From positions 5,545 through 69,544 of the forward strand of contig CAKSKG010000006.1 in assembly GCA_934464775.1 (NCBI GenBank): a stretch of DNA of 64,000 bases, in the 5' to 3' direction. This stretch comes from an uncultured Oscillospiraceae bacterium (lineage in GTDB: Bacteria; Bacillota; Clostridia; Oscillospirales; Ruminococcaceae). Made by a program: the position numbers and the translations under genes. A model generated the notes under the pieces. The model was not told the origin of the DNA. It saw only the letters and a list, made by a program, of their open reading frames with translations, and did not search any database. Positions within the stretch are counted from its first letter, which is position 1; the number at the start of each line of letters is the position of its first letter. Below are positions 1-64,000 of this stretch, piece after piece.

Positions 1-206
1 AATCGTGAGCCTATCGCCTCTCGAAAATCCTTTTCGATATCCTTTCGGATAATAAACACGATCTTGTCAAAGCCTGCCGCAAGAGCATCATAGACCGAAT
101 ACTCGGTCAGTATCTGTCCGCAGGGACCAACCTGCGCCAGCTGCTTCATTCCGCCCTTAAAGCGTGTGCCAAGTCCTGCCGCCATTACTGCCAGTGTTGT
201 TTTCAT
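1..206 (-). CDS. NTP-transferase (sugar-phosphate nucleotidyltransferase) family protein; only the N-terminal 68 codons are in the window
   Basis: Minus-strand ATG at 204..206. Hand translation MKTTLAVMAAGLGTRFKGGMKQLAQVGPCGQILTEYSVYDALAAGFDKIVFIIRKDIEKDF carries the A-x-G-x-G-T-R nucleotide-binding loop. It is absent from the ORF track because it runs off the window edge. Confidence 0.55.
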   Translation of the reverse strand, partial: MKTTLAVMAAGLGTRFKGGMKQLAQVGPCGQILTEYSVYDALAAGFDKIVFIIRKDIEKDFREAIGSR

Positions 207-221
207 TTTTTATCAATCCGT

Positions 222-1391
222 TCAAATAATTATTTCCGAAGCAAATTCCGTTCCGCTTACGGAAGATGTATCAAGTCCCAACATTTTTCCCACAGTCGCT
301 CCGATATCCGCAAAAGTCGGTCTTGTGCCGATATTCACGCTCTTTACCGAGCTTCCGTATGCCAGAAACGGGATATATTCACGGGTATGATCCGTTCCGT
401 GAGCCGTCGGGTCGCAGCCGTGATCCGCAGTTATCATCACAACATCTCCGCTGCCCAGCTTATCCATAAGCTGTCCGAGGCGGACATCAAATTCATTCAG
501 CGCATTTGTATAGCCCTCGGGATCACGCCTGTGACCGTAGAGCATATCAAAATCCACCAGATTCACAAAGCAAAGTCCATGAAAATCCCTGTCCGCATAA
601 GCGAGAGTTTTATCCATTCCGTCGGAATTATTCACGGTGCGCACAAATTCCGTAACGCCCTTTCCCGCAAAAATATCATTTATCTTGCCCACCGCAAGAA
701 CATCAAGTCCTGCCGACGAAACCACATCAAGAATAGTATCCTTCGGCGGAACCAGCGAAAAATCATGGCGCCGTGAGGTCCTCTCAAATGGATATTCCCC
801 CTTGAACGGACGTGCGATAACTCTTCCGACACCGTATTTTCCCGTAAGCAGCTTTCTTGCGGCTTCACAGTATTCATACAGCTTTTCAACTGGAACAACG
901 TCCTCGTGAGCGGCTATCTGGAACACGCTGTCAGCGGAGGTGTAAACGATGAGCGCACCTGTTTCCATATGCTCCCTGCCGTAATCCGCAATGACCTTTG
1001 TGCCAGAATAGGGCTTGTTGCACAGCACCTTTCTGCCTGTGGCTTTTTCAAAGGCGGAGATTACCTCGTCGGGAAATCCGTCGGGGAAAACGGGCATTGG
1101 CTCTTCGGAGATAATGCCGGATATCTCCCAGTGACCCGTCGTTGTGTCCTTTCCCTTGGACGCTTCACGGAGCTTTCCGTATGCTCCCACAGTAACATCG
1201 GCAGGAGTGCCGATGCCTATTCCGTCGATGTTATACAGTCCCAGCCTTGCCATATTGGGAACATTCAGCTTTCCCGTTTCATAGCAGGAGCGGAACGTAT
1301 TTGTCCCCTCGTCGCCGTAATCGGCGGCGTCAGGCTCCGCACCGACTCCTGCGCTGTCCATAACGATAAGAAAAACTCTTTTGATATCCAT
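222..1391 (-). CDS. deoB: phosphopentomutase
   Basis: 389-aa ORF. N-terminus MDSAGVGAEPDAADYGDEGTNT and C-terminal TADHGCDPT...GTDHTREYIPF are typical of DeoB (alkaline-phosphatase superfamily). Confidence 0.9.
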   Translation of the reverse strand: MDIKRVFLIVMDSAGVGAEPDAADYGDEGTNTFRSCYETGKLNVPNMARLGLYNIDGIGIGTPADVTVGAYGKLREASKGKDTTTGHWEISGIISEEPMPVFPDGFPDEVISAFEKATGRKVLCNKPYSGTKVIADYGREHMETGALIVYTSADSVFQIAAHEDVVPVEKLYEYCEAARKLLTGKYGVGRVIARPFKGEYPFERTSRRHDFSLVPPKDTILDVVSSAGLDVLAVGKINDIFAGKGVTEFVRTVNNSDGMDKTLAYADRDFHGLCFVNLVDFDMLYGHRRDPEGYTNALNEFDVRLGQLMDKLGSGDVVMITADHGCDPTAHGTDHTREYIPFLAYGSSVKSVNIGTRPTFADIGATVGKMLGLDTSSVSGTEFASEIII

Positions 1392-1395
1392 ATTA

Positions 1396-1896
1396 TCAGT
1401 CCTTAACGTATACCTTTACTATTTCCGAAATAAATTCCGTGTGCATGGGATCGCCGTTGATGTTCTCGGCTTTAAGAGCCTCGTCGGTGAAAAATTCGGG
1501 CTTCATCTCCTGAACATAAAGCTTGCGGCACACCAGCACCAGTTCAGCCTGTTCGATAGCCGCAGTTCCGTCAACGAACACGGGAGTAAGTCCCGTTTCC
1601 TTTGACTTGTCACAGTCACGTCCCGAATTTCTGCCGCAGAACATCAGCGCACTGCGGTATTCCTCTGGAAGAAAGCTCGCGGTGAAATACTCGTTCTTTT
1701 CAAGGAAGCTGTATGTATGGCGGCTGGGTCTTACAACAGCCTGAAGGCAGTTTTTGCCCCACATAACGCCCATAAAGCCCCATGAAGCGGTCATCGTGTT
1801 CCAGCTGCTCTCATCGCCAGCGGTTATAAGGAACCACTGCTTGCCGATCTTTTCAAAGGGATTGAAGTTCAGTTCTTTTATGTTTATCTCTTTCAT
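1396..1896 (-). CDS. flavin reductase-like (FMN-binding split-barrel) domain protein
   Basis: 166-aa ORF. FLITAGD...NTMTASWGFMGVMWGK pattern typical of the flavin-reductase-like family. Lies 4 nt upstream of deoB on the same strand. Confidence 0.7.
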   Translation of the reverse strand: MKEINIKELNFNPFEKIGKQWFLITAGDESSWNTMTASWGFMGVMWGKNCLQAVVRPSRHTYSFLEKNEYFTASFLPEEYRSALMFCGRNSGRDCDKSKETGLTPVFVDGTAAIEQAELVLVCRKLYVQEMKPEFFTDEALKAENINGDPMHTEFISEIVKVYVKD

Positions 1897-2125
1897 GGTC
1901 GATTCCTCCGTACATGAATATAATTATCTTTTCTCACATTATAACATATCTATTCGGAAAAATAAACAGTTATTTCAAAAAAACTCAAAATATTTTATTC
2001 ACATACAATTCGATAATATTGTCAACAAACGCACAATTGCAAATATGCCGAATATGATATTTTGGTATATTTGACGAAAAGCAGAAGTGATATAAAGAAT
2101 ATTTTCCGAATTTGGTAATAAATTA

Positions 2126-2154
2126 TTGACAAACCGACATGATTATGTTATGAT
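2126..2154 (+). promoter_or_regulatory. sigma-A-type promoter for the 2219..3685 gene
   Basis: TTGACA (2126..2131), 17-nt spacer, TATGAT (2149..2154). Confidence 0.45.
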
Positions 2155-2218
2155 ATGTTTTATGTTAGGCAACAGAGTTTGCCTTTTTATCCAAACAAAC
2201 AGCAAAAGGGGTTTTTTT

Positions 2219-3685
2219 ATGACCGATAATTTTGATATGGACGATATCAGCCTTGACGGCATATCGCTTGATGATCTTACTTCGCTGCCCGATCTTCCCG
2301 AATCCGCAAACGACTGGAAGCGCAAGCATCACGAACAGGACGATCAGGATTCAATAGATATCTCGGGACTTGACATGGACTCTCTGAACACGGAGCTTCC
2401 CGAAGCGGAGCGTGCGCCTATACGTGAGCCTGCATTTCTCAGCAGCAAGGCGGCTGCGGAAGAGGCTGCCGCAAAGGCAAAAGAGGCAAAATCCGAGCCT
2501 AAGCCTGCTCCCGCTCCCATTCCCGCAAAACCGTCGATCCCGTCGGGACTTCCCGCAGGATACGTTCCTCCCGTTGGCGGAATAAACGTACAGAAAAAGT
2601 CCGTTTCCGTTCCCAATGCGGCAGGCAGAATAAATGTTGAGAAAAAGCCTGCCTCCGTACAGTCTGCGGCAGGACAGATAGATCTTGAAAAGAAACCTGC
2701 ACCTACCGCTTCAAGCGGCGGAATAAGCATCGAGAAGAAGCCTGTTTCCGTTCCCAATGCAGGTGCGGCAGGCGGAATATCCATTCAGAAAAAGAGCGTG
2801 ACAACTCCCGCTTCAAGCGGCGGATATGTTCCTCCCACGGTAAACCCCATAGGCTCCGCACCTCAGCCCGTTAAAACAAATGCGGCTCCCGTGACAACAG
2901 TTAAAAAGTCCGAGGTTGAAAATCTCGCAAATGCTATACCGAGACAGACCCCTGCCGAAAGCAAGGACATCTCCGATGTAAAGCCTCCCGTTATCTCGGG
3001 AATGGACGATATCCCCATGCCGAAGCTTTCAGATATGGACGGAACGGAAGCAAAGCCTAAGGCTGCGCCTGTAAATGCCGCTCCGAAGCCCTCAAATTCA
3101 TATGCGGCAAACAAGCCGCAGGCAGCTGCACCTGCTCCCGCACAGCACCTTTCGGCGGCTGAACAGCGCAGACAGGATAAGCTCAACGCAGGCTTTGACG
3201 ATCAGCCTATCAGAGTTTCCCAGCTCAACCATCAGGCTATGGTGGACGCCCAGATGCAGGAATGGGAAAATCAGCGCCGCAAGGACTATGAGGACGGCAG
3301 AACTATCGTAATGATAATCGCTATCATTTACGGCATACTCGGTCTCTGCAATTTCCTCGGCGACATAAGCGTAAGACAGGGAATTTACCTTGCAATTGAC
3401 GTAATAATCGCACTCCAGCTTTTCAAGGGCAATTACAAGGTAAGAGTATGGTACATCGTTTTCGCCATTCTCGGAGCTATCGGAAACGGTCTTGCGATCA
3501 TGTCACTCCTTGGCATAAGTTCTTATGTCAACCAGCAAGATGAAACACTGCTTGCCGAAAGCGGACTTACACCGTACATCATTCTTGCAGTGGTTATCGG
3601 AATGATCAGCACAATTTACAACATCGTGACCTCCGTGCTTCTCATGTGCAACAAAAAGGTCAGAGTTTATTTTGAGCATACATAA
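2219..3685 (+). CDS. hypothetical membrane protein: acidic N-terminus, Pro/Ala-rich linker with five ~16-aa repeats, C-terminal multi-TM domain
   Basis: ATG at 2219 is preceded by AAAAGGGG; the track start at 2126 is a TTG inside the promoter. Repeats are GGINVQKKSVSVPNAA / GRINVEKKPASVQSAA / GQIDLEKKPAPTASSG / GISIEKKPVSVPNAG / GISIQKKSVTTPASSG. The last ~120 aa form about four hydrophobic helices. Confidence 0.6.
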   Translation: MTDNFDMDDISLDGISLDDLTSLPDLPESANDWKRKHHEQDDQDSIDISGLDMDSLNTELPEAERAPIREPAFLSSKAAAEEAAAKAKEAKSEPKPAPAPIPAKPSIPSGLPAGYVPPVGGINVQKKSVSVPNAAGRINVEKKPASVQSAAGQIDLEKKPAPTASSGGISIEKKPVSVPNAGAAGGISIQKKSVTTPASSGGYVPPTVNPIGSAPQPVKTNAAPVTTVKKSEVENLANAIPRQTPAESKDISDVKPPVISGMDDIPMPKLSDMDGTEAKPKAAPVNAAPKPSNSYAANKPQAAAPAPAQHLSAAEQRRQDKLNAGFDDQPIRVSQLNHQAMVDAQMQEWENQRRKDYEDGRTIVMIIAIIYGILGLCNFLGDISVRQGIYLAIDVIIALQLFKGNYKVRVWYIVFAILGAIGNGLAIMSLLGISSYVNQQDETLLAESGLTPYIILAVVIGMISTIYNIVTSVLLMCNKKVRVYFEHT

Positions 3686-3705
3686 GCCTGCATATTAACA
3701 AAAAC

Positions 3706-3742
3706 AAAACCGTTCTCCGCAGCATTTCGGAGAACGGTTTTC
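3706..3742. terminator. bidirectional intrinsic terminator
   Basis: CCGTTCTCCG (3710..3719) pairs with CGGAGAACGG (3728..3737). An A-run lies upstream and a T-run downstream, between convergent genes. Confidence 0.8.
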
Positions 3743-3746
3743 TGTA

Positions 3747-4412
3747 TTATAAAGGCTTTTTCACGGCAATAAGATACTTTATCTTCTTGCCCTCTTCGCT
3801 GAACATTTTCTCATGCTCGGTAACGATATTATCCTCAAGATTTTCCGCATGAAGATCACGGGTGATGTACTTTATCTCAAAGCCCGTTTCCTCAAAATAC
3901 GGTATGGATTCCTCGAAAAGCTGATCGTCGTCCGTCTTGAAGCGGATCTCTCCGCCGTCTTTCAGGAATATCCTGTACTGCTCCAGCTGACGTGTATGGG
4001 TCAGTCTGCGCTTCTGATGCTTTCCTCTGGGCCATGGATTGCAGAAATTGATATATATTCTGTCAACGGTATCCTCGGCGGAAAATGCGTTGGATATCAT
4101 TGATATATTGTCCGACACAAGGCGGATATTCTCGGGCTTTCTTCCTGCCTCGGCAAAAAGCTTTTCAATGGTGCGTCTGCCGACTGCAAGCATCTCGCTC
4201 TTGATGTCAACGGCTATCCAGTTAACATCGGGGTAACGGAGCGCCGCCTGCGCAACGAACACGCCCTTGCCGCAGCCAAGCTCCACATACAGCGGCTTGG
4301 AATTATCATCAAATACCGTGTGCCACTTTCCCTTCATGGCGTCCGCTCTTTCAATATAATACGGACACTGCGCCAGTTCGGGACGTGCCCATGGTTTTCT
4401 TCTCATTCTCAT
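3747..4412 (-). CDS. trmB: tRNA (guanine-N7)-methyltransferase
   Basis: 221 aa. VELGCGKGVF SAM-binding motif and ...NFCNPWPRGKHQKRRL typical of TrmB. Confidence 0.85.
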   Translation of the reverse strand: MRMRRKPWARPELAQCPYYIERADAMKGKWHTVFDDNSKPLYVELGCGKGVFVAQAALRYPDVNWIAVDIKSEMLAVGRRTIEKLFAEAGRKPENIRLVSDNISMISNAFSAEDTVDRIYINFCNPWPRGKHQKRRLTHTRQLEQYRIFLKDGGEIRFKTDDDQLFEESIPYFEETGFEIKYITRDLHAENLEDNIVTEHEKMFSEEGKKIKYLIAVKKPL

Positions 4413-4513
4413 TTTTTATATCCATTCCTTTCAGGTCATTTCTTGCATAGAGAACATTATAGCATAGATTTATATATTTGGCAAAATAATTTTATAAAAT
4501 TTTCGTAAACCTG

Positions 4514-4542
4514 TTGATTTGAATAAAAATATGTGATATAAT
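4514..4542 (+). promoter_or_regulatory. sigma-A-type promoter for pyrE
   Basis: TTGATT (4514..4519), 17-nt spacer, TATAAT (4537..4542). Confidence 0.5.
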
Positions 4543-4611
4543 TAAAATATATTATTTAATATGCTAAGACAGTCGGCAATACGTCTGTCATTAAAACTGG
4601 AGGTCCATGCG

Positions 4612-5268
4612 ATGAGCTACAAAAACGAATTTATCAAATTTATGGTTGAAAGCGGAGTTCTCACTTTCGGCGACTTCACTCTGAAGAGCGGCAGAAAGGC
4701 TCCTTATTTCGTAAATACGGGAAATTATATCACAGGCGCACAGCTTTCCCGTCTGGGCGGCTTCTATGCCGACTGCATCAAGGAAAACAATATCCCCGTT
4801 GAAACTCTCTTCGGTCCCGCTTACAAGGGCATTCCCCTTGCAGTTTCCGCTGCCGCTGCACTGTACAGCAAATACGGCATCGACGTAAACTACTGCTTCG
4901 ACCGCAAGGAGGTCAAGGACCACGGCGAGGGCGGAATGTTCGTAGGCAAGAAGCTTGCCGACAAGGAAAAGGTAGTTATCATTGAGGACGTTATGACCTC
5001 CGGCAAGGCTCTCAGAGAGGTTTATCCCAAGCTGAAATCCGCAGCAGATGTTGATATCACAGGCATGGTCATCACGGTTGACCGTATGGAAAAGGCTCTT
5101 GACAGCGATCTTTCCGCAGTTCAGGCAGCTTACAAGGAATTCGGCGTAAAGGTATATTCTATCGTTACTATCAACGATATCATCGAAGCTATCAGAAACG
5201 ATGTTGTTCCCGGCAAGGAATATCTTGACAAGATGATCGAATACAGAAAGACATACGGCGTTGAATAA
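4612..5268 (+). CDS. pyrE: orotate phosphoribosyltransferase
   Basis: ATG at 4612 follows GGAGG (4599..4603). MSYKNEFIKFMVESGVLTFGDFTLKSGRKAPYFVN and the PRPP motif VVIIEDVMTSG. Confidence 0.9.
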   Translation: MSYKNEFIKFMVESGVLTFGDFTLKSGRKAPYFVNTGNYITGAQLSRLGGFYADCIKENNIPVETLFGPAYKGIPLAVSAAAALYSKYGIDVNYCFDRKEVKDHGEGGMFVGKKLADKEKVVIIEDVMTSGKALREVYPKLKSAADVDITGMVITVDRMEKALDSDLSAVQAAYKEFGVKVYSIVTINDIIEAIRNDVVPGKEYLDKMIEYRKTYGVE

Positions 5269-5309
5269 TTTATTTTCAAGGGTTAATTTTTATTAAGGTG
5301 GTATATACA

Positions 5310-6851
5310 ATGAGCGTTAGATTTGACCTTACCGCTGTTGCACCCGAGCTGCTTGATGCGGTAATCAACATGGACAACTCCCCTGCATACGAAGCTTTTA
5401 AGGAAGAGATCGAGAGCATTCTCAAGGAATTCAATGAGTCCGCTCATTTCGGTTCAAGCCTTACTATCGACGAAAAGGCACTTACCGACAATTCCGTTGA
5501 AACAATGAAGAATATGCACCATGCATTTCTTCTCTGGACTATCCGTGACGAGCTGAAAAACGGCGGCGATGCCGAGACAGGCTACAAGGCTTATGTCAAG
5601 CTGTTCTTCAAGGCAAACTGCGACAAGATAGCAGCCCTCAACGGCGGCAGCATGACTGTTGCAGCCTCCGAGGCGGCTTCTCTTATCAAGGCATTTCTTG
5701 CCGAGATCGGCAAGGACGCTGAGCTGTACAAATCCGTCAAGGAATTTTTCAAGGGGTATATCTACGGTTACAGCTTCAACTATCTCACCGAGCAGGTGAT
5801 CATGGAAAAATATGCGGAATTTCTTGTATGCCTTGGCATGATGACAGGAAAGATCGCCGCTTCCATTTCCGCACAGCAGAAGATCATGCCAAAAATGGCT
5901 ATGCTGCTGGGCAATGACCGCTTCAAGTATATCAGCGGATTTATCCCTCTCGATATCATGCTGGATATCATATATGACCGCTTCTGCTTCCCCAATCTTT
6001 CCGATGAGGAAACAGAAAAGATCCACGGCATAATCAGAAAATATATCCTCGAACATTTTGAGATGCAGAAGGACGACGAGGCAACAACGCTCATTTCCAC
6101 ACAGGTCACAGCCTCGCTCATGACAGACATGAACGGAAACTATGTCAATGTTCCCGCATATTCCGAGCAGACCTTTGCAGGCTGCTTCGGCGGCGTCCGC
6201 AGCTTCCTCGGCGCCGATAAGGAGGACTTCGGAGAGTTTGACGCCGCAACTATCGCAGGCATCATCAACGGAAAATGCTCCGCAGACTTTGTTCAGTATT
6301 TCACAACAGAGCGTGAGCCGAATCTTGAAGTTGCGCTGGGCGGCGACGATATCGGATACAAGTATCCTCTGGTTTTCAGAGATGCTTCCGATTACTGGTA
6401 CTCCCCTATCTATCAGCATCTGATAAACGATCTGCTTGACAACAAGATCTATTCGTTCATTGATACAAACAATCTTCCCCTTGACATCTTCCCCTTTGCG
6501 GACGAGGTACTCAAAACGAATGCTATCCGTACATATACAAACAGCTCCGCAACGGGCTATTCTATCAGAGCGGACAAGAAGCAGGTGCTTATCCGTCTTA
6601 TCGACATCAACTCCGCACCCTCTCTTTCCGACTCCGAAAAGAGGATGCTTATGCTTGAACAGATTCTCTATATCCTTTCGGGCAACTGCGATGCAGACAA
6701 GTACAACAAGCTTGTTATCGACAACGTATTCAACGGCGAGCTTTACGATGAGTATGTTATGTACCGCATAAACAAGATACTCGAACAGGGCAGCGGCAGT
6801 GTTGATGCAAAGAAGTCACTGCTCCGGCAGGTAATTGCTATCAAGCTCTGA
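5310..6851 (+). CDS. hypothetical protein (513 aa, soluble, apparently helical), no family recognised
   Basis: Long uninterrupted ORF. ATG at 5310 lies 8 nt after AAGGTGG. Followed by a terminator. No TM segments, signal peptide or catalytic motifs that I recognise. Confidence 0.75.
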   Translation: MSVRFDLTAVAPELLDAVINMDNSPAYEAFKEEIESILKEFNESAHFGSSLTIDEKALTDNSVETMKNMHHAFLLWTIRDELKNGGDAETGYKAYVKLFFKANCDKIAALNGGSMTVAASEAASLIKAFLAEIGKDAELYKSVKEFFKGYIYGYSFNYLTEQVIMEKYAEFLVCLGMMTGKIAASISAQQKIMPKMAMLLGNDRFKYISGFIPLDIMLDIIYDRFCFPNLSDEETEKIHGIIRKYILEHFEMQKDDEATTLISTQVTASLMTDMNGNYVNVPAYSEQTFAGCFGGVRSFLGADKEDFGEFDAATIAGIINGKCSADFVQYFTTEREPNLEVALGGDDIGYKYPLVFRDASDYWYSPIYQHLINDLLDNKIYSFIDTNNLPLDIFPFADEVLKTNAIRTYTNSSATGYSIRADKKQVLIRLIDINSAPSLSDSEKRMLMLEQILYILSGNCDADKYNKLVIDNVFNGELYDEYVMYRINKILEQGSGSVDAKKSLLRQVIAIKL

Positions 6852-6874
6852 TAATTATTCCGTTACATATACTA

Positions 6875-6905
6875 AAAAAGGACTTGCTTTGAGCAGGTCC
6901 TTTTT
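6875..6905 (+). terminator. intrinsic terminator of the 5310..6851 gene
   Basis: GGACTTGC (6880..6887) pairs with GCAGGTCC (6893..6900), followed by T5. Confidence 0.7.
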
Positions 6906-6930
6906 CATATACATATACAATAACGCAAAC

Positions 6931-6959
6931 ACAAAAGCAGGCACCGAAAAGCACCTGCT
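6931..6959 (-). terminator. intrinsic terminator of the cheY/cheX-like operon
   Basis: On the minus strand AGCAGGTGC pairs with GTGCCTGCT (9 bp including 2 G-U pairs valid only on this strand), then a T-run. Confidence 0.65.
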
Positions 6960-6982
6960 TTTATTTTCAAATGATAATATTA

Positions 6983-7861
6983 TCAGCCGCCGATAACAAA
7001 TGTAACAACTCCGAACGGGAATGCCAGAGGGATCTTGTATGCGCCGTTCAGACCGTCTCTTGTTTCATTGTGAACGACTACCTGAGGCTCAAGAGTAAGC
7101 TCTGTGTTTCTGTCGTTGGAAACATTAACGGCAAAAAGTCCGTTGTGGAGATTCAGGAACTCGCCTGCGGAAGCGTCTGCCATTTCATCAACAGCCGTAA
7201 GCTCCTCGCCTGCATATCTTGATGCAAAGCCGATATAAGCCTTGTCCTCCGCATCAACGGCAATAGTGTGGGCAAACACACCGCTGATCTTCTGAATGCT
7301 TGCATTGCTGAACTTGTATGTATCAACACGCTCGCAGTTGAGAGGTGTGAAATCATCGCCTATAAAGCGGACGATATTCTTGAAGAGCAGGTCGATATAC
7401 TCTACCATAAGCTCGTCACTGTCATTTTCAAAGTTATAGAATGACTTGATAACATTGTGTATCTTTTCGTTGTCATTCTCCTTGAAATCGCTGTCGGAGA
7501 TGCTGTTTTCAGCCTTGTATGCATTGAGGGCAGCCTCAAAATCCGAGTTGGACATATAGCCTCTGTCAACGAGAGCCTGTCCCAGAAGCAGATGAGAACC
7601 AGACTGTGCGGAGAAAAGCTCATCTACCTGCGCATTTGTCATAAAGCCCATTGCAACGGCGATCTCACCGATGCGCTTATCCATTCTCTGCTGCTCTGCG
7701 TGTACCTTTTCAACCTGCTCGGCTGTCATATAGCCTGCATTGATAGCCAGCACACCAAGCTTTACACGGGTCGTTTTAAGTGCGGAAAGAGCCTCTGCAA
7801 GCTGTGCAGGCTCAACAAGACGGTTGTTCAGCAGATAGTTGCCGAAAAATTGTGTAAACAT
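6983..7861 (-). CDS. fusion protein: N-terminal tandem MshEN/T2SSE_N-like (c-di-GMP-binding type) motifs plus a C-terminal CheX-like phosphatase domain
   Basis: Residues 34-57 (KLGVLAINAGYMTAEQVEKVHAEQ) and 63-86 (RIGEIAVAMGFMTNAQVDELFSAQ) fit the 24-residue MshEN motif RLGxx(L/V/I)(L/V/I)xxG(L/V/I)(L/V/I)xxxxLxxxLxxQ and are separated by exactly 5 residues. The C-terminus has DASAGEFLNLHNG...LTLEPQVVV...IPLAFPFGVVTFVI, resembling CheX D-x-x-G-E-x-x-N ... P-x-V-V. Confidence 0.6.
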   Translation of the reverse strand: MFTQFFGNYLLNNRLVEPAQLAEALSALKTTRVKLGVLAINAGYMTAEQVEKVHAEQQRMDKRIGEIAVAMGFMTNAQVDELFSAQSGSHLLLGQALVDRGYMSNSDFEAALNAYKAENSISDSDFKENDNEKIHNVIKSFYNFENDSDELMVEYIDLLFKNIVRFIGDDFTPLNCERVDTYKFSNASIQKISGVFAHTIAVDAEDKAYIGFASRYAGEELTAVDEMADASAGEFLNLHNGLFAVNVSNDRNTELTLEPQVVVHNETRDGLNGAYKIPLAFPFGVVTFVIGG

Positions 7862-7884
7862 AACAGAAACCTCATTTCAAAAAA

Positions 7885-8256
7885 TTATTCGGCAAGCTTT
7901 TCGATAATTGCCTTTACCTGTGCTTCTTCCAGAGGCTTCTGGAGGAAATCATAAGCGCCTGCATTGATAGCCTCTTTAAGATTTGCCTGAGTACCTACCG
8001 ATGAAGCCATAACCACCTTTGCCTTGGGATTTACGGCAAGGATCTCCTTGAGAGCGTCAACGCCGTTGATCTCGGGCATAACGATATCCATGAATGTAAC
8101 ATCGGGCAGATGATTCTTATACATACTTACGGCAGCCTTGCCGTCGCCGGCTTCAACAACGGTACCGACACCGAGGGACTTGATAAAAGTCACAAGCTTC
8201 TTTCTCGCAAGAAGCGAATCGTCACAAATAAGAACAGTCATTTTTTCCAGACTCAT
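7885..8256 (-). CDS. single-domain response regulator (CheY-like receiver)
   Basis: 123 aa. DD pair (ICDDS), phospho-acceptor context VTFMDIVMP, ...MASSVG...K. AAGGAG RBS 8 nt upstream of the ATG. Confidence 0.85.
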   Translation of the reverse strand: MSLEKMTVLICDDSLLARKKLVTFIKSLGVGTVVEAGDGKAAVSMYKNHLPDVTFMDIVMPEINGVDALKEILAVNPKAKVVMASSVGTQANLKEAINAGAYDFLQKPLEEAQVKAIIEKLAE

Positions 8257-8333
8257 TTTAAATACTCCTTAATGCTTAATTTATACGGGCAGCACCGCTG
8301 AAACAACGCCTGTGCCTCCGAATCTATGATACA

Positions 8334-8362
8334 ATTATACCACGTTTATCTTTGCAATTCAA
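8334..8362 (-). promoter_or_regulatory. sigma-A-type promoter for the cheY-like operon
   Basis: Minus strand reads TTGAAT (8357..8362), 17-nt spacer, TATAAT (8334..8339). It lies between the RNA terminator and cheY. Confidence 0.5.
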
Positions 8363-8415
8363 CTAAAATTTGTGAACATTGTCAATATTAACATATTTAT
8401 TCACTTATATATAGC

Positions 8416-8670
8416 AAAAAGACCATATGCAAAACGCATATGGTTCATCAACAAAAATAAAAGATTCCACCCAGCCGCCATGTGGCGAATAAAACCCGCA
8501 CAAAGCAGGTGGGCAACAGCCCGACAGTTTCACGCTCCCTGCGTCCGTGGGTCCCATCATCTAAATGGGCGGGAGGTCTGCAATCTGCTGACGGAGCCTG
8601 AATCCCTAATTAAAAGTGTTGGATTATAAAACCACACTTTATCGGTCAAGGCAGAATCTTTAACTTTCTG
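8416..8670 (-). ncRNA. stand-alone structured non-coding RNA of about 255 nt, family unrecognised
   Basis: Own near-consensus promoter immediately upstream. The closing helix is about 18 bp (8643..8661 with 8460..8477) and includes three G-U pairs valid only on the minus strand. Internal hairpins at 8613..8640, 8553..8569, 8532..8544 and 8511..8522. It ends in a 10-bp hairpin plus T5 (8416..8445). No credible ORF. Confidence 0.6.
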
Positions 8671-8676
8671 ATATAT

Positions 8677-8705
8677 ATTATAACACCGGGAAAGCCTAAA
8701 ATCAA
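8677..8705 (-). promoter_or_regulatory. near-consensus sigma-A promoter driving the 8416..8670 RNA
   Basis: Minus strand reads TTGATT (8700..8705), 17-nt spacer, TATAAT (8677..8682). Confidence 0.6.
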
Positions 8706-8795
8706 TAGTAATTGCTGTGAAATTATTTTGAGTAATTTTGTATAATATGTATATTGATTTTTGGTCTGATTTATGCATAAATACCGTATTTTCAG

Positions 8796-8837
8796 TATAA
8801 AACAGGGGACCGAAACGGTAATTCCGTTCCGATCCCC
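8796..8837 (-). terminator. intrinsic terminator of the 8876..11158 gene
   Basis: A 14-bp stem (8805..8818 with 8824..8837) pairs fully only on the minus strand (2 G-U pairs), followed by TGTTTTAT. Confidence 0.75.
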
Positions 8838-8875
8838 CGTATAGCTTTTATGCTATGCAGTCAGCTTTGAGCCGA

Positions 8876-11158
8876 TCAATAGCGCACGCTTACATTGCCG
8901 GAGATTCCGCCGCCTGCTGCGAGTGCTACGTTATAATTGCTGTAATATCTGCCTGTAACAGTGCTGTAATAAGGATATGACTGGCTGCCTGTTACGCTTG
9001 TGTAGCTTGAAATGCCTGTGCTTACGCTTACAACAGAGCCTGTACCGCCTGCTGCCGCAGATGCTTCAGACATTGATGAATAATACATATTTGTCTTGAA
9101 GTCATAGTAGGGATAAGAAGAGCTGTATGTTGAGCTTCTTGAAGAGGAAGCATTTCCGCCTGCATTTACAGATGCAGCGTAGGAAGCATAGTAAAGACCT
9201 GTTGTTGCATTGTAATAAGGTGTGGACTGTGAATACGATGAGCTTACGTAGCTTACGTTGTTCGAGTTATTGCCCGAAGCGGAAAGTGCATCAGACTGTG
9301 TCTTATAGAACTTGCCTGTTGAAATGCTGTAATAAGGATAGGAAGCTGTATAAGTGCTGGAGTATGATGTTGATGTACCGCCGCCCTTTACGTTATCAGC
9401 AACGAACTTGATGGAGTAGTACAGACCTGTTGCGGAGCTGTAATAAGGTGTTGTTGAAGAGTAAGAACCGCTTACAGTCGAAACGTAGATAGAGGACTTG
9501 GAATCTGCGATAGCGGCTTCAACTGTGGTATAATACTTGCCTGTTTCAAGGCTGTAATAAGGATATGCGCTTGAATAGGAAGTTGAAGAGCTGCCGTTTG
9601 TCTTGTAGTAATCAGTGTAGTCCTTTACCAGAGCCGTAACATAATCGGAAGCAGCAAGTGCATCACTGTATGTCTTATAATACTTGCCTGTCTTTGCACT
9701 GTAATAAGGATATGTGGAGCTGCCGGAGTTGGAATACTTGCCGGAATAGAGGTCTGTATAGTCGACAACCTTGGATTCCATATTTCCGGAAGCGGCAAGT
9801 GCATCATTCTTTGTCTTGTAGTATCTGCCTGTTATCATGCTGTAATAAGGATATGTAGCGCTGCCTGTTGTGCTGTAATCATTAGATGTATAGTAGCTGG
9901 AGTAATCCCTTACATATGCGGATCTGTTGTTGGAAGCCGCAAGAGCGTCATTGTATGTCTTGTAGTAAAGACCTGTGTATGAGCTGAAATAAGGATATGT
10001 GGAGCTGCCTGTTGTGCTGTAAACATTGCCGTCGCTCTGATCTCCGTAAAGAACATACTTATCATTGCCGAAGGAAGCTGCAAGAGCGGAGCTGCGGTCG
10101 GGATAATACTTCTTTGTGTATGTGCTGTAATAGGGATAAGATGAGCTGAAGTAGTTGCTTGTGGAGAACTTGCCCTGATATACATAAGCCGACTGATTGT
10201 TGGAAGCCTTAACGGCAGCAGTATATGTGCTGTAATAATAGCCTGTATATGTGCTGTAATAGGGGAACTTCACGGAATCATAAGAGCTGCTGTATGTAGC
10301 ATTTTCGCCGTAGGAAACGTAGTTAGGCTCATTCCTTGAAGCCTTGAGGGCATCGGAATATGTTCTGTAATACTTTCCTGTGTAGCTGCTGTAATAAGGA
10401 TAATCGGAGCTGTAGCTGTTGGAATAGCTTACGGAAGAGGAAGCATCACCCAGTGAAACATACTTTGAATTGCCGTTGGAAGCTGCTACCGCATCATCAT
10501 AATTCTTATAATACTTGCCTGTGTAGCTGCTGTAGAAAGGATACTGCTCGCTGTAGGAATTGCTGTAAGCAATGCTTGTTGAGCCGCCGCCTACCTTAAC
10601 GGAAATATTCTTGTAAATGTTTGTATACTTGGAGAAGCTTACCTTAACGGTTGTCTTGCCTGCCTTCTTGCCTGTGATGAGAAGGTCGATATCGTTGCCG
10701 TCAAAGGGAGTATCCCACTTGAGTCCGACGATGTTCTTTACGGAAGCATTTGCTCTTACGGCGTGTGTTCCCTTGGCTGTTACGGTAACTGCCTCTGTCT
10801 CGCCGACATCAATGGAAACGTTGTTGTCGCTTACAGTGATCTTTCCGGGAGATACCGTCACCTTGCAGCGGAGAGTCTCGCCGTCAACATCTGCATAGAT
10901 GTAGCAGGTGCCTGCGCTTACGCCTCTTACCTTACCGCTCTGTGTAACTCTTGCGATGCTTGTATCGGAAGATGACCACTCGATATCATCATAATCGCCG
11001 TACACATCAAGAGTATACGCATAGCCCTTTGTAAGTGTAAAGCTCTTTTTGCTAAGCTCGTTGTCATAAGCCGAAGCCGAGAAGCCAAGGCTGCTTACTG
11101 CCAGTGCCATTGAAAGGGCGGCAGCTGCGATCTTCTTAACTGAGTTGTTCTTTTTCAT
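8876..11158 (-). CDS. secreted protein: signal peptide, two bacterial Ig-like (Big_2-type) domains, 13 Tyr/Ser-rich tandem repeats
   Basis: MKKNNSVKKIAAAALSMALAVSSLGFSASA signal peptide. SSSDTSIARVTQSGKVRGVSAGTCYIYA resembles Big_2. Then 13 units of about 43 aa with core [YF]P[YF][YF]SxxTG[KRL]YYxTxxDAxAAS. No LPXTG, SLH or other anchor seen. Confidence 0.8.
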   Translation of the reverse strand: MKKNNSVKKIAAAALSMALAVSSLGFSASAYDNELSKKSFTLTKGYAYTLDVYGDYDDIEWSSSDTSIARVTQSGKVRGVSAGTCYIYADVDGETLRCKVTVSPGKITVSDNNVSIDVGETEAVTVTAKGTHAVRANASVKNIVGLKWDTPFDGNDIDLLITGKKAGKTTVKVSFSKYTNIYKNISVKVGGGSTSIAYSNSYSEQYPFYSSYTGKYYKNYDDAVAASNGNSKYVSLGDASSSVSYSNSYSSDYPYYSSYTGKYYRTYSDALKASRNEPNYVSYGENATYSSSYDSVKFPYYSTYTGYYYSTYTAAVKASNNQSAYVYQGKFSTSNYFSSSYPYYSTYTKKYYPDRSSALAASFGNDKYVLYGDQSDGNVYSTTGSSTYPYFSSYTGLYYKTYNDALAASNNRSAYVRDYSSYYTSNDYSTTGSATYPYYSMITGRYYKTKNDALAASGNMESKVVDYTDLYSGKYSNSGSSTYPYYSAKTGKYYKTYSDALAASDYVTALVKDYTDYYKTNGSSSTSYSSAYPYYSLETGKYYTTVEAAIADSKSSIYVSTVSGSYSSTTPYYSSATGLYYSIKFVADNVKGGGTSTSYSSTYTASYPYYSISTGKFYKTQSDALSASGNNSNNVSYVSSSYSQSTPYYNATTGLYYASYAASVNAGGNASSSRSSTYSSSYPYYDFKTNMYYSSMSEASAAAGGTGSVVSVSTGISSYTSVTGSQSYPYYSTVTGRYYSNYNVALAAGGGISGNVSVRY
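8879..10561 (-). repeat. in-frame degenerate tandem DNA repeats of about 130 bp encoding the Tyr-rich units
   Basis: The periodicity is visible in the protein. It also shows in the recurring CCNKD shadow ORFs on the opposite strand. Confidence 0.8.
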
Positions 11159-11528
11159 AATGTTCCTCCGTTCTGTCGATTTACCGACATCAATAAAAAT
11201 ATTTTTGATTTCAGAATCTCTTGTTCATGTTCTGCATTTTTCGGCGTGTTTCATACGCTTCTGCTATATAAACAATCGAAAAAGGCAAAACATTTCACTT
11301 TTTTCTGCATTTTGTATATTTGCACAAAAATATTTTTTCTTTTTATGTATTATGTCTGCTTTTTTATACGTACACCAAGCTTCAAGCTATATTATACATA
11401 TAAATTGTGACGTTTGGCTGTGCTGTATGTGACAGCAGGGTGACATATACCGCACATCGGCAAGTGTACTACATTCACTAATACAGTTATATCACACAAT
11501 TTCATCAAAGTCAATAGGTATAAAAAAA

Positions 11529-12770
11529 TTATTTTACGAGATAGCCGCCGACGGGACGGATATAGAGCTTATAGCAGCTGCCCTTTCCGAAAACGTGCTC
11601 CATGCTGCTGCGGAATTCATCAAGCTTGTCATCGGGAACGAACGCCTGAATAGTTCCCGCAAAGCCGCCGCCGTGAACTCTGCACGCTCCCCTGCCGTTC
11701 AGTACGTGCTCGGCTGTGTACAGTCCGATAACAACAGCCTGCTCCTCGGGCTTTTTAAGGGGAAATACGTTCTGGAGGAATTTATACGAGCTGTTTCCGC
11801 TGGCATTCACAAGACGGAAGAAGCCGTCGATATCATTATCTCTGAGAGCCGCAAACTCTGCGCAGGCTCTTTCGCTTTCGTCAAAGAAGTGGAGCGCACG
11901 AGCCACCGCTCTGTCTCCGCACGCCTTTCTTGCCTCGGAAATATTGTCCCAGAGCTGCTCTCTTGTAATGTCACGAAGCTCCTTTCCGCCGAAGAAAGCC
12001 GCCACCGACTTCATCTCTGCGGGAATAGCCGCATAATCGGGAGTAAGATCCGCATGGCTGCCCTTTGTATCAACGATGCAGAGAGAATAGCCGCTCTTTG
12101 AAAAATCAACGCTTACGGCGTCGATAACGGGATTTTTCACGTCCTTGAAATCTATCGTGATAAATCCGCCCACGGAGGAAGCCATCTGGTCCATAAGTCC
12201 CGAAGGCTTGCCGAAGAATACATTCTCGGAATACTGCGCTATCTGTGCGATCTTAACTGCGGAAACAGAGCCGTCATTGTAAAGATGAGAAAGGATCGTT
12301 CCCACCAGCACCTCAAATGCAGCCGAAGAGGAAAGTCCGCTGCCGCCGAGGACATTCGATGTTGAATATGCCTTGAAGCCGCCTGTCTTATAGCCGTTTT
12401 CCGCAAAGCCTGCGGCAACGCCTCTGATAAGACCCTCGGAAGTGCCGAATTCGCTTTCCTTTGCGGCAAGATCAGTGATATCCACAGGCTTTATCTCAAA
12501 GCCCTCGGAGCGTATCTCGATAACATTGTCATCGGTGGGGATAACAACGGCAACAGCGTCAAGATCAACGGCAGCCGCCAGCACACAGCCTCTGTTATGG
12601 TCGGTGTGATTGCCGCCTACCTCTGTTCTTCCGGGTGCGGAAAAAACTCTTGCGTTTTCATGTGCGCCGAAAATTTCGGCAAATTTTGCCTCCGCATCGG
12701 CATATCTCTTTTTCTGTGTTTCCACTGCGTCGGCTCCGTAGAGCATCGCAAGCTTTTCATCAAAATTCAT
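11529..12770 (-). CDS. galK: galactokinase
   Basis: FSAPGRTEVGGNHTDHN and GSGLSSSAA GHMP-kinase motifs. I prefer the ATG at 12770, with GGAGGA 7 nt upstream, over the track start at 12812. Confidence 0.9.
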   Translation of the reverse strand: MNFDEKLAMLYGADAVETQKKRYADAEAKFAEIFGAHENARVFSAPGRTEVGGNHTDHNRGCVLAAAVDLDAVAVVIPTDDNVIEIRSEGFEIKPVDITDLAAKESEFGTSEGLIRGVAAGFAENGYKTGGFKAYSTSNVLGGSGLSSSAAFEVLVGTILSHLYNDGSVSAVKIAQIAQYSENVFFGKPSGLMDQMASSVGGFITIDFKDVKNPVIDAVSVDFSKSGYSLCIVDTKGSHADLTPDYAAIPAEMKSVAAFFGGKELRDITREQLWDNISEARKACGDRAVARALHFFDESERACAEFAALRDNDIDGFFRLVNASGNSSYKFLQNVFPLKKPEEQAVVIGLYTAEHVLNGRGACRVHGGGFAGTIQAFVPDDKLDEFRSSMEHVFGKGSCYKLYIRPVGGYLVK

Positions 12771-12789
12771 TTTTATATCCTCCGTTTTT

Positions 12790-13935
12790 TCAGTCCGCAT
12801 CATAAAAGACACGGTAATTTTTTTCCGAATGGGAATATGCGCTCATCACAAGACCTATCCCCGCAAACAGTGCCAGCAGCGCCGAACCGCCCTGACTCAA
12901 AAAAGGCAGCGGCACGCCGATAACGGGCATAACACCCAGCACCATTCCTATATTCAGCACGCTGTGGACCAGTATCAGCGAAAACATTCCGATGCAGATA
13001 TATTTTCCCAGCGGATCCTTTGCAATGCGTGAATCGGCAAAGATCTTCAAACATACAAACACCAGCAGCACCATTACCGCCATACAGCCGATAAATCCGA
13101 ACGCCTGCCCGATATATGCGAACATAAAATCGTTCTGTGCCTCGGGGATAGATATGAAATCATCGGAGATGAAGCCTTTTCCGAATATCTGTCCCGAACC
13201 CAGTGCGATCTTTCCGTAATGCTGCTGATAGCCGTAGCCCAGCGGATCAAGCTCATCATCAAACAGCACCATAAAGCGCATCTTCTGATGAGTTTTCATA
13301 AATTTCGTCCAGAGCAGATAAACCGCCGCAGGCGATACTATCACCGCAGGAAGTATATACTTCCACGATATGCCTGCCGCAAACATCATGAACAGGAACA
13401 GGCAGATAAACACAAATGCCGTTCCGTCATCTCCCTGCACAAGAATAAGCCCGATAGGCACCGCCGCATGAAGTATAAGAAGAAGCACATTCAGCGGCTT
13501 GTTGATATTCTCCCCCACCTTTGCAAGGTGCATGGAAAATGTGCAGATAAACGCTATTTTCAGAAACTCGGAAGGCTGCACGGTGGCTATGCCGAGATCG
13601 AGCCACGCCCTGTCTCCCGTGGATTCAACGGTAACGCCCATTTCCGTAAAGGTCATCAGCACCAGCCCTATGCTCAGAGGAACATAGAAAAACCACAGCC
13701 TGACTATCTTGTGATAATCCACAGCCGATATTATCAGCGCCAGCAATGCTCCCGAACAAAGCGCCGCAGCCTGCATACGGTAGAGCCTGCCCGACACCTC
13801 AATGGTGGAAGCGCCGTTTGCCACAATGGAATAGAGCATCGCCACTCCCGATATCCCAAGTATGCACACAGCCGCAAACAGCGGCTTATCCAGCTTGCGG
13901 ATATACTGATATATTAATTCTGCCGCTTTTTTCAA
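12790..13935 (-). CDS. FtsW/RodA/SpoVE-family peptidoglycan glycosyltransferase
   Basis: Polytopic membrane protein with PEAQNDFMFAYIGQAFGFIG and GVPLPFLSQGGSALL. The likely start is a TTG at 13935, 5 nt after GGAGG; the track start at 13980 has no RBS. Confidence 0.85.
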   Translation of the reverse strand: MKKAAELIYQYIRKLDKPLFAAVCILGISGVAMLYSIVANGASTIEVSGRLYRMQAAALCSGALLALIISAVDYHKIVRLWFFYVPLSIGLVLMTFTEMGVTVESTGDRAWLDLGIATVQPSEFLKIAFICTFSMHLAKVGENINKPLNVLLLILHAAVPIGLILVQGDDGTAFVFICLFLFMMFAAGISWKYILPAVIVSPAAVYLLWTKFMKTHQKMRFMVLFDDELDPLGYGYQQHYGKIALGSGQIFGKGFISDDFISIPEAQNDFMFAYIGQAFGFIGCMAVMVLLVFVCLKIFADSRIAKDPLGKYICIGMFSLILVHSVLNIGMVLGVMPVIGVPLPFLSQGGSALLALFAGIGLVMSAYSHSEKNYRVFYDAD

Positions 13936-14116
13936 AATTACCTCCGCAAAACATCTGATAGTAAATTGATACAAAAACATTATACACTATCTTAAAAAAA
14001 TTTTCAATAGAATTTATAATAAAAGGTAGCCAAATCAAAAAAAACGTGGTATAATGTATGATATTATATATCTGTATGTTCAATACGGAATATACGGACA
14101 GGGAGGATCATTATAA

Positions 14117-15793
14117 ATGTTATCTGATATTGAAATCGCACAGCAGGCTAAAATGCTGAAGATCTCCGAGGTTGCCGCCAAGGTCGGCATAAGCGAGGAC
14201 GATCTGGAGCCTTACGGTCACTATAAGGCAAAGCTCAGTGAAAAGCTTTTTGCTGAAACAAAGGACAAGCCCGACGGAAAGCTTATCCTTGTTACGGCTA
14301 TCAACCCCACACCCGCAGGCGAGGGAAAGACAACTATCTCCGTAGGTCTTGCCGAAGCTATGGCAAAGATCGGAAAGAACGCTGTTCTTGCTCTCCGTGA
14401 GCCTTCTCTCGGACCCGTATTCGGAATAAAGGGCGGTGCGGCAGGCGGCGGCTACGCTCAGGTAGTTCCCATGGAGGGCATCAATCTCCACTTCACAGGC
14501 GATATGCACGCCATCACATCTGCAAACAATCTCCTCTGCGCACTGCTTGACAACCATATGCAGCAGGGCAATCTGCTCCGCATCGACCAGCGCAGAATTA
14601 TGATCGACCGCTGCATGGATATGAACGACCGTGCCCTCAGAAACATCGTTATCGGCATGGGCGGCAAGGTAAACGGAATCCCCCGTCAGGACAGCTTCCG
14701 CATCACAGTTGCCAGCGAAGTTATGGCAATCCTCTGCCTTGCTTCCGATCTTGCAGACCTTAAAAAGCGTCTCGGCAGCATTCTCGTTGCATACAGCTAT
14801 GACGGCGAGCCTGTATATGCCCGTGACCTTCAGGCAGAGGGCGCAATGACAGCTCTCCTGAAAGACGCTCTCAAGCCCAATCTTATCCAGACTCTTGAAA
14901 ACACTCCCGCACTCATGCACGGCGGACCTTTCGCAAACATTGCACACGGCTGCAACTCAGTCCGTGCCACAAAGCTTGCTCTCAAGCTTGGCGACTACTG
15001 CATCACAGAGGCAGGCTTCGGCGCAGATCTCGGCGCAGAGAAATTCTGCGACATCAAGTGCCGCTTTGCAGGCTTAAAGCCCTCCTGCGCAGTTATCGTT
15101 GCAACTATCCGTGCGCTGAAATACAATGGCGGCGTTCCCAAGACAGAGCTTACGGCTGAAAATGTTGAGGCTCTCAAAGCAGGTATCGTGAACCTGAAAA
15201 CACATATCGAGAATATGCACAAGTTCGGACTTCCCGTTGTTGTTGCTATCAACCGCTTCCACACCGACACAGATGCCGAGATCGAAGTTATCAAGAGCTT
15301 CTGCAAGGAAATGGGCGTTGAAGTATCTCTCGCAGAGATTTTCGCAAAGGGCGGCGAAGGCGGAATCGACCTTGCCGAAAAGGTATGCTCTGCTATTGAA
15401 AAGCACGACGGCGCAGCCGATTTCCGTCAGCTCTATGATACAGAGCTGTCGATCAAGGAAAAGCTCAATGTTATTGCGACCGAGATCTACCGTGCCGACG
15501 GCGTAAACTACACAAAGCAGGCTGAAAAGGCTATCGCCGAGATCGAAAAGCTCGGCTTCGGAAACACTCCCGTCTGCGTTGCAAAAACACAGTACAGCCT
15601 TTCCGACGATGCAGCAAAGCTCGGCAAGCCCGAAAACTTCCGCATTACGGTTCGTGATGTAAAGCTTTCCGCAGGCGCAGGCTTTGTTGTTGCCCTCACA
15701 GGCGATATCATGATAATGCCCGGTCTTCCCAAGGTACCCGCAGCAAACAAGATCGACTGCGACAACAACGGAAACATCACAGGTCTTTTCTGA
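14117..15793 (+). CDS. fhs: formate--tetrahydrofolate ligase
   Basis: 558 aa. [13 protein letters not shown]..., [10 protein letters not shown]-loop; typical FTHFS over the full length. Confidence 0.95.
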
Positions 15794-15815
15794 TAAATAA
15801 AGCTATAATAAATTT

Positions 15816-15848
15816 GAAGCCGTATCATTCCGATGCGGCTTCTTTTTT
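15816..15848 (+). terminator. intrinsic terminator of fhs
   Basis: An 11-bp stem (15816..15826 with 15832..15842) followed by T6. Confidence 0.8.
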
Positions 15849-15858
15849 ATTATTAACC

Positions 15859-15892
15859 AAAAAGCTCCGACAGCCTATACACTGTCGGAGCT
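15859..15892 (-). terminator. intrinsic terminator of pcrA
   Basis: AGCTCCGACA pairs with TGTCGGAGCT (10 bp), followed by a T-run on the minus strand. Confidence 0.75.
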
Positions 15893-15913
15893 TTCGCTAT
15901 ATCAAATTATAAA

Positions 15914-18304
15914 TCAGCCTATCTTAGTAAGCTTTGCAAACTTAGCCATGATCTTCTTTGTGCCCTTTTCATCAAATGCAACTTCAAGCAGCGAATCGTT
16001 GCCCATTTTCTTTGCGGAAATGATAGTTCCCTCGCCGAATACGGAGTGCTTTACACGTTCGCCTGCATTGTATTCAACATCGCCTGCCGCATTCTCCTTT
16101 GCCTTTTCCATTTTAATTGCCGTAAGCTGGCTCTGGAGAGTATAGTTGTGGTTCTGTGCGATGATACCCTCGTTATTGTTGTTTTTGCGCTGGGTCCTTA
16201 CTGTTCCGTCAATGCGCTCGATGTAATCCTTGTCGATCTCCTTGATAAATCTTGACTGGATATTTCTCTGGGTCTGACCGAAAAGCATTCTTGTCTGAGC
16301 GTGAGTGATGTACAGATGCTCCTTTGCACGGGTTATTGCAACATATGCAAGGCGGCGTTCCTCTTCAAGATCATCGGGATTATCCATGCTGCGGACACCT
16401 GGGAATATTCCCTCCTCCATGCCTGCGATGAAGACAACGGGGAATTCAAGTCCCTTTGCGGAATGGATAGTCATAAGGCAAACTGCGTCCGCCTCGGTAT
16501 CAAGCTTGTCGATATCCGTATAAAGCGCAATTTCCTCCAAGAAGCCCGAAAGAGTGGGAACTTCACCTGCTGCCTCCATGCTGTTCACATATTCGGAGAT
16601 AGTGGATTTCAGCTCGTTGATATTTTCAAGTCTGCCTGCGCCCTCATCGCCGAGATTTTTCAGCATTGTGCCGTAGCCAGTCTTTTCAAGCAGAGTGTCG
16701 ATAAGAGTATCGAGAGGTTTTGTCTCGGAGATCTCCGTAAGAGAATCAAACACACCCGCAAGCTTTGTAAGAGCAGCGGATTTCTTTGAAAGCGGAGCAT
16801 AATTTTCGGCGTCACGCATTACCGCAACGGGAGTTGTTCCGAGGTCGGAAGCGATCTGCTCCACCATTGATACTGTGGTATCGCCGATGCCCCTCTTAGG
16901 CTCGTTGACGATACGCTTGAAGCGGAGAACGTCGCTGGGATTATTGATGACCGCCATATATGCGATCATGTCCTTTATTTCCTTGCGGTCGAAGAAGCGG
17001 AGACCGCCAACGACTCTGTAAGGAATGCCTCTCATGGTGAATATTTTTTCTATGCTGTTGGACTGGGCATTCATGCGGTAAAGGATAGCAAAATCGGAAT
17101 ACTTTTTGCCGTCCTTTATGCCCTCTTCGATCTTGTCGGCAATAAATCTTGCCTCAGAATTTTCGTCGCCTGCCTTGTAAACAGTTACCTTGTCGCCCTC
17201 GTCATGCTCTGTCCAGAGCTTTTTCTCCTTGCGTGAGGTGTTGTTGTGAACAACGCAGTTTGCCGCATTGAGGATATTCTGGGTCGAACGGTAATTCTGC
17301 TCCAGACGGATAACCGTGCTGTTTTCAAAGGTATCCTCAAAGGAAAGGATATTTTCGATAGTTGCGCCTCTGAAACGGTAAATGGACTGATCGTCGTCAC
17401 CGACTACGCAGAGGTTCTTATTCTTTGCGGAAAGCAGCGAAATAAGCTCGAACTGCGCCTTATTCGTATCCTGATACTCGTCCACCATGATGTACTTATA
17501 CAGATTCTGATAGTGGTCAAGCACATCGGGTTCACGGCGGAAAAGCTCAACTGTATGGCAGATGATATCGTCAAAATCCAGCGCATTTGCAGCCTTCATT
17601 CTTGTGCGGTACTCACGGTAGATCTTTGCAACAGTGACCTTGCGGTAATCTCCGCCTGCCTGCTCTTCATATTCATCGGGACCGATAAGCTTGTCCTTTG
17701 CGGAGGAGATCATATTCATAACAGCCTTTGGCGGGAAGTTCTTATCCGAAACATCAAGAGCATCGATGCACGCCTTTATCATTCTCTGGGAATCGTCCGC
17801 ATCATATATCGTAAAGCTCTTGTCAAAGCCAAGCTTATCTATCTCACGTCTCAATATTCTTACGCAGGCGGAATGGAATGTCGCTGCCGTCACCTGTGCG
17901 GAAACATCTTCACCCAGCATTGCGGCAAGTCTTGTGCGAAGCTCCTCCGCAGCCTTGTTTGTAAAGGTTATCGCAAGGATATTGTAAGGACGTATCGGGT
18001 TCACTGCGCATATATCACGGAGCCTTGAGAATGTCTCATCGTCAGTTGCGCCGTCATAGCTTTCAAGAAATTTTATATCTTCGTCCGACACTGCGGCAGG
18101 TACGGAAGTATCGGCATAACCGTTTCCGAATGCGATCATGTTTGCGATACGGTTGATAAGTACAGTTGTTTTGCCGCTTCCTGCGCCTGCAAGAATAAGT
18201 ACAGGTCCGTTAACGGCAAAAACAGCCTTACGCTGCATATCGTTCATTCTGCCGAAATATTTTTCCATAGCTTTCTGCTTAACAAGTGTGAAATTGTCGT
18301 TCAT
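15914..18304 (-). CDS. pcrA: ATP-dependent DNA helicase PcrA (UvrD family)
   Basis: 796 aa. AGAGSGKTT Walker A, VDEYQDTN, and a C-terminal Tudor-like tail GERVKHSVFGEGTI. Confidence 0.9.
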   Translation of the reverse strand: MNDNFTLVKQKAMEKYFGRMNDMQRKAVFAVNGPVLILAGAGSGKTTVLINRIANMIAFGNGYADTSVPAAVSDEDIKFLESYDGATDDETFSRLRDICAVNPIRPYNILAITFTNKAAEELRTRLAAMLGEDVSAQVTAATFHSACVRILRREIDKLGFDKSFTIYDADDSQRMIKACIDALDVSDKNFPPKAVMNMISSAKDKLIGPDEYEEQAGGDYRKVTVAKIYREYRTRMKAANALDFDDIICHTVELFRREPDVLDHYQNLYKYIMVDEYQDTNKAQFELISLLSAKNKNLCVVGDDDQSIYRFRGATIENILSFEDTFENSTVIRLEQNYRSTQNILNAANCVVHNNTSRKEKKLWTEHDEGDKVTVYKAGDENSEARFIADKIEEGIKDGKKYSDFAILYRMNAQSNSIEKIFTMRGIPYRVVGGLRFFDRKEIKDMIAYMAVINNPSDVLRFKRIVNEPKRGIGDTTVSMVEQIASDLGTTPVAVMRDAENYAPLSKKSAALTKLAGVFDSLTEISETKPLDTLIDTLLEKTGYGTMLKNLGDEGAGRLENINELKSTISEYVNSMEAAGEVPTLSGFLEEIALYTDIDKLDTEADAVCLMTIHSAKGLEFPVVFIAGMEEGIFPGVRSMDNPDDLEEERRLAYVAITRAKEHLYITHAQTRMLFGQTQRNIQSRFIKEIDKDYIERIDGTVRTQRKNNNNEGIIAQNHNYTLQSQLTAIKMEKAKENAAGDVEYNAGERVKHSVFGEGTIISAKKMGNDSLLEVAFDEKGTKKIMAKFAKLTKIG

Positions 18305-18529
18305 TTTCCATGCTCCCTAACTATATCTTATCATATACTTTGTATTATAGCACATTTCTCAAATGATAAAAAGACCGTGAGGACACATTTTACATTTTTA
18401 TAATATTTTTAATATTTTATATGATTTTTTCTTTTTCGGGAGCATATTTACATTAAAATTGCACAAGCTATTGCTATTGATTTTTTTCGTAAAATGTGGT
18501 ATGCATTTCCGACAGAAGAGGAGATTTTT

Positions 18530-19861
18530 ATGAGCGGAAAAGATAAATGGTCGTCAAAATTCGGGTTCATAATGGCATCGGCAGGCTCCGCCGTGGGACT
18601 GGGCAACCTGTGGAAATTCCCGTACATGGCATCACGTCACGGCGGCGGAATGTTCCTGCTTTTTTATGTGATTTTTGCTTTGATGATAGGCGTGCCCGTG
18701 CTGCTTTCCGAGCTTGCAATAGGACGCTATGCAGGAAAAAATGCAGTTGACAGCTGCCGTGCGATAGCTCCGAAATGGGGCTTTGCGGGAATGCTTGGCA
18801 TTCTCGGCTCACTGTTTGTACTTGCATTCTACGGCACTGTGGGCGGCTGGGTCATAAAATATTTCCTGCTCTGCCTTGCCGACGGACTCCCCTCTTCGGA
18901 TTTCTTCGTAGAATACACCTCACACTCCGCCGAGCCTGTGATATACCAGCTGATATTCTGCCTGATATGCGGAGCTATCGTTGCATTCGGAGTTTCGGGC
19001 GGCATTGAAAAAGCCTCCAAGCTGCTGCTGCCGCTGCTGCTGATATTTCTCACGGCTGTGATGCTGTACACCCTGCGACTGCCCGGAGCCGCCGAGGGCG
19101 CACGATTTTTCCTGCTGCCCGATCTTGCCGCCGCAGATATAAAGCTCCATGAAATAATAATCGCCGCCATGGGGCAGATGTTCTTTTCCCTTTCTCTGGG
19201 AATGGGAACACTGATAACCTACGGCAGCTATCTTTCCAAAAACAGCGATCTCCCCTCATCGGCGGTGACTATCGTTGTTATCGACACGATAATCGCAGTC
19301 ATTGCAGGACTTGCGGTCATTCCCGCAGTATATGCGGCAGGACTTGAACCCGATGCGGGACCGGGACTTATCTTTGTAACTCTCCCTGCCGTTTTCGGCA
19401 GAATGTCGGGTGGACGGTACATCGCAGCCGCATTTTTCTTTCTCGTTCTCATTGCGGCAATAACCTCCGCCGTGTCGCTTATCGAAGTCATCGCTTCATT
19501 TGTGGGCGAACGAATGAAGCTTTCCCGTCCCTATGCGGTCACGGTATCAACAGCCGCATCGGCTCTCCTCGGGATCCCTGCCTCGCTTTCATCGGGCGTG
19601 CTTAAAGATGTTAGGATAGGCGGATTGTCAATGTTCGAGCTGCCGAACTTCCTTGCGGATAATATCATAATGCCGCTGGGCGCAGTTTCCATATGCCTGC
19701 TGACGGGCAGGATATGGGGCATGAAAAACGCAGCCCGTGAAATGAGCATCGGCAGCCGAACAAATCCGAAAATGTTCCGCATACTCGGTGCAATACTGAA
19801 TTACGCCGCACCTGCCGTTATTATTATCGTATTCATAAGCTCCCTCACGGGACTGATATAG
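18530..19861 (+). CDS. sodium-dependent transporter (SNF / neurotransmitter:sodium symporter family)
   Basis: ATG at 18530 lies 6 nt after GAGGAG. WSSKFGFIMASAGSAVGLGNLWKFPY is the NSS signature. Multi-TM. Confidence 0.85.
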   Translation: MSGKDKWSSKFGFIMASAGSAVGLGNLWKFPYMASRHGGGMFLLFYVIFALMIGVPVLLSELAIGRYAGKNAVDSCRAIAPKWGFAGMLGILGSLFVLAFYGTVGGWVIKYFLLCLADGLPSSDFFVEYTSHSAEPVIYQLIFCLICGAIVAFGVSGGIEKASKLLLPLLLIFLTAVMLYTLRLPGAAEGARFFLLPDLAAADIKLHEIIIAAMGQMFFSLSLGMGTLITYGSYLSKNSDLPSSAVTIVVIDTIIAVIAGLAVIPAVYAAGLEPDAGPGLIFVTLPAVFGRMSGGRYIAAAFFFLVLIAAITSAVSLIEVIASFVGERMKLSRPYAVTVSTAASALLGIPASLSSGVLKDVRIGGLSMFELPNFLADNIIMPLGAVSICLLTGRIWGMKNAAREMSIGSRTNPKMFRILGAILNYAAPAVIIIVFISSLTGLI

Positions 19862-20021
19862 CATAAGTCTTGAAACAATGTCAAAAAATCATCAACATTC
19901 CGCAGGATTTTTATAAAAATCGGTATAAAAATGTAAAGCATTTCCGCCGCAACTATTGACAAAAAATGAAAAAGTGTTATAATTAAATTAATAATGTAAT
20001 TATTTTTCGGAGGTTTTTTGT

Positions 20022-21095
20022 ATGATAGTTTTACTTATACTGCTGATACTGATCCTTATCTGTGCGGCTGTGATCGGAGCAAGATATGCGGTAAGATTCA
20101 TTCTTGCAAAGCGTACCGAGGGCAACTGTATGCAGGTATACCGTGAATGCTCCGTTATGCTGAAAGACAAAGAGCAGATCATACTCATTGAAGGCAGAAA
20201 CGATACTCTTCCCGTTATGATAATGTACCACGGAGGACCTCTCACACCTATAATATACGGCGAAAGCTACCGTGGAATGTACCCCGATCTCGGTCAGAAT
20301 TATATTCTCGTCTGGTGGGATCAGTACGGCTGCGGAAAGAACCATACAGCCGAAAGCCTTGATGATATGACCGCTTCCGACTGGGCGGACATGGCAGCCG
20401 ATCTTGTGGAATGTATCCATAAAATGTACCCGAAGAATGAGATATATCTGAACGGATATTCTTTCGGATCATACCTTGCAATGTATGCGGCAGATAAGCA
20501 CAAGGACATCGTTACGGGAGTTATCAATCTTTCCCCTGTGATGAATATATCCGAGGTCCCCGACAACATTTATTATGCCTGCGAGAAGAAGATGACCAAC
20601 GAGGAAAAATCCGATCTCGAAAAGGCACGCAGAGGCGAATTTTATCCCTATCTTGAAAAGTCCGTGGCACTTGCCGAAAAATACACCGATTTTATTGATA
20701 ACCACAAGGACGGAAAAATCGTTTCAAATCCCATGAAGCTGAAATGGTATGTGCGCCCGTTCATCTCCCCCGATTACGACTATACCGATATCATCGAGCT
20801 TGTAAAAACAATAAAGAACAGAGGAAAGACCAATATAAAAAATCTGAATACGCTGGGCGATGTTGATGTGACGGACATTGCCGAAAGCCTTGATCTGCCG
20901 ATACTCTACATACAGGGCGAGCATGAGCTTCACGTTCTTCCCGAACGCCTTGAAGAGCTTGCCGCACGCCGCAGCAATGTTAAATATGTAAAGATCGAAA
21001 ACTGCGGACATATCCCCACTGCCGAGGGCTGGGAAAAGATACTCAAAGCAATGGTTGATTTCGGCTGGGAAAAGCGCCGCAATCATATGCAGTAA
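20022..21095 (+). CDS. membrane-anchored alpha/beta hydrolase
   Basis: N-terminal TM helix. Nucleophile elbow GYSFGS. C-terminal ...ENCGHIP histidine region. Confidence 0.7.
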   Translation: MIVLLILLILILICAAVIGARYAVRFILAKRTEGNCMQVYRECSVMLKDKEQIILIEGRNDTLPVMIMYHGGPLTPIIYGESYRGMYPDLGQNYILVWWDQYGCGKNHTAESLDDMTASDWADMAADLVECIHKMYPKNEIYLNGYSFGSYLAMYAADKHKDIVTGVINLSPVMNISEVPDNIYYACEKKMTNEEKSDLEKARRGEFYPYLEKSVALAEKYTDFIDNHKDGKIVSNPMKLKWYVRPFISPDYDYTDIIELVKTIKNRGKTNIKNLNTLGDVDVTDIAESLDLPILYIQGEHELHVLPERLEELAARRSNVKYVKIENCGHIPTAEGWEKILKAMVDFGWEKRRNHMQ

Positions 21096-21112
21096 AACCT
21101 CAAAATCAAAAC

Positions 21113-21160
21113 AAAAAAATCCGCATGGTCTGTGAAAAATTCAGACCATGCGGATTTTTA
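21113..21160. terminator. bidirectional intrinsic terminator
   Basis: A 14-bp perfect stem (ATCCGCATGGTCTG with CAGACCATGCGGAT) is flanked by an A-run and a T-run, between convergent genes. Confidence 0.85.
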
Positions 21161-21174
21161 TTATCTTATAAGAT

Positions 21175-22671
21175 TCAGCCGTTGACGAAATCAACAAATC
21201 TGCGGAAAGCGGCAATACCCTCGGGAGTGTGCTTGTAAACGCCTGCGTGCTCCAGCACCTTGGCAAATACAAGACCAACCTCCCTGCGGATTATTTCGTC
21301 AATGTTGTCCGCTGTGATGTCATACTTCTTTGCGAACTCCTCTGCCCAGTCGGCGTGCTTTGAAAGCACCTCATCGCTGCGGACGGCATCCACGCCCTTG
21401 TTTACGATAACATCGGCAAGCTGTGCCATTTCGGTTTTAAGTCTTGCGGGAAGCACCGCCAGACCCATTACCTCGATAAGTCCGATATTCTCCTTTTTAA
21501 TGTGGTGAAGCTCCGCATGAGGGTGATATACACCCAAAGGGTGTTCCTCAGTTGTGATATTATTTCTAAGTACAAGATCAAGCTCATATTTGCCGTCATG
21601 CATACGTGCAATGGGAGTGATCGTGTTGTGAGGCTCACCGTCTGTCTCTGCAAAAACAAATGCACTCTCGTCGGTATAGCCTCTCCATGCGGTAAGTATC
21701 TTATCGGCAAGGTCAACCAGTCTGCCGCTGTCCTTGCTTCTGATCCTGATAACGGACATTGGCCACTTGACTCTGCCTGCCTCAACGTCCTCAAAGCCCT
21801 TGAATACGTACTTTTCCTCGATCTCGGACTTTGCCAGAGCAAAATCATAGCGTCCGCCCTGGAAGTGCTCATGGCTCAGAATAGAGCCGCCGACGATAGG
21901 CAGATCGGCGTTTGAACCGATAAAATAATGAGGAAACTGTCTTATAAAATCAAACAGCTTGACAAATGCCGAACGGTCGATCACCATAGGCGTATGCTGC
22001 GTATTAAAGAGAATGCAGTGCTCATTGTAATAAACATAAGGCGAATACTGGAAGCCCCATGGCGTGTTATTTATTTCAACAGGGATAATTCTGTGATTGT
22101 TTCTTGCAGGGTGATTCATGCGTCCCGCATAGCCCACATTCTCGGGGCAAAGGAGACACTTGGGATAACCGCTCTGCTTTGCAAGCTTTGCAGCGGCGAT
22201 AGCCTTGGGGTCATTTTCGGGCTTGGAAAGATTTATTGTGATGTCGATAGTGCCGTACTCGGTGTCAACAGTCCACTTCATATCCTTTGCAATGCGATAG
22301 CGGCGGATATAATCCGTATCACGGCTGAATTTATAGAAATAATCGGTAGCTGCCTCGGGCGAATCGGCATACAGCGCACTGAACTTGCCGATAACCTCAG
22401 AGGGACGGGGCGTGAGACAAGCCATAAGGCGCGTGTCAAAAAGATCACGGGCAGTAATGTTGTTGTCGATCAGTCCCTGCTCGCAGGCATAATCAAGAAG
22501 ATTTTTCAGTATCTCTTCAAGACCCATTTCACCCTTTGGCTGCGACGGCTCATAGTCCTCCAGCTTCAGTGTATCAAGAATGGTGTTGCGTGCGAAGATC
22601 TCATCTTCCTTTTGGATAAGTCCCGTTTCCAGACCGTAGTTTACCAGTCTGTCGATATATTCATAGATCAT
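21175..22671 (-). CDS. galT: UDP-glucose--hexose-1-phosphate uridylyltransferase (type 2, Gram-positive form)
   Basis: 498 aa. MIYEYIDRLVNYGLETGLI N-terminus and ...SILSHEHFQGG... typical of long-form GalT. Confidence 0.9.
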   Translation of the reverse strand: MIYEYIDRLVNYGLETGLIQKEDEIFARNTILDTLKLEDYEPSQPKGEMGLEEILKNLLDYACEQGLIDNNITARDLFDTRLMACLTPRPSEVIGKFSALYADSPEAATDYFYKFSRDTDYIRRYRIAKDMKWTVDTEYGTIDITINLSKPENDPKAIAAAKLAKQSGYPKCLLCPENVGYAGRMNHPARNNHRIIPVEINNTPWGFQYSPYVYYNEHCILFNTQHTPMVIDRSAFVKLFDFIRQFPHYFIGSNADLPIVGGSILSHEHFQGGRYDFALAKSEIEEKYVFKGFEDVEAGRVKWPMSVIRIRSKDSGRLVDLADKILTAWRGYTDESAFVFAETDGEPHNTITPIARMHDGKYELDLVLRNNITTEEHPLGVYHPHAELHHIKKENIGLIEVMGLAVLPARLKTEMAQLADVIVNKGVDAVRSDEVLSKHADWAEEFAKKYDITADNIDEIIRREVGLVFAKVLEHAGVYKHTPEGIAAFRRFVDFVNG

Positions 22672-22976
22672 TTTTTAACCTCCAACTCAAAAGTCTTTAT
22701 TGATTATATCACATTTCTCTCCAAAAATCAAGGCGGTTTACGTGAATTATCCATAACTCACGCAAAATTTCAATTTTATTGTTTTGTAAAATGTGACAAA
22801 TTTTTCTTTTGATGTTAAACATTATATACATATTTTTTGCCGCAATCTCTTGACGGAATCAATTTTATGTGATATAATATTACAGAACAAAAATTCTGAT
22901 AGATATAACGGAGAACATACACGGATCATCATATTACGGACTTTTCGGCAAATATTTTTATGGAAAAGGGTCAGTT

Positions 22977-24281
22977 ATGAAAATCAACGTGCGCAAATGT
23001 GCGGCAGTTATCTCTGCGGCTGCTATTGCCGCTTCTGCTGCTTTCTTTTACTCGGAACAGACAGCTTCCGCCGACACAGCGGTGCTAAGCACCGACCTTA
23101 TAACGGAAAATGTGACCATTACATCTAAAGCATTAAAAAAATCCACCTCCAACAGCGAGGCTGTGCGTTTTACTCTTGAGACAACAGACTGCACCGACGA
23201 AGAGGACAACGGCTCGCTGACGATCCGCATTGAAAACGGCAGCGAGGACGATACATATTCATACAGCATCACAGGCGGTCAGACCTACAAAAAAATGAAT
23301 GGCAGAACTGCAGAGATAAATAATCTTGCCGAGGGAAGCTATTCCGTATGTGTTATAAAAAACAAGGATAAATCCACGATCTCGGACACTTTGACGGTAT
23401 ATATCGGCAGTGAGGAAGAGCTGTACCCCGTAACTTTTTCTGTGGAAAGCTGCTCCGAAAGCATTTACAATGACGGAAAGATCACAGTCCGCATTGATAA
23501 TTTTGACCGCGAATGCAGCTATGAAGCTACTGTTGACGGCGGAAAAACGTGGACGAAAATGAAGAAAAAATCCTATACTTTCAGCGGTGTAAAGCCCGAT
23601 ATTTACAGCGTTTGTGTCCGCCTGAAAAACTTTGATGATGAATCTTACGTTTTGACAGTGCCCGTTCTTTCGTCCGTAAGCGATCAGAAAGGGTTTATAG
23701 AGACCGAAGCTATTCTCCAGAACCCCGAGCTTCCCACAGGCTGCGAGATAACATCTCTGACGATGCTGCTGAATCACATCGGCTTCAAGGTCGATAAGCT
23801 GGTCATGGCAGACAATTATCTTCCCAAGGGCGAATACAGAAACGCCGATTTCAACGAGGTGTTTGTGGGCAATCCCCGTGAATATTCGGCATACGGCTGT
23901 TTCTCAAATGCGATCGTTACAGCCGCCGAAACTTTCCTTGACAAATATGACAAAAAGGACGCATGGGAAGTCCGCAACATCACAGGCTGTCCTGCCGACG
24001 CACTTTATCGCTCGATCGACAGCGGCAATCCCGTTGTTGTCTGGGCAAGCGGCGATATGGACGATATATATGACGGCGCATCATGGGTCGTTTCCGAAAC
24101 GGGCAAGGCTCTTACATGGCCTGCCAATGAGCATTGTCTCCTGCTGACAGGCTATGACAAAAAGAAAAAGCTGGTTTACTTCAATGACCCCATGAAAGGT
24201 CAGGTCTCCTATGACATGGCACTTTTTGAGCAGCGCTTTGAGCAGCTGAACAACAATGCCGTAATTATCGTAAGAAGCTGA
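22977..24281 (+). CDS. secreted protein with two Cys-containing beta-sandwich-like repeats and a C-terminal peptidase C39-like domain
   Basis: Signal peptide MKINVRKCAAVISAAAIAASAAFF. Two ~80-aa repeats (DNGSLTIRIENG...GSYSVCV and NDGKITVRIDNF...DIYSVCV). C-terminal QNPELPTGCEITSLTMLL ... HCLLLTGYD resembles the C39-like Cys/His pair. Confidence 0.65.
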   Translation: MKINVRKCAAVISAAAIAASAAFFYSEQTASADTAVLSTDLITENVTITSKALKKSTSNSEAVRFTLETTDCTDEEDNGSLTIRIENGSEDDTYSYSITGGQTYKKMNGRTAEINNLAEGSYSVCVIKNKDKSTISDTLTVYIGSEEELYPVTFSVESCSESIYNDGKITVRIDNFDRECSYEATVDGGKTWTKMKKKSYTFSGVKPDIYSVCVRLKNFDDESYVLTVPVLSSVSDQKGFIETEAILQNPELPTGCEITSLTMLLNHIGFKVDKLVMADNYLPKGEYRNADFNEVFVGNPREYSAYGCFSNAIVTAAETFLDKYDKKDAWEVRNITGCPADALYRSIDSGNPVVVWASGDMDDIYDGASWVVSETGKALTWPANEHCLLLTGYDKKKKLVYFNDPMKGQVSYDMALFEQRFEQLNNNAVIIVRS

Positions 24282-24282
24282 C

Positions 24283-24576
24283 ATGAAAATATCATACATA
24301 ATTATTATTTACTTTGTGATAATCAGCATTATTGGGTATGTACTTCCTGCGGTTGATAAAAAGCGTGCCAAAAACGGTGAATGGCGCATTCCCGAAAAAA
24401 TCCTTTTTATCGTAAACCTACTGGGAGGCTCTGCTGCAATGCTGATCTCCATGAAGCATTATCGTCACAAGACAAAGCACAAAAGATTTATGATCGGTAT
24501 TCCCTGCATCATAGTTTTACAGCTTGCGGCAATAGCTTTTATATTGCTTGTGAAATACAATATCATTAATATATGA
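24283..24576 (+). CDS. DUF1294-family small membrane protein
   Basis: 97 aa. DKKRAKNGEWRIPEKILF..GGSAAM...HKTKHKRF pattern. Starts 2 nt after the preceding stop. Confidence 0.7.
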   Translation: MKISYIIIIYFVIISIIGYVLPAVDKKRAKNGEWRIPEKILFIVNLLGGSAAMLISMKHYRHKTKHKRFMIGIPCIIVLQLAAIAFILLVKYNIINI

Positions 24577-24611
24577 AAAATCCGTCCGATAAATTTCGGA
24601 CGGATTTTTTT
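24577..24611 (+). terminator. intrinsic terminator
   Basis: ATCCGTCCGA pairs with TCGGACGGAT (10 bp), followed by T7. Confidence 0.85.
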
Positions 24612-24620
24612 GCCACAGTA

Positions 24621-24652
24621 TAAAAAATGCACAGACCCGAGAGCCTGTGCAT
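24621..24652 (-). terminator. intrinsic terminator of the carboxylase operon
   Basis: ATGCACAG pairs with CTGTGCAT, followed by a T-run on the minus strand, 19 nt after the stop at 24671. Confidence 0.6.
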
Positions 24653-24670
24653 CGTAAATATTCAAAAAAA

Positions 24671-26068
24671 TCAGACAGCGTGTACCTTGTTAGCTGCGTC
24701 TGCGTGAGCACCGTCAACGCCGTACTTAGCGTCACGTCTCTTCTCGAAGAACTTGGGAGCAACCTTGGGGAACATTGCATATGTGAGAACGTCCTCGTCC
24801 TGCTCAAGCCACTCAGCGCATTCCTTACGCATATTGTCAAGCTCGGGAGCAAGCAGATCTGCGGGACGGCAGTCGATAGGCTCTTCGCCCTTGAGGATCA
24901 TCTTTCTCCACTCGGGATCAATAGCAGTAGGAGTCTTACCGTAGCCGCCTCTTACCATTTCCTTGAATTCCTTTGTTACAGTCTTATAGCGCTCGCCTGT
25001 GATAACATTGAATACAGCCTGTGTACCAACGATCTGAGATGTAGGTGTAACCAGAGGAGGATTACCGGAATCGGCACGAACTCTGGGCACTTCCTTGAGA
25101 ACCTCTTCAAGCTGATCTTCCTTGCCTGCCTGCTTCAGCTGAGACAGGAGGTTGGAAAGCATACCGCCGGGAACCTGATAAATAAGTGCATTGGGGTTAA
25201 CGGCAAGCATCTTCTGGTCGATAAGACCGCTTTCGATGTACTTCTTTCTGAGGCCCATGAAGTAATCTCTTACCTCATTGAGCTTTACAAGGTCAAGACC
25301 TGTGTCGTACTCTGTGCCCTGGAGAGCCGCAACCATGGACTCTGTGGGAGCATGAGATGTACCGTTTGCAAGAGGAGACATAGCTGTGTCGATCATATCG
25401 CAGCCGTTCTCAATACCCTTGAGGAGGCACATCGAAGCAAGACCAGATGTATAGTGAGTGTGGAGCTGAACAGGGATCTTTACAGCAGCCTTGATATCAC
25501 GAACCAGATCAGCAGTTCTGTAAGGTGTAAGAAGAGCAGCCATATCCTTGATACAGATAGAATCAGCACCCTCTGCCTCGCACTGCTTAGCATAGTTTAC
25601 ATAATACTCGTTTGTGAAAACATCGCCTGTTGTGAAGGACATAGCGACCTGAGCGTGTGCGCCTTCCTTCTTTGCAGCTGTGATAGCTGTCTTGAGGTTT
25701 CTGATATCGTTGAGCGCATCGAAGATACGAATGATATCAATGCCGTTTGCACAAGCCTTCTGAACGAAATATTCAAGAAGATCGTCTGCATAGTGACGGT
25801 AGCCCAGCATATTCTGACCTCTGAAAAGCATCTGAAGCTTTGTGTTGGGCATTTCCTTGCGGAGGATTCTGAGTCTGTCCCAGGGATCTTCGTTAAGGAA
25901 TCTGATACATGAATCAAATGTAGCACCGCCCCAGCACTCTACGGAGTAGAAGCCGATCTTGTCCATTGTGGAAAGAATGGGACGCATCTCGTCTGTGCTC
26001 ATACGTGTTGCAAGCAGAGACTGATGAGCGTCACGAAGGACGGTTTCGGTAATTTTAATCTTTGCCAT
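24671..26068 (-). CDS. oxaloacetate decarboxylase alpha / transcarboxylase 5S-type carboxyltransferase subunit (HMGL-like TIM barrel)
   Basis: 465 aa. ITETVLRDAHQSLLATRM and GATFD...RFL motifs of the PycB/OadA/5S family. No biotinyl domain is fused. Confidence 0.85.
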   Translation of the reverse strand: MAKIKITETVLRDAHQSLLATRMSTDEMRPILSTMDKIGFYSVECWGGATFDSCIRFLNEDPWDRLRILRKEMPNTKLQMLFRGQNMLGYRHYADDLLEYFVQKACANGIDIIRIFDALNDIRNLKTAITAAKKEGAHAQVAMSFTTGDVFTNEYYVNYAKQCEAEGADSICIKDMAALLTPYRTADLVRDIKAAVKIPVQLHTHYTSGLASMCLLKGIENGCDMIDTAMSPLANGTSHAPTESMVAALQGTEYDTGLDLVKLNEVRDYFMGLRKKYIESGLIDQKMLAVNPNALIYQVPGGMLSNLLSQLKQAGKEDQLEEVLKEVPRVRADSGNPPLVTPTSQIVGTQAVFNVITGERYKTVTKEFKEMVRGGYGKTPTAIDPEWRKMILKGEEPIDCRPADLLAPELDNMRKECAEWLEQDEDVLTYAMFPKVAPKFFEKRRDAKYGVDGAHADAANKVHAV

Positions 26069-26087
26069 TTTAACGACCGCCTTTCAA

Positions 26088-26456
26088 TTAAGCAAGTGTT
26101 GCAATAAGGTCGCTTGTGTTTACGCTGTCGCCCTTCTTTACGTTAACAGATGCGATCTTGCCGTCCTGAGGCGCAACGATGTCGTTTTCCATCTTCATTG
26201 CCTCGAGAACTGCGATGACCTGACCCTTTGTTACTGTATCGCCGACATTTGCCTTAACATCAAGGATAGTACCGGGCATAGGAGCGTTAACGGAAACAGA
26301 GCCTGCTGCGGCTGCTGCGGGAGCTGCTGCAGGTGCAGGTGCTGCTGCGGGAGCTGCGGGTGCTGCTGCAACGGGTGCGAGAGCGGAACCGTCTGTGATA
26401 TCCTGAACGGATACATCGTAAGCCTTGCCGTTTACGGTAATATTAAATCTTTTCAT
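26088..26456 (-). CDS. biotin carboxyl carrier protein (1.3S-type biotinyl subunit)
   Basis: 122 aa. Ala/Pro linker and the EAMKMEN biotinylation motif. Confidence 0.9.
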   Translation of the reverse strand: MKRFNITVNGKAYDVSVQDITDGSALAPVAAAPAAPAAAPAPAAAPAAAAAGSVSVNAPMPGTILDVKANVGDTVTKGQVIAVLEAMKMENDIVAPQDGKIASVNVKKGDSVNTSDLIATLA

Positions 26457-26500
26457 TTTATATAACCACCATTCTCAAATATTTATAATCATCTTTCTCA

Positions 26501-27889
26501 TCAGAAAGGCATATTGCTGTGCTTCTTGGGCAGACGCTTGTTCATTCTCTTGCCTGCAGAGATATCAAGAACGGAAATGATCTTTGCTCTTGCATCTGCG
26601 GGAGTGATGATCTCGTCAACAGCGCCCTTTGCGGCAGCATCGAATGCGGAAGCGCTCTCGTCCGCATATCTTGCGGCAAGCTCGTTTCTCTTAGCCTTGA
26701 CATCGGCTGCGCCCTTCAGCTCATCGTGATAAAGGAACTCGGCAGCCGCTGTGGGATCCATAGCAGCAACAACGGAATCTGCATATGCAAATGTCATATC
26801 TGCATTTGCATTGTTGCCTGCGAGAGCAACGAATGCGGAACCGTAAGCATTTCCTGTGATAAGTGAGATCTTTGCTGTTGTAGCCTCTGCATAAGCATTA
26901 GCGACCTTGGCAATGTTTCTTACTGCGCCTGCAAACTCTGTTGCCTCGTCAGCCTCAAAGCCCTTTGTATCAACAACAGTTACAACGGGGATAGAGAAAG
27001 CATCGCACATACGAACGAATCTTGCAATCTTTGCGCTGTCATCGGAAGTAAGCTTTGCATCGGTCTTGTTTGTTGCAACGATACCTGTTGTTGCGCCGCC
27101 TACTGCTGCGAGAGCTGTATATGCCGCTGTACCGAAATCAGCGGAAAGCTCAATAACGCTGCCCTGATCTGCGATAGCTGCTGTGATCTCCTCTGCATTG
27201 CCCTCTGCTGCCTTGCCCGATTCGCTGAAATCGAACTCGGGAACGGGAGAAAGGTTGTTCTGAGGCATGAAAGCAACGATCTCCTTGACCTTTGCGATAG
27301 CCTCTGCCTCGTCCTTTGCAACTGCGGAAGCAACGCCTGCCTTAGCGGCTGCGGCTGCTGTGCCTGCTGCTGTTGCGGGAGCCATGTAAAGCTCTGCGTC
27401 CTCTGTCATAACAACAAAATCAGCGGAAGCTGCGATCATTGCGGCACTGCCTGCGCATACGCCTGCAATGAGTGCGATCTGGGGAACAACGCCCGAAAGA
27501 TTGCTTGTGTGCATAAGTATATCGCCGTATGCGTTGAGAGCATCTGCGCCGTCCTCAACGAATGCGCCGCAGGAATCATAGATACCGACAACGGGCACAC
27601 CGTTTCTGGAAGCAAGCTCAAGCACCTTGCATATCTTTGCTGCGTGTGCCTTGGAAACGGCACCGCTCTTTACTGTCTTGTCCTGCGAGAAAGCGTAAAC
27701 AGGAGTTCCGTTTACGAAACCGTATGCAGCAACAACGCCTGTGAGAGCGTCGCCTGCCTTTGCATAAGCGTCGATCTCGGTATAAGCTCCGTCATCAAAC
27801 AGAGCCGCAAGTCTTTTCTTTGCGGCAGTATCGGCAGAGATCTCTTCGGTATACCGAGCGAGCTTTGCCTTCTGACCTTCAGTCAACAT
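26501..27889 (-). CDS. carboxyltransferase-domain protein (12S / acyl-CoA carboxylase beta-like), divergent
   Basis: 462 aa. Two crotonase-like halves (FSQD...GAVS..HAAKI; ...VVTVVDTKGF...). Shorter and more Ala-rich than typical MmdA/PccB. Confidence 0.7.
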   Translation of the reverse strand: MLTEGQKAKLARYTEEISADTAAKKRLAALFDDGAYTEIDAYAKAGDALTGVVAAYGFVNGTPVYAFSQDKTVKSGAVSKAHAAKICKVLELASRNGVPVVGIYDSCGAFVEDGADALNAYGDILMHTSNLSGVVPQIALIAGVCAGSAAMIAASADFVVMTEDAELYMAPATAAGTAAAAAKAGVASAVAKDEAEAIAKVKEIVAFMPQNNLSPVPEFDFSESGKAAEGNAEEITAAIADQGSVIELSADFGTAAYTALAAVGGATTGIVATNKTDAKLTSDDSAKIARFVRMCDAFSIPVVTVVDTKGFEADEATEFAGAVRNIAKVANAYAEATTAKISLITGNAYGSAFVALAGNNANADMTFAYADSVVAAMDPTAAAEFLYHDELKGAADVKAKRNELAARYADESASAFDAAAKGAVDEIITPADARAKIISVLDISAGKRMNKRLPKKHSNMPF

Positions 27890-28118
27890 AAGTATTTCCT
27901 CCGTTCAGGGAATTTACGCCGTACCTGCTTTTTCCGTCTGCACAGCTGCCTGCGGCAGATGATGACGGCATCGCGGCGCATTTCATCCTATCAAATTAAA
28001 CCAATATACATTATACTACATAATTTATGAATTGACAAGTTTATACAAGCAAAAAATAAATGTTTTTTCAAATTGTTAACATTTACATAAAATATTTTCA
28101 AAAAGAGACAGCCAAGGC

Positions 28119-28847
28119 TTACTTTTCCGAAACTGCATTTCTGAGAGCCCTTACCTCTTCCGTGGAAAGCTCACGCCATGTACCGGGCTTCAGCATACCC
28201 ATTTTAACGGGACCGATAGCGATCCTGCGGAGTCTTGCCACTTCAAGTCCCACAGCCTCGCACATTTTTCTGATCTGGCGGTTCCTGCCCTCCTTGATAA
28301 CGATGAGCATGACCACTCTTCCCTCTTCCTGGGAAAGCACCTCAACGGTGGCAGGGAGAGTTTTTCTTCCGTCGATCTCAACGCCCGTGGAAAGCTTGAT
28401 GATCTGCTCCTCGGTGATCGAGGGGCGCACCGTTACACGGTAGGTCTTTGAGATATGGCGGCTGGGGTGCATTATATCATTGGCAAAATTGCCGTCATTT
28501 GTGAAAAGCAGCATTCCCTCGGAATTTCTGTCAAGACGTCCCACGGGATAAACTCTGTCCTCAACGCCGTTCAGCAGCTCGGTAACGCATTTTCTGTCCA
28601 GCTCGTCGGACATTGTGGTAACATATCCTCTGGGCTTGTTGAGCATGATGTAAAGCTTTTTCTTCTTTTTGGGAATATCTATCCTCTCGCCGTCAAGAGT
28701 GATAACATCTCTTCCGCCTGCCTTGTCGCCCAGCAAAACAACGTGACCGTTCACCTTTACTCTTCCCTGAGAGATAAGCTCCTCCGCCTTTCTGCGTGAG
28801 CATACTCCCGCATCGGACATGATCTTCTGGATCCTAATTTTTTCCAT
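28119..28847 (-). CDS. rluB: 23S rRNA pseudouridine synthase (RsuA/RluB family)
   Basis: S4 domain (RIQKIMSDAGVCSRRKAEELI) and catalytic VYPVGRLDRNSEGMLLFTNDG. Confidence 0.85.
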   Translation of the reverse strand: MEKIRIQKIMSDAGVCSRRKAEELISQGRVKVNGHVVLLGDKAGGRDVITLDGERIDIPKKKKKLYIMLNKPRGYVTTMSDELDRKCVTELLNGVEDRVYPVGRLDRNSEGMLLFTNDGNFANDIMHPSRHISKTYRVTVRPSITEEQIIKLSTGVEIDGRKTLPATVEVLSQEEGRVVMLIVIKEGRNRQIRKMCEAVGLEVARLRRIAIGPVKMGMLKPGTWRELSTEEVRALRNAVSEK

Positions 28848-28876
28848 AAATTTTACCTCATTTCATTGCCGTCTTG

Positions 28877-29045
28877 TTAGAACCTGTCTTCACAAGAAAT
28901 GTGTGCGGATTTTCGAGCATAATTTTGTCTAAGACAAGGCAAAAATCCGCAGGCGGGCTTGCCGCCCGGCAAGGATTTTTAACGCAGTCTTAGGCAAAAT
29001 TTGCCGAAAAGACGTGCGCATACGCTTGTGAAGACAGGTTCTTAA
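28877..29045 (+). repeat. long imperfect-palindrome element, copy A (MITE-like or structured-RNA repeat)
   Basis: 17-bp perfect terminal inverted repeat (28880..28896 with 29025..29041). Nested helices continue up to an apical CGGGC/GCCCG stem. Homologous to 43738..43917. The 4 G-U pairs are valid only on the plus strand. Confidence 0.7.
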
Positions 29046-29112
29046 AGCCGGACTGCCGCCTCACGGCGGGATTTTTATATCACAGACCGTCAGAAAACCG
29101 CCGATCTGTTTT

Positions 29113-30270
29113 TCACATACTGTTTGCCGTCTCAAAAAAATCCTTTATTTTATCAATAAGCTTTTCAAAAAAGGACTTTTCTTCGGTTTCTGTCGGTGCG
29201 GAATAATACTCGGTGCTTTCGGCAGCTTCAAGAGTGCATTCGGCAAATACCCGTCCGTCCGCCGAAAATTCCATTTTTCCGCACACCTGCCCCTCTTCAA
29301 CGGGAGCATACACAAAATTCGGAACGATCACACGGCAGGTTATCTCGGGATTGTATCCGTCCGCCGAGGGATATATCACCTCTTCCGACTGTATGAGCCG
29401 AACCGAATCGGCATATCCGCCCACAACATCGGCTCTTACCTCCCCCATATCCACCGATACGGGACATATCCTTGAATATGCATCATCGTACATATTCATA
29501 TGATCGTTCCAATCGTTTCGGTCATTGAGAGTGACGCACACAAGACGCACTCCGTTCCGCTCACAGGCGGAAACAAGACATCTTCCCGCTTCATCGGTAA
29601 AGCCTGTTTTCACGCCGATACAGCAGCCGTACATATTCAGCAGCTTGTTGGTGTTTTTCAGATATCTGTCATAAGGCGGATTCCCGAAGTGGGTCTTTAT
29701 CGTCGGACTTGCGCATATCTCGGCAAAAACATCGTTTTCAAGTGCCTCCGATGCCAGCAGCGCCATATCATATGCAGTCGAATAATGCTCATCGTCATGC
29801 AGCCCCGAGGGAGTGACAAAATGAGTGTTCCTCATTCCGATAAGCCCTGCTCGGAGATTCATAAGCTCCCCGAACCTTTCAATGCTTCCCGCAACATATA
29901 CAGCCGATGCATTTGCCGCATCATTTCCCGACGGCAGGAGCATTCCCGCACACAGGTCACGTCCCGTAACGATATCTCCCTCCCGAAGCCCCATGGACGA
30001 GCCTTCGGTCTTTATCGCTTCGGAGTCCACGGTAAATTCTTCGTCAAGAGAACCGTTCTCTATAAGCAGCAGCGTTGTCATTATCTTTGTGGTGCTTGCC
30101 ATAGGCAGCTGTTCGTTCATGTTTTTACCGAACAGAACCTCTCCCGTATCGGGCTGATAGACCACCGCCGCCTTTGCGGAAATATCCTCTTCGGAAAGAG
30201 CATACACCCTTACCGACGAAGCCGAGATCACCGCCGCAGCGGCACATATGCAGACTGCAATTTTTTTCAC
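29113..30270 (-). CDS. D-alanyl-D-alanine carboxypeptidase (serine-type, PBP5 family)
   Basis: Signal peptide. SxxK (ASTTK), SGN and KTG motifs are all present. Confidence 0.9.
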   Translation of the reverse strand: MKKIAVCICAAAAVISASSVRVYALSEEDISAKAAVVYQPDTGEVLFGKNMNEQLPMASTTKIMTTLLLIENGSLDEEFTVDSEAIKTEGSSMGLREGDIVTGRDLCAGMLLPSGNDAANASAVYVAGSIERFGELMNLRAGLIGMRNTHFVTPSGLHDDEHYSTAYDMALLASEALENDVFAEICASPTIKTHFGNPPYDRYLKNTNKLLNMYGCCIGVKTGFTDEAGRCLVSACERNGVRLVCVTLNDRNDWNDHMNMYDDAYSRICPVSVDMGEVRADVVGGYADSVRLIQSEEVIYPSADGYNPEITCRVIVPNFVYAPVEEGQVCGKMEFSADGRVFAECTLEAAESTEYYSAPTETEEKSFFEKLIDKIKDFFETANSM

Positions 30271-30333
30271 CTTAACACACCGCCCATAAAAATTATTATC
30301 TAATAATTTTTATGATGTATGTCCGTGAAAATA

Positions 30334-30747
30334 TTACTCGGCATTCTTGGCGTCGCCTGCGGCTTCAATGCCGTCGGCAGCGCTCTTGCTGTCTTTCTTA
30401 AAGAGTGACTGAACCTTTGAGAATACCTCGGGTATCATATTAACAACGGCGGAAGATGTCGATGTATCAAGATTGATCTGGAGGAATCTTACATCGCCGT
30501 CGGAGATAACGAGAAATCCAAGAGGCTGGATAGTAACGCCTGCGCCCGAACCGCCGCCGAAGCATTCCTTGTCGGTCTTTGTGGGGAGATCCGTTCCGCC
30601 GCCTGCAAAGCCGTAGGATATTTTTGAAACAGGGATTATCGTTGCGCCGTCAACCGTTACGGGATTGCCCATTACGGTATCCGCATCGGTCATTTCATGT
30701 ATCTTGCTCATTGATTCGGAAATAAGTGCCTGTACCTTTGTATCCAT
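30334..30747 (-). CDS. ytfJ: sporulation protein YtfJ (GerW family)
   Basis: 137 aa. GNPVTVDGATIIPVSKISYGFAGGG...GGGSGAGVTIQPLGFLVI. Confidence 0.85.
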   Translation of the reverse strand: MDTKVQALISESMSKIHEMTDADTVMGNPVTVDGATIIPVSKISYGFAGGGTDLPTKTDKECFGGGSGAGVTIQPLGFLVISDGDVRFLQINLDTSTSSAVVNMIPEVFSKVQSLFKKDSKSAADGIEAAGDAKNAE

Positions 30748-30749
30748 GA

Positions 30750-31583
30750 TTAAACGTCCTTTCGTTTTTCGTTTTCGGCAGCGGATTTTTCATCATCGTC
30801 ACCGAAATATTTTTTTAGGTCATTTATATTTATAAGCAGCCTGAACGCTCCGACAAGCACATTTCCTATGAATACCGCAGGGCGGATATTCACCCTTGCG
30901 CTCACATTATATTTTGGCTTGCCCTCGTCAAAGCTGCAATTTATATTCACTTTTTTCACCGTAAGCTTCACAAACCGCTGACCGAAGCCGATGATATTCC
31001 ACACCGCCGCATTCAGCTTTCCGTAAAGCAGCGCCGCTTCGCAGGCGTCCTCCCCCGCAGCGGTGATATCGGCGCAAAGCCCGTCAATGCGGATATCTTT
31101 AAGTATCTTCATGACGTACTTTCCCGCAAGCTTCCACAGCAGCTTCACAAGCTCCAGCTTTTCCTTTATCTCATCAATGATATCGGAGACTTTTTTCCTG
31201 TCCTCGGAAACAGACTGCTTCTTTTTGGGAGGTTTGTCAATATACTCGATGTCTATACCGTCAAATTTGGGCTTTTCGGGATCATCGCTTTTTTCTTCCG
31301 CTTTTTCCTCGGAAATAAACTGCGGTTCGGACTTTTCTTTTGGCTCGTCCAAAGCTTTTATATCGGAGCTTCCGTCTGATATTTTCTTCTTTCTGCCCGA
31401 CTTCTTCCTGCGCTTTTTGCGCTTTTTTTCGGGCTTTTCCTTTTTCGGATAAAAGGTGAACATCAGAAATTTCACTCTGACATCAAACCTGCCCTCCGCA
31501 TAAGTGATATAGGCATTCAGCGGAAAATACAGTATCAGCACGATAAGCGCAATGATACCGACAATTATCAACAGTGCCGTCAT
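30750..31583 (-). CDS. DUF2953-family (YtfI-like) membrane protein with a Lys/Glu-rich insert
   Basis: N-terminal TM followed by YITYAEGRFDVRVKFLMFTFYP. Lies adjacent to and upstream of ytfJ, as in Bacillus ytfI-ytfJ. Confidence 0.6.
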   Translation of the reverse strand: MTALLIIVGIIALIVLILYFPLNAYITYAEGRFDVRVKFLMFTFYPKKEKPEKKRKKRRKKSGRKKKISDGSSDIKALDEPKEKSEPQFISEEKAEEKSDDPEKPKFDGIDIEYIDKPPKKKQSVSEDRKKVSDIIDEIKEKLELVKLLWKLAGKYVMKILKDIRIDGLCADITAAGEDACEAALLYGKLNAAVWNIIGFGQRFVKLTVKKVNINCSFDEGKPKYNVSARVNIRPAVFIGNVLVGAFRLLININDLKKYFGDDDEKSAAENEKRKDV

Positions 31584-32153
31584 TTATTCATCTTCCTTGT
31601 CGGACTCATCGTCTGTCAGCAGCTCGGAGAAGCTCATCTGCTGCTGATTGGGCAGCTCGGGCAGATCGTCCAGCGATTCCAGCTGAAAGCACCTGAGAAA
31701 AACAGGCGTGGTCTTGTATGCGATAGGCTTGCCCGGAACGTCCAGTCTGCCTGCCTCCTCCAGCAGATTTTTCTCCACAAGGGAATTTACAACGCTGGAG
31801 CTGTCAACGCCTCTTACGTGCTCAACAAAGGATTTTGTGACAGGCTGATTATACGCCACGATAGTCAGCACCTCCATTGCCGCCTGAGACAGAGGAGTGT
31901 TCTTTTTCGTCTCCATGGCAGTGCGCACGTAGCCGATATAATCGGACTTGACGCAAAGCTGCCAGCTGTCCCCCAGCTTCATCACCGCAAGGGAGCTTTC
32001 CGCTTCCTCGTAGCGGTCGTTCAGCAGCTGAACGATCTTATCTATCCTTTCCGCTTCGATGCCCGTTGAAGCGATAAGTCTTTCACGCTCCACAGGCTCG
32101 CCGCAGGCAAAAAGCACCGCTTCCACGGCAGAAATGCTTTCGTTAAGTTTCAT
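31584..32153 (-). CDS. scpB: segregation and condensation protein B
   Basis: 189 aa. VEAVLFACGEPV...LSQAAMEVLTIVAYNQPVT...GRLDVPGKPIAYKTT. Confidence 0.9.
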   Translation of the reverse strand: MKLNESISAVEAVLFACGEPVERERLIASTGIEAERIDKIVQLLNDRYEEAESSLAVMKLGDSWQLCVKSDYIGYVRTAMETKKNTPLSQAAMEVLTIVAYNQPVTKSFVEHVRGVDSSSVVNSLVEKNLLEEAGRLDVPGKPIAYKTTPVFLRCFQLESLDDLPELPNQQQMSFSELLTDDESDKEDE

Positions 32154-32940
32154 TGTTCATTTCCTCGCTATCATCGGCGTCAGGTTTATCCTCGTTATCG
32201 AAATCCGACTGTATATTGTCATTATCGTCTGCCGAATATTCGCTGTTGAAGGTCACCTCGGTATTATCGTCATTGAGCATGATACGTCCCGATTTTGTAA
32301 GCTCCAGTATCGCAAGAAACGTCGCCACACGCTCCGAACGGTTCACAACACCCTCAAAGATGCCCTCCAATGAGCATTTTCCGCTCTGATAAAGCTTTTT
32401 CAGAACATAAACTATCCTTGCGGTAACAGGCACGAACTTCTGCGCCACGATTTTAGTGAAAGCCGCCGTAGTGACAGGCTCTTCCTTCAGCTTTTTCAGG
32501 TCGATGCCCAGATAAGCGTCACGGAGCACCTCGGGATCGTGTATCACGGCATAGGTGGTATCAAACTTTATTTTAAGAGGCTTGCGGACAGTGATGCTGT
32601 CCCCCGTATATTTTTCACGGAGCGCCTCTGCTGCAAGCTTGCACACCGAATATTCGATAAGTCTGCCCGTAAGCTCACGCTTCAGCTCTTCCGCTTCCTC
32701 ATACTTCGGCAGCAGTGAAACTGTCTTGATATAAATGAGCCGTGCTGCCATTTCGAGAAATTCTCCCGCTATCTCCATATCCATTCGCGCCAAGCGGTCG
32801 ATATAGTCCAGATACTGATCCACAAGCTCGCTTATGGGGATATCGTTGATGTTCAGCTTATGCTTTGAGATAAGGTGCAGCAGCAGGTCGAGAGGTCCCT
32901 CAAAGACCTCGATTTTAAAAGATAACTGTTCCATCTGCAC
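32143..32940 (-). CDS. scpA: segregation and condensation protein A
   Basis: 265 aa. FEGPLDLLLHLISKHKLNINDIPISELVDQYL. Overlaps scpB by 11 nt. Confidence 0.9.
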   Translation of the reverse strand: MQMEQLSFKIEVFEGPLDLLLHLISKHKLNINDIPISELVDQYLDYIDRLARMDMEIAGEFLEMAARLIYIKTVSLLPKYEEAEELKRELTGRLIEYSVCKLAAEALREKYTGDSITVRKPLKIKFDTTYAVIHDPEVLRDAYLGIDLKKLKEEPVTTAAFTKIVAQKFVPVTARIVYVLKKLYQSGKCSLEGIFEGVVNRSERVATFLAILELTKSGRIMLNDDNTEVTFNSEYSADDNDNIQSDFDNEDKPDADDSEEMNNET

Positions 32941-32946
32941 CGCCCG

Positions 32947-33621
32947 TCAGAACAAGATCAATTTCATAAGATGATCTACCCAGCCCGTCAGGAACCACAT
33001 AACATCAAGTCCGATATCCTGGAGCCACGAAAGGGGCTTATCAAGCAGTCCCGAATAAAGCAGCACCGCAAGACCGACAAAAACATACTTTTCATATTTC
33101 ATGACCTTGAAGTAGGTCTTTTCGGACATGAAAAGATTGAATATCCTTGAGCCGTCCAGCGGAGGTATCGGCAGCAGATTGAATATTGCAAGGCTGAGAT
33201 TCAGCGTAACAACAAGAGCAAATACATTCATAGCCACAGTCGGATATGAGCCGTTGGCAAGTCCCACAAAAAACAGCACTCTGTAAATTATCATTGCAAT
33301 AAAGGACATTATCAGATTGGAAACGGGACCAGCTATGGCAGTAAGTGCCATGCCGTTTTTTGGATTTTTGAAATTATTCGGGTTCACGGGAACGGGATTT
33401 GCCCAGCCGAAGCCCACGAATATCATACAAAGCGTACCGAAAAGGTCAAGATGCTTAAAAGGATTAAGGGTTATACGTCCCGCATTGCGTGCGGTGGGAT
33501 CGCCAAGCTTTTCAGCCACCCATGCATGAGCGCACTCATGAACGGGAAAAGCCGTCAGCAGCACGATAACATGAACAAGTATCTCAAAAAGGCGTGTGTT
33601 TTCATATATATAATCAAGCAT
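32947..33621 (-). CDS. site-2 protease family (peptidase M50) membrane metalloprotease
   Basis: HECAHAW zinc motif, multi-TM, LLPIPPLDG. The start is uncertain: ATG at 33621 or GTG at 33672, neither with a good RBS. Confidence 0.75.
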   Translation of the reverse strand: MLDYIYENTRLFEILVHVIVLLTAFPVHECAHAWVAEKLGDPTARNAGRITLNPFKHLDLFGTLCMIFVGFGWANPVPVNPNNFKNPKNGMALTAIAGPVSNLIMSFIAMIIYRVLFFVGLANGSYPTVAMNVFALVVTLNLSLAIFNLLPIPPLDGSRIFNLFMSEKTYFKVMKYEKYVFVGLAVLLYSGLLDKPLSWLQDIGLDVMWFLTGWVDHLMKLILF

Positions 33622-33805
33622 ATAATATAGTATGTATCCCCGTGAACGGAGACACTCTCCTTTCCGACGCACCGAAAGTCATTACGAACACTGATTATAG
33701 AACATTATACTATATATTTTCAACAAATTCAATAGGCAAAATACCGTTTTTTTGCCCTATTATGAAACAAATTGTGAATATTTTAAATATTTTTCCTCAA
33801 ACCTC

Positions 33806-33834
33806 TTGCAATTCACAGAAAGACGTGATATTAT
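33806..33834 (+). promoter_or_regulatory. promoter for rpmB (extended -10)
   Basis: TTGCAA (33806..33811), 17-nt spacer, TG-n-TATTAT (33826..33834). Confidence 0.45.
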
Positions 33835-33871
33835 ATTATCGTTATGTTTTATGCAGAAGGAGGTGCACACC

Positions 33872-34060
33872 ATGGCAAAGTGCGAAATTTGCGGAAAGGG
33901 TGTTACTTTCGGTATCAAGGTTTCCCATTCACATCACCGTTCCAACAGAACATGGAAGCCCAATGTTAAGCGTGTAAAGGCTATTGTAAACGGAACTCCC
34001 AAGCACATCTATGTATGCTCAAGATGTCTCCGTTCCGGAAAGGTTACAAGAGCTGTCTGA
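33872..34060 (+). CDS. rpmB: 50S ribosomal protein L28
   Basis: ATG at 33872 follows AGGAGG. MAKCEICGKGVTFGIKVSHSHHRSNRTWKPNVKRV. Confidence 0.95.
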   Translation: MAKCEICGKGVTFGIKVSHSHHRSNRTWKPNVKRVKAIVNGTPKHIYVCSRCLRSGKVTRAV

Positions 34061-34100
34061 TTAACAGATAAAACCGAATTGTACGTACAATAAGAGAGAC

Positions 34101-34138
34101 GCGGTACTTTTAAGCAATTGAAGTACAGCGCCTTTTTT
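34101..34138 (+). terminator. intrinsic terminator of rpmB
   Basis: GCGGTACTT pairs with AAGTAC(AG)CGC, followed by T6. Confidence 0.6.
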
Positions 34139-34169
34139 ATTTTATCCAAATAAAATAATTGATCCGATA

Positions 34170-34209
34170 TAAAAATGACCCTCTGCACGCAAAATATGCA
34201 GAGGGTCAT
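34170..34209 (-). terminator. intrinsic terminator of the GNAT gene
   Basis: A 13-bp perfect stem (ATGACCCTCTGCA with TGCAGAGGGTCAT), followed by a T-run on the minus strand. Confidence 0.8.
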
Positions 34210-34213
34210 TGCT

Positions 34214-34687
34214 TTATTCCTTGAAGAACAGCTTCATTGCCATATAAATGGACTTATCCTCGGTGAAGCCCGATTTCTTGTAGAGCGGATAGCCGCATTT
34301 TGTGGAGCGCAGCTCGATGTATGAAAGATCCCAGCGCTTTCCGTCCTCAACAGCCATGCGCACAAGAGTTTCGGCAACTCCGCGGCGGCGGTATTCGGGC
34401 AGAGTGAATACATTCATAAGAGTGCCCGTCTTGCCTGTTACAAACAGCGGACTTGCAGGCTTGTTTATCAGCACCAGAAATACACAGCCTGCCGCCTTGT
34501 CTCCGTCCTCCGCAAGATAAACCACAACATCACGGTTAAGATGCTCCTGAAAATATCCGGGTATCTGCGCCCTGATAAGCTCCTCCGTCTCTTTCTCCAT
34601 TTCGGGGTGAGTCTCATATAAATAGCCCATTCTTAGTCCCAGTATCTTCTCCATATCGGAGGGCTGGGCTTTTCTGTATGTAATCAT
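34214..34687 (-). CDS. GNAT-family N-acetyltransferase
   Basis: 157 aa. The acetyl-CoA motif RRRGVAETL lies in the expected position. Confidence 0.8.
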   Translation of the reverse strand: MITYRKAQPSDMEKILGLRMGYLYETHPEMEKETEELIRAQIPGYFQEHLNRDVVVYLAEDGDKAAGCVFLVLINKPASPLFVTGKTGTLMNVFTLPEYRRRGVAETLVRMAVEDGKRWDLSYIELRSTKCGYPLYKKSGFTEDKSIYMAMKLFFKE

Positions 34688-34791
34688 AAAGATATCACTT
34701 TCCTTAATATTTGATCTATCCTATAAATAATACCACTCCGCTCCCCCTTTGTCAATATGATTTGTTGCCGAAACATTTTTTACGCAAAGGA

Positions 34792-34820
34792 TTGAAATTA
34801 TGCAAAAAATATGCTATAAT
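34792..34820 (+). promoter_or_regulatory. promoter for the SNF2 helicase gene (extended -10)
   Basis: TTGAAA (34792..34797), 17-nt spacer, TG-c-TATAAT (34812..34820). Confidence 0.5.
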
Positions 34821-34858
34821 AATTTATTATCCTAAAATTGTGTTTTCGGAGGCGGCGT

Positions 34859-37800
34859 ATGCTCGATAAAAACAAAATCAAATCCTACGCTTGGAGCAGC
34901 GATACCTATTTTAACGGCAACGATGATTTCTATAATCAGTATGCCGAGATCGAGGATATCACTGTGGATACCGACGGCGATACAAACATTTCCGCCCGTG
35001 TAAGCAGCGAGAACGGAAATATCTATGAATGTGATGTCACGCTCAAAGGCGAAAACAATGATTCCGTGATATTTGCAGCCTGCAGCTGCCCTGCAAAGTG
35101 CGACAAATATGGCTACTGCCGTCATGTTGTGGCGGCGCTTCTCCAGTATACCTCACTCGGCACCCGCAATATCATGAGCCGCAAAAAGCGTCTCAGCTCC
35201 CCTATGGTCAACTCGCTTATCTATGAATACAACAAGCTTGCGGAATCCGAACCCGAATATATCTCCCCGCAGGATAAGGTCACGATACAGCCCTGCATCG
35301 ACGTTTATGCAGACGGTCTGACCCTTTCACTGAAAATAGGCAGACAGAAAATGTATGTGGTGAAAAACATCCCACAGCTTATAGAGGACGTTGAAAACAA
35401 TACCGTCCGTGCTTACGGAAAGGGTCTTGAAATACGTCACAGCCGCGAGATACTCACCGAGGAGAGCCGCAGTCTTCTTGATTTTGTTGCAAATATCATA
35501 AATATAAGCAGCTCGTCCCGTTCATATTATTACAGCTACGCCGACCGAAGCAAATACGTTACTCTCCGGGACAATCTCATCGAAAAATTTTTCAGGATGC
35601 TGCCCGATAATCAGATAATTGCCGACGGCAGACAATGCCGCATATGCTATGACGATCCCGATGTAACCATGCGCCTTGAAAAATCCGACGGCGGAATTTA
35701 TACCCTGACCGCCATTTCCGCCATGCAGATAATCGGCAAGGGCAGACGTGCCTGCTTCTATGACGATTACCACGGGGTATTCTATCTCTGCTCGCCGAAA
35801 TTCAGCACAGCAGTGAGCGGACTTTTCCGTGCCATGCAGAAATCGGGAATGGAGCTGGATATCACCGAAAACGATATGCAGGCATTTTACACCTCGGTAA
35901 TCGTCCCCGTGAAAAAATATATCCACATTGAGGGTGACGGCGAGCTGGAAAAATATATTCCTCCCGAAGCGGAGATACGGCTTTATCTGGACTCCCCCTC
36001 TCCGTCCGAGGTGTGCGGACGCTTGGAATTCACCTACGGCAGCAGCACATTTTCCGCATTCGGCGACAAATCGAAAAATCCCGTCTGCGATATCCGCACC
36101 GAGAATATGGCGGAGCGTGCCGTCTTAAAATATTTTACCCTTAACGAAAACGACGATCACCACCCGCTTATTGCTGCAGGCGATGACAGCATTTACAGAC
36201 TTTTCTCCGAGGGCGTTCCCGACCTCACCAATATAATGGAGGTATACGCCAGCGAGCGCTTCAATAATATGTCGATCCGTCCACCTGTCCGCCCCACAGT
36301 GGGAGTTCGCCCCAAAAGCGGACTGCTGGCGCTGGATATCGACACAGACGGCTACACCGTAAAGGAGCTGGCACAGATGCTTGCCTCCTATCGCCGCGGA
36401 ATGAAATATCACCGTCTCCGTGACGGCTCCTTTGTGAGCCTTACCCAGAGCGGCATCGAGGATTTTGCCGAGCTGGCGGACGGACTCAACATCACCGACA
36501 AGGCTCTGCTGAAAGAAAATATCACCGTCCCACGCTACCGTATGCTGTATCTTGACAGCTTGCAGGAGCGCAGCGGCGGAATGCGCCTTAAAAGAAGCTC
36601 CGATTTCAGAAATGCCGTCCGTGCATTTTCCGATATTTCTTCGGCGGAATATGACATTCCCTCCGATCTTGACGGCGAAATGCGAGAATATCAGGTCTAT
36701 GGCTTCAAATGGCTGAAAACAATTTCCGCCTACGGCTTCGGCGGCATTCTTGCGGACGATATGGGTCTGGGAAAAACTATCCAGTCTATCGCACTGATGC
36801 TTTCCGCCCGTGAGGAAAACAGGCAAAAGGGCGTTCACGGAACATTTCTCGTTGTATGCCCATCATCGCTTACGCTGAACTGGGAAAGCGAGCTTCACCG
36901 CTTCGCACCTACTCTGAAAGCGTCGGTGATAATCGGCACCGCTCCCGTCCGTGCCCGGAAAATATCCGAATATGCGGAATACGATGTGCTTATAACCTCC
37001 TATTCCATGCTTACAAGAGATATCGCCGAATACGAGGACAAGGAATTTCAGATACAGTTCATCGACGAGGCGCAGTTCATCAAGAACCACAACACCCAGG
37101 CTTCAAAGGCTGTCAAGGGAATAAAAAGCAGCATTCGCTTTGCCCTTACGGGTACTCCCGTGGAAAACAGCCTTGCGGAGCTTTGGAGCATATACGATTT
37201 CATAATGCCCGATTATCTTTTCGGCTACACCCACTTCAAGCAGACCTATGAAACGCCTATCGTAAAAAATGCCGATCAGCACGCCGTTGAGGCACTCAGA
37301 AAAATAACCTCGCCGTTTATTTTAAGGCGTCTGAAAAAGGACGTCCTCACCGAGCTGCCCGACAAGACCGAAATAACCCTTACCTCGGAAATGACCGAGG
37401 AACAGCAGAAAATATACGCCGCAAACGTGCTTTCCATGAAAAAGCGCCTGAAAGAAAAATTCCTTGCGGCAAATCCCAACGAGGGAAAGATCGAGATACT
37501 TGCGATGCTGACCCGTCTGCGGCAGATATGCTGCGACCCGTCGCTGGTTTATGAAAATTACACCTCGGGCAGCGCAAAGCTGGAGCAGTGCATGGATCTG
37601 ATAGAAAGCTGCGTCACATCGGGACATAAGGTGCTGCTGTTCTCCCAGTTCACGTCCATGCTGGATATAATCGAGCGCCGTCTGAAGCGTGAGGGCATCG
37701 GATATTATATCCTTACGGGCGCAACCAAGGCGGACGAACGCCTGCGGCTGGTAAACAGCTTCAACAAGGACGATACCCCCGTGTTCATGATCTCGCTGAA

Positions 37801-38077
37801 AGCAGGCGGAACGGGACTGAATCTCACGGGAGCGGATATCGTTATCCATTATGACCCGTGGTGGAACGTTTCTGCGGAAAATCAGGCTACCGACCGTGCA
37901 TACCGTATCGGTCAGAAAAACAGCGTGGCGGTATACAAGCTGATATCCAAGAACACTATCGAAGAAAAAATACAGGAAATGCAGAAAAACAAAAAGGAGC
38001 TTGCGGATATGGCGGTAAGCGGCGACGGCAGCATCATGCAGATGTCCCCTGCCGATATCATGAGCATACTTGACTGA
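34859..38077 (+). CDS. SNF2-family helicase/ATPase with an N-terminal SWIM zinc finger
   Basis: ATG at 34859 follows GGAGG. CSCPAKCDKYGYCRHVVAAL is a SWIM finger. LADDMGLGKTIQ (motif I), FIDEAQFIKN (DEAQ box), and a C-terminal helicase domain ...QATDRAYRIGQ. Confidence 0.9.
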   Translation: MLDKNKIKSYAWSSDTYFNGNDDFYNQYAEIEDITVDTDGDTNISARVSSENGNIYECDVTLKGENNDSVIFAACSCPAKCDKYGYCRHVVAALLQYTSLGTRNIMSRKKRLSSPMVNSLIYEYNKLAESEPEYISPQDKVTIQPCIDVYADGLTLSLKIGRQKMYVVKNIPQLIEDVENNTVRAYGKGLEIRHSREILTEESRSLLDFVANIINISSSSRSYYYSYADRSKYVTLRDNLIEKFFRMLPDNQIIADGRQCRICYDDPDVTMRLEKSDGGIYTLTAISAMQIIGKGRRACFYDDYHGVFYLCSPKFSTAVSGLFRAMQKSGMELDITENDMQAFYTSVIVPVKKYIHIEGDGELEKYIPPEAEIRLYLDSPSPSEVCGRLEFTYGSSTFSAFGDKSKNPVCDIRTENMAERAVLKYFTLNENDDHHPLIAAGDDSIYRLFSEGVPDLTNIMEVYASERFNNMSIRPPVRPTVGVRPKSGLLALDIDTDGYTVKELAQMLASYRRGMKYHRLRDGSFVSLTQSGIEDFAELADGLNITDKALLKENITVPRYRMLYLDSLQERSGGMRLKRSSDFRNAVRAFSDISSAEYDIPSDLDGEMREYQVYGFKWLKTISAYGFGGILADDMGLGKTIQSIALMLSAREENRQKGVHGTFLVVCPSSLTLNWESELHRFAPTLKASVIIGTAPVRARKISEYAEYDVLITSYSMLTRDIAEYEDKEFQIQFIDEAQFIKNHNTQASKAVKGIKSSIRFALTGTPVENSLAELWSIYDFIMPDYLFGYTHFKQTYETPIVKNADQHAVEALRKITSPFILRRLKKDVLTELPDKTEITLTSEMTEEQQKIYAANVLSMKKRLKEKFLAANPNEGKIEILAMLTRLRQICCDPSLVYENYTSGSAKLEQCMDLIESCVTSGHKVLLFSQFTSMLDIIERRLKREGIGYYILTGATKADERLRLVNSFNKDDTPVFMISLKAGGTGLNLTGADIVIHYDPWWNVSAENQATDRAYRIGQKNSVAVYKLISKNTIEEKIQEMQKNKKELADMAVSGDGSIMQMSPADIMSILD

Positions 38078-38132
38078 TGATTTCTGATATTATCTATATA
38101 TAGTTGTTTAATAGGTATTTAACAGGAATATA

Positions 38133-38161
38133 TTGACTGGACCGACAGAAAATGATATAAT
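38133..38161 (+). promoter_or_regulatory. sigma-A-type promoter upstream of the esterase-metF-metH genes
   Basis: TTGACT (38133..38138), 17-nt spacer, TATAAT (38156..38161). Confidence 0.55.
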
Positions 38162-38210
38162 GATACAATGTAAAATAATCTTCGCAGAAATGCGGAACAG
38201 GAGAATAAAT

Positions 38211-39734
38211 ATGGGAATGCTTAATGCGGCTGCGGTTTTCAGCAGCAATATGGTATTGCAGAGGGGCAAGAACCTTAATATATGGGGCACTGACTGCGAC
38301 GGCAGAACAGTTACCATAAATTTCTGCGGCAGCACGGTGTCGGCTGATGTTGAGCATCACAAATGGAGCATGATACTCCCTGCCGTGAACGAATATGCGG
38401 ACGGACTTGCAATGACAATATCCGACGGAACGGAAACCGTTGTATTTGACAACATCTGCATCGGCGAGGTGTGGCTGGCAGGCGGTCAGTCCAACATGGA
38501 GCTTGAGCTTCAAAACAGCCTTAACGGCGGCGAGATGCTGAAAACCGTTTCCGACAGCAATGTCCGCTTCTATTACACAAAGAAAAACGCCTATATCGAC
38601 GATTATTTCTTTATCGACGAAAGAAACGGCGGCTGGCAGACTGCTTCCGAGGAAAATTCACGCTGCTGGTCGGCAGTGGGCTTTTACTTCGCACGCAGGC
38701 TTGCCGCAGAGCTTGGCTGCACCGTGGGAGTTATCGGCTGCAACTGGGGCGGCACCTCCGCCTCCGCATGGATAAGCCGTGACAGGCTCCTTACGGACGC
38801 CGACACACGCTCCTATGTTGATGAATATGACGAAGCCATGAAGGACAAGACCTATGACGAATATCTCCGTGATCTGGACGATTACCGCCGCTGGGAGGAC
38901 GCATGGCAGCCCAAGATAAACGAGTATTATTCGCTTCACCCCACAGACGGAAACTGGGACGATGCACAGGCTTATGCGGGAAGTCTTTCACGCTGGCCCG
39001 AGCCTCTCGGTCCCCACTCTCCTTTCAGGGCAGGTGGAGTTTACGAGACTATGCTCAGAAGAGTCATGCCCTATACGCTGGCAGGCTTTATCTACTATCA
39101 GGGCGAATCGGACGATCACAAGCCCAATACATATTATAAGCTGCTGAAAATGCTGATAGATCAGTGGCGTGATGATTGGAAGGACGATACTCTTCCGATG
39201 ATGCTGGTTCAGCTGCCGATGTTCGCAAATTCGGGCGAGGAAAAGGATACGAACTGGAGCCTTATCCGTGAAGCACAGATGCGGGTTCATGATACGGTAA
39301 ATCACACCGGAATAGCCGTTATCCTTGACAAGGGCGAGCTGAACAACATTCACCCCGTTGAAAAGGAAACTGCGGGAAACCGTCTTGCTTTGCAGGCAAT
39401 GTATCATGTATACAAAACGATCTCCGCAGAAAAGGCATATGGCCCGATATTCAGCGGATACAGATACAATGACGGCGGCATCACTGCCGAATTCAGATAC
39501 GGCGAAAATATGCACGCCGAGGGCGAGCTTTCGGGCTTTGAGATCGCAGGTGCGGACAGAAAATTCTTCCCCGCAAAGGCAGAGATAAAGGGCAGCACGG
39601 TATTCATCTCCTCCGATGAGGTGAAAAAGCCCGTATATGCAAGATACAACTGGGTCAAGTACGGAAGCGTAACTCTGTTCGGCGAAAACGGCATTCCTGC
39701 CGCACCTTTCAGAACCTCCAGAGACGATACATAA
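38211..39734 (+). CDS. sialate O-acetylesterase-like (SASA/DUF303 carbohydrate esterase) protein
   Basis: ATG at 38211 follows AGGAG. FSSNMVLQRGKNLNIWG and GEVWLAGGQSNME (GQSN catalytic Ser), ...YQGESD. Confidence 0.8.
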   Translation: MGMLNAAAVFSSNMVLQRGKNLNIWGTDCDGRTVTINFCGSTVSADVEHHKWSMILPAVNEYADGLAMTISDGTETVVFDNICIGEVWLAGGQSNMELELQNSLNGGEMLKTVSDSNVRFYYTKKNAYIDDYFFIDERNGGWQTASEENSRCWSAVGFYFARRLAAELGCTVGVIGCNWGGTSASAWISRDRLLTDADTRSYVDEYDEAMKDKTYDEYLRDLDDYRRWEDAWQPKINEYYSLHPTDGNWDDAQAYAGSLSRWPEPLGPHSPFRAGGVYETMLRRVMPYTLAGFIYYQGESDDHKPNTYYKLLKMLIDQWRDDWKDDTLPMMLVQLPMFANSGEEKDTNWSLIREAQMRVHDTVNHTGIAVILDKGELNNIHPVEKETAGNRLALQAMYHVYKTISAEKAYGPIFSGYRYNDGGITAEFRYGENMHAEGELSGFEIAGADRKFFPAKAEIKGSTVFISSDEVKKPVYARYNWVKYGSVTLFGENGIPAAPFRTSRDDT

Positions 39735-39762
39735 TACATATTATATATAAAGGAATAATGCA

Positions 39763-40620
39763 ATGAAAATTTCAGAAAAATTCAAGCAGGGACGCACCGT
39801 ATTTTCTTTCGAGGTGTTTCCTCCCAAAAAGACAAGCTCCGTTGATACGGTCTACAAGGCACTTGATGAAATGAAGGAGCTTTTCCCCGATTTCATCAGC
39901 GTTACATACGGCGCAGGCGGAACCTCCGTCAACAATTTTACGGCGCAGATAGCCTCATATATCAACGATATGGGCATAACCGCCGCAGCGCATCTCACCT
40001 GCGTGAACAACAACAAGTCCGATATTCTTGAAGTCCTTGCCGATTTCAAAAAGAGAGGCATTGAAAATATCCTCGCACTCAGAGGAGACATTCCCGAGGG
40101 CGTTACTCCCAAGGAGGATTTCAAGTATGCTTCCGACCTTGTCCGCTTTATAAAGGCAAACGGAGATTTCCATGTCAGCGGCGGCTGCTATCCCGAGGTA
40201 CACCCCGAAGCTCCCGACATGATAACCGATATCCGTCACCTCAAAGAAAAGGTGGACGCAGGCGCAGAGCATCTTATGAGCCAGCTTTTCTTTGACAATG
40301 CCGTGTTCTATGATTTTCTTGAAAAGGCACGCATTGCAGGAATAAATGTGCCTATCGAAGCAGGAATAATGCCTGTCACAAACAAGAATCAGATCGAGCG
40401 CATGGTAGCTCTCTGCGGAGCGAGCCTGCCCTCGAAATTCTCAAAGATGATAAGCCGCTACGAGCATAATCCCGAGGCTCTCCGTGATGCAGGCATAGCC
40501 TATGCAGTGGATCAGATCGTTGATCTTATCTCAAACGGAGTTGACGGCATTCATCTTTACACAATGAACAATCCTTATATCGCACGCAAGATAAGCGAAA
40601 GCGTAAAGTCGCTTCTGTAA
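39763..40620 (+). CDS. metF: methylenetetrahydrofolate reductase
   Basis: 285 aa. FSFEVFPPK...SVTYGAGG...LTC...ALRGD. Confidence 0.9.
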   Translation: MKISEKFKQGRTVFSFEVFPPKKTSSVDTVYKALDEMKELFPDFISVTYGAGGTSVNNFTAQIASYINDMGITAAAHLTCVNNNKSDILEVLADFKKRGIENILALRGDIPEGVTPKEDFKYASDLVRFIKANGDFHVSGGCYPEVHPEAPDMITDIRHLKEKVDAGAEHLMSQLFFDNAVFYDFLEKARIAGINVPIEAGIMPVTNKNQIERMVALCGASLPSKFSKMISRYEHNPEALRDAGIAYAVDQIVDLISNGVDGIHLYTMNNPYIARKISESVKSLL

Positions 40621-40622
40621 TC

Positions 40623-41306
40623 ATGGACAATATCACTATAACCGAAATAAACCGTGAAGAAGCATTCAGATACATGGCTGCGGAGGGCTTTACTCCCGAC
40701 GGCGTGCTTGCGGACCTTGCGGACGAATGCGAAAGGCGGCTTATTGAAACGGTGCGCCCGAGATACACTTATAAAGTATATCCCATTGAATCGAACAACG
40801 GAAGCGAGACTGTCCTTTCGGGCTTTCCCGCAAAGCTTGAGGGAAAGGATATTTCCAATCTGCTGGAGGGCTGCCATTCGGCAGTTGTGATGTGTGCCAC
40901 TATCGGCGCAGAAGCAGATGCACTTATCCGCAGAATGCAGGCGGAGGACATGGCAAAGGCGGTCATGACCGACAGCTTCGCAAGCGTTGCGGCGGAGCAG
41001 GTGTGCAATGCATTTGATGAGATAATACGTGAAAAATATCCCGACAAATTCATCACATGGAGATTTTCACCCGGCTACGGCGATTTTCCCATATCAATAC
41101 AGAAAAAGCTTCTGGAGGCGCTGAACGCAATGCGCCTTGCGGGAGTCTGTCTGAATCCGTCGGGAATGCTCACTCCCGTAAAATCGGTAACGGCAGTCTG
41201 CGGAATATCCGATCACGAGCTGCCAAAGCGCCGCAGAGGCTGCGCTTCCTGCACCATGAAGGGTCGGTGCGCATACAGAAAGAGAGGTACCCGCTGTGAA
41301 TTTTAA
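40623..41306 (+). CDS. methionine synthase activation (reactivation/SAM-binding) domain protein, encoded separately
   Basis: 227 aa. Lies between metF and metH. ...FSPGYGDFPI... is typical of the Met_synt_B12 domain. Cys-rich tail CASCTMKGRCAYR. Overlaps the metH start by 11 nt. Confidence 0.7.
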   Translation: MDNITITEINREEAFRYMAAEGFTPDGVLADLADECERRLIETVRPRYTYKVYPIESNNGSETVLSGFPAKLEGKDISNLLEGCHSAVVMCATIGAEADALIRRMQAEDMAKAVMTDSFASVAAEQVCNAFDEIIREKYPDKFITWRFSPGYGDFPISIQKKLLEALNAMRLAGVCLNPSGMLTPVKSVTAVCGISDHELPKRRRGCASCTMKGRCAYRKRGTRCEF

Positions 41307-43692
41307 ACAGCTTTTGAACGATAACGAATTTGTATTCCTGGACGGTGCCATGGGTACAATGCTCCAGGCAAAGGGAATGCAGCCGGGCGAAACTCCCGAG
41401 CTTATCAACATTGAAAAGCCCGAATGGACCGAGGATATCCACCGCAGCTACATCGAAGCAGGCTCAATGATAGTTTACGCCAACACCTTCGGCGCAAACC
41501 GCTACAAGCTTGAGGAATGCGGAAAAACTCCCGACGAGCTTATCCCCCCCGCAATCGAAAATGCAAAAAAGGCAGTTCACGGAAAGGGTCTTGTTGCCCT
41601 TGATATCGGACCTATCGGTCAGCTGCTTGAACCTACCGGAAGTCTCACATTTGATGAGGCTTATGAGCTTTTCAAAGAAATGATAATCGAAGGAAAGGAC
41701 GCAGACGTTATCGTTATCGAAACGATGACCGATCTTTACGAAACAAAGGCGGCTCTCCTTGCGGCAAAGGAAAACAGCAGCCTGCCCGTTATCGTAACAA
41801 TGACCTTTGAGCAGAATATGCGCACATTTACGGGCTGCTCCGTAAGCTCAATGGCAGTCACTCTTGAAGGTCTGGGCGCAGATGCGATCGGCGTAAACTG
41901 CTCTCTCGGTCCCCGTGAGCTTTATCCCGTTGTGGAGGAGCTTTCAAAGTGGACAACACTTCCTATCGTGCTGAAGCCCAACGCAGGTCTGCCCGACCCC
42001 GAAACGGGACTGTATGACGTTACTCCCGAGGAATTTGCCGAAAGCGCAGCCCAGCTGGTAAAGCTTGGCGTAAAGATATTCGGCGGCTGCTGCGGCACCA
42101 CACCCGATTATATCCGTGCGCTGGTAAAGCGTCTTTCAACGGAAAAATATGTGAAGCTTGAAAAGCATATCCCCCCTGCGGTGTGCTGTCCCGCAAATAC
42201 GGTCGTTATCGACCAGCCGAGAATAATCGGCGAAAGGATCAACCCCACAGGCAAAAAGCGCTTTAAAGAAGCGCTGATAAACGGCGATGTGGACTACATT
42301 TTAAGTCAGGCTATAGAGCAGGCTCAGGCAGGCGCTGATATCCTTGATGTAAACGTAGGTCTGCCCGATATCGACGAAGAGGGCATGATGTTGAGAGCTG
42401 TAAAGGCTATCCAGGGCATCACCGATCTGCCATTGCAGATAGATTCAACAATGCCAAACGTGCTTGAACACGCCCTTAGAATATACAACGGAAAGCCTAT
42501 CGTCAATTCGGTCAACGGCGAGGAAAAATCATTGCAGAACGTTCTGCCGCTGGTAAAGAAATACGGTGCCTGCGTTGTTGGACTTACCCTTGACGAAAAC
42601 GGTATCCCCAAAACCGCAGACGAGCGCTTTGCAATTGCCGAAAAGATCCTTGACCGTGCTCTTGCGATCGGCATTCGCCGCGAAGATGTGTTCATCGACT
42701 GCCTTACCCTCACCGCATCGGCAGAGCAGGCAGGAGTTATGGAAACGGTTAAGGCAGTGTACCGTGTAAAGCATGAGCTGGGACTGAAAACGGTTCTCGG
42801 CGTGTCAAACATATCCTTCGGTCTGCCGAACCGTGAGCTTGTGAACTGCAACTTCCTGCAAATGTGCCTTACAAACGGACTCGACCTGCCTATCATGAAC
42901 CCCAATGTTGCATCAATGACAGGCGCAGTCAGGGCATACAAGGTGCTGACGAACATCGACGTCAACTCCATGGACTACATCAAGGCATACAACGGCGTGA
43001 AGATGACAACATCTGTAAGCCAGCAGAACACGGCTGCATCTGCTCCCGCAGCGGAAGCAGGTTCTTCTGACAGCAGCGGACTTCTCCATGCAGTCGAAAG
43101 CGGACTTAAAGCCGAAGCCGCAAAGATAACCGAAAAAATGCTGGAAACGGACGATGCAATGGATATCATTGACAAGATCCTTATTCCTGCGCTGGATAAA
43201 ATAGGTGCGGATTTTGAAGCGGGAAGAATATTCCTGCCCCAGCTGATACTTTCCGCAGGCGTTGCCCAGTCCTGCTTTGATGTTATCAAGAAAAAGCTTG
43301 CATCGGGCAGCAGCGAGCCTGTTGCAAAGGGCAAGGTCATTCTTGCGACCGTAAAGGGCGATATCCACGATATCGGAAAAAATATCGTCAAGGTGCTGCT
43401 GGAAAACTACGGCTATGATGTTATAGATCTTGGCCGTGACGTTGAGCCTCAGCTGGTAGTTGATACGGCAATTGCTCAGGACGTGCGCCTTGTTGGACTT
43501 TCCGCACTTATGACAACAACGCTTAAATCAATGGAAGCAACGATAGATCTGCTCCATAAGAATAATGTAAACTGCAAGATCGTAGTTGGCGGAGCCGTTC
43601 TCACCCCCGAATATGCGGAAAAGATCGGTGCGGACTTCTATGCAAGGGACGCAAAGGCAACGGTTGACGTAGCAAAACAGATATACGGATAA
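41296..43692 (+). CDS. metH: cobalamin-dependent methionine synthase (Hcy-methyltransferase, pterin-binding, B12-cap and B12-binding domains; no activation domain)
   Basis: 798 aa with a GTG start. LDGAMGT..., GGCCGTTP, and the B12 motif GDIHDIGKNIV...SALMTTT. Confidence 0.9.
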   Translation: MNFKQLLNDNEFVFLDGAMGTMLQAKGMQPGETPELINIEKPEWTEDIHRSYIEAGSMIVYANTFGANRYKLEECGKTPDELIPPAIENAKKAVHGKGLVALDIGPIGQLLEPTGSLTFDEAYELFKEMIIEGKDADVIVIETMTDLYETKAALLAAKENSSLPVIVTMTFEQNMRTFTGCSVSSMAVTLEGLGADAIGVNCSLGPRELYPVVEELSKWTTLPIVLKPNAGLPDPETGLYDVTPEEFAESAAQLVKLGVKIFGGCCGTTPDYIRALVKRLSTEKYVKLEKHIPPAVCCPANTVVIDQPRIIGERINPTGKKRFKEALINGDVDYILSQAIEQAQAGADILDVNVGLPDIDEEGMMLRAVKAIQGITDLPLQIDSTMPNVLEHALRIYNGKPIVNSVNGEEKSLQNVLPLVKKYGACVVGLTLDENGIPKTADERFAIAEKILDRALAIGIRREDVFIDCLTLTASAEQAGVMETVKAVYRVKHELGLKTVLGVSNISFGLPNRELVNCNFLQMCLTNGLDLPIMNPNVASMTGAVRAYKVLTNIDVNSMDYIKAYNGVKMTTSVSQQNTAASAPAAEAGSSDSSGLLHAVESGLKAEAAKITEKMLETDDAMDIIDKILIPALDKIGADFEAGRIFLPQLILSAGVAQSCFDVIKKKLASGSSEPVAKGKVILATVKGDIHDIGKNIVKVLLENYGYDVIDLGRDVEPQLVVDTAIAQDVRLVGLSALMTTTLKSMEATIDLLHKNNVNCKIVVGGAVLTPEYAEKIGADFYARDAKATVDVAKQIYG

Positions 43693-43737
43693 AAAAGTAC
43701 AGATGCGTCGGCATGATGATATAAGTCATGCCGATGC

Positions 43738-43917
43738 TTAAGGTCGCATCTAAAAACCATAGTATCTCAGATGCGCAGTCAGATTTTTCGTCAGATTGTA
43801 TAGAAATTTCGCAGGCATACTGGCGTATGTCAAGAAATTTATGTGCAAGCTGACGGAAAATATGCAAGCATATGAGGTACTAAGGCTTCAGCCGGTGGTT
43901 TTTAGAGGTGACCTTAA
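43738..43917 (+). repeat. long imperfect-palindrome element, copy B (same family as 28877..29045)
   Basis: Terminal inverted repeat TTAAGGTCGCATCTAAAAACCA with TGGTTTTTAGAGGTGACCTTAA. Nested helices carry about six G-U pairs valid only on the plus strand. The apical GCAG/CAA internal loop is shared with copy A. Confidence 0.7.
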
Positions 43918-44006
43918 ATGTATTTTAAGTGCAAAATATACAGCAAAATCGGAAATGCATACAATAAATTTATGCGGAAATATTTTAAAAAAGCTCCGAA
44001 AAAGCC

Positions 44007-44036
44007 TTGACAAATGTGTTTGATGTGTGTTATAAT
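44007..44036 (+). promoter_or_regulatory. sigma-A-type promoter for rpmG-secE-nusG
   Basis: TTGACA (44007..44012), 18-nt spacer, TATAAT (44031..44036). Confidence 0.55.
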
Positions 44037-44176
44037 AGTAATACCTCTTATGGAGGTTTATTTTTTTGCATTTTTGCAGATAAAAAACCTCCGGCGCAAA
44101 AGCGTCAGAGAGGGAGGCAGAGGGGATATTCCCCCATAAACGAAACGCTTGAAAAAGCATAACAGGAGGTGCCGAT

Positions 44177-44326
44177 ATGAGAGTAAAGGTAACATTGGCT
44201 TGTACAGAATGCAAGCAGCGCAACTACAACACCAAGAAGAACAAGAAGAATGACCCTGACAGACTTGAAATGAACAAATACTGCAAGTTCTGCAAGAAAC
44301 ACACTCTTCACAGAGAAACCAAGTAA
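44177..44326 (+). CDS. rpmG: 50S ribosomal protein L33
   Basis: Below the ORF-track size cutoff. Hand translation [55 protein letters not shown] lies 7 nt upstream. Confidence 0.95.
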
Positions 44327-44344
44327 GCGAGGTGCTTCACGGGA

Positions 44345-44659
44345 ATGGCTAACAACAAAAAGCCCTCTAAGAACACTGTGCTCGCTCAGGCAGAAGCCAA
44401 GGCAGAGCAGATCGTAAACAGCAAGTCCAAGGAAAAGGCAAAAGGTGCCAAGTCCAAGGGCAAAAAGCAGAACCCCGTTGCAAAGTATTTCAGAGAGCTC
44501 AAGAGTGAATTCAAGAAGGTCGTATGGCCCTCTAAGAAAACAGTCATCAACAACACATTCGTTGTTCTGGTAACAATGGTTGCCAGCGCAATAGTTGTAT
44601 GGGGATTGGATTCGGCATTCTCTGCACTGCTCAAGCTGCTTGTTGATATTGTAAAGTAA
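44345..44659 (+). CDS. secE: preprotein translocase subunit SecE
   Basis: 104 aa. Lys-rich N-terminus, then ...FRELKSEFKKVVWPSKK... plus a single TM helix. Confidence 0.9.
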   Translation: MANNKKPSKNTVLAQAEAKAEQIVNSKSKEKAKGAKSKGKKQNPVAKYFRELKSEFKKVVWPSKKTVINNTFVVLVTMVASAIVVWGLDSAFSALLKLLVDIVK

Positions 44660-44695
44660 ACAAGCCTTCAAAAATTTCCCGAAAGGAAGATAATA

Positions 44696-45226
44696 ATGTC
44701 AGAAGAAGCAAAATGGTATGTCATTCATACTTATTCGGGCTATGAAAACAAGGTAGCGCAGACGATCATGAAGGTCGTTGAAAACCGTAAGCTTCATTCG
44801 CTTATAACAGATGTAATCGTCCCGACGGAAACCGCCGAGGAAATTACCGAAAGCGGAAAGAAGCACGAAGTTGAGCACAAGGTATTCCCCGGATATGTTC
44901 TGGTAAAGATGATACTTACAGACGATTCGTGGTACGTTGTAAGAAATACTCGCGGTGTGACCGGTTTCGTAGGCCCCGGATCAAAGCCCGTTCCTCTCAC
45001 AGACAGAGAGGTCGAAAAGCTGGGCGTTGAAAGAGGCAGAAGCGTTGAGGTCACTTTTGCCGTCGGCGACAATGTCAAAATCTCCGCAGGTCCTATGGAA
45101 GGATTTACGGGAACTGTTCAGTCAATTGACAAGGACGCAATGACGGTAGATGTTAAGGTTTCCATGTTCGGCAGAGAAACTCTTGCCACACTGGAGATCA
45201 CACAGGTAGTAAAGGCCGATTTCTGA
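44696..45226 (+). CDS. nusG: transcription termination/antitermination factor NusG
   Basis: 176 aa. WYVIHTYSGYENKV (NGN) and a KOW domain GDNVKISAGPMEGFTGTV. Confidence 0.95.
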   Translation: MSEEAKWYVIHTYSGYENKVAQTIMKVVENRKLHSLITDVIVPTETAEEITESGKKHEVEHKVFPGYVLVKMILTDDSWYVVRNTRGVTGFVGPGSKPVPLTDREVEKLGVERGRSVEVTFAVGDNVKISAGPMEGFTGTVQSIDKDAMTVDVKVSMFGRETLATLEITQVVKADF

Positions 45227-45301
45227 TCGGCGGAAAATTCAAAGACAAGAATGAAGCATTTTATATAATGCAGGTCATTCCGATTTATGGAGGTGTGCGT
45301 C

Positions 45302-45727
45302 ATGGCACAGAAAGTAGTTGGCTTAATTAAGCTTCAGATCGCAGCAGGTAAGGCTACACCTGCTCCCCCGGTTGGCCCCGCACTCGGTCAGCACGGCGTA
45401 AATATCATGGCCTTCACAAAGGAATTCAACGAGAGAACTAAGAACGATATCGGTCTTATTATCCCCGTTGTTATCACAGTATTCGCAGACCGTTCGTTCA
45501 CATTTATCACAAAGACTCCCCCTGCGGCTGTTCTTATCAAGAAGGAACTCGGTCTTGAGGCAGCTTCCGGCACACCTAACAAGACTAAGGTCGGAACACT
45601 TACAAAGGCTCAGGTCCAGAAGATCGCAGAGATCAAGATGCCTGACCTCAACGCTGCAAACCTCGAGTCTGCTATGAGCATGATCGCAGGTACAGCTCGT
45701 TCCATGGGCGTAGAGGTAGAAAAGTAA
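45302..45727 (+). CDS. rplK: 50S ribosomal protein L11
   Basis: ATG at 45302 follows [39 protein letters not shown]. Confidence 0.95.
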
Positions 45728-45813
45728 TTGATCGTCCGCTAATTTTCGGTGGGAGGATATTTCCGCACAGGTCCGTATGATACGGATTACCACTTTTAGG
45801 AGGAATTTTGATA

Positions 45814-46509
45814 ATGAAACACGGTAAGAAATATATAGAGAGCGCAAAGGCTGTTGACAAGTCTAAGCTCTATGAGACATCCGATGCTCTGGCACTCGCT
45901 TGCCAGACTGCAAAGGCTAAGTTCGATGAAACTGTTGAGGCTCACATCCGTCTCGGCGTTGACTCCCGTCACGCTGACCAGCAGGTCAGAGGCGCTGTTA
46001 TTCTCCCCAACGGTACAGGTAAGAGCGTAAGAGTTTGCGTATTCTGCAAGGAAGACAAGTACGAGGCTGCTAAGGCAGCAGGCGCTGAGTTCGTTGGCGG
46101 TCAGGATCTGGTTGACAAGATCATGAAGGAAAACTGGATGGACTTCGACGTTGTTATCGCTTCTCCCGATATGATGGGTCTCGTTGGTCGTCTCGGTAAG
46201 GTTCTCGGTCCCCGCGGACTTATGCCTAACCCCAAGGCAGGTACAGTATCTCCCGACGTTGCTAAGGCTGTAACAGAGGCTAAGGCAGGTAAGATCGAGT
46301 ACCGTCTTGACAAGACAAACATCATTCACTGCCCTATCGGCAAGGTTTCTTTCGGTGCTGAAAAGCTCAACGAAAACCTTGACACACTTCTCGAGGCTGT
46401 TGCTAAGGCTAAGCCTGCTGCTGCAAAGGGTACTTACTTCAAGTCCTGCGTTGTTGCTACAACTATGGGCGTTGGTATCCCCGTTGCTACAACAAAGTAC
46501 GGTGTGTAA
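45814..46509 (+). CDS. rplA: 50S ribosomal protein L1
   Basis: ATG at 45814 follows AGGAGG. ...[24 protein letters not shown]... Confidence 0.95.
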
Positions 46510-46542
46510 TATAATCGTATTGTAAAAAATACACAAAATATT

Positions 46543-46576
46543 CGTCGGAGGATAATAAATTCTCCGACGTTTTTTT
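46543..46576 (+). terminator. intrinsic terminator of the rplKA transcription unit
   Basis: CGTCGGAG pairs with CTCCGACG, followed by T7. Confidence 0.8.
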
Positions 46577-46647
46577 ATTGACTTTTCCTCAGAAACTGCT
46601 ATACTATAATATTGGTAAAATGTTTACGGAAAGGCATGGTAACAATT

Positions 46648-48426
46648 ATGACTATATCTGAAAAACTTGCCGCACTTCGCGAAAAAATGCGGAGAAATCG
46701 CATAGATATGTATTATATCCCCACCGATGACTTCCACGGTTCGGAATATGTCGGCGGATATTTCAAGTGCCGTGAGTATATCAGCGGCTTCACAGGCTCG
46801 GCAGGAAGCGTTGTTATTACGCAGAATTACGCAGGTCTCTGGACCGACGGAAGATATTACATACAGGCTGAAAAGCAGCTTGCAGGCACGGAATATGTTC
46901 TCAACAAGGCAGGCAGTGAGGGTGTTCCCTCCGTTACGGAGTTCATTCTCAAGAATATTGACGGCGGAATCCTCGGCTTTGACGGACGTGTTGTTTCTGC
47001 GGAAATGGCTGAAAAGCTTGCAGATGAGCTTTGCTACAATCACATTAAGGCAAACGTCGATCTTATCGGCGATATCTGGACGGACCGTCCTCCCCTTTCC
47101 ACCGAAAAGGCATATGTTCTGGACGAAAAATATGCAGGCGAATCTGCCGCCAGCAAAATAAAGCGTATCCGTGAGATGATGAAGCAGAAGAAGGCTGATA
47201 TTTTCCTGCTGACTTCCCCCGACGATATCTGCTGGCTGCTGAACATCAGAGGAAACGATATCGACTACAACCCCGTCGTTCTGAGCTACCTGGAAATCTC
47301 CGATGACATGATAATGCTTTTCGCAGACAAATCCAAGCTCTCCGACGAGGTTATCACCGCTCTTGACAAGGTAGATGTTGACATTTATCCTTACGATGAT
47401 TTCTACCGCAGAATATCGGGCATTCCCGAGGGCGTCCGTGTTTATCTTGACAACAGCCGCATAAATTATGCCGTAAAATCTGCGCTGCCCAAGAATCTTT
47501 CGATAATAAACGGTCAGAATCTTACTCTTCTTCCCAAGGCGATAAAGAACAGCACCGAGACCGAAAACATCATCAAGGCACACATCAAGGACGGCGTAGC
47601 TGTCACAAAATTCATCTATGAAATAAAGAATCACCCCGAAAAGTACACCGAGCTTTCCGCCGCAAAGCTTATCATTGATCTCCGCAGCAAGCAGGAGCAT
47701 TACATTGAGGAGAGCTTTGAGCCTATCACAGCTTACGGCGCTCATGCGGCTATCGTTCATTACACCGCCGATGAAGCCAGCGATGTTCAGCTTAAAGCAG
47801 ACGGATTTTTCCTCTGCGACACAGGCGGACATTATCTTGAGGGCACGACCGATGTAACGAGAACTATCTGTCTGGGCAATCCCACCGATGAAATGAAAGC
47901 ACACTACACCGCCGTTCTGAGAGGACATCTTGCCCTTGCCAATGCAAAATTTTTATACGGCTGCCGCGGTGCAAACCTTGACATTCTCGCAAGAGGTCCG
48001 CTGTGGGAACAGTGCCTGAACTACAATCACGGCACAGGTCACGGAGTAGGATACACTCTGAATGTTCACGAGGGCCCCAACGGTATCAGGTGGAAGATCC
48101 CCGACAACGCAAGCAAGGAATGCATCTTTGAAGATGGCATGGTAACCTCCGACGAGCCGGGTCTGTACATTGAGGGCAAGTACGGCATTCGCACGGAAAA
48201 TCTCCTGCTTTGCAGAAACGGCGAAAAGAATGAATACGGCAGATTCATGCATTTTGACAATCTGACCCTTGTTCCCTACGATCCCGACGCAATTGCTCCC
48301 GAGCTGCTCAGTGACAGCGAAAAGAAGAACTACAACACATATCAGCAGCGTGTTTATGACACTGTTTCGCCTTATCTCACCGATGATGAAAAGGCTTGGC
48401 TCAAAAACGAAACACGGGCTATATAA
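46648..48426 (+). CDS. Xaa-Pro aminopeptidase (M24B, aminopeptidase P family, long form)
   Basis: Two creatinase-N-like domains plus an M24 catalytic domain (HGTGHGVG...EPG...R.E). The start is ATG 46648 (preferred, MTISEKLAALREKM) or 46636. Confidence 0.85.
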   Translation: MTISEKLAALREKMRRNRIDMYYIPTDDFHGSEYVGGYFKCREYISGFTGSAGSVVITQNYAGLWTDGRYYIQAEKQLAGTEYVLNKAGSEGVPSVTEFILKNIDGGILGFDGRVVSAEMAEKLADELCYNHIKANVDLIGDIWTDRPPLSTEKAYVLDEKYAGESAASKIKRIREMMKQKKADIFLLTSPDDICWLLNIRGNDIDYNPVVLSYLEISDDMIMLFADKSKLSDEVITALDKVDVDIYPYDDFYRRISGIPEGVRVYLDNSRINYAVKSALPKNLSIINGQNLTLLPKAIKNSTETENIIKAHIKDGVAVTKFIYEIKNHPEKYTELSAAKLIIDLRSKQEHYIEESFEPITAYGAHAAIVHYTADEASDVQLKADGFFLCDTGGHYLEGTTDVTRTICLGNPTDEMKAHYTAVLRGHLALANAKFLYGCRGANLDILARGPLWEQCLNYNHGTGHGVGYTLNVHEGPNGIRWKIPDNASKECIFEDGMVTSDEPGLYIEGKYGIRTENLLLCRNGEKNEYGRFMHFDNLTLVPYDPDAIAPELLSDSEKKNYNTYQQRVYDTVSPYLTDDEKAWLKNETRAI

Positions 48427-48438
48427 CGTTATATCAAC

Positions 48439-48480
48439 AAAAAATCTCCCGAAGATCAATTTCTTCGGGAGATTTTCTTT
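48439..48480. terminator. bidirectional intrinsic terminator
   Basis: AAAATCTCCCGAAG pairs with CTTCGGGAGATTTT, between convergent genes. Confidence 0.85.
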
Positions 48481-48523
48481 TATAAAATGCAGCCTTGATG
48501 TGGATCTTATCTTCTGCCGATTT

Positions 48524-50332
48524 TTACTCATCAAGCTTGAGCACTGCCATAAATGCGTCCTGCGGAACCTCTACAGAACCGAGCTGACGCATACGCTTTT
48601 TACCTTCCTTCTGCTTCTCCAGCAGCTTCTTCTTTCTTGTGATATCACCGCCATAGCACTTTGCAAGCACGTCCTTGCGCATCGCCTTGACAGTCTCTCT
48701 CGCAATGACCTTTCCGCCGATAGCCGCCTGGATAGGAACCTCAAACAGCTGGCGCGGAATATGATCCTTCAGCTTTTCGGCGATCTTTCTCGCCCTTGCA
48801 TAAGCCTTGTCCGCATGGATAATGAACGAAAGTGCGTCCACAACCTCGCCGTTGAGCATAACATCCAGCTTAACAAGCTTTGATGGAACATAGCCCATCA
48901 TCTCATAATCAAAGGAAGCATAACCCTTTGTACGTGATTTCAGCGCATCGAAAAAGTCATAGATAATCTCATTCAGCGGCAGCTCATAATGCAGCTCAAC
49001 ACGGGTCGCATCAAGATATTTCATATCCTTGAAGATGCCTCTGCGCTCCTGACAAAGCTCCATGATATTTCCGACATAATCCGAGGGAGTAAGGATATTC
49101 GCCTTTACCATAGGCTCTTCCGCAGAAGATATCACCGCAGGGTCAGGATATTCGGTAGGATTGGCGATCATCACCGTTTCGCCGTTTGTAAGGTTGACAC
49201 GATAGACAACCGACGGAGCTGTTGTAACAAGATCAAGATTATACTCACGTTCAAGGCGCTCCTGAATGATCTCCATATGGAGAAGTCCCAAAAAGCCGCA
49301 GCGGAAACCGAAGCCCAGCGCTGTCGATGTCTCGGGAGTGAATGAAAGCGATGCGTCATTCAGCTGGAGCTTTTCAAGTGCCTCACGGAGATCGCCGTAG
49401 CGAGCGCCGTCGGCAGGATAAATACCCGAGAACACCATGGGATTAACCTCACGGTAGCCGGGGAGAGCCTCATCGCAGGGATTTTCCGCATCGGTGACTG
49501 TATCGCCAACCTTTGTATCTCCGATAGATTTGATCGAAGCGGCGATATATCCAACCTCGCCTGCTTTCAGCGAACCGTTGTTGACAAGCTCGGTCGCACC
49601 CATATAGCCTGCCTCAACAACGGTAAATTCGGCGCCTGTTGCCATAAGATGGATAGTGCTGCCGATCTTCACCTCGCCGTCCATAACACGGACATAAATT
49701 ATAACGCCCTTATAGGAATCGTAATAGCTGTCGAAAATAAGCGCTTTCAGCGGCTTGTCGGGGTCGCCCTTGGGAGCAGGGATATCGGTAACGACACGCT
49801 CCAGCACCTCATGGATATTGGTGCCCATTTTTGCCGAGATCCTCGGAGCGTCCATTGCGGGGATACCGATAACGTTCTCAACCTCTTCGCACACTCTGTC
49901 AGGCTCGGCAGAGGGCAGGTCTATCTTATTGATAACGGGCATTACCTCAAGATCATGCTCGATCGCAAGATATGTGTTTGCAAGGGTCTGCGCCTCGATG
50001 CCCTGAGATGCGTCAACGATGAGAATAGCTCCCTCGCAGGCAACCAGCGAACGTGACACCTCATAGTTGAAGTCAACATGACCCGGAGTGTCGATCAAAT
50101 TGAATATATATTCCTTGCCGCTGTCGGCAGTATAAAGCAGACGAACGGCACGGGCCTTTATGGTAATTCCTCTTTCGCGCTCGATATCCATATTATCAAG
50201 CAGCTGATCCTCCATATCACGCTTTGCAACGGTAGAGGTCTGCTCAAGGATTCGGTCGGCAAGAGTCGATTTGCCGTGGTCGATATGAGCGATAATACAG
50301 AAATTGCGTATATTGTCCTGATTATATGACAA
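48524..50332 (-). CDS. lepA: translation elongation factor 4
   Basis: 602 aa. [20 protein letters not shown] and the LepA-specific C-terminus. Confidence 0.95.
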
Positions 50333-50459
50333 AAGATCACTTCCTTATATTTATACAGATACAAATTTATTATAGCATGAAAATGCCGTTTTGTAAATGT
50401 TTTTTTCGCAAATTGCGGCAATATTTGTAGTGTGACAATAAATGTAAGACCAAAGGAAC

Positions 50460-50735
50460 AGAGTAAATAAATCTTTTGCTCGAAGCTTCTTTAATAACAG
50501 TATATTGAAAAAACTTTTCATCATTATTTCCCGGATAACAAGCTGCGGGCACATATTTTACGTCAAGCTGCTGCTTTTCACCGATTTCCTTGGGTGTATC
50601 ATATTTGCCAAGGTGTCTGCTTTTCTTTTGGGTTGATTCGACCTTTTTGCGAAATCCAATACGGACAAATATACGATAAAGCTTAAGCTTGATGAACTTT
50701 CTCCTATCAAATACAGATACAGAGCTGCATAACAA
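50460..50735 (-). pseudogene. remnant of a DDE (rve/integrase-core) transposase gene
   Basis: Only about 75 codons look real: LYRIFVRIGFRKKVESTQKKSRHLGKYDTPKEIGEKQQLDVKYVPAACYPGNNDEKFFQYTVIKEASSKRFIYS. This matches the segment leading into the first catalytic Asp of Clostridial IS transposases. The flanks are frame-broken and AT-rich, with no inverted repeats seen. Confidence 0.5.
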
Positions 50736-50762
50736 AAGCGACCAAAATCACTTTCGGTCGCC
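50731..50762 (-). terminator. probable intrinsic terminator of mutS2
   Basis: GCGACC pairs with GGTCGC on the minus strand, followed by TTTTGTT. Confidence 0.45.
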
Positions 50763-50840
50763 TTGTATATTTTTTCTTGATAACTTTGTCTGACTTTTGG
50801 GGTCAATGCAAAGCACCGATGTTTTTTTATGCGATAAATT

Positions 50841-53231
50841 TTATTTCAGCTCAACGATCGTTACGCCCTCTTCGCCCTCGCCGAAAACGCCGTTTCTGAA
50901 CGATTTGACGGAGGGGTGGGTTTTAAGGTGACGCTGAATGCCGTTTCTGAGCACTCCCGTACCCTTGCCGTGGATTATCGTAACAATTCCCGCATGGCAC
51001 ATCACCGCATTGTCAAGGAACGCATCAACTTCAAGAATGCCATCGTCCACCGCATGACCTCTTATATCAAGCTCCAGCTTGGGACGGCGGTCAGCCTTTA
51101 TCTTTGAAGCATTTCCTCTTGCAGGGGACACCTTCGGCTTATTGTATGTGACCTTGGGCGCCTCTATCAGTCGGAGATTGCTTACGTTTGTCTTGGTTTT
51201 CATGATGCCTGCCTGAACATATACATTGCCGTTGCTGTCGGGATCGGAAGCAAGTATTCCCTTTTTGTCTATATCAAAGATAAGCACATTATCTCCCCTC
51301 TTGTATGGACGGGGCGGCTTGTATTCTTTCTTTTCAACGGGACGGACAGGGTTTGCTTCACGGTACATTTTATCAAGCGCAGATCTGCTCTTTGACTTTG
51401 CGCCTGCCGCAGCCTGATCGAAGCCCTGCTTGTTTTTCTCCCTGCGTATTTCAGCCAGCTCGTCCAGCAGCTTGTCCGATTCCGCACGGCAGTTTTCCAC
51501 GATTCGCATTGCCTGAATGCGAGCCTTTTCAAATTCGGTGTCCTTTGAAGCATTGAATTTTTCCTTTTCGGCTTCAAGCTCCTCGGTCATGCGCTTATGC
51601 TCTTCTTTAAGGCGGCGCACCTCTTCATTCAGCTTATCATACTCACGTCTGGAATTTTCCAGCTGCTCAACGACCTCTTCAAAGCGGCGGTTATCATCGG
51701 AAACGATAGCCTTTGCATTTTCAATGATATGCTCCGAAAGACCCAGCTTTGCGGAAATTGAAAACGCATTGGATTTTCCGGGAGCGCCGATTATCAGCTT
51801 ATAGGTAGGCTGCATCGTTGAAACATCAAATTCGCAGGAACCGTTTTCCGTGCGCTCCGTTTCGATAGCATACATTTTCAGCTCCTGATAATGTGTTGTC
51901 ACCATGAGCTTTGCTCCGCAGGAACGGAGATCGTTTATTATGGCAATTGCCAGCGCAGCACCCTCAACGGGGTCTGTTCCCGAACCAAGCTCGTCCAGCA
52001 GGATAAGGGAACGGTCATCGGCTTTGCGGCATATCTCAACTGTATTGCTTATATGGGACGAGAACGTTGAAAGATCGTTCTCGATGCTCTGCATATCGCC
52101 GATATCCACAAGAATATTGTCAAATACGGATATCCTGCTGCCGTCGGCGGCAGGTATCATAAGTCCGCACATTGTCATTGCCGTAAGCAGACCTACCGTT
52201 TTCAGCAGAACTGTCTTACCGCCCGTATTCGGACCCGTAACGATCAGCGAATCATAATCAAAGCCGAGGCTGATATCCACGGGAACAACCTTTGCACCGT
52301 CGATAAGAGGGTGACGGGCACGCTTCAGCTCTATCTTTCCGTCATCGGAAATTATCGGCTCGGAGGCTCTCATCTTTGCGGCAAGATTTGATTTTGCAAA
52401 ATAAAGATTTATCTCGGCGCAGGTGTCGTAATCACGGCAGAGCGCATCGGCATATGTGCCGCATTCCATGGACATCTCCGCAATGATCCTTTCGATCTCC
52501 TCCTGCTCCCTGTCTTTAAGTATGCGGATATCGTTGTTTGCCTCAACTACCGAAACAGGCTCGATAAACAGCGTTGATCCGCTGGCGGAGGAAGCATGGA
52601 CGATGCCCGGAACATTTCCCTTATGCTCCGCCTTTACGGGCAGAACGAATCGTCCGTCACGGATAGTAACTATGCTTTCCTGAAGCGATTTCTGCACATC
52701 GGAGGAGCGCACCATTTTGTCAAGGCTCTCTCTTATCCTTATGCCTGCACGTGCAATCTTTCTTCTTATATCCGCAAGCTCGGAGCTTGCAAGATCGGAT
52801 ATCTCCTCTTCGGAGATTATGGATTCGGTGATGCGCTTTTCAAGCTGCTTGTTGGGCGAAAGCGAAGTGAAAAGATATTCCAGTGAGCTGCCCTCCGTCT
52901 CCTCGCCGCAGGAGGAGAACCATTCATCAAGCATGGTGATCTGCCTTAAAAGCTGCGCTATATCCAGCAGCTCTCTGAGGGAAAGGCTTGCACCCGACTG
53001 GGCTCTTCTGAGTGAACCTCTTACGTCCTTGAAGCCGTTAAAGCCCGGATTTCCGTTCTTTACGGAAAGATTGAATGCGTCAACTGTCTTGCGCATTTCA
53101 TTTTTTACCTTGTCAAGATCCGAAACAGGCTCAAGGGCACGTATCATTTCACGTGTCCTGTCGTTTGAAGCCTCCGATTCCAGATCGGCAAGTATTTTAT
53201 GTAATTCAAGTGTTTTAAAATATTTATTCAT
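50841..53231 (-). CDS. mutS2: endonuclease MutS2 (MutS-family ATPase with a C-terminal Smr domain)
   Basis: 796 aa. GPNTGGKTV Walker A, LLDELGSGTDP, and a C-terminal Smr region (LDIRGH...TIIHGKGTGVLR). Confidence 0.95.
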   Translation of the reverse strand: MNKYFKTLELHKILADLESEASNDRTREMIRALEPVSDLDKVKNEMRKTVDAFNLSVKNGNPGFNGFKDVRGSLRRAQSGASLSLRELLDIAQLLRQITMLDEWFSSCGEETEGSSLEYLFTSLSPNKQLEKRITESIISEEEISDLASSELADIRRKIARAGIRIRESLDKMVRSSDVQKSLQESIVTIRDGRFVLPVKAEHKGNVPGIVHASSASGSTLFIEPVSVVEANNDIRILKDREQEEIERIIAEMSMECGTYADALCRDYDTCAEINLYFAKSNLAAKMRASEPIISDDGKIELKRARHPLIDGAKVVPVDISLGFDYDSLIVTGPNTGGKTVLLKTVGLLTAMTMCGLMIPAADGSRISVFDNILVDIGDMQSIENDLSTFSSHISNTVEICRKADDRSLILLDELGSGTDPVEGAALAIAIINDLRSCGAKLMVTTHYQELKMYAIETERTENGSCEFDVSTMQPTYKLIIGAPGKSNAFSISAKLGLSEHIIENAKAIVSDDNRRFEEVVEQLENSRREYDKLNEEVRRLKEEHKRMTEELEAEKEKFNASKDTEFEKARIQAMRIVENCRAESDKLLDELAEIRREKNKQGFDQAAAGAKSKSRSALDKMYREANPVRPVEKKEYKPPRPYKRGDNVLIFDIDKKGILASDPDSNGNVYVQAGIMKTKTNVSNLRLIEAPKVTYNKPKVSPARGNASKIKADRRPKLELDIRGHAVDDGILEVDAFLDNAVMCHAGIVTIIHGKGTGVLRNGIQRHLKTHPSVKSFRNGVFGEGEEGVTIVELK

Positions 53232-53252
53232 GTTTCATGTCCTCATAATGTG

Positions 53253-54017
53253 TTACACGGACAGATAAAAATCCAGCGTTGAAAATTTATGCTGCAAATG
53301 CTCCAGCAGATAACGCTGCGCTATCTGACCGAAAGCAGTAAGTGTGTCCCCTTTCAGACGAAACGCAAAAAGCTTTTCCATGTCGGAAAGACAGACCAGT
53401 CTTATTATATGAAGCATAGATTCAGACAGTGCAGCCGACTTTGGATATATGCTCTGATCGTATATCTCGCTGTCGGGATCGTAATGCTCCGAACAGAGCA
53501 GCCTGCCGTCATTATAGAAAAAATACATCACCTCATCGGTGAATTTAAGGCATTCCGCACAGCCCAGCAGCTGCGGAGAATGTCCTATGCAGCAGGCAAA
53601 CCTAAGCTCGAATACCGCTTTCAGCTGTCCGCAGGAAATATCGCTCTCGGACAAAAAATAAAAGGTGTTCAGCAGCAGCCGCATTGTTTCCTCCGAGGGC
53701 TGGAGCGCCATTACGGCATATCTCACCAGATCGGCAAGATATGACGCAAGAGCCACTTTTTTTATGTCCGAACGAATGCCGTAGAAAATATTCACAGGCT
53801 CGCTGCTGTTAAGATAATATCTTCCGCCCCGCTCGTTGAAGCAGAATGACGCATATGCAAACAGCTGCGTTGACGCATTGTTCTTGCTGTTTATCTTTCT
53901 TGCGCCTTTGGCAAGGATATCTATAACACCCAGCTTGTCGGTGATGATGCTGATGCTTCTGTCACTTTCCCCGACCTCTCTGGACGATATCACTATCCCC
54001 CGAGTCGTTATAAGCAT
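53253..54017 (-). CDS. recO: DNA repair protein RecO
   Basis: 254 aa. N-terminal OB-fold pattern TRGIVISSREVGESDRSISIIT and a Cys-rich zinc region C..C. Confidence 0.85.
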   Translation of the reverse strand: MLITTRGIVISSREVGESDRSISIITDKLGVIDILAKGARKINSKNNASTQLFAYASFCFNERGGRYYLNSSEPVNIFYGIRSDIKKVALASYLADLVRYAVMALQPSEETMRLLLNTFYFLSESDISCGQLKAVFELRFACCIGHSPQLLGCAECLKFTDEVMYFFYNDGRLLCSEHYDPDSEIYDQSIYPKSAALSESMLHIIRLVCLSDMEKLFAFRLKGDTLTAFGQIAQRYLLEHLQHKFSTLDFYLSV

Positions 54018-54138
54018 TTCTTTCTTCTCCCTTTACATTGGAAAAAGTCTTGAAGTTAACACCCTTGTAGTCAAGGTAATCCGATATACGTCCGCTGTTT
54101 TCAAATCTGTCCCATTTGATATCACAGGTCTCGATCAT
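53962..54138 (-). CDS. YqzL-like small protein (58 aa)
   Basis: Not in the ORF track. ATG at 54138 lies 8 nt after GGAGG. Translation MIETCDIKWDRFENSGRISDYLDYKGVNFKTF... has the W-x2-F-x3-G-x3-YL-x-YK pattern of YqzL and sits in the conserved era-yqzL-recO position. Its 3' end overlaps recO by 56 nt. Confidence 0.6.
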   Translation of the reverse strand: MIETCDIKWDRFENSGRISDYLDYKGVNFKTFSNVKGEERNAYNDSGDSDIVQRGRGK

Positions 54139-54189
54139 AATACATTCCTCCTGACAAGGCTTGTATTATAATTATGCCCTCATTCTTCT

Positions 54190-55107
54190 TTATTTATCAG
54201 AGGAATTATTTGATAAACCGAAATTTCTGATAAATCCCTCTCTGTTTCTCCAGTCCTCCTTGACCTTTACCCAGAGCTGGAGATTTACTTTTATTCGGAA
54301 AAAGTTTTCAAGATCCTCTCTTGCAAGCTTTCCTATTTTATTAAGCATAGCTCCCTTTTTGCCGATTATCATGCCCTTGTGGGAATCCCTCTCGCAGAAT
54401 ATAACTGCGTCCACATCAAGGATATCATCGCCGCTTGCAGCGGTTCTTTCGGACATTTTCTCAACTGTTACGGCAATTCCGTGAGGGACCTCCTCATAGA
54501 GCAGCTGCAACATCTTCTCACGTATCATTTCAGCCGCAAGAACTCTTTCGGGCTGATCGGTGAGCTTGTCGTCGGGGTAATAGTGAGGTCCCTCAACGGC
54601 ATACTTTGCTATTTCTTCCTTTACGATATCCACGCCGTCATTTTCAAGAACGCTGACGGGAACAATGGAAGCAAAATCATACATTGATGAAAATTTTGCT
54701 ATCTGAACGGCGATCTCCTCCTTGCTGTCAACAAGGTCGATCTTGTTCAGCGCAAGTATAACGGGAGTTTTTGAATGCCTGAAGCTTTCAAGCAGATGTA
54801 TCTCGGATTCCATTGTCTTTCTTGTAACGTCCGCAACAAATACGGCGCAGTCCACACCTGCGATAGAATCCTTTACCGCCTTGTTCATATGCTCGCCCAG
54901 CTTGTTTCTTGCTTTCTGAACACCGGGGGTATCAATAAACACATACTGAAGCTCTCCCTCGGTGAGAACTCCCGTGATCTTTGTACGTGTTGTCTGGGGC
55001 TTGTCGCTTACCATAGCGATCTTTTCGCCCACAAAGGCATTCAGCAGCGATGATTTTCCTGCATTTGCCTTGCCTGTTATTGTAACAAATACTGTTTTTG
55101 ATGACAT
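54190..55107 (-). CDS. era: GTPase Era
   Basis: 305 aa. GKANAGKSSLLN, DTPG, NKID, and a C-terminal KH domain. Confidence 0.95.
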   Translation of the reverse strand: MSSKTVFVTITGKANAGKSSLLNAFVGEKIAMVSDKPQTTRTKITGVLTEGELQYVFIDTPGVQKARNKLGEHMNKAVKDSIAGVDCAVFVADVTRKTMESEIHLLESFRHSKTPVILALNKIDLVDSKEEIAVQIAKFSSMYDFASIVPVSVLENDGVDIVKEEIAKYAVEGPHYYPDDKLTDQPERVLAAEMIREKMLQLLYEEVPHGIAVTVEKMSERTAASGDDILDVDAVIFCERDSHKGMIIGKKGAMLNKIGKLAREDLENFFRIKVNLQLWVKVKEDWRNREGFIRNFGLSNNSSDK

Positions 55108-55122
55108 ATCGTTAAGTCCTTT

Positions 55123-55587
55123 CTATGACCTCTTTATCCCGAAAATAAAATATATGCATATAAAAATATAGACGATACCTGCTGCGATCCTCGTCGGAAC
55201 GGCGGCAAACCACTCCGCTATCTCCCCGAGCACGCCGATATCGCCGAAAAGAAAAATTCCTGCCGCAGCCGCTCCCACAGCCGTTATCAGCACAGCTCCC
55301 GCAGCGCAGTCCTTTGCGGCAGCCGCAAGAGGCTTTTTTTCGGCGGTCACAAGATCAACCGCACTTTCAACAGCCGTATTCACAGCCTCCGCAGCCATAA
55401 CAGCCGCTATTATCACCGCCAGCAGGGCATACTCTCCCCTGTCAAGCCGATAAAACCGTGAAATGAATATCACCGTCACCGCCGCACAGATATGGAACCT
55501 CATGTTCCGCTGAGTCTTAACGCAGTGGGCTATTCCCTTTGCCGCATATCCAAAGCCTTTCAGAAAGCCGATAAAGCTGTCACTCAT
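55123..55587 (-). CDS. dgkA: diacylglycerol/undecaprenol kinase (DgkA family)
   Basis: GFGYAAKGI...NMRFH...AVIIAAVMAAEAVNTAVESAVD pattern. ATG at 55587 overlaps the ybeY stop. Confidence 0.8.
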   Translation of the reverse strand: MSDSFIGFLKGFGYAAKGIAHCVKTQRNMRFHICAAVTVIFISRFYRLDRGEYALLAVIIAAVMAAEAVNTAVESAVDLVTAEKKPLAAAAKDCAAGAVLITAVGAAAAGIFLFGDIGVLGEIAEWFAAVPTRIAAGIVYIFICIYFIFGIKRS

Positions 55588-56086
55588 CGCTTTCCTGCGC
55601 CACAAATGTCGAATCTCTGGAAATACCTATCTCGCTGAGTATCTCCTCTTCCTTTTCACGCATTATAGCTGCGTCAAGGGGCGATGTTTCATGGTCGTAG
55701 CCCAGCAGATGAAGCATTGAATGGACCGTAAGGAAGCCCACCTCACGCTCCAGCGAATGACCGTACATATACGCCTGCTTTACGGCAGTTTCCATGGAAA
55801 TGACCACATCACCCAGAAGCTTTGCGCCTGTTTCGCAGTTCACATCATAAACTCCGTTCTCGCCAAGAGGAAATGACAGCACATCGGTGGACTTGTCCTT
55901 GTTGCGGAAAGTCCTGTTCAGCTTGCGTATCTCCTCATTATCCACGAATGATACGCTTACCTCTGCATCGCCGTCGAATTTCTCATAGGTCAGAACTGCC
56001 TGACAGCACTTTCTCACCAGCAGTCTGAGTCCCACAGGTGGCTTGACCTTGCGCTGATTATTGCGGATATATACTTTCAGTTTCAT
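55580..56086 (-). CDS. ybeY: rRNA maturation endoribonuclease YbeY
   Basis: 168 aa. Zinc motif HSMLHLLGYDH. Confidence 0.95.
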   Translation of the reverse strand: MKLKVYIRNNQRKVKPPVGLRLLVRKCCQAVLTYEKFDGDAEVSVSFVDNEEIRKLNRTFRNKDKSTDVLSFPLGENGVYDVNCETGAKLLGDVVISMETAVKQAYMYGHSLEREVGFLTVHSMLHLLGYDHETSPLDAAIMREKEEEILSEIGISRDSTFVAQESDE

Positions 56087-56135
56087 CTTACATCGTTCCT
56101 TTCAATGTACAGCCGCTTCCCGACTGCACCGAAAT

Positions 56136-57131
56136 TTATTTTCCTTTTCTTTCATTTTCACTGTATGCTTTTTCATACGCCTTGATGATATCCTGCACAA
56201 GCTTATGACGCACAACGTCCTTTTCGGTAAATCTTGTGATCGCAATATCTTCAACGTTTTTAAGTACCCTCATAGCGTCAACAAGACCCGATTTATGCGC
56301 ATCGGGCAGGTCTATCTGAGTGATATCTCCCGTAATGACCATTTTGCTGTTGAAGCCGAGACGTGTAAGGAACATTTTTATCTGCTCACGGGTAGTATTC
56401 TGAGCTTCATCAAGGATAATGAACGCATCGTCCAGAGTACGTCCTCTCATGTATGCAAGCGGAGCAACCTCGATGCTTCCCCTCTCCATATAGCGTGCAA
56501 AGCTTTCCGCACCGAACATATCATAAAGCGCATCATAAAGAGGGCGGAGATACGGGTCTACCTTATTCTGGAGATCGCCGGGAAGAAATCCCAGCTTTTC
56601 ACCCGCCTCAACGGCGGGACGTGTAAGTATTATCTTTGTTACCTCATGGTTCCTGAAAGCCCTGACAGCCATTGCCACCGCAAGATATGTTTTTCCAGTT
56701 CCCGCAGGTCCTACGCCCATGACGATAGTGTTTTTCTTGATCGCTTCGATATATTTTTTCTGACCGAGAGTTTTTGCCTTGACGGTCTTGCCCGAGGTGG
56801 TGACGCATATTCCTCCGTCGGACAGCGCCGCCGCTTCATGCTCAATTCCGTCGTCCACCAGCGAGCATACATATCTTATGCTCTGCTCATTCACGGCTTC
56901 GCCCTTGCCTATCATTTCCAGCAGCGCACGTACAGCCGCAGCGGCACGCTCCGCATTTTCGGCAGGTCCGCTTATCTTGATCTCTGTTCCCCTGTTAAAT
57001 ACCGCAACATTATACTGCCGCTGTATAAAATTGACATTTTCGTCATAGCTGCCGAAAAGGGCTATGATATTCTCCATGCTGTCAACATTTATAATAATTT
57101 CCGCATTTGTATTCTCTGTATTATCCATCAT
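56136..57131 (-). CDS. phoH: PhoH-family ATPase
   Basis: GPAGTGKTYLAVAMAV Walker A, ...ILDEAQN.... The start is taken at the ATG pair 57128/57131 after GGAG rather than at 57194. Confidence 0.9.
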   Translation of the reverse strand: MMDNTENTNAEIIINVDSMENIIALFGSYDENVNFIQRQYNVAVFNRGTEIKISGPAENAERAAAAVRALLEMIGKGEAVNEQSIRYVCSLVDDGIEHEAAALSDGGICVTTSGKTVKAKTLGQKKYIEAIKKNTIVMGVGPAGTGKTYLAVAMAVRAFRNHEVTKIILTRPAVEAGEKLGFLPGDLQNKVDPYLRPLYDALYDMFGAESFARYMERGSIEVAPLAYMRGRTLDDAFIILDEAQNTTREQIKMFLTRLGFNSKMVITGDITQIDLPDAHKSGLVDAMRVLKNVEDIAITRFTEKDVVRHKLVQDIIKAYEKAYSENERKGK

Positions 57132-57267
57132 CTGCTCCAATCCGCCGTGTGACGGCAAAGTATCGGCATATATATAATATATTATAACACGCATATCAAA
57201 AAAAATAAAGCGTTTACATTGATTTTATTCAGGATATTAACATTTTTTTTACACAAAACGTATATTT

Positions 57268-57660
57268 TTACAGTCTGAAACCGAAAGGAAGCAGTTCCGT
57301 CAGCGGATAAGCGGTGATCTTTCCGTCTCCGTCCTGCAAAATAACGGTGATCGACGGTGAAAATTCAAACAGCACCTGTCTGCATATGCCGCAGGGAAAT
57401 GTAAGATCTCCGCCGCTGCCGACTATCGCGATCGCCGCAAAGTCCTTATATCCCTCCGAAACAGCCTTGAACACGGCTGTTCTCTCGGCGCAGTTTGTAG
57501 CGCCGAAGGTTGAATTTTCCACATTGCAGCCTGTGAACACCTTGCCGTCCGAAGTGAGCAGTGCCGCACCGACCTTGAATTTTGAATAAGGCGAATAGGA
57601 AAATTCCATAGCCGCCTTTGCCTCTTCGATAAGCTTTGCCGCTGTTTCGCTGTTGTTCAT
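57268..57660 (-). CDS. cdd: cytidine deaminase
   Basis: 130 aa from the ATG at 57660. CAERTAVFKAV and PCGICRQVL zinc motifs. Confidence 0.9.
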   Translation of the reverse strand: MNNSETAAKLIEEAKAAMEFSYSPYSKFKVGAALLTSDGKVFTGCNVENSTFGATNCAERTAVFKAVSEGYKDFAAIAIVGSGGDLTFPCGICRQVLFEFSPSITVILQDGDGKITAYPLTELLPFGFRL

Positions 57661-57848
57661 AAAAATATCATTCCTTTCCTTTTTCCGATAATTATATAAC
57701 TTTTTTCGGCTCATGTCAATTATTTATGGCAAACGGAGCATAATACGGCAAATATCATTGACATTTACGTTTGAATAATGTATAATGTATTAATAATCTC
57801 TGTTTATTTACAGATGTGATAATATTTATTGATCGGGTGGACGTACTT

Positions 57849-58328
57849 ATGGATTTTTATGAACTGAAATGCAAAGGCTGCGGAAAAAAGCTGCTGACAT
57901 ACAGTCAGGCAAGCTTACGAAAATATGAAAGCCCTCTGAAAAGCTGTCCCAAATGCGGCATGGCATATGCCGACCCAAGATGTCATGAAATAGCGGTGGA
58001 AGGCATACCCTCCGATACTTTCAATATTCCTGCTTATGTTATCATGGGTGTTTTCGGCGGTCTGATATTATACAGGGGAATACACGTGCTCGGTATGCGT
58101 CAGCTTGGAACACCCGATCAGATACAGTGGCTTCTCCCTGCCATGCTTATTCTGATCGGAATAATACTTGTCGCAGGAGGTATCATAGAGGTAATTTCCA
58201 TAACAACAGGCGTGAAGAAACGCAAATATGAACGGCTCACCGAAGAATCCGAAAAGCGCCTTGCCGACAGGAACTATGCATATACACTGAAAGAACTGGG
58301 ATATGATGTTCCCGAAAATTATCTTTAA
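57849..58328 (+). CDS. hypothetical membrane protein with an N-terminal zinc-ribbon
   Basis: CKGCGKK...CPKCGM (4-Cys ribbon) followed by two TM helices and a charged tail. ATG at 57849. Confidence 0.6.
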   Translation: MDFYELKCKGCGKKLLTYSQASLRKYESPLKSCPKCGMAYADPRCHEIAVEGIPSDTFNIPAYVIMGVFGGLILYRGIHVLGMRQLGTPDQIQWLLPAMLILIGIILVAGGIIEVISITTGVKKRKYERLTEESEKRLADRNYAYTLKELGYDVPENYL

Positions 58329-58339
58329 GGAGAAGCATA

Positions 58340-58933
58340 ATGAAAGAAAAGCTGAAAAATATACTGCTGATACTGATAGGCATCGGTGTACTTGCATACC
58401 TGTCGGTCACGGCAGTAATTGATCTTACCGACAGTGAAAATATACATACAGTAACACTTACCGAAGCATACAGCGTTCTTGATATTGAGCATTCAATAAA
58501 CGGGATAATCCCTATCGGCACGGATCATTATTATCTTGGCTATAATTCAAACACCTCCGAAGCATATCTGATAAAAGTCTCAAAGAGCTGGTATGACAAA
58601 AATTTTGATGCGGACGGAGCGGCATTGTCTTCCGACGGCATCACTGTAAAGGGCATCGCCAAAGCCGTCTCCGATTTTGACACGAAGCAGGAGCTTGACA
58701 GCCGTCTGTCTCAGCTTGATCTTGTATATCCATACGGAATGCTCAATTGTATAGACCTTGACTATGTTCTCCGTTCGGTATTGAAGCTTATCGACTGCGT
58801 ACTGCTTATTGCTGTTGTTATTTCAGGAATTTATGTGCTGTCAATCGGTAAAAACAGCAAGCCTGTGCTTTTCAAAGTATGGCTTGTAGGAATGAGTATC
58901 TCACTCTTTCTCCTGCTTACTGTTATAAGATAA
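58340..58933 (+). CDS. hypothetical membrane protein (N-terminal TM, ~120-aa extracytoplasmic domain, two C-terminal TMs)
   Basis: 197-aa ORF starting 11 nt after the previous stop and followed by a strong terminator. No family recognised. Confidence 0.6.
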   Translation: MKEKLKNILLILIGIGVLAYLSVTAVIDLTDSENIHTVTLTEAYSVLDIEHSINGIIPIGTDHYYLGYNSNTSEAYLIKVSKSWYDKNFDADGAALSSDGITVKGIAKAVSDFDTKQELDSRLSQLDLVYPYGMLNCIDLDYVLRSVLKLIDCVLLIAVVISGIYVLSIGKNSKPVLFKVWLVGMSISLFLLLTVIR

Positions 58934-58948
58934 ATCAACATTAAACAT

Positions 58949-58994
58949 AAAAAAGCACGGAAACAGTTCATTCAAGCTGTTTCCGTGCTTTTTC
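58949..58994. terminator. bidirectional intrinsic terminator
   Basis: A 17-bp stem (AAAAAGCACGGAAACAG with CTGTTTCCGTGCTTTTT), between convergent genes. Confidence 0.85.
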
Positions 58995-58997
58995 GTC

Positions 58998-59804
58998 TTA
59001 AAAGCCTTTGGATTCAAGCGTCTTAAAAATATCCGCATAAAATTCGGTGATATCACCGTAATCCCTGCCGCCGCAGCATACAGGCAGCTTTGAACGGCGC
59101 ATATCAACTTCGTCACAGTGAGATATCCCCCTGCGCCTGCTTCCTCGGCATATGCCCATGAAATTAGTCCACCTTACCGCTTCGGGAGCAAGCAGACCGT
59201 CGCATTCCCCCTCCACACTGCTGACCGTAAGCCACGGTATAAGCATAGTCATGTCGGAGGCTGCATTTTTCATTGCAAAGCCGTAGCTCATATAATATAT
59301 ACCCTCTCTATCGGGATTCTTCTCATTGAACCGCTTTGCTTCATCTGTCCTGAAAAGCCTGACCGCACTGTATGTTGACGGATTTTTATCCCCCAGCAGA
59401 CGAAACCAGATATCCGATACTCCACAACCGAACCGCACCAGCCCGTCGGGAAGCCTGTCCGTCAGCATATCGACCGTCCGTGAACCGTTGTGCGGAGTTG
59501 AAAGAGTTGTTACCGATGCGATCTTGTCAGCATATCCGAGTGTGGATATAAGATAGCGCACATCAAGTCCGCCCTTTGAATGAGCGATAACATTCAGCTT
59601 TTCAGCCTTTGTTTCTGAAAGGATACTGTCGATCCGCACCGCCAGCTGCCCAGCATTGCTTTCGGCAGAGCCATTGCTGTCCTGTTCTCCGAAATAGACC
59701 TTCGCACCCAGTTTTTTCAGTGCCTTTGGGATCCTGCCCCAATAGCATATATGCTTATAATCACGGAAACCCATTCCATGAACCATCAATATCGGATATT
59801 TCAT
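58998..59804 (-). CDS. alpha/beta hydrolase, lipase/esterase-like
   Basis: ATG at 59804 follows GGGGGAAA. PILMVHGMGF oxyanion region and AHSKGG nucleophile elbow. Confidence 0.75.
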   Translation of the reverse strand: MKYPILMVHGMGFRDYKHICYWGRIPKALKKLGAKVYFGEQDSNGSAESNAGQLAVRIDSILSETKAEKLNVIAHSKGGLDVRYLISTLGYADKIASVTTLSTPHNGSRTVDMLTDRLPDGLVRFGCGVSDIWFRLLGDKNPSTYSAVRLFRTDEAKRFNEKNPDREGIYYMSYGFAMKNAASDMTMLIPWLTVSSVEGECDGLLAPEAVRWTNFMGICRGSRRRGISHCDEVDMRRSKLPVCCGGRDYGDITEFYADIFKTLESKGF

Positions 59805-59877
59805 AAATTTCCCCCGAAAACAATGCCGCACGAAAAATCATGCGGCATTGCTCATTTATTACCGATTATTACCGATG

Positions 59878-62217
59878 TTACTGAGCGGAGCTTTCCGCTT
59901 CTTTCTGTTCCTTGTCAAGATTTGTCTCGATAACAAGCTCGTTCTTCTTTGCGGTGAGCTTCAGCTTGTTTATGCTGTTCTCGGGACTGTTGACAAGTGC
60001 GGTTGCGATCTTGTCCTCAACATCTGTACGTATCACCTTGCGGATATCTCTTGCGCCGAACTTCTTTCCGAACGCCTTTTCCGCAATAAGCGCAACAGCC
60101 TTCTTGTCGTATCTGAATGCGATGTTCTTTTCCGCAAGAGGATCCTCCATCTCGTCCAGCATAAGCACTGCGATATCCTTGAAATTCTCCTCGGTCAGCG
60201 GATCGAATACAACCACCTCGTCGATACGGCTGAGGAACTCGGGGCGCAGGAACTCGGAAAGTGCCTTCATTGCCTTTTCATGGGATATCTCGCTTTCGGT
60301 CTTGTTGAATCCAAGGCTTGATGATTTATCGGAAGAGCCTGCGTTAGATGTCATGCAGATTATGGTGTTCTCGAAGTTGACAGATCTTCCCTGTGCATCG
60401 TTCACACGTCCCTCGTCCAGTATCTGCAAAAGCAGATTCATAACATCGGGGTGAGCTTTCTCTATCTCATCGAAAAGCACTACCGAATAGGGACGGCGGC
60501 GCACCTTTTCCGTAAGCTGACCTGCCTCATCATAGCCGACATAGCCCGGAGGTGAACCGATAAGCTTCGATACCGAGTGCTTCTCCATATATTCGGTCAT
60601 GTCAAGTCGGATAAGAGGTTCTGTGCCGCTGAAAAGCTCCTCCGCCAGCACCTTTACCAGCTCCGTCTTGCCGACGCCTGTGGGTCCCACAAAAATAAAT
60701 GAAGCGGGACGGCGGCGCTTGTCAAGCTGGACTCTTGTTCTGCGGATAGCCTTTGAAACAAGCTCCACGGCATTGTCCTGACCGATGATATGCTTTTTCA
60801 GCTCTCCCTCGAGAGACGCCAGCTTCTTGTTCTCGGTAGCGGACACCTTGTTTGCGGGGATACCCGTCCAAAGCTCGATAACATATGCGATATCATTTTC
60901 ATCAACGTAAAGGTTGTTTGCCTTTTCTTTCAGACCATCAAGCTCACTCTGCTCACGCATAAGATCTGCTTTCGCCTCTGCAAGCTTTTCAAAGTCGGGA
61001 TCAACAGCCTCCTCTATCTCGGTAAGCTTTGCTTCAAGCTCCTTGATCTTCTTTTCGCCGTCTGCGATCTTTTCAAGCTCGGCGCTTCTGATGCTGCGGC
61101 AGGCGCAGGCCTCGTCCAGCAGATCTATCGCCTTGTCTGGCAGGAAACGGTCATTGATATATCTCTCCGAAAGAACTGCGCACATTTTCAGCAGATCGTC
61201 GGATATTTTTACTCTGTGGTGCTGCTCGTAATACTGTCTTATGCCTTTCAGCACCTCTATCGTATCTTCAATAGTAGGCTCGTTTACGGTAACTGGCTGG
61301 AAGCGTCTTTCAAGAGCGCTGTCCTTTTCGATGTACTTTCTGTACTCGGCAAAGGTCGTTGCACCGATGACCTGTATCTCACCTCTGGAAAGAGCAGGCT
61401 TTAAGATATTTGCCGCATTCATTGAACCTTCGCTGTCGCCTGTGCCCACAAGGCTGTGTACCTCATCGATGAAGAGGATAATATTTCCCTCTTCCTTTAC
61501 CTCGTCGATAAGTCCCTTTACACGGCTCTCGAACTGACCTCTGAACTGTGTTCCCGCAACAAGAGCGGTAAGATCAAGCAGATACACCTGCTTGTCACGA
61601 AGATGAAAAGGCACTTCGCCTGCTTCTATCTTCTGGGCAAGACCCTCCGCAATGGCAGTCTTTCCGACACCCGGCTCGCCTATAAGGCAGGGATTGTTCT
61701 TCTGACGGCGTGAAAGTATCTGGATAGTACGTGCTATCTCCTTGTCACGTCCGATGATATTGTCAAGCTTGCCGTCCCTTGCCCTCTCGCTGAGATTGGT
61801 GCAGAAGCTGTCAAGGAACTTGTGCTTTTTCTTTTTCTGCTTTGCCTTGTCGGTACCCGAAGCCTGACGCTCGTCAGTCTTTGTCTTTTCCACATCAAGA
61901 CCGTCGGCAGCCTTTTCCTGCGCCTTGGGCGAAAGCAGGCTTCCGCCGAAAAGGTTCTGTATAAAGTTGGGTATAGCACCCGTTCCGCCGTGCTCAAAGG
62001 CTTCGCCGTCAAGATTTTCGGCAAAGTCCGTCATTGTATTGGAAAATTCCTCAACTTCGTCATCGGAAATTCCCATCTGCTGCATATATTCCTTCACCTG
62101 CGGAATGCCAAGCTCCTTTGCGCACACGAGGCAAAGCCCCTCATTGCGCTTTTCTTCGCCCTGCACCGAGGTTATGAACACCACAGCAGTTCTTTTTTTG
62201 CATCTGCTACAAAGCAT
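59878..62217 (-). CDS. Clp/Hsp100 AAA+ ATPase, ClpE-like (N-terminal CxxC...CxxC zinc finger, two AAA modules)
   Basis: [14 protein letters not shown]...[22 protein letters not shown] and [13 protein letters not shown] Walker A motifs. A short coiled-coil middle region. No Clp_N repeats. Confidence 0.85.
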
Positions 62218-62236
62218 TATGTGTCCTCCAAATCAA

Positions 62237-63070
62237 TCATATATTTATAAGATCATAGATATGTCTGAAAATAAGTGTGCGCTCAACCGTTTCCGCCGAA
62301 AAGAAGCCTCCCTCGGGAGAGATGCCTATTATCAGCTTCACCACCATTACAACAGCCGTTATAATGACCGCCGATTTAACAAATCCAAGCGCACCGCCCA
62401 GCAGCTTGTCTGCCGATCTTATGCCCTCTATCTTACGCACTTTAAGAATTATCATAACAATTATCTTTCCTGCGGCAAGTATAGCAGTAAAGGATACGCT
62501 CCATACCACATAGCCCAGTATCCTGAGTGCGGTGGGACGTATCACGTTTTCTTCAATCGTTTCCGCAGCGGAATGATAATCCCCCGACAGCACATCGGCA
62601 ATGATATCGGTGCTGCCGTCAGTATCTCCGCTTTCCAGCGACCTTGCGATAAATTTCGGGAGCGTGTCCGCAAGTGCGTCCGCCGCCACCGAGAAAATAT
62701 CTTCAGCCGTACTATTCAGTTTATCACTAAAATCGGGATTCGTCAAGTGCTCCGAAATATCGGGATAGCTCTCTTCGGAGATATCGTCCCTGCCCGTGAT
62801 GTCCCTTACGGTGTCCTCCAGCCTTTCATGCAGTCTGTCTGCGGAGCTTTCCAGCCCGTTTTCCACTGCCGAAACAACTTTCGGACGAAACGCCGCATCA
62901 TATACAGGCTCGGGCAGCCTTCCGCTGAATATCCCCGCTCCTATGACTGCGGCAATATATACCGCAAGTCCCAGAACGGCTCGGAGAAAGCCTTTTCTGC
63001 TGCCGTTCCAGATGCATATGAATATTATTATCGGTATGATTATGTCATATATCAGATAAAGTCTGTCCAT
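62237..63070 (-). CDS. CvpA-family membrane protein with an extended soluble insert
   Basis: An N-terminal pair of TM helices with NGSRKGFLRAVLGLA resembles the Colicin-V-production family. This assignment is tentative. Confidence 0.5.
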   Translation of the reverse strand: MDRLYLIYDIIIPIIIFICIWNGSRKGFLRAVLGLAVYIAAVIGAGIFSGRLPEPVYDAAFRPKVVSAVENGLESSADRLHERLEDTVRDITGRDDISEESYPDISEHLTNPDFSDKLNSTAEDIFSVAADALADTLPKFIARSLESGDTDGSTDIIADVLSGDYHSAAETIEENVIRPTALRILGYVVWSVSFTAILAAGKIIVMIILKVRKIEGIRSADKLLGGALGFVKSAVIITAVVMVVKLIIGISPEGGFFSAETVERTLIFRHIYDLINI

Positions 63071-63096
63071 CTGTCCGACCTTTCCGCAGCAGCCTG

Positions 63097-64000
63097 TCAG
63101 CCGCTGAAATCTATCCTGTTGATCTCGTCATAGCCCATAAGGAACATATAATTTCCGAGACGGCAGAAATCCGCATAGGAATCGGTAAGCCTTGTTCCCG
63201 ATATCTCCTGCCCCAGATTATTGTATGTATATATTCCGCTGCCGGTAAGAACATAGATCATTTTATCGCTGACCAGAATATGCTCCGCAGCCTCGGGAAG
63301 CTCCGCTTCCGCATAATTATTGACATCGCTGCCGTCGATTATCATAAGATGATATCTTCTTAAAGCCGTATTTTCCAGCAGCACGGCGGATATCCTGCCC
63401 GAATATGCATAGTCAACTATATCGTCGCCGTATTCCTGCTCGGAAAGCTTTAAACCGTTGCCGTCAAAGAAAACAATGCGGTCATTGCCGATCATAACGA
63501 TATTTCCGCTGTCGTCAATGTTTGCCGAAACAGCAAGTGTGGGGATCTTTTCGGTCTCCCATATCATATCGGTGCTGCTGAAGCTGAATTTTATCAGTCC
63601 CGACCAGACCTGTCCGCCCGAAGCGGTAAGGGTCGTGACGATACAGCCGCCGTCCGATGTAAAGGTGACGTCGATTATTCGGCTGTCATAGCTCTTGTAT
63701 GTAAATACGCTGTTTCCGTCGGGACCGTAAATGTCCAGCTGCGCCAGAAACTTATCCGATTTTGTGACCACAGCCGCATAGTCCGATGAACTAAGCTCCG
63801 CCATAAGGATAGTCTGATCCGTGGTTTTCTCATATATGGTCTTGTACTTGCTTTCAAGGCTGAAATTGTTTCCGCCAAGGTCATAGATCAGCGCCTTTTT
63901 GTCCGATACCGTAAGGATAGGATTTGAATAGGTGTGCTGCTTTTCGGTGATTTGCTTTCCGTTCACATCATAGACCATAAAATGGGAATCGTCTATTATA
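63097..64000 (-). CDS. DUF5711-like (beta-propeller-like) protein; 5' end outside the window
   Basis: The reading frame stays open to the window edge upstream of the track ATG (..IIDDSHFMVYDVNGK). Repetitive beta-strand-rich sequence typical of Clostridial DUF5711 proteins. This assignment is tentative. Confidence 0.5.
   Translation of the reverse strand, partial: IIDDSHFMVYDVNGKQITEKQHTYSNPILTVSDKKALIYDLGGNNFSLESKYKTIYEKTTDQTILMAELSSSDYAAVVTKSDKFLAQLDIYGPDGNSVFTYKSYDSRIIDVTFTSDGGCIVTTLTASGGQVWSGLIKFSFSSTDMIWETEKIPTLAVSANIDDSGNIVMIGNDRIVFFDGNGLKLSEQEYGDDIVDYAYSGRISAVLLENTALRRYHLMIIDGSDVNNYAEAELPEAAEHILVSDKMIYVLTGSGIYTYNNLGQEISGTRLTDSYADFCRLGNYMFLMGYDEINRIDFSG

Follow-up and report, generated by a model that had tools for sequence, protein, structure and literature searches.

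A conserved stand-alone RNA gene of an Oscillospiraceae bacterium is very probably ssrS, the gene for 6S RNA

We analysed a structured RNA encoded on the minus strand of a 64,000-nucleotide stretch of bacterial DNA (the window), and find that it is very probably the 6S RNA gene (ssrS) of an Oscillospiraceae bacterium (Clostridia), the product of which would sequester sigma-A RNA polymerase. The gene is real, conserved, stand-alone and non-coding, and its identity is already known rather than that of a novel family; 6S RNA is among the best-known bacterial RNAs. The initial annotation had described a structured RNA gene that codes for no protein and stands alone, having both a promoter and a terminator of its own, which is borne out here, and had called its family unrecognised, seeing no match to 6S, which is refuted: the Rfam family RF00013 matches the RNA over its full length above the gathering score, and does so for most homologues too. 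The label of the locus should be ssrS (6S RNA) and not orphan RNA, a correction that matters little beyond annotation. What is unusual about the gene is only mildly so, namely lineage-specific elaborations of the structure and a score near the Rfam threshold.

The 6S family match and the homologues

When the window was scanned with cmscan against Rfam 15, RF00013 (6S/SsrS) matched 8660..8460 (-), a core of 201 nt aligned to model positions 1-187 of 187, and scored 47.5 bits where 46.4 is the gathering score (E = 2.1e-6 over the entire window and 1.6e-8 for the 500-nt stretch 8300..8800). The initial annotation had itself taken a confident Rfam match to mean that the RNA is known rather than novel, so its claim of novelty fails by its own measure. 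The margin over the gathering score is only 1.1 bits, the internal helix in the model alignment includes non-canonical pairs, and 29 nt of the apical region are accommodated as a terminal-loop insertion; for E. coli ssrS, taken as a positive control, the same tool gives 139.8 bits. A permissive scan of 8300..8800 found no other Rfam family near threshold, the match to STnc390 (18.8 bits against a gathering score of 50, E = 0.19) being noise. Over the full 64 kb (1..64000) the 6S RNA is the sole Rfam match at gathering level, and no tRNA or tmRNA gene was found within the window.

To collect homologues, species-representative genomes were scanned once for a 20-base pattern taken from the 3' bubble region, and 63 loci were returned. 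About 17 of these, in Proteobacteria, Actinomycetota, archaea and others, are chance matches without blastn similarity to the RNA. Extraction with blastn and MAFFT gave 45 distinct full-length homologues at 73-91% identity (alignment A3), in which the columns within the search pattern, namely the 3' bubble hairpin stem, GCGGG and the CCC of the bubble closure, are invariant by construction. Nearly all of the 45 come from MAGs labelled Oscillospiraceae, Ruminococcus, Huintestinicola or Clostridia, and the CheX-like protein encoded near the RNA puts the organism itself in the Oscillospiraceae. Contigs with a close CheX bear the same RNA upstream of cheY-cheX, scoring 48.5, 48.6, 57.7 and 60 bits with RF00013; among the copies linked to cheY-cheX there are also a variant scoring 39.3 bits and a copy truncated at the 5' end, scoring 38.4 bits. 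In these linked loci the sequence is nearly invariant from the 5' end of the closing stem to its 3' end, and the flanks diverge.

The gathering score of RF00013 was passed by 14 of the 18 diverse homologues tested (46.8-65.2 bits), the other four lying below it. Gut and rumen Oscillospiraceae 6S RNAs being this near to the Rfam cut-off, annotation pipelines may miss some of them, and the 45-sequence alignment could act as a clade-specific seed. One further copy lies on JAMPIC010000001.1 (L069, positions 7401-7601), a 391-kb scaffold from a MAG labelled Prevotella sp., and is an Oscillospiraceae-type 6S RNA scoring 64.1 bits and 86% identical to the RNA of the window. Because such a sequence is not expected in a Bacteroidota MAG, this scaffold is probably mis-binned or chimeric.

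Gene layout and neighbouring genes

The RNA is preceded by a sigma-A type promoter at 8677..8705 (-), with the -35 element TTGATT (8705..8700), a 17-nt spacer and the -10 element TATAAT (8682..8677), which in a consensus scan matches at 10 of 12 positions and has a TG-extended -10. From these elements transcription is predicted to start near 8670..8668, and it would end at an intrinsic terminator at 8416..8445 (-), a 10-bp hairpin (8444..8422) followed by CUUUUU (CTTTTT in the DNA), for a predicted primary transcript of about 250 nt. A separate promoter, TTGAAT-17-TATAAT at 8362..8334, stands ahead of the response-regulator gene cheY (8256..7885). The initial annotation had pointed out both promoters and the terminator hairpin with its U-run, and all three hold at these positions, the upstream TG being an addition; the letters of the minus strand over 8416..8705 likewise agree with its description. 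The upstream neighbour is a gene for a 760-aa protein with a Big_2 domain, and the downstream neighbour is cheY. The Big_2-domain gene ends in a very strong terminator directly upstream of the 6S promoter (8840..8802 (-), a 17-bp stem with 10 G-C pairs), so that with this terminator on one side, and its own terminator and the cheY promoter on the other, the RNA gene is insulated on both sides.

This layout recurs among the homologues. By script, TTGAT(T/A)-17-TATA(A/C)T with an upstream TG is the top-scoring promoter site in 30 of the 45, some site with at least 9 of 12 matches is found in 43, and a hairpin plus T-run, differing in sequence, follows within ~75 nt of the 3' end of the closing stem in 41. 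In the minimum-energy fold the predicted 5' leader CAGAAA (8665..8670 (-)) can pair with a U-rich 3' trailer (~8451..8456 (-)), which lengthens the closing stem, and both leader and trailer sequences are alike in homologues. The modelled pairing suggests a precursor stem that would be trimmed to the mature 6S RNA, the ends of the RNA probably being trimmed from the primary transcript.

In the window and in the nine closest homologues the RNA shares its strand with cheY and precedes it by 150-350 nt, where a cis-acting leader or attenuator of the cheY-cheX operon would be found. However, a role of this kind is scarcely credible, in line with the view of the initial annotation that this does not look like a leader. 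The RNA has its own terminator, a separate cheY promoter lies between it and cheY, and cheY-cheX follows in only 9 of the 45 homologues, with no copy nearby in the other 36, which shows that the RNA is not a leader. Moreover, the cheY-cheX pair of GCA_022787085.1 (L005) has a 140-nt gap upstream of cheY with no 6S match, and the 6S homologue of that genome is on another contig (L011). The different neighbours of those 36 homologues imply that the 6S gene has moved often within the family. In the comparison of the window with loci L001-L008, L013, L020, L024, L039 and L053, the order 6S-cheY-cheX is seen only in the closest relatives, with CheX at least ~60% identical. The CheX-like protein of the window (6983..7861 (-)) has 292 aa, about twice the typical CheX length, with only sub-threshold Pfam matches (CheX and FumaraseC_C). 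It has more than 1,400 homologues, and among the 120 matches listed these are 276-301 aa long, mostly from Oscillospiraceae, and called 'CheX' whenever named.

Open frames do exist across the locus, namely a 73-aa ORF at 8778..8557 (-), a 51-aa ORF at 8560..8405 (-) and an 85-aa ORF at 8372..8629 (+), any of which might make this a small protein gene, but we put the chance of that at practically nil. Neither the 73-aa nor the 85-aa ORF, the two that were scanned, has a Pfam match, and the longest stop-free frame shifts strand and phase between homologues, a test that discriminates weakly in a G+C-rich core with few stop codons. Codon periodicity is the clearer test, and the substitutions show no 3-nt period (32/32/37 variable columns, p = 0.78); the indels are not multiples of three and compensatory pair changes are present. 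The earlier statement that the transcript holds no plausible ORF stands.

Covariation and the rod-shaped fold

The 255-nt stretch folds with -92.9 kcal/mol (z = -4.36), and none of 200 shuffles is as stable. Applied to the 45 sequences of A3, RNAalifold independently gives a rod made of a closing stem, an internal stem, a central bubble and an interrupted apical stem. The rod of 6S RNAs has been described as ~180-200 nt long, with a large central bubble between a closing stem and an apical stem that is interrupted (PMC8876501); the core here is 201 nt, and the RNAalifold consensus and the curated structure agree. The structure that we counted is the RNAalifold consensus with one hairpin (8569..8564 / 8558..8553) added by hand. 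On A3 it leaves 94.6% of cells paired, with 16 pairs and 123 cells changed on both sides, many of these cells stemming from few lineages, so that independent events are fewer than cells (the four sequences of the L009 group are a single event). None of 500 shuffles reaches these statistics, and controls in which the 3' partners were slid by 1-3 columns have only 37-48% of cells paired. Conserved G-U pairs fix the strand, for example U-G in 45 of 45 at alignment columns 10/215, as had been argued earlier for the closing helix. Covariation among the homologues thus supports a rod. The multi-stem junction proposed in the initial annotation keeps its long closing helix, but its four independent internal hairpins give way to a rod with a large central bubble.

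The closing stem is formed by 8643..8659 (-) (AAGAUUCUGCCUUG-A-CCG, with A8646 bulged) and 8462..8477 (-) (CGGCUGGGUGGAAUCU). It comprises 16 pairs (columns 4-20 / 206-221) with 88% of cells paired, and compensatory changes on both sides at four of them support the closing helix first proposed, over 8659..8643 / 8477..8462. Beyond it, GUGUGG at 8632..8637 (-) pairs with CCACAU at 8480..8485 (-) to form the internal stem (8637..8632 with 8485..8480), where 28 sequences have G-C and 17 have A-U at pair 31/198, 40 have U-A and 5 have C-G at pair 29/200, and 99.6% of cells are paired. The hairpin previously placed at 8613..8640 (8637..8632 with 8622..8616) is contradicted by the same columns. It is broken by G->A at column 31 in 17 sequences and by U->C at column 29 in 5, with no compensatory change, and as these very changes are fully compensated under GUGUGG/CCACAU the hairpin is rejected. 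In the single-sequence ensemble, however, it has a probability of ~0.9 and the covarying stem one of 0.03, so that single-sequence folding misleads for this 6S RNA. A comparable, unconfirmed prediction of a 5'-bubble hairpin has been noted for B. subtilis 6S-1 (PMC8876501).

The central bubble has strands of 25 nt each, unpaired across it in the RNAalifold consensus. The 5' strand, 8607..8631 (-) (UUUUAUAAUCCAACACUUUUAAUUA), includes C8618 and A8617, and its segment UUUUAUAAUCCAACAC is invariant or nearly so. Three G-C pairs close the bubble on its apical side, GGG/CCC being present in 45 of 45 homologues with the CCC fixed by the search pattern, and a GGG/CCC bubble closure has been described for B. 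subtilis 6S-2 (PMC3923129). The RNA accordingly has the conserved, G-C-closed bubble, unpaired on both strands, of a 6S RNA. The 3' strand, 8486..8510 (-), contains the hairpin ACCUGC-UUUGU-GCGGGU (8510..8494), whose stem (8510..8505 / 8499..8494), fixed by the search pattern, is part of the RNAalifold consensus and reaches pair probabilities of 0.83-0.96 in the ensemble of the single sequence. Firmicutes 6S RNAs have a hairpin in the 3' bubble strand opposite a 5' bulge (PMC8414754, PMC8876501), and the hairpin modelled here fits that element.

The apical stem is built from 8588..8606 (-), with GGG at 8606..8604, CAG at 8600..8598, C8596 and CCGUCAG at 8594..8588, and from 8511..8527 (-) (CUGUCGGGCUGUUGCCC). 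The pairings are GGG/CCC (8606..8604 / 8513..8511), CAG/CUG (8600..8598 / 8519..8517) and 8596..8588 with 8527..8520. Columns 59-61 / 169-171 of this helix are invariant, and columns 65-77 / 155-165 hold 11 pairs, six of them with changes on both sides and 94.5% of cells paired. A GGGC-UGUU-GCCC hairpin suggested earlier for this region finds no support, as it competes with the covarying CAG/CUG pairing (C-G to U-A in 4 sequences, A-U to G-U in 8).

Above the apical stem lies an elaboration at 8528..8587 (-), consisting of UGC/GCG (8582..8580 / 8535..8533), UCCC/GGGA (8574..8571 / 8539..8536) and the hairpin 8569..8564 / 8558..8553. The last of these corresponds to the CCCAU/AUGGG hairpin (8569..8553) of the initial annotation and is supported by changes from G-C to C-G or A-U and from A-U to U-A. 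The CUCCC-GGGAG pairing put forward with it is chosen by RNAalifold (8574..8571 / 8539..8536), but its bases are invariant and give no proof by covariation. The candidate CCCGC-GCGGG pseudoknot of the initial annotation draws on GCGGG, whose columns the search pattern keeps constant. The ACGC-AGGGA-GCGU hairpin, on the other hand, is unsupported. It is broken in 10 sequences, whereas its rival UGC/GCG keeps 99% of cells paired, and it is weaker than the competing UGC/GCG and UCCC/GGGA pairings. In one Ruminococcus/Oscillospiraceae clade (L009, L023, L025 and L030; A3 columns 97-130) a longer apical hairpin, CAGCCGA...UCGGCUG, with a 17-nt insertion, replaces the short one; L009, the sole member of this clade that was scanned, is below the RF00013 gathering score.

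Several hairpins within a long closing helix, as they appear in the single-sequence fold, are what the initial annotation had read as a novel RNA outside the 6S family, either an ornate non-coding RNA or an orphan of the riboswitch-like kind. That reading is extremely unlikely, given that RF00013 matches across the homologues and that covariation supports the rod and bubble and leaves three of the proposed internal hairpins either contradicted or unsupported.

Putative mechanism and comparison with known 6S-type RNAs

The mode of action of E. coli 6S RNA and of B. subtilis 6S-1 RNA is established, and is the basis of what we propose for the RNA here. Known 6S RNAs are ~200-nt rods whose bubble mimics an open promoter; they bind the housekeeping holoenzyme and are freed by transcription of a product RNA from the 5' bubble strand (PMC8876501, PMC9670815). 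By analogy, sigma-A RNA polymerase is most likely sequestered by the RNA of the window until synthesis of a product RNA sets that RNA free. Its open-bubble rod would imitate an open promoter and fill the active-site cleft of the sigma-A holoenzyme, a sequestration that would damp housekeeping transcription under nutrient scarcity. On the return of NTPs the polymerase would copy the 5' bubble strand into a short product RNA, and the hybrid of product RNA and 6S RNA would refold the latter and let the polymerase go.

The start of the product can be predicted by alignment. The E. coli start site is U44 (PMC9670815); in the model alignments U44 and A45 occupy RF00013 consensus positions 45/46, with C8618 and A8617 as their equivalents in the window, and both of these are invariant in 45 of 45 homologues. 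A product RNA starting opposite C8618 would read 5'-GUUGGAUUAUAAAA..., being G-initiated, with GG at positions 4/5 and an adjacent adenine. A conserved adenine beside the start and GG at positions 4/5 are hallmarks of product RNAs (PMC8414754), and the product RNA of B. subtilis 6S-1 is G-initiated (GUUCGGUCAAAACU; PMC3923129). The 5' strand of the closing stem also contains an octamer, UUGACCGA (8649..8642 (-)), that equals, letter for letter, the template for the product RNA of B. subtilis 6S-1 (GUUCGGUCAA, PMC3923129), and both strands of the closing stem near it are almost invariant. The match may be due to chance, or it may mark a further product-RNA site or a contact with RNA polymerase. 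A second start near U8641, with the predicted product 5'-AUCGGUCAAGGCA, would be a minor alternative to C8618 and is less likely, because base 8641 varies among homologues (U, C, G or A) and the model alignment puts the start at C8618.

For the release step, the 3'-bubble hairpin (8510..8494) is a likely refolding element because its GGGU is shared with a possible downstream helix, in which UAUAAUCC (8628..8621) would pair with GGGUUUUA (8497..8490). The two structures would exclude each other, much like the release switch of E. coli, where the 3' bubble strand forms a hairpin with the upper strand of the downstream helix (PMC9670815, PMC8876501). The UAUAAUCC/GGGUUUUA helix can pair in nearly all homologues; the homologue alignment holds no compensatory change for it and its probability in the single-sequence ensemble is zero. 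We infer such a switch step by analogy only.

Another reading is a 6S-like paralogue or derivative with a changed function, such as a second copy of the 6S-2 type or an Ms1-like binder of another form of RNA polymerase, in which case a new partner or another way of release would account for the enlarged bubble and the branched apical domain. The marginal Rfam score speaks for it, as do the 29-nt apical insertion with its invariant sequence blocks, a bubble larger than in E. coli, and the extra covarying internal stem that competes with the thermodynamically favoured 5' hairpin; the 64 kb of genome in view also leave room for a second 6S gene. We nevertheless consider a paralogue very unlikely, as each homologous locus has a single copy, the model matches over its full length with homologues scoring up to 65 bits, and the RNA is canonical in its GGG/CCC closure, in its predicted 3'-bubble hairpin and at the residues that align with the start site of E. 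coli. It is a doubtful but conceivable proposition that Oscillospiraceae 6S RNAs form a distinct structural subtype, marked by the extra internal stem, by a bubble of unusual length and by an apical domain of ~60 nt that may be branched; if so, these features could modify the binding or release of RNA polymerase or recruit another factor.

Among known systems, Ms1 of Actinobacteria binds core polymerase and is not matched by RF00013. It is likewise a 6S-like, rod-shaped RNA that binds RNA polymerase (PMC9130861), but the RNA here matches RF00013 and comes from Clostridia, and Ms1 serves as an analogy for divergent function only. E. coli ssrS belongs to the same Rfam family, its start U44/A45 aligns to C8618/A8617, and in either RNA the 3' bubble strand can form a hairpin with the upper strand of a downstream helix, a possible one in the RNA of the window. 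The scores differ (139.8 bits there, 47.5 here), as do the start base (U there, C here) and the gene context (zapA-ssrS-fau there, a Big_2-domain gene and cheY here). Furthermore, in E. coli the hairpin does not form until the product RNA has been made, whereas a stable hairpin is predicted for the free RNA here. The RNA of the window also exceeds that of E. coli in the size of its bubble (25/25 nt) and of its apical domain.

The closest likeness is to the Firmicutes 6S-1 type (B. subtilis bsrA), which shares the length of ~200 nt, a sigma-A promoter and terminator of its own, the rod, the GGG/CCC bubble closure and a pre-formed 3'-bubble hairpin, the last being predicted here. At the aligned start both have C followed by A, and the predicted product is G-initiated, GUUGG... 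here against GUUCGG... in B. subtilis. In lactic acid bacteria and B. subtilis the 6S gene adjoins rarA (PMC8414754), whereas the gene here is not beside rarA and has the Big_2-domain protein gene and cheY as neighbours. Compared with the Firmicutes 6S-1 type, the RNA of the window also has longer bubble strands (25 nt each) and, between bubble and closing stem, an additional covarying stem of 6 bp; its apical domain is enlarged, may be branched, and contains CUCCC and GGGAG blocks that do not vary.

Follow-up and report, generated by a model that had tools for sequence, protein, structure and literature searches.

The two long hairpins that stand out in the window (i.e., the whole 64,000-nucleotide stretch of DNA from an uncultured Oscillospiraceae bacterium that was analysed), here called copy A and copy B, are almost certainly foldback MITEs of gut Ruminococcus and their relatives in the Oscillospiraceae, and as such they represent a known kind of mobile element and not a new RNA gene. 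For copy A, we observed ends shared with other elements, target-site duplications, a high number of copies, copies in both orientations, exact empty sites in related strains and the frameshift site of a parent insertion sequence (IS); and we infer that an IS5-type DDE transposase moves the elements in trans. The less ordinary feature of the family is that one and the same foldback core occurs with many classes of ends and with two lengths of target-site duplication.

Copy A is a 162-bp foldback (28880..29041, assigned to the plus strand as the better-folding one) that was delimited by its flank contexts, the alignment of copies, their folds and presence/absence polymorphism. The element proper runs GAACCTGTCTTCACAAG...CTTGTGAAGACAGGTTC: its left terminal inverted repeat, GAACCTGTCTTCACAAG (28880..28896, plus strand), is identical to the ends of probable IS5-family elements, and its right repeat (29025..29041, minus strand), the reverse complement of the left, was recognized by self-complementarity and from the same IS ends. 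A TTA target-site duplication lies on either side, its left copy (28877..28879) identified by empty-site alignment and its right copy (29042..29044) by flanking triplets and empty sites. The inverted arms are 18 nt long and 100% complementary, and the element contains no ORF that reaches 40 aa. Its neighbours, both on the minus strand, are a gene for a Peptidase_S11 D-Ala-D-Ala carboxypeptidase (dacB; 29113-30270) and one for an rluB-type pseudouridine synthase (28119-28847), the start codon of which copy A precedes by 29 nt.

Presence of copy A is polymorphic within the species. Among 11 conspecific contigs whose rluB genes are 99-100% identical, the dacB-rluB spacer measures about 100 nt in eight and 265 nt, as in the window, in three; in the eight (L239, L240, L242, L243, L245 and L247-L249), the element is missing and a single TAA takes its place. 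Aligned on the rluB-sense strand, empty sites (L239, L245 and L249) read ...CCGGCTT-TAA-CAAGACGG..., and occupied ones have the element between two TAA triplets (...TAA-[element]-TAA...). The small plus-strand terminator-like hairpin that an earlier note on this DNA had described as following copy A does exist (29053-29069), but it is also present in alleles that lack the element, and it is thus part of the native dacB-rluB spacer and not of the element.

Copy B is a 172-bp foldback of end class B2 (43742..43913, plus strand), recognized from the similarity of its core to elements of class B1 and from strain polymorphism. Its terminal inverted repeats (left, GGTCGCATCTAAAAACCA, 43742..43759, plus strand; right, 43896..43913, minus strand) were found through self-complementarity and their recurrence elsewhere, its inverted arms are 91% complementary over 22 nt, and the sole ORF that overlaps it is 41 aa long. 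It lies downstream of a metH-type methionine synthase gene (41296-43692, plus strand), between the metH terminator-like hairpin and the strong promoter (44007-44036) ahead of rpmG, secE and nusG. The flanking duplication is TTAA (43738..43741 and 43914..43917), as established from empty sites: nine contigs encode an identical SecE, and in eight of them the spacer is 176 nt shorter. Three of the eight (L252, L255 and L257) show a lone TTAA when aligned, the other five have an equally short spacer, and only L258 is occupied. Empty sites read GCCGATGC-TTAA-ATGTAT, and occupied sites read TTAA-GGTCGC...GTGACC-TTAA.

That most conspecific strains lack A at its site, and most lack B, bears directly on the reading favoured in the earlier note, according to which copy A would form a chromosomal structured RNA (either an sRNA or a cis-regulator) from the plus strand, with an apical loop that contacts a protein or a ligand. 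We consider this reading very improbable, and besides the empty sites it is contradicted by the target-site duplications, by the parent IS and by the random orientation of copies relative to genes; the MITE interpretation, which the earlier note had kept as an alternative, is the one that the number of copies, the duplications, the parent IS and the exact empty sites uphold.

Sequences matching the 18-mer of the A outer stem occur in at least 120 metagenome contig stretches, and species-representative genomes contain a 17-mer variant of the A end in at least 115 stretches, with several MAGs and R. callidus holding at least 6-7 stretches per genome; many of these end-sequence matches sit at contig ends. 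A profile search of all fetched DNA recovered 114 full-length A-type copies in at least 99 distinct flank contexts, and the A-type ends are conserved over 46-96 copies. Matching TNA triplets flank 73 of 84 A-type copies (TTA in 42, TAA in 24, TCA in 6 and TGA in 1), and these identical triplets constitute a 3-bp TNA target-site duplication of A-type elements. Orientation with respect to adjacent ORFs, which were called with a simple and crude greedy procedure, is random (34 sense and 37 antisense at 3' ends; 27 and 33 at 5' ends), and a single contig (L117) carries copies in both orientations. The survey of copy number, orientation and insertion-site duplications that the earlier note had proposed thereby returned dispersed copies without orientation bias and with duplications.

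Named host records include Ruminococcus callidus, R. flavefaciens FD-1, R. bromii, Huintestinicola butyrica and Hominimerdicola, and further carriers are found among many Ruminococcus and Oscillospiraceae MAGs; the animal sources of carriers comprise human (including Hadza), mouse, rabbit, deer, goat and termite guts. Copies were also seen in 17 unannotated 'Bacteriophage sp.' contigs from human faecal samples in a phage collection, which shows spread or contamination and not function. A plasmid collection gave no match.

The A-type ends are also those of a parent IS. They recur as pairs with a spacing of about 780-826 bp in L028, L038, L044, L077, L092, L106, L113 and L234, mostly with TNA duplications, and in L028, L038, L044, L077, L106 and L234 ends identical to the 17-bp repeat of A bound probable IS5-family elements of about 800 bp, among whose duplications are TGA, TAA and TTA. 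The element at L038:4122-4932 contains an ORF of 127 aa that matches PF13340 (DUF4096) and one of 118 aa that matches PF13586/PF01609 (DDE), each match exceeding the cut-off of its family. These two ORFs cover positions 2-124 and 138-240 of the NCBIfam model transpos_IS5_3 with separate scores of 102.3 and 60.8 bits, and each stays under the cut-off of 110 bits, which applies to the whole protein, because a frameshift splits the gene into two frames. The second frame, offset by -1, is open upstream across a GGAAAAAAACG run (A7), and an A-AAA-AAA slippery site lies at the frame junction. A length of about 0.8 kb, two frames with a -1 frameshift and a 3-bp TNA duplication make up the signature of the IS427/IS1031-like groups of ISfinder; the parent IS (780-826 bp, -1 frameshift, TNA duplication) matches it and is a probable member of this subgroup.

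What the IS and the MITE have in common is confined to the ends of about 17-19 bp and a few adjacent bases (CACAAG-AAA on the side proximal to the transposase and CACAAG-C on the distal side), the interior of the MITE being an unrelated long foldback. From these few bases inside the ends, the plus strand of the MITE appears to correspond to the transposase-sense strand of its parent.

Movement of copy A most probably begins with its parent IS, the transposase of which is encoded in two frames, one for the DNA-binding part (DUF4096) and one for the catalytic part (DDE), joined by a -1 frameshift. Supplied in trans, this transposase would bind both ends of the element, excise it and paste it into a TNA site, mostly TTA or TAA, where a staggered cut would produce the 3-bp duplication. 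Copy B, a diverged relative with other ends, enters AT-rich tetranucleotides (here TTAA) and duplicates 4 bp; its different ends and its 4-bp duplication point to a transposase other than that of A. A scan of 1.8 Mb of loci for B-type ends spaced as in an IS found no B-type transposase. The only candidate parent IS of B, L016 3979-5507, was rejected, as it proved to be a host AraC-type gene lying between mini-derivatives.

Despite their different ends, the two copies are homologous: profile HMMs built from A-type and from B-type elements each detect the other type, and in the same orientation. The interior of B (positions 32-158) is about 75-80% identical to class B1 elements in L108, L097, L090, L110 and L009, which have the ends GGCAAYACCGCACAAAG and are flanked by the 4-bp repeats TTAA, ACAA and CAAG. 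The ends of B itself, GGTCGCATCTAAAAACC, recur in L184, L185 and L258 next to TTTA, TTAT and TTAA repeats. The 4-bp duplications of B-type elements are TTAA, ACAA, CAAG, TTAT and TTTA. In its apex, B shares 86% identity with an A-like subfamily whose ends are GAGCTTGTGTTCATAGG, and the same core is also found with the ends GAGCCTGTTCACATAAA, GAAACTGTTCCAATAG, GAACTTGTTCCAATAGG, GAACCTGTCCACATAGC, GACCTCCACGGAAA, TAGTCGTTTAACTTAAG and GGCCTTGTTTGAAA. Overall, the foldback core is common to about 14 end variants and to duplications of two lengths (3 and 4 bp).

Copies A and B are the sole extreme outliers when a 180-nt fold is slid along the whole window. On the plus strand, RNAfold gave -95.6 kcal/mol for A (z = -12.2) and -85.4 kcal/mol for B (43738-43917; z = -12.6), with none of 200 shuffles as good in either case; the minus strands are weaker (-78.6 kcal/mol for A and -60.8 kcal/mol for B), which leaves a gap of 15-25 kcal/mol in favour of the plus strand. 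The plus-strand folds contain four (A) and seven (B) G-U pairs and the minus-strand folds two (A) and none (B). The hairpins are this long because the entire element is a foldback. All seven parts of the copy A hairpin that had been described from the sequence are present in its minimum-free-energy fold, including a 9-bp stem with three G-U pairs (28899-28907 with 29013-29021), the UUUUCG/CGAAAA helix, a 15-bp stem with one U-G pair (28921-28935 with 28987-29001), the AAAAAUCC/GGAUUUUU helix, the GCAGG/GCAA internal loop and the apical CGGGC/GCCCG stem. The outer stem is perfect, as claimed, but its length is 18 bp (28879-28896 with 29025-29042; 100% complementary) and not 17 bp. With DNA folding parameters the same strand asymmetry persists (-56.6 vs. 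-47.3 kcal/mol), and thus fold energy does not separate folding as RNA from folding as single-stranded DNA.

Copy B has the layout that had been ascribed to it, i.e., a single long interrupted hairpin like that of A. Among the sequence blocks that the two copies were said to share, the GCAG and CAAG loop strands do correspond by homology and are conserved in most classes. The GATTTT(T)CG blocks occupy non-homologous positions: when the family is aligned, GGATTTTCG of A lies opposite CAGATGCGC of B, and GATTTTTCG of B lies opposite TAATTTTGTC of A.

The stems of the hairpin also covary. In an alignment of 46 distinct A-type copies, 96.1% of cells hold standard pairs and 32 of the 66 pairs show compensatory changes on both sides, values that none of 500 shuffles and no slid register approach; the covariation suspected from copies A and B alone is thereby borne out. 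The G-U wobbles are likewise strand-specific, as had been proposed from the two copies. Over 96 distinct A-type sequences, 441 cells hold G-U and 81 hold A-C, counts that do not represent independent events, given the shared descent of the copies. Intermediates between CG and TA are nearly all G-U, as at pair 17-152 (CG 56, TG 21, TA 16, CA 1) and pair 53-117 (TA 41, CG 26, TG 16, CA 1). In 92 of these 96 copies, the plus strand folds more stably than the minus strand (means of -82.5 vs. -66.1 kcal/mol); and when each end class is represented by one element, it is more stable in 14 of 14 and richer in G-U pairs in 13 of 14, with wobbles spread over 35 different alignment columns and hence not the product of one inherited accident.

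This picture changes with the number of copies that share a variant. Variants present in at least four copies comprise 15 G-U types and 5 A-C types (by subtraction), whereas rare variants (three copies or fewer) are balanced, at 39 G-U vs. 38 A-C, as are singletons (21 vs. 22) and single transitions away from a Watson-Crick majority (21 G-U vs. 26 A-C). The lack of G-U bias among rare variants indicates that resident copies decay neutrally; and because rare mutations that follow insertion are unbiased, any structural constraint acts on the lineages that propagate and not on the copies that reside in a genome. The lineages that propagate would then have been selected for folding of one strand as a single-stranded nucleic acid, be it RNA or ssDNA. 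Such a constraint would not amount to an RNA function at the level of the host, since inserted copies decay neutrally and their orientation is random.

One explanation, which adds to the MITE interpretation and which we put forward only tentatively, is that the core is functional for the element itself, i.e., that one strand must fold, as RNA or ssDNA, to aid propagation. Such a core could serve to join the two ends for the transposase, or could bind a factor at its conserved loops, GCAGG/CAAG and GACAAGG/AACGCAG. The compensatory changes, the preponderance of G-U among widely shared variants and CG-to-TA intermediates, and the plus-strand bias across end classes are all in its favour. So is the behaviour of deletion derivatives, which are common and among which are forms with a symmetric apex deletion (about 107-132 nt) and one of 47 nt: every one of them is still a hairpin. 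These symmetric deletions would also fit removal of the tip of a DNA hairpin in vivo. On the other hand, the 47-nt form, which consists of the ends plus 13 nt and is without any core, is found between TNA duplications at no fewer than 15 distinct loci and in both orientations, which implies that the core is dispensable for movement. Moreover, the core is little more conserved across classes than the ends (identities of 0.63 and 0.52, a modest difference), and within the core, conservation at unpaired positions does not exceed that at paired positions (0.59 vs. 0.63); in many functional RNAs, unpaired positions are the more conserved. The shared descent of the copies weakens the counts themselves, and we know of no single-stranded intermediate in DDE cut-and-paste transposition.

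Set against an entirely plain MITE are the conserved interior with its 32 compensatory pairs out of 66, the retention of the core over about 14 end variants, and the stability and G-U excess of the plus strand; conservation of the interior is not expected of a plain MITE. The earlier note had associated such a MITE with many copies in both orientations, target-site duplications and no covariation: the copies, orientations and duplications are as described, but covariation is present. The interpretation in that note is supported in part, namely for the homology of A and B, the covariation and the strand-specific wobbles, and is not supported for its preferred RNA reading. A stronger version, in which the core of about 130 nt is a portable strand-specific module that has repeatedly been re-equipped with IS5-type ends and is kept because its strand must fold, seems to us unlikely; if true, it would imply a structural requirement that is not known for DDE cut-and-paste MITEs.

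Covariation, strand-specific wobbles, the very stable fold and the loop strands conserved in most classes would also suit the chromosomal RNA considered above. Several further observations weigh against it: the hairpin read as its terminator is native flank, rare variants have no G-U preference, the loop motif is missing from some classes (e.g., L009 B1 and L090), and apex-deleted and core-less copies persist. A promoter scan found no sigma-70-like promoter inside A or B. The A-type left arms conserve a CATAAT, but no usable -35 accompanies it and B does not conserve it. Rfam contains no family that matches either element: at gathering thresholds, the only match in the whole window is 6S RNA at 8460-8660, and a permissive search of the A and B loci (E-value of 10 or less) returned nothing but three matches at chance level, none of them above 16 bits.

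It is also highly doubtful that the elements are portable terminators or insulators, in which an apex A-tract, G+C-rich stem and T-tract would stop transcription in both directions and for which the host would retain them. A consensus scan does detect terminator-like sites at the apex of copy A on both strands (28958-28973, plus; 28968-28950, minus). Over 96 copies, however, such sites occur on the plus strand in 15, on the minus strand in 49 and on both in 10; most end classes, including that of copy B, have none; and an internal loop separates the G+C stem from the T-run. Insertion polymorphism and neutral decay also speak against retention by the host. A conserved terminator function was rejected on the inconsistency of the apex sites over copies and classes.

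A strand-specific, imperfect hairpin with bulges is reminiscent of the substrates of single-strand recombination, such as integron attC sites, REP/BIME elements with their RAYT, or elements of the IS200/IS605 type; and in contig L002, synteny breaks exactly at the element boundary. That the A/B elements belong to any such system is nevertheless scarcely credible, given true inverted ends shared with a DDE-type IS5 element, insertions that generate 3- or 4-bp direct duplications, and copies dispersed among housekeeping genes with no cassette arrays. HUH or tyrosine single-strand systems are not known to leave 3- or 4-bp direct duplications on insertion. As an attC site, copy A was rejected on its ends (GAACCTG... 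/ ...CAGGTTC-TTA), in which GTTCTTA misfits the GTTRRRY of the RYYYAAC/GTTRRRY consensus. REP/BIME and IS200/IS605-type elements have a short G+C-rich palindrome, a conserved 5' tetranucleotide and a linked RAYT or TnpA(Y1) partner, with neither inverted ends nor duplications; identity with them was rejected for elements that are 162-172 bp long, have both inverted ends and duplications, and have a DDE partner.

The closest likeness of the A/B MITEs is to the bacterial MITEs derived from IS5 (IS427/IS1031-like), which, like copy A, are non-coding, have inverted ends that match those of an IS5-family IS (in the case of A a probable one, with DUF4096, DDE_Tnp_1 and a -1 frameshift), generate a 3-bp TNA/TWA duplication, and are dispersed and polymorphic in both orientations; their eukaryotic counterparts are the Tourist MITEs of PIF/Harbinger. 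Copy A differs from internally deleted IS5 elements in that its interior is unrelated to the IS, and the A/B superfamily as a whole differs from IS5-derived MITEs in that one interior is combined with about 14 end variants and with duplications of either 3 or 4 bp. ERIC/IRU, Correia (CREE), RUP and YPAL repeats are imperfect palindromes of 100-170 bp that reside in intergenic regions of Proteobacteria and Streptococcus and form long RNA hairpins if co-transcribed, with reported effects on mRNA stability or processing; some are associated with a TA duplication (Correia, RUP) and a presumed IS partner. The A/B elements have other hosts, ends and duplications and show no orientation bias, differences by which we set them apart from these repeats on the basis of description.

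The nearest precedent for a MITE-like repeat of Firmicutes with compensatory changes is bcr1 of the Bacillus cereus group, which is strain-variable, measures about 155 bp, is flanked by direct repeats of 5 bp and has a cruciform-like fold of two stems, in which compensatory base changes keep the predicted pairing; bcr1 is also reported to be transcribed (Delihas 2011, PMC3184786, with an overview of palindromic repeats). The A/B elements resemble it as MITE-like repeats of Firmicutes with compensatory changes, but they fold into one long hairpin and, in the case of A, have a parent IS; their duplications of 3 or 4 bp, as opposed to 5 bp, argue against membership in bcr1, a separation again drawn from description. 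A survey of MITEs in 183,232 prokaryotic genomes (NAR 2024, PMC11602168), in its main text, mentions Ruminococcus MITEs in passing and reports MITEs common to hosts and viral contigs, as would be in line with the 'Bacteriophage sp.' contigs that carry A/B copies; that text does not describe the A/B family, its foldback core or its parent IS. Our search of the literature found no prior description of any of the three.

As mobile repeats, these hairpins call for masking in genomes of Ruminococcus and other Oscillospiraceae and should not be annotated as sRNAs. They also break metagenome assemblies, with many contigs stopping inside copies, and their polymorphic insertions within species offer natural markers for the tracking of strains. 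The insertions of A and B could change the expression of rluB and of rpmG-secE-nusG, respectively. Finally, a foldback core that is conserved through compensatory changes, with its wobbles on one strand in many end classes, makes it possible to test whether folding of a single strand plays a part in an element mobilised by a DDE transposase.

Copies of these elements occur within and beside one another. At one retrieved locus (L169:2133-2467), a B1-class element, which belongs to a related end class with 4-bp duplications, lies nested within an A-type element, i.e., one with the ends of element A; the inner copy spans 2228-2409 and has TTAA on both flanks, and the ends of the outer copy are 318 nt apart. 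Deletion forms also cluster: at L016 (3975-4080 and 5491-5523), a B1-type mini-derivative stands beside the 47-nt A-type mini-derivative, which consists of the ends plus 13 nt without the core, and a gene for a 335-aa AraC-type regulator lies between the clusters. In a related species whose rluB is 86% identical (L250/L251:1210-1290), a pair of B1-type ends lies 64 nt apart between the ytfJ and dacB homologues, and is a mini-derivative in the same gene neighbourhood as element A (window 28880-29041, plus strand) at another site.

A contig from a Hadza gut sample (L002/L003:1586-1853) carries an identical rluB together with element A, and its upstream gene is of the cellulase family in place of dacB. 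When this contig is compared with window 29042-29113, homology stops exactly at the end of element A, a break that reflects either recombination between MITE copies or chimeric assembly at the repeat (coverage is low, 2x). Many other contigs, L001 among them, end inside element A.

Directly 3' of the metH stop is a 13-bp stem-loop (GCGTCGGCATGAT...GTCATGCCGATGC; window 43705-43737), and because element B (window 43742-43913, plus strand) inserted in its T-rich tail (TTAAATGTATTTT), the stem-loop has been parted from that tail. Upstream of rpmG-secE-nusG lies a sigma-70-type promoter with a perfect 12/12 match (TTGACA, 18 nt, TG-TATAAT; window 44007-44036, plus strand), and a small hairpin carrying a T-run comes after it (44043-44057).

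Across the whole window, the sole Rfam match at the gathering threshold was 6S/SsrS RNA (8460-8660, minus strand), which scored 47.5 bits where the cut-off is 46.4. A further inverted repeat (35762-35905; 18-nt arms, 83% complementary, spaced 108 nt) was no outlier in the folding scan of the window and matched none of the MITE ends.

A-type copies were also found in a phage collection, in 17 unannotated 'Bacteriophage sp.' contigs that come from human faecal samples, at up to three places per record (e.g., MT836087.1 and MT835604.1). These contigs may be MITE-carrying phages of these hosts, or they may be bacterial DNA in virome preparations.
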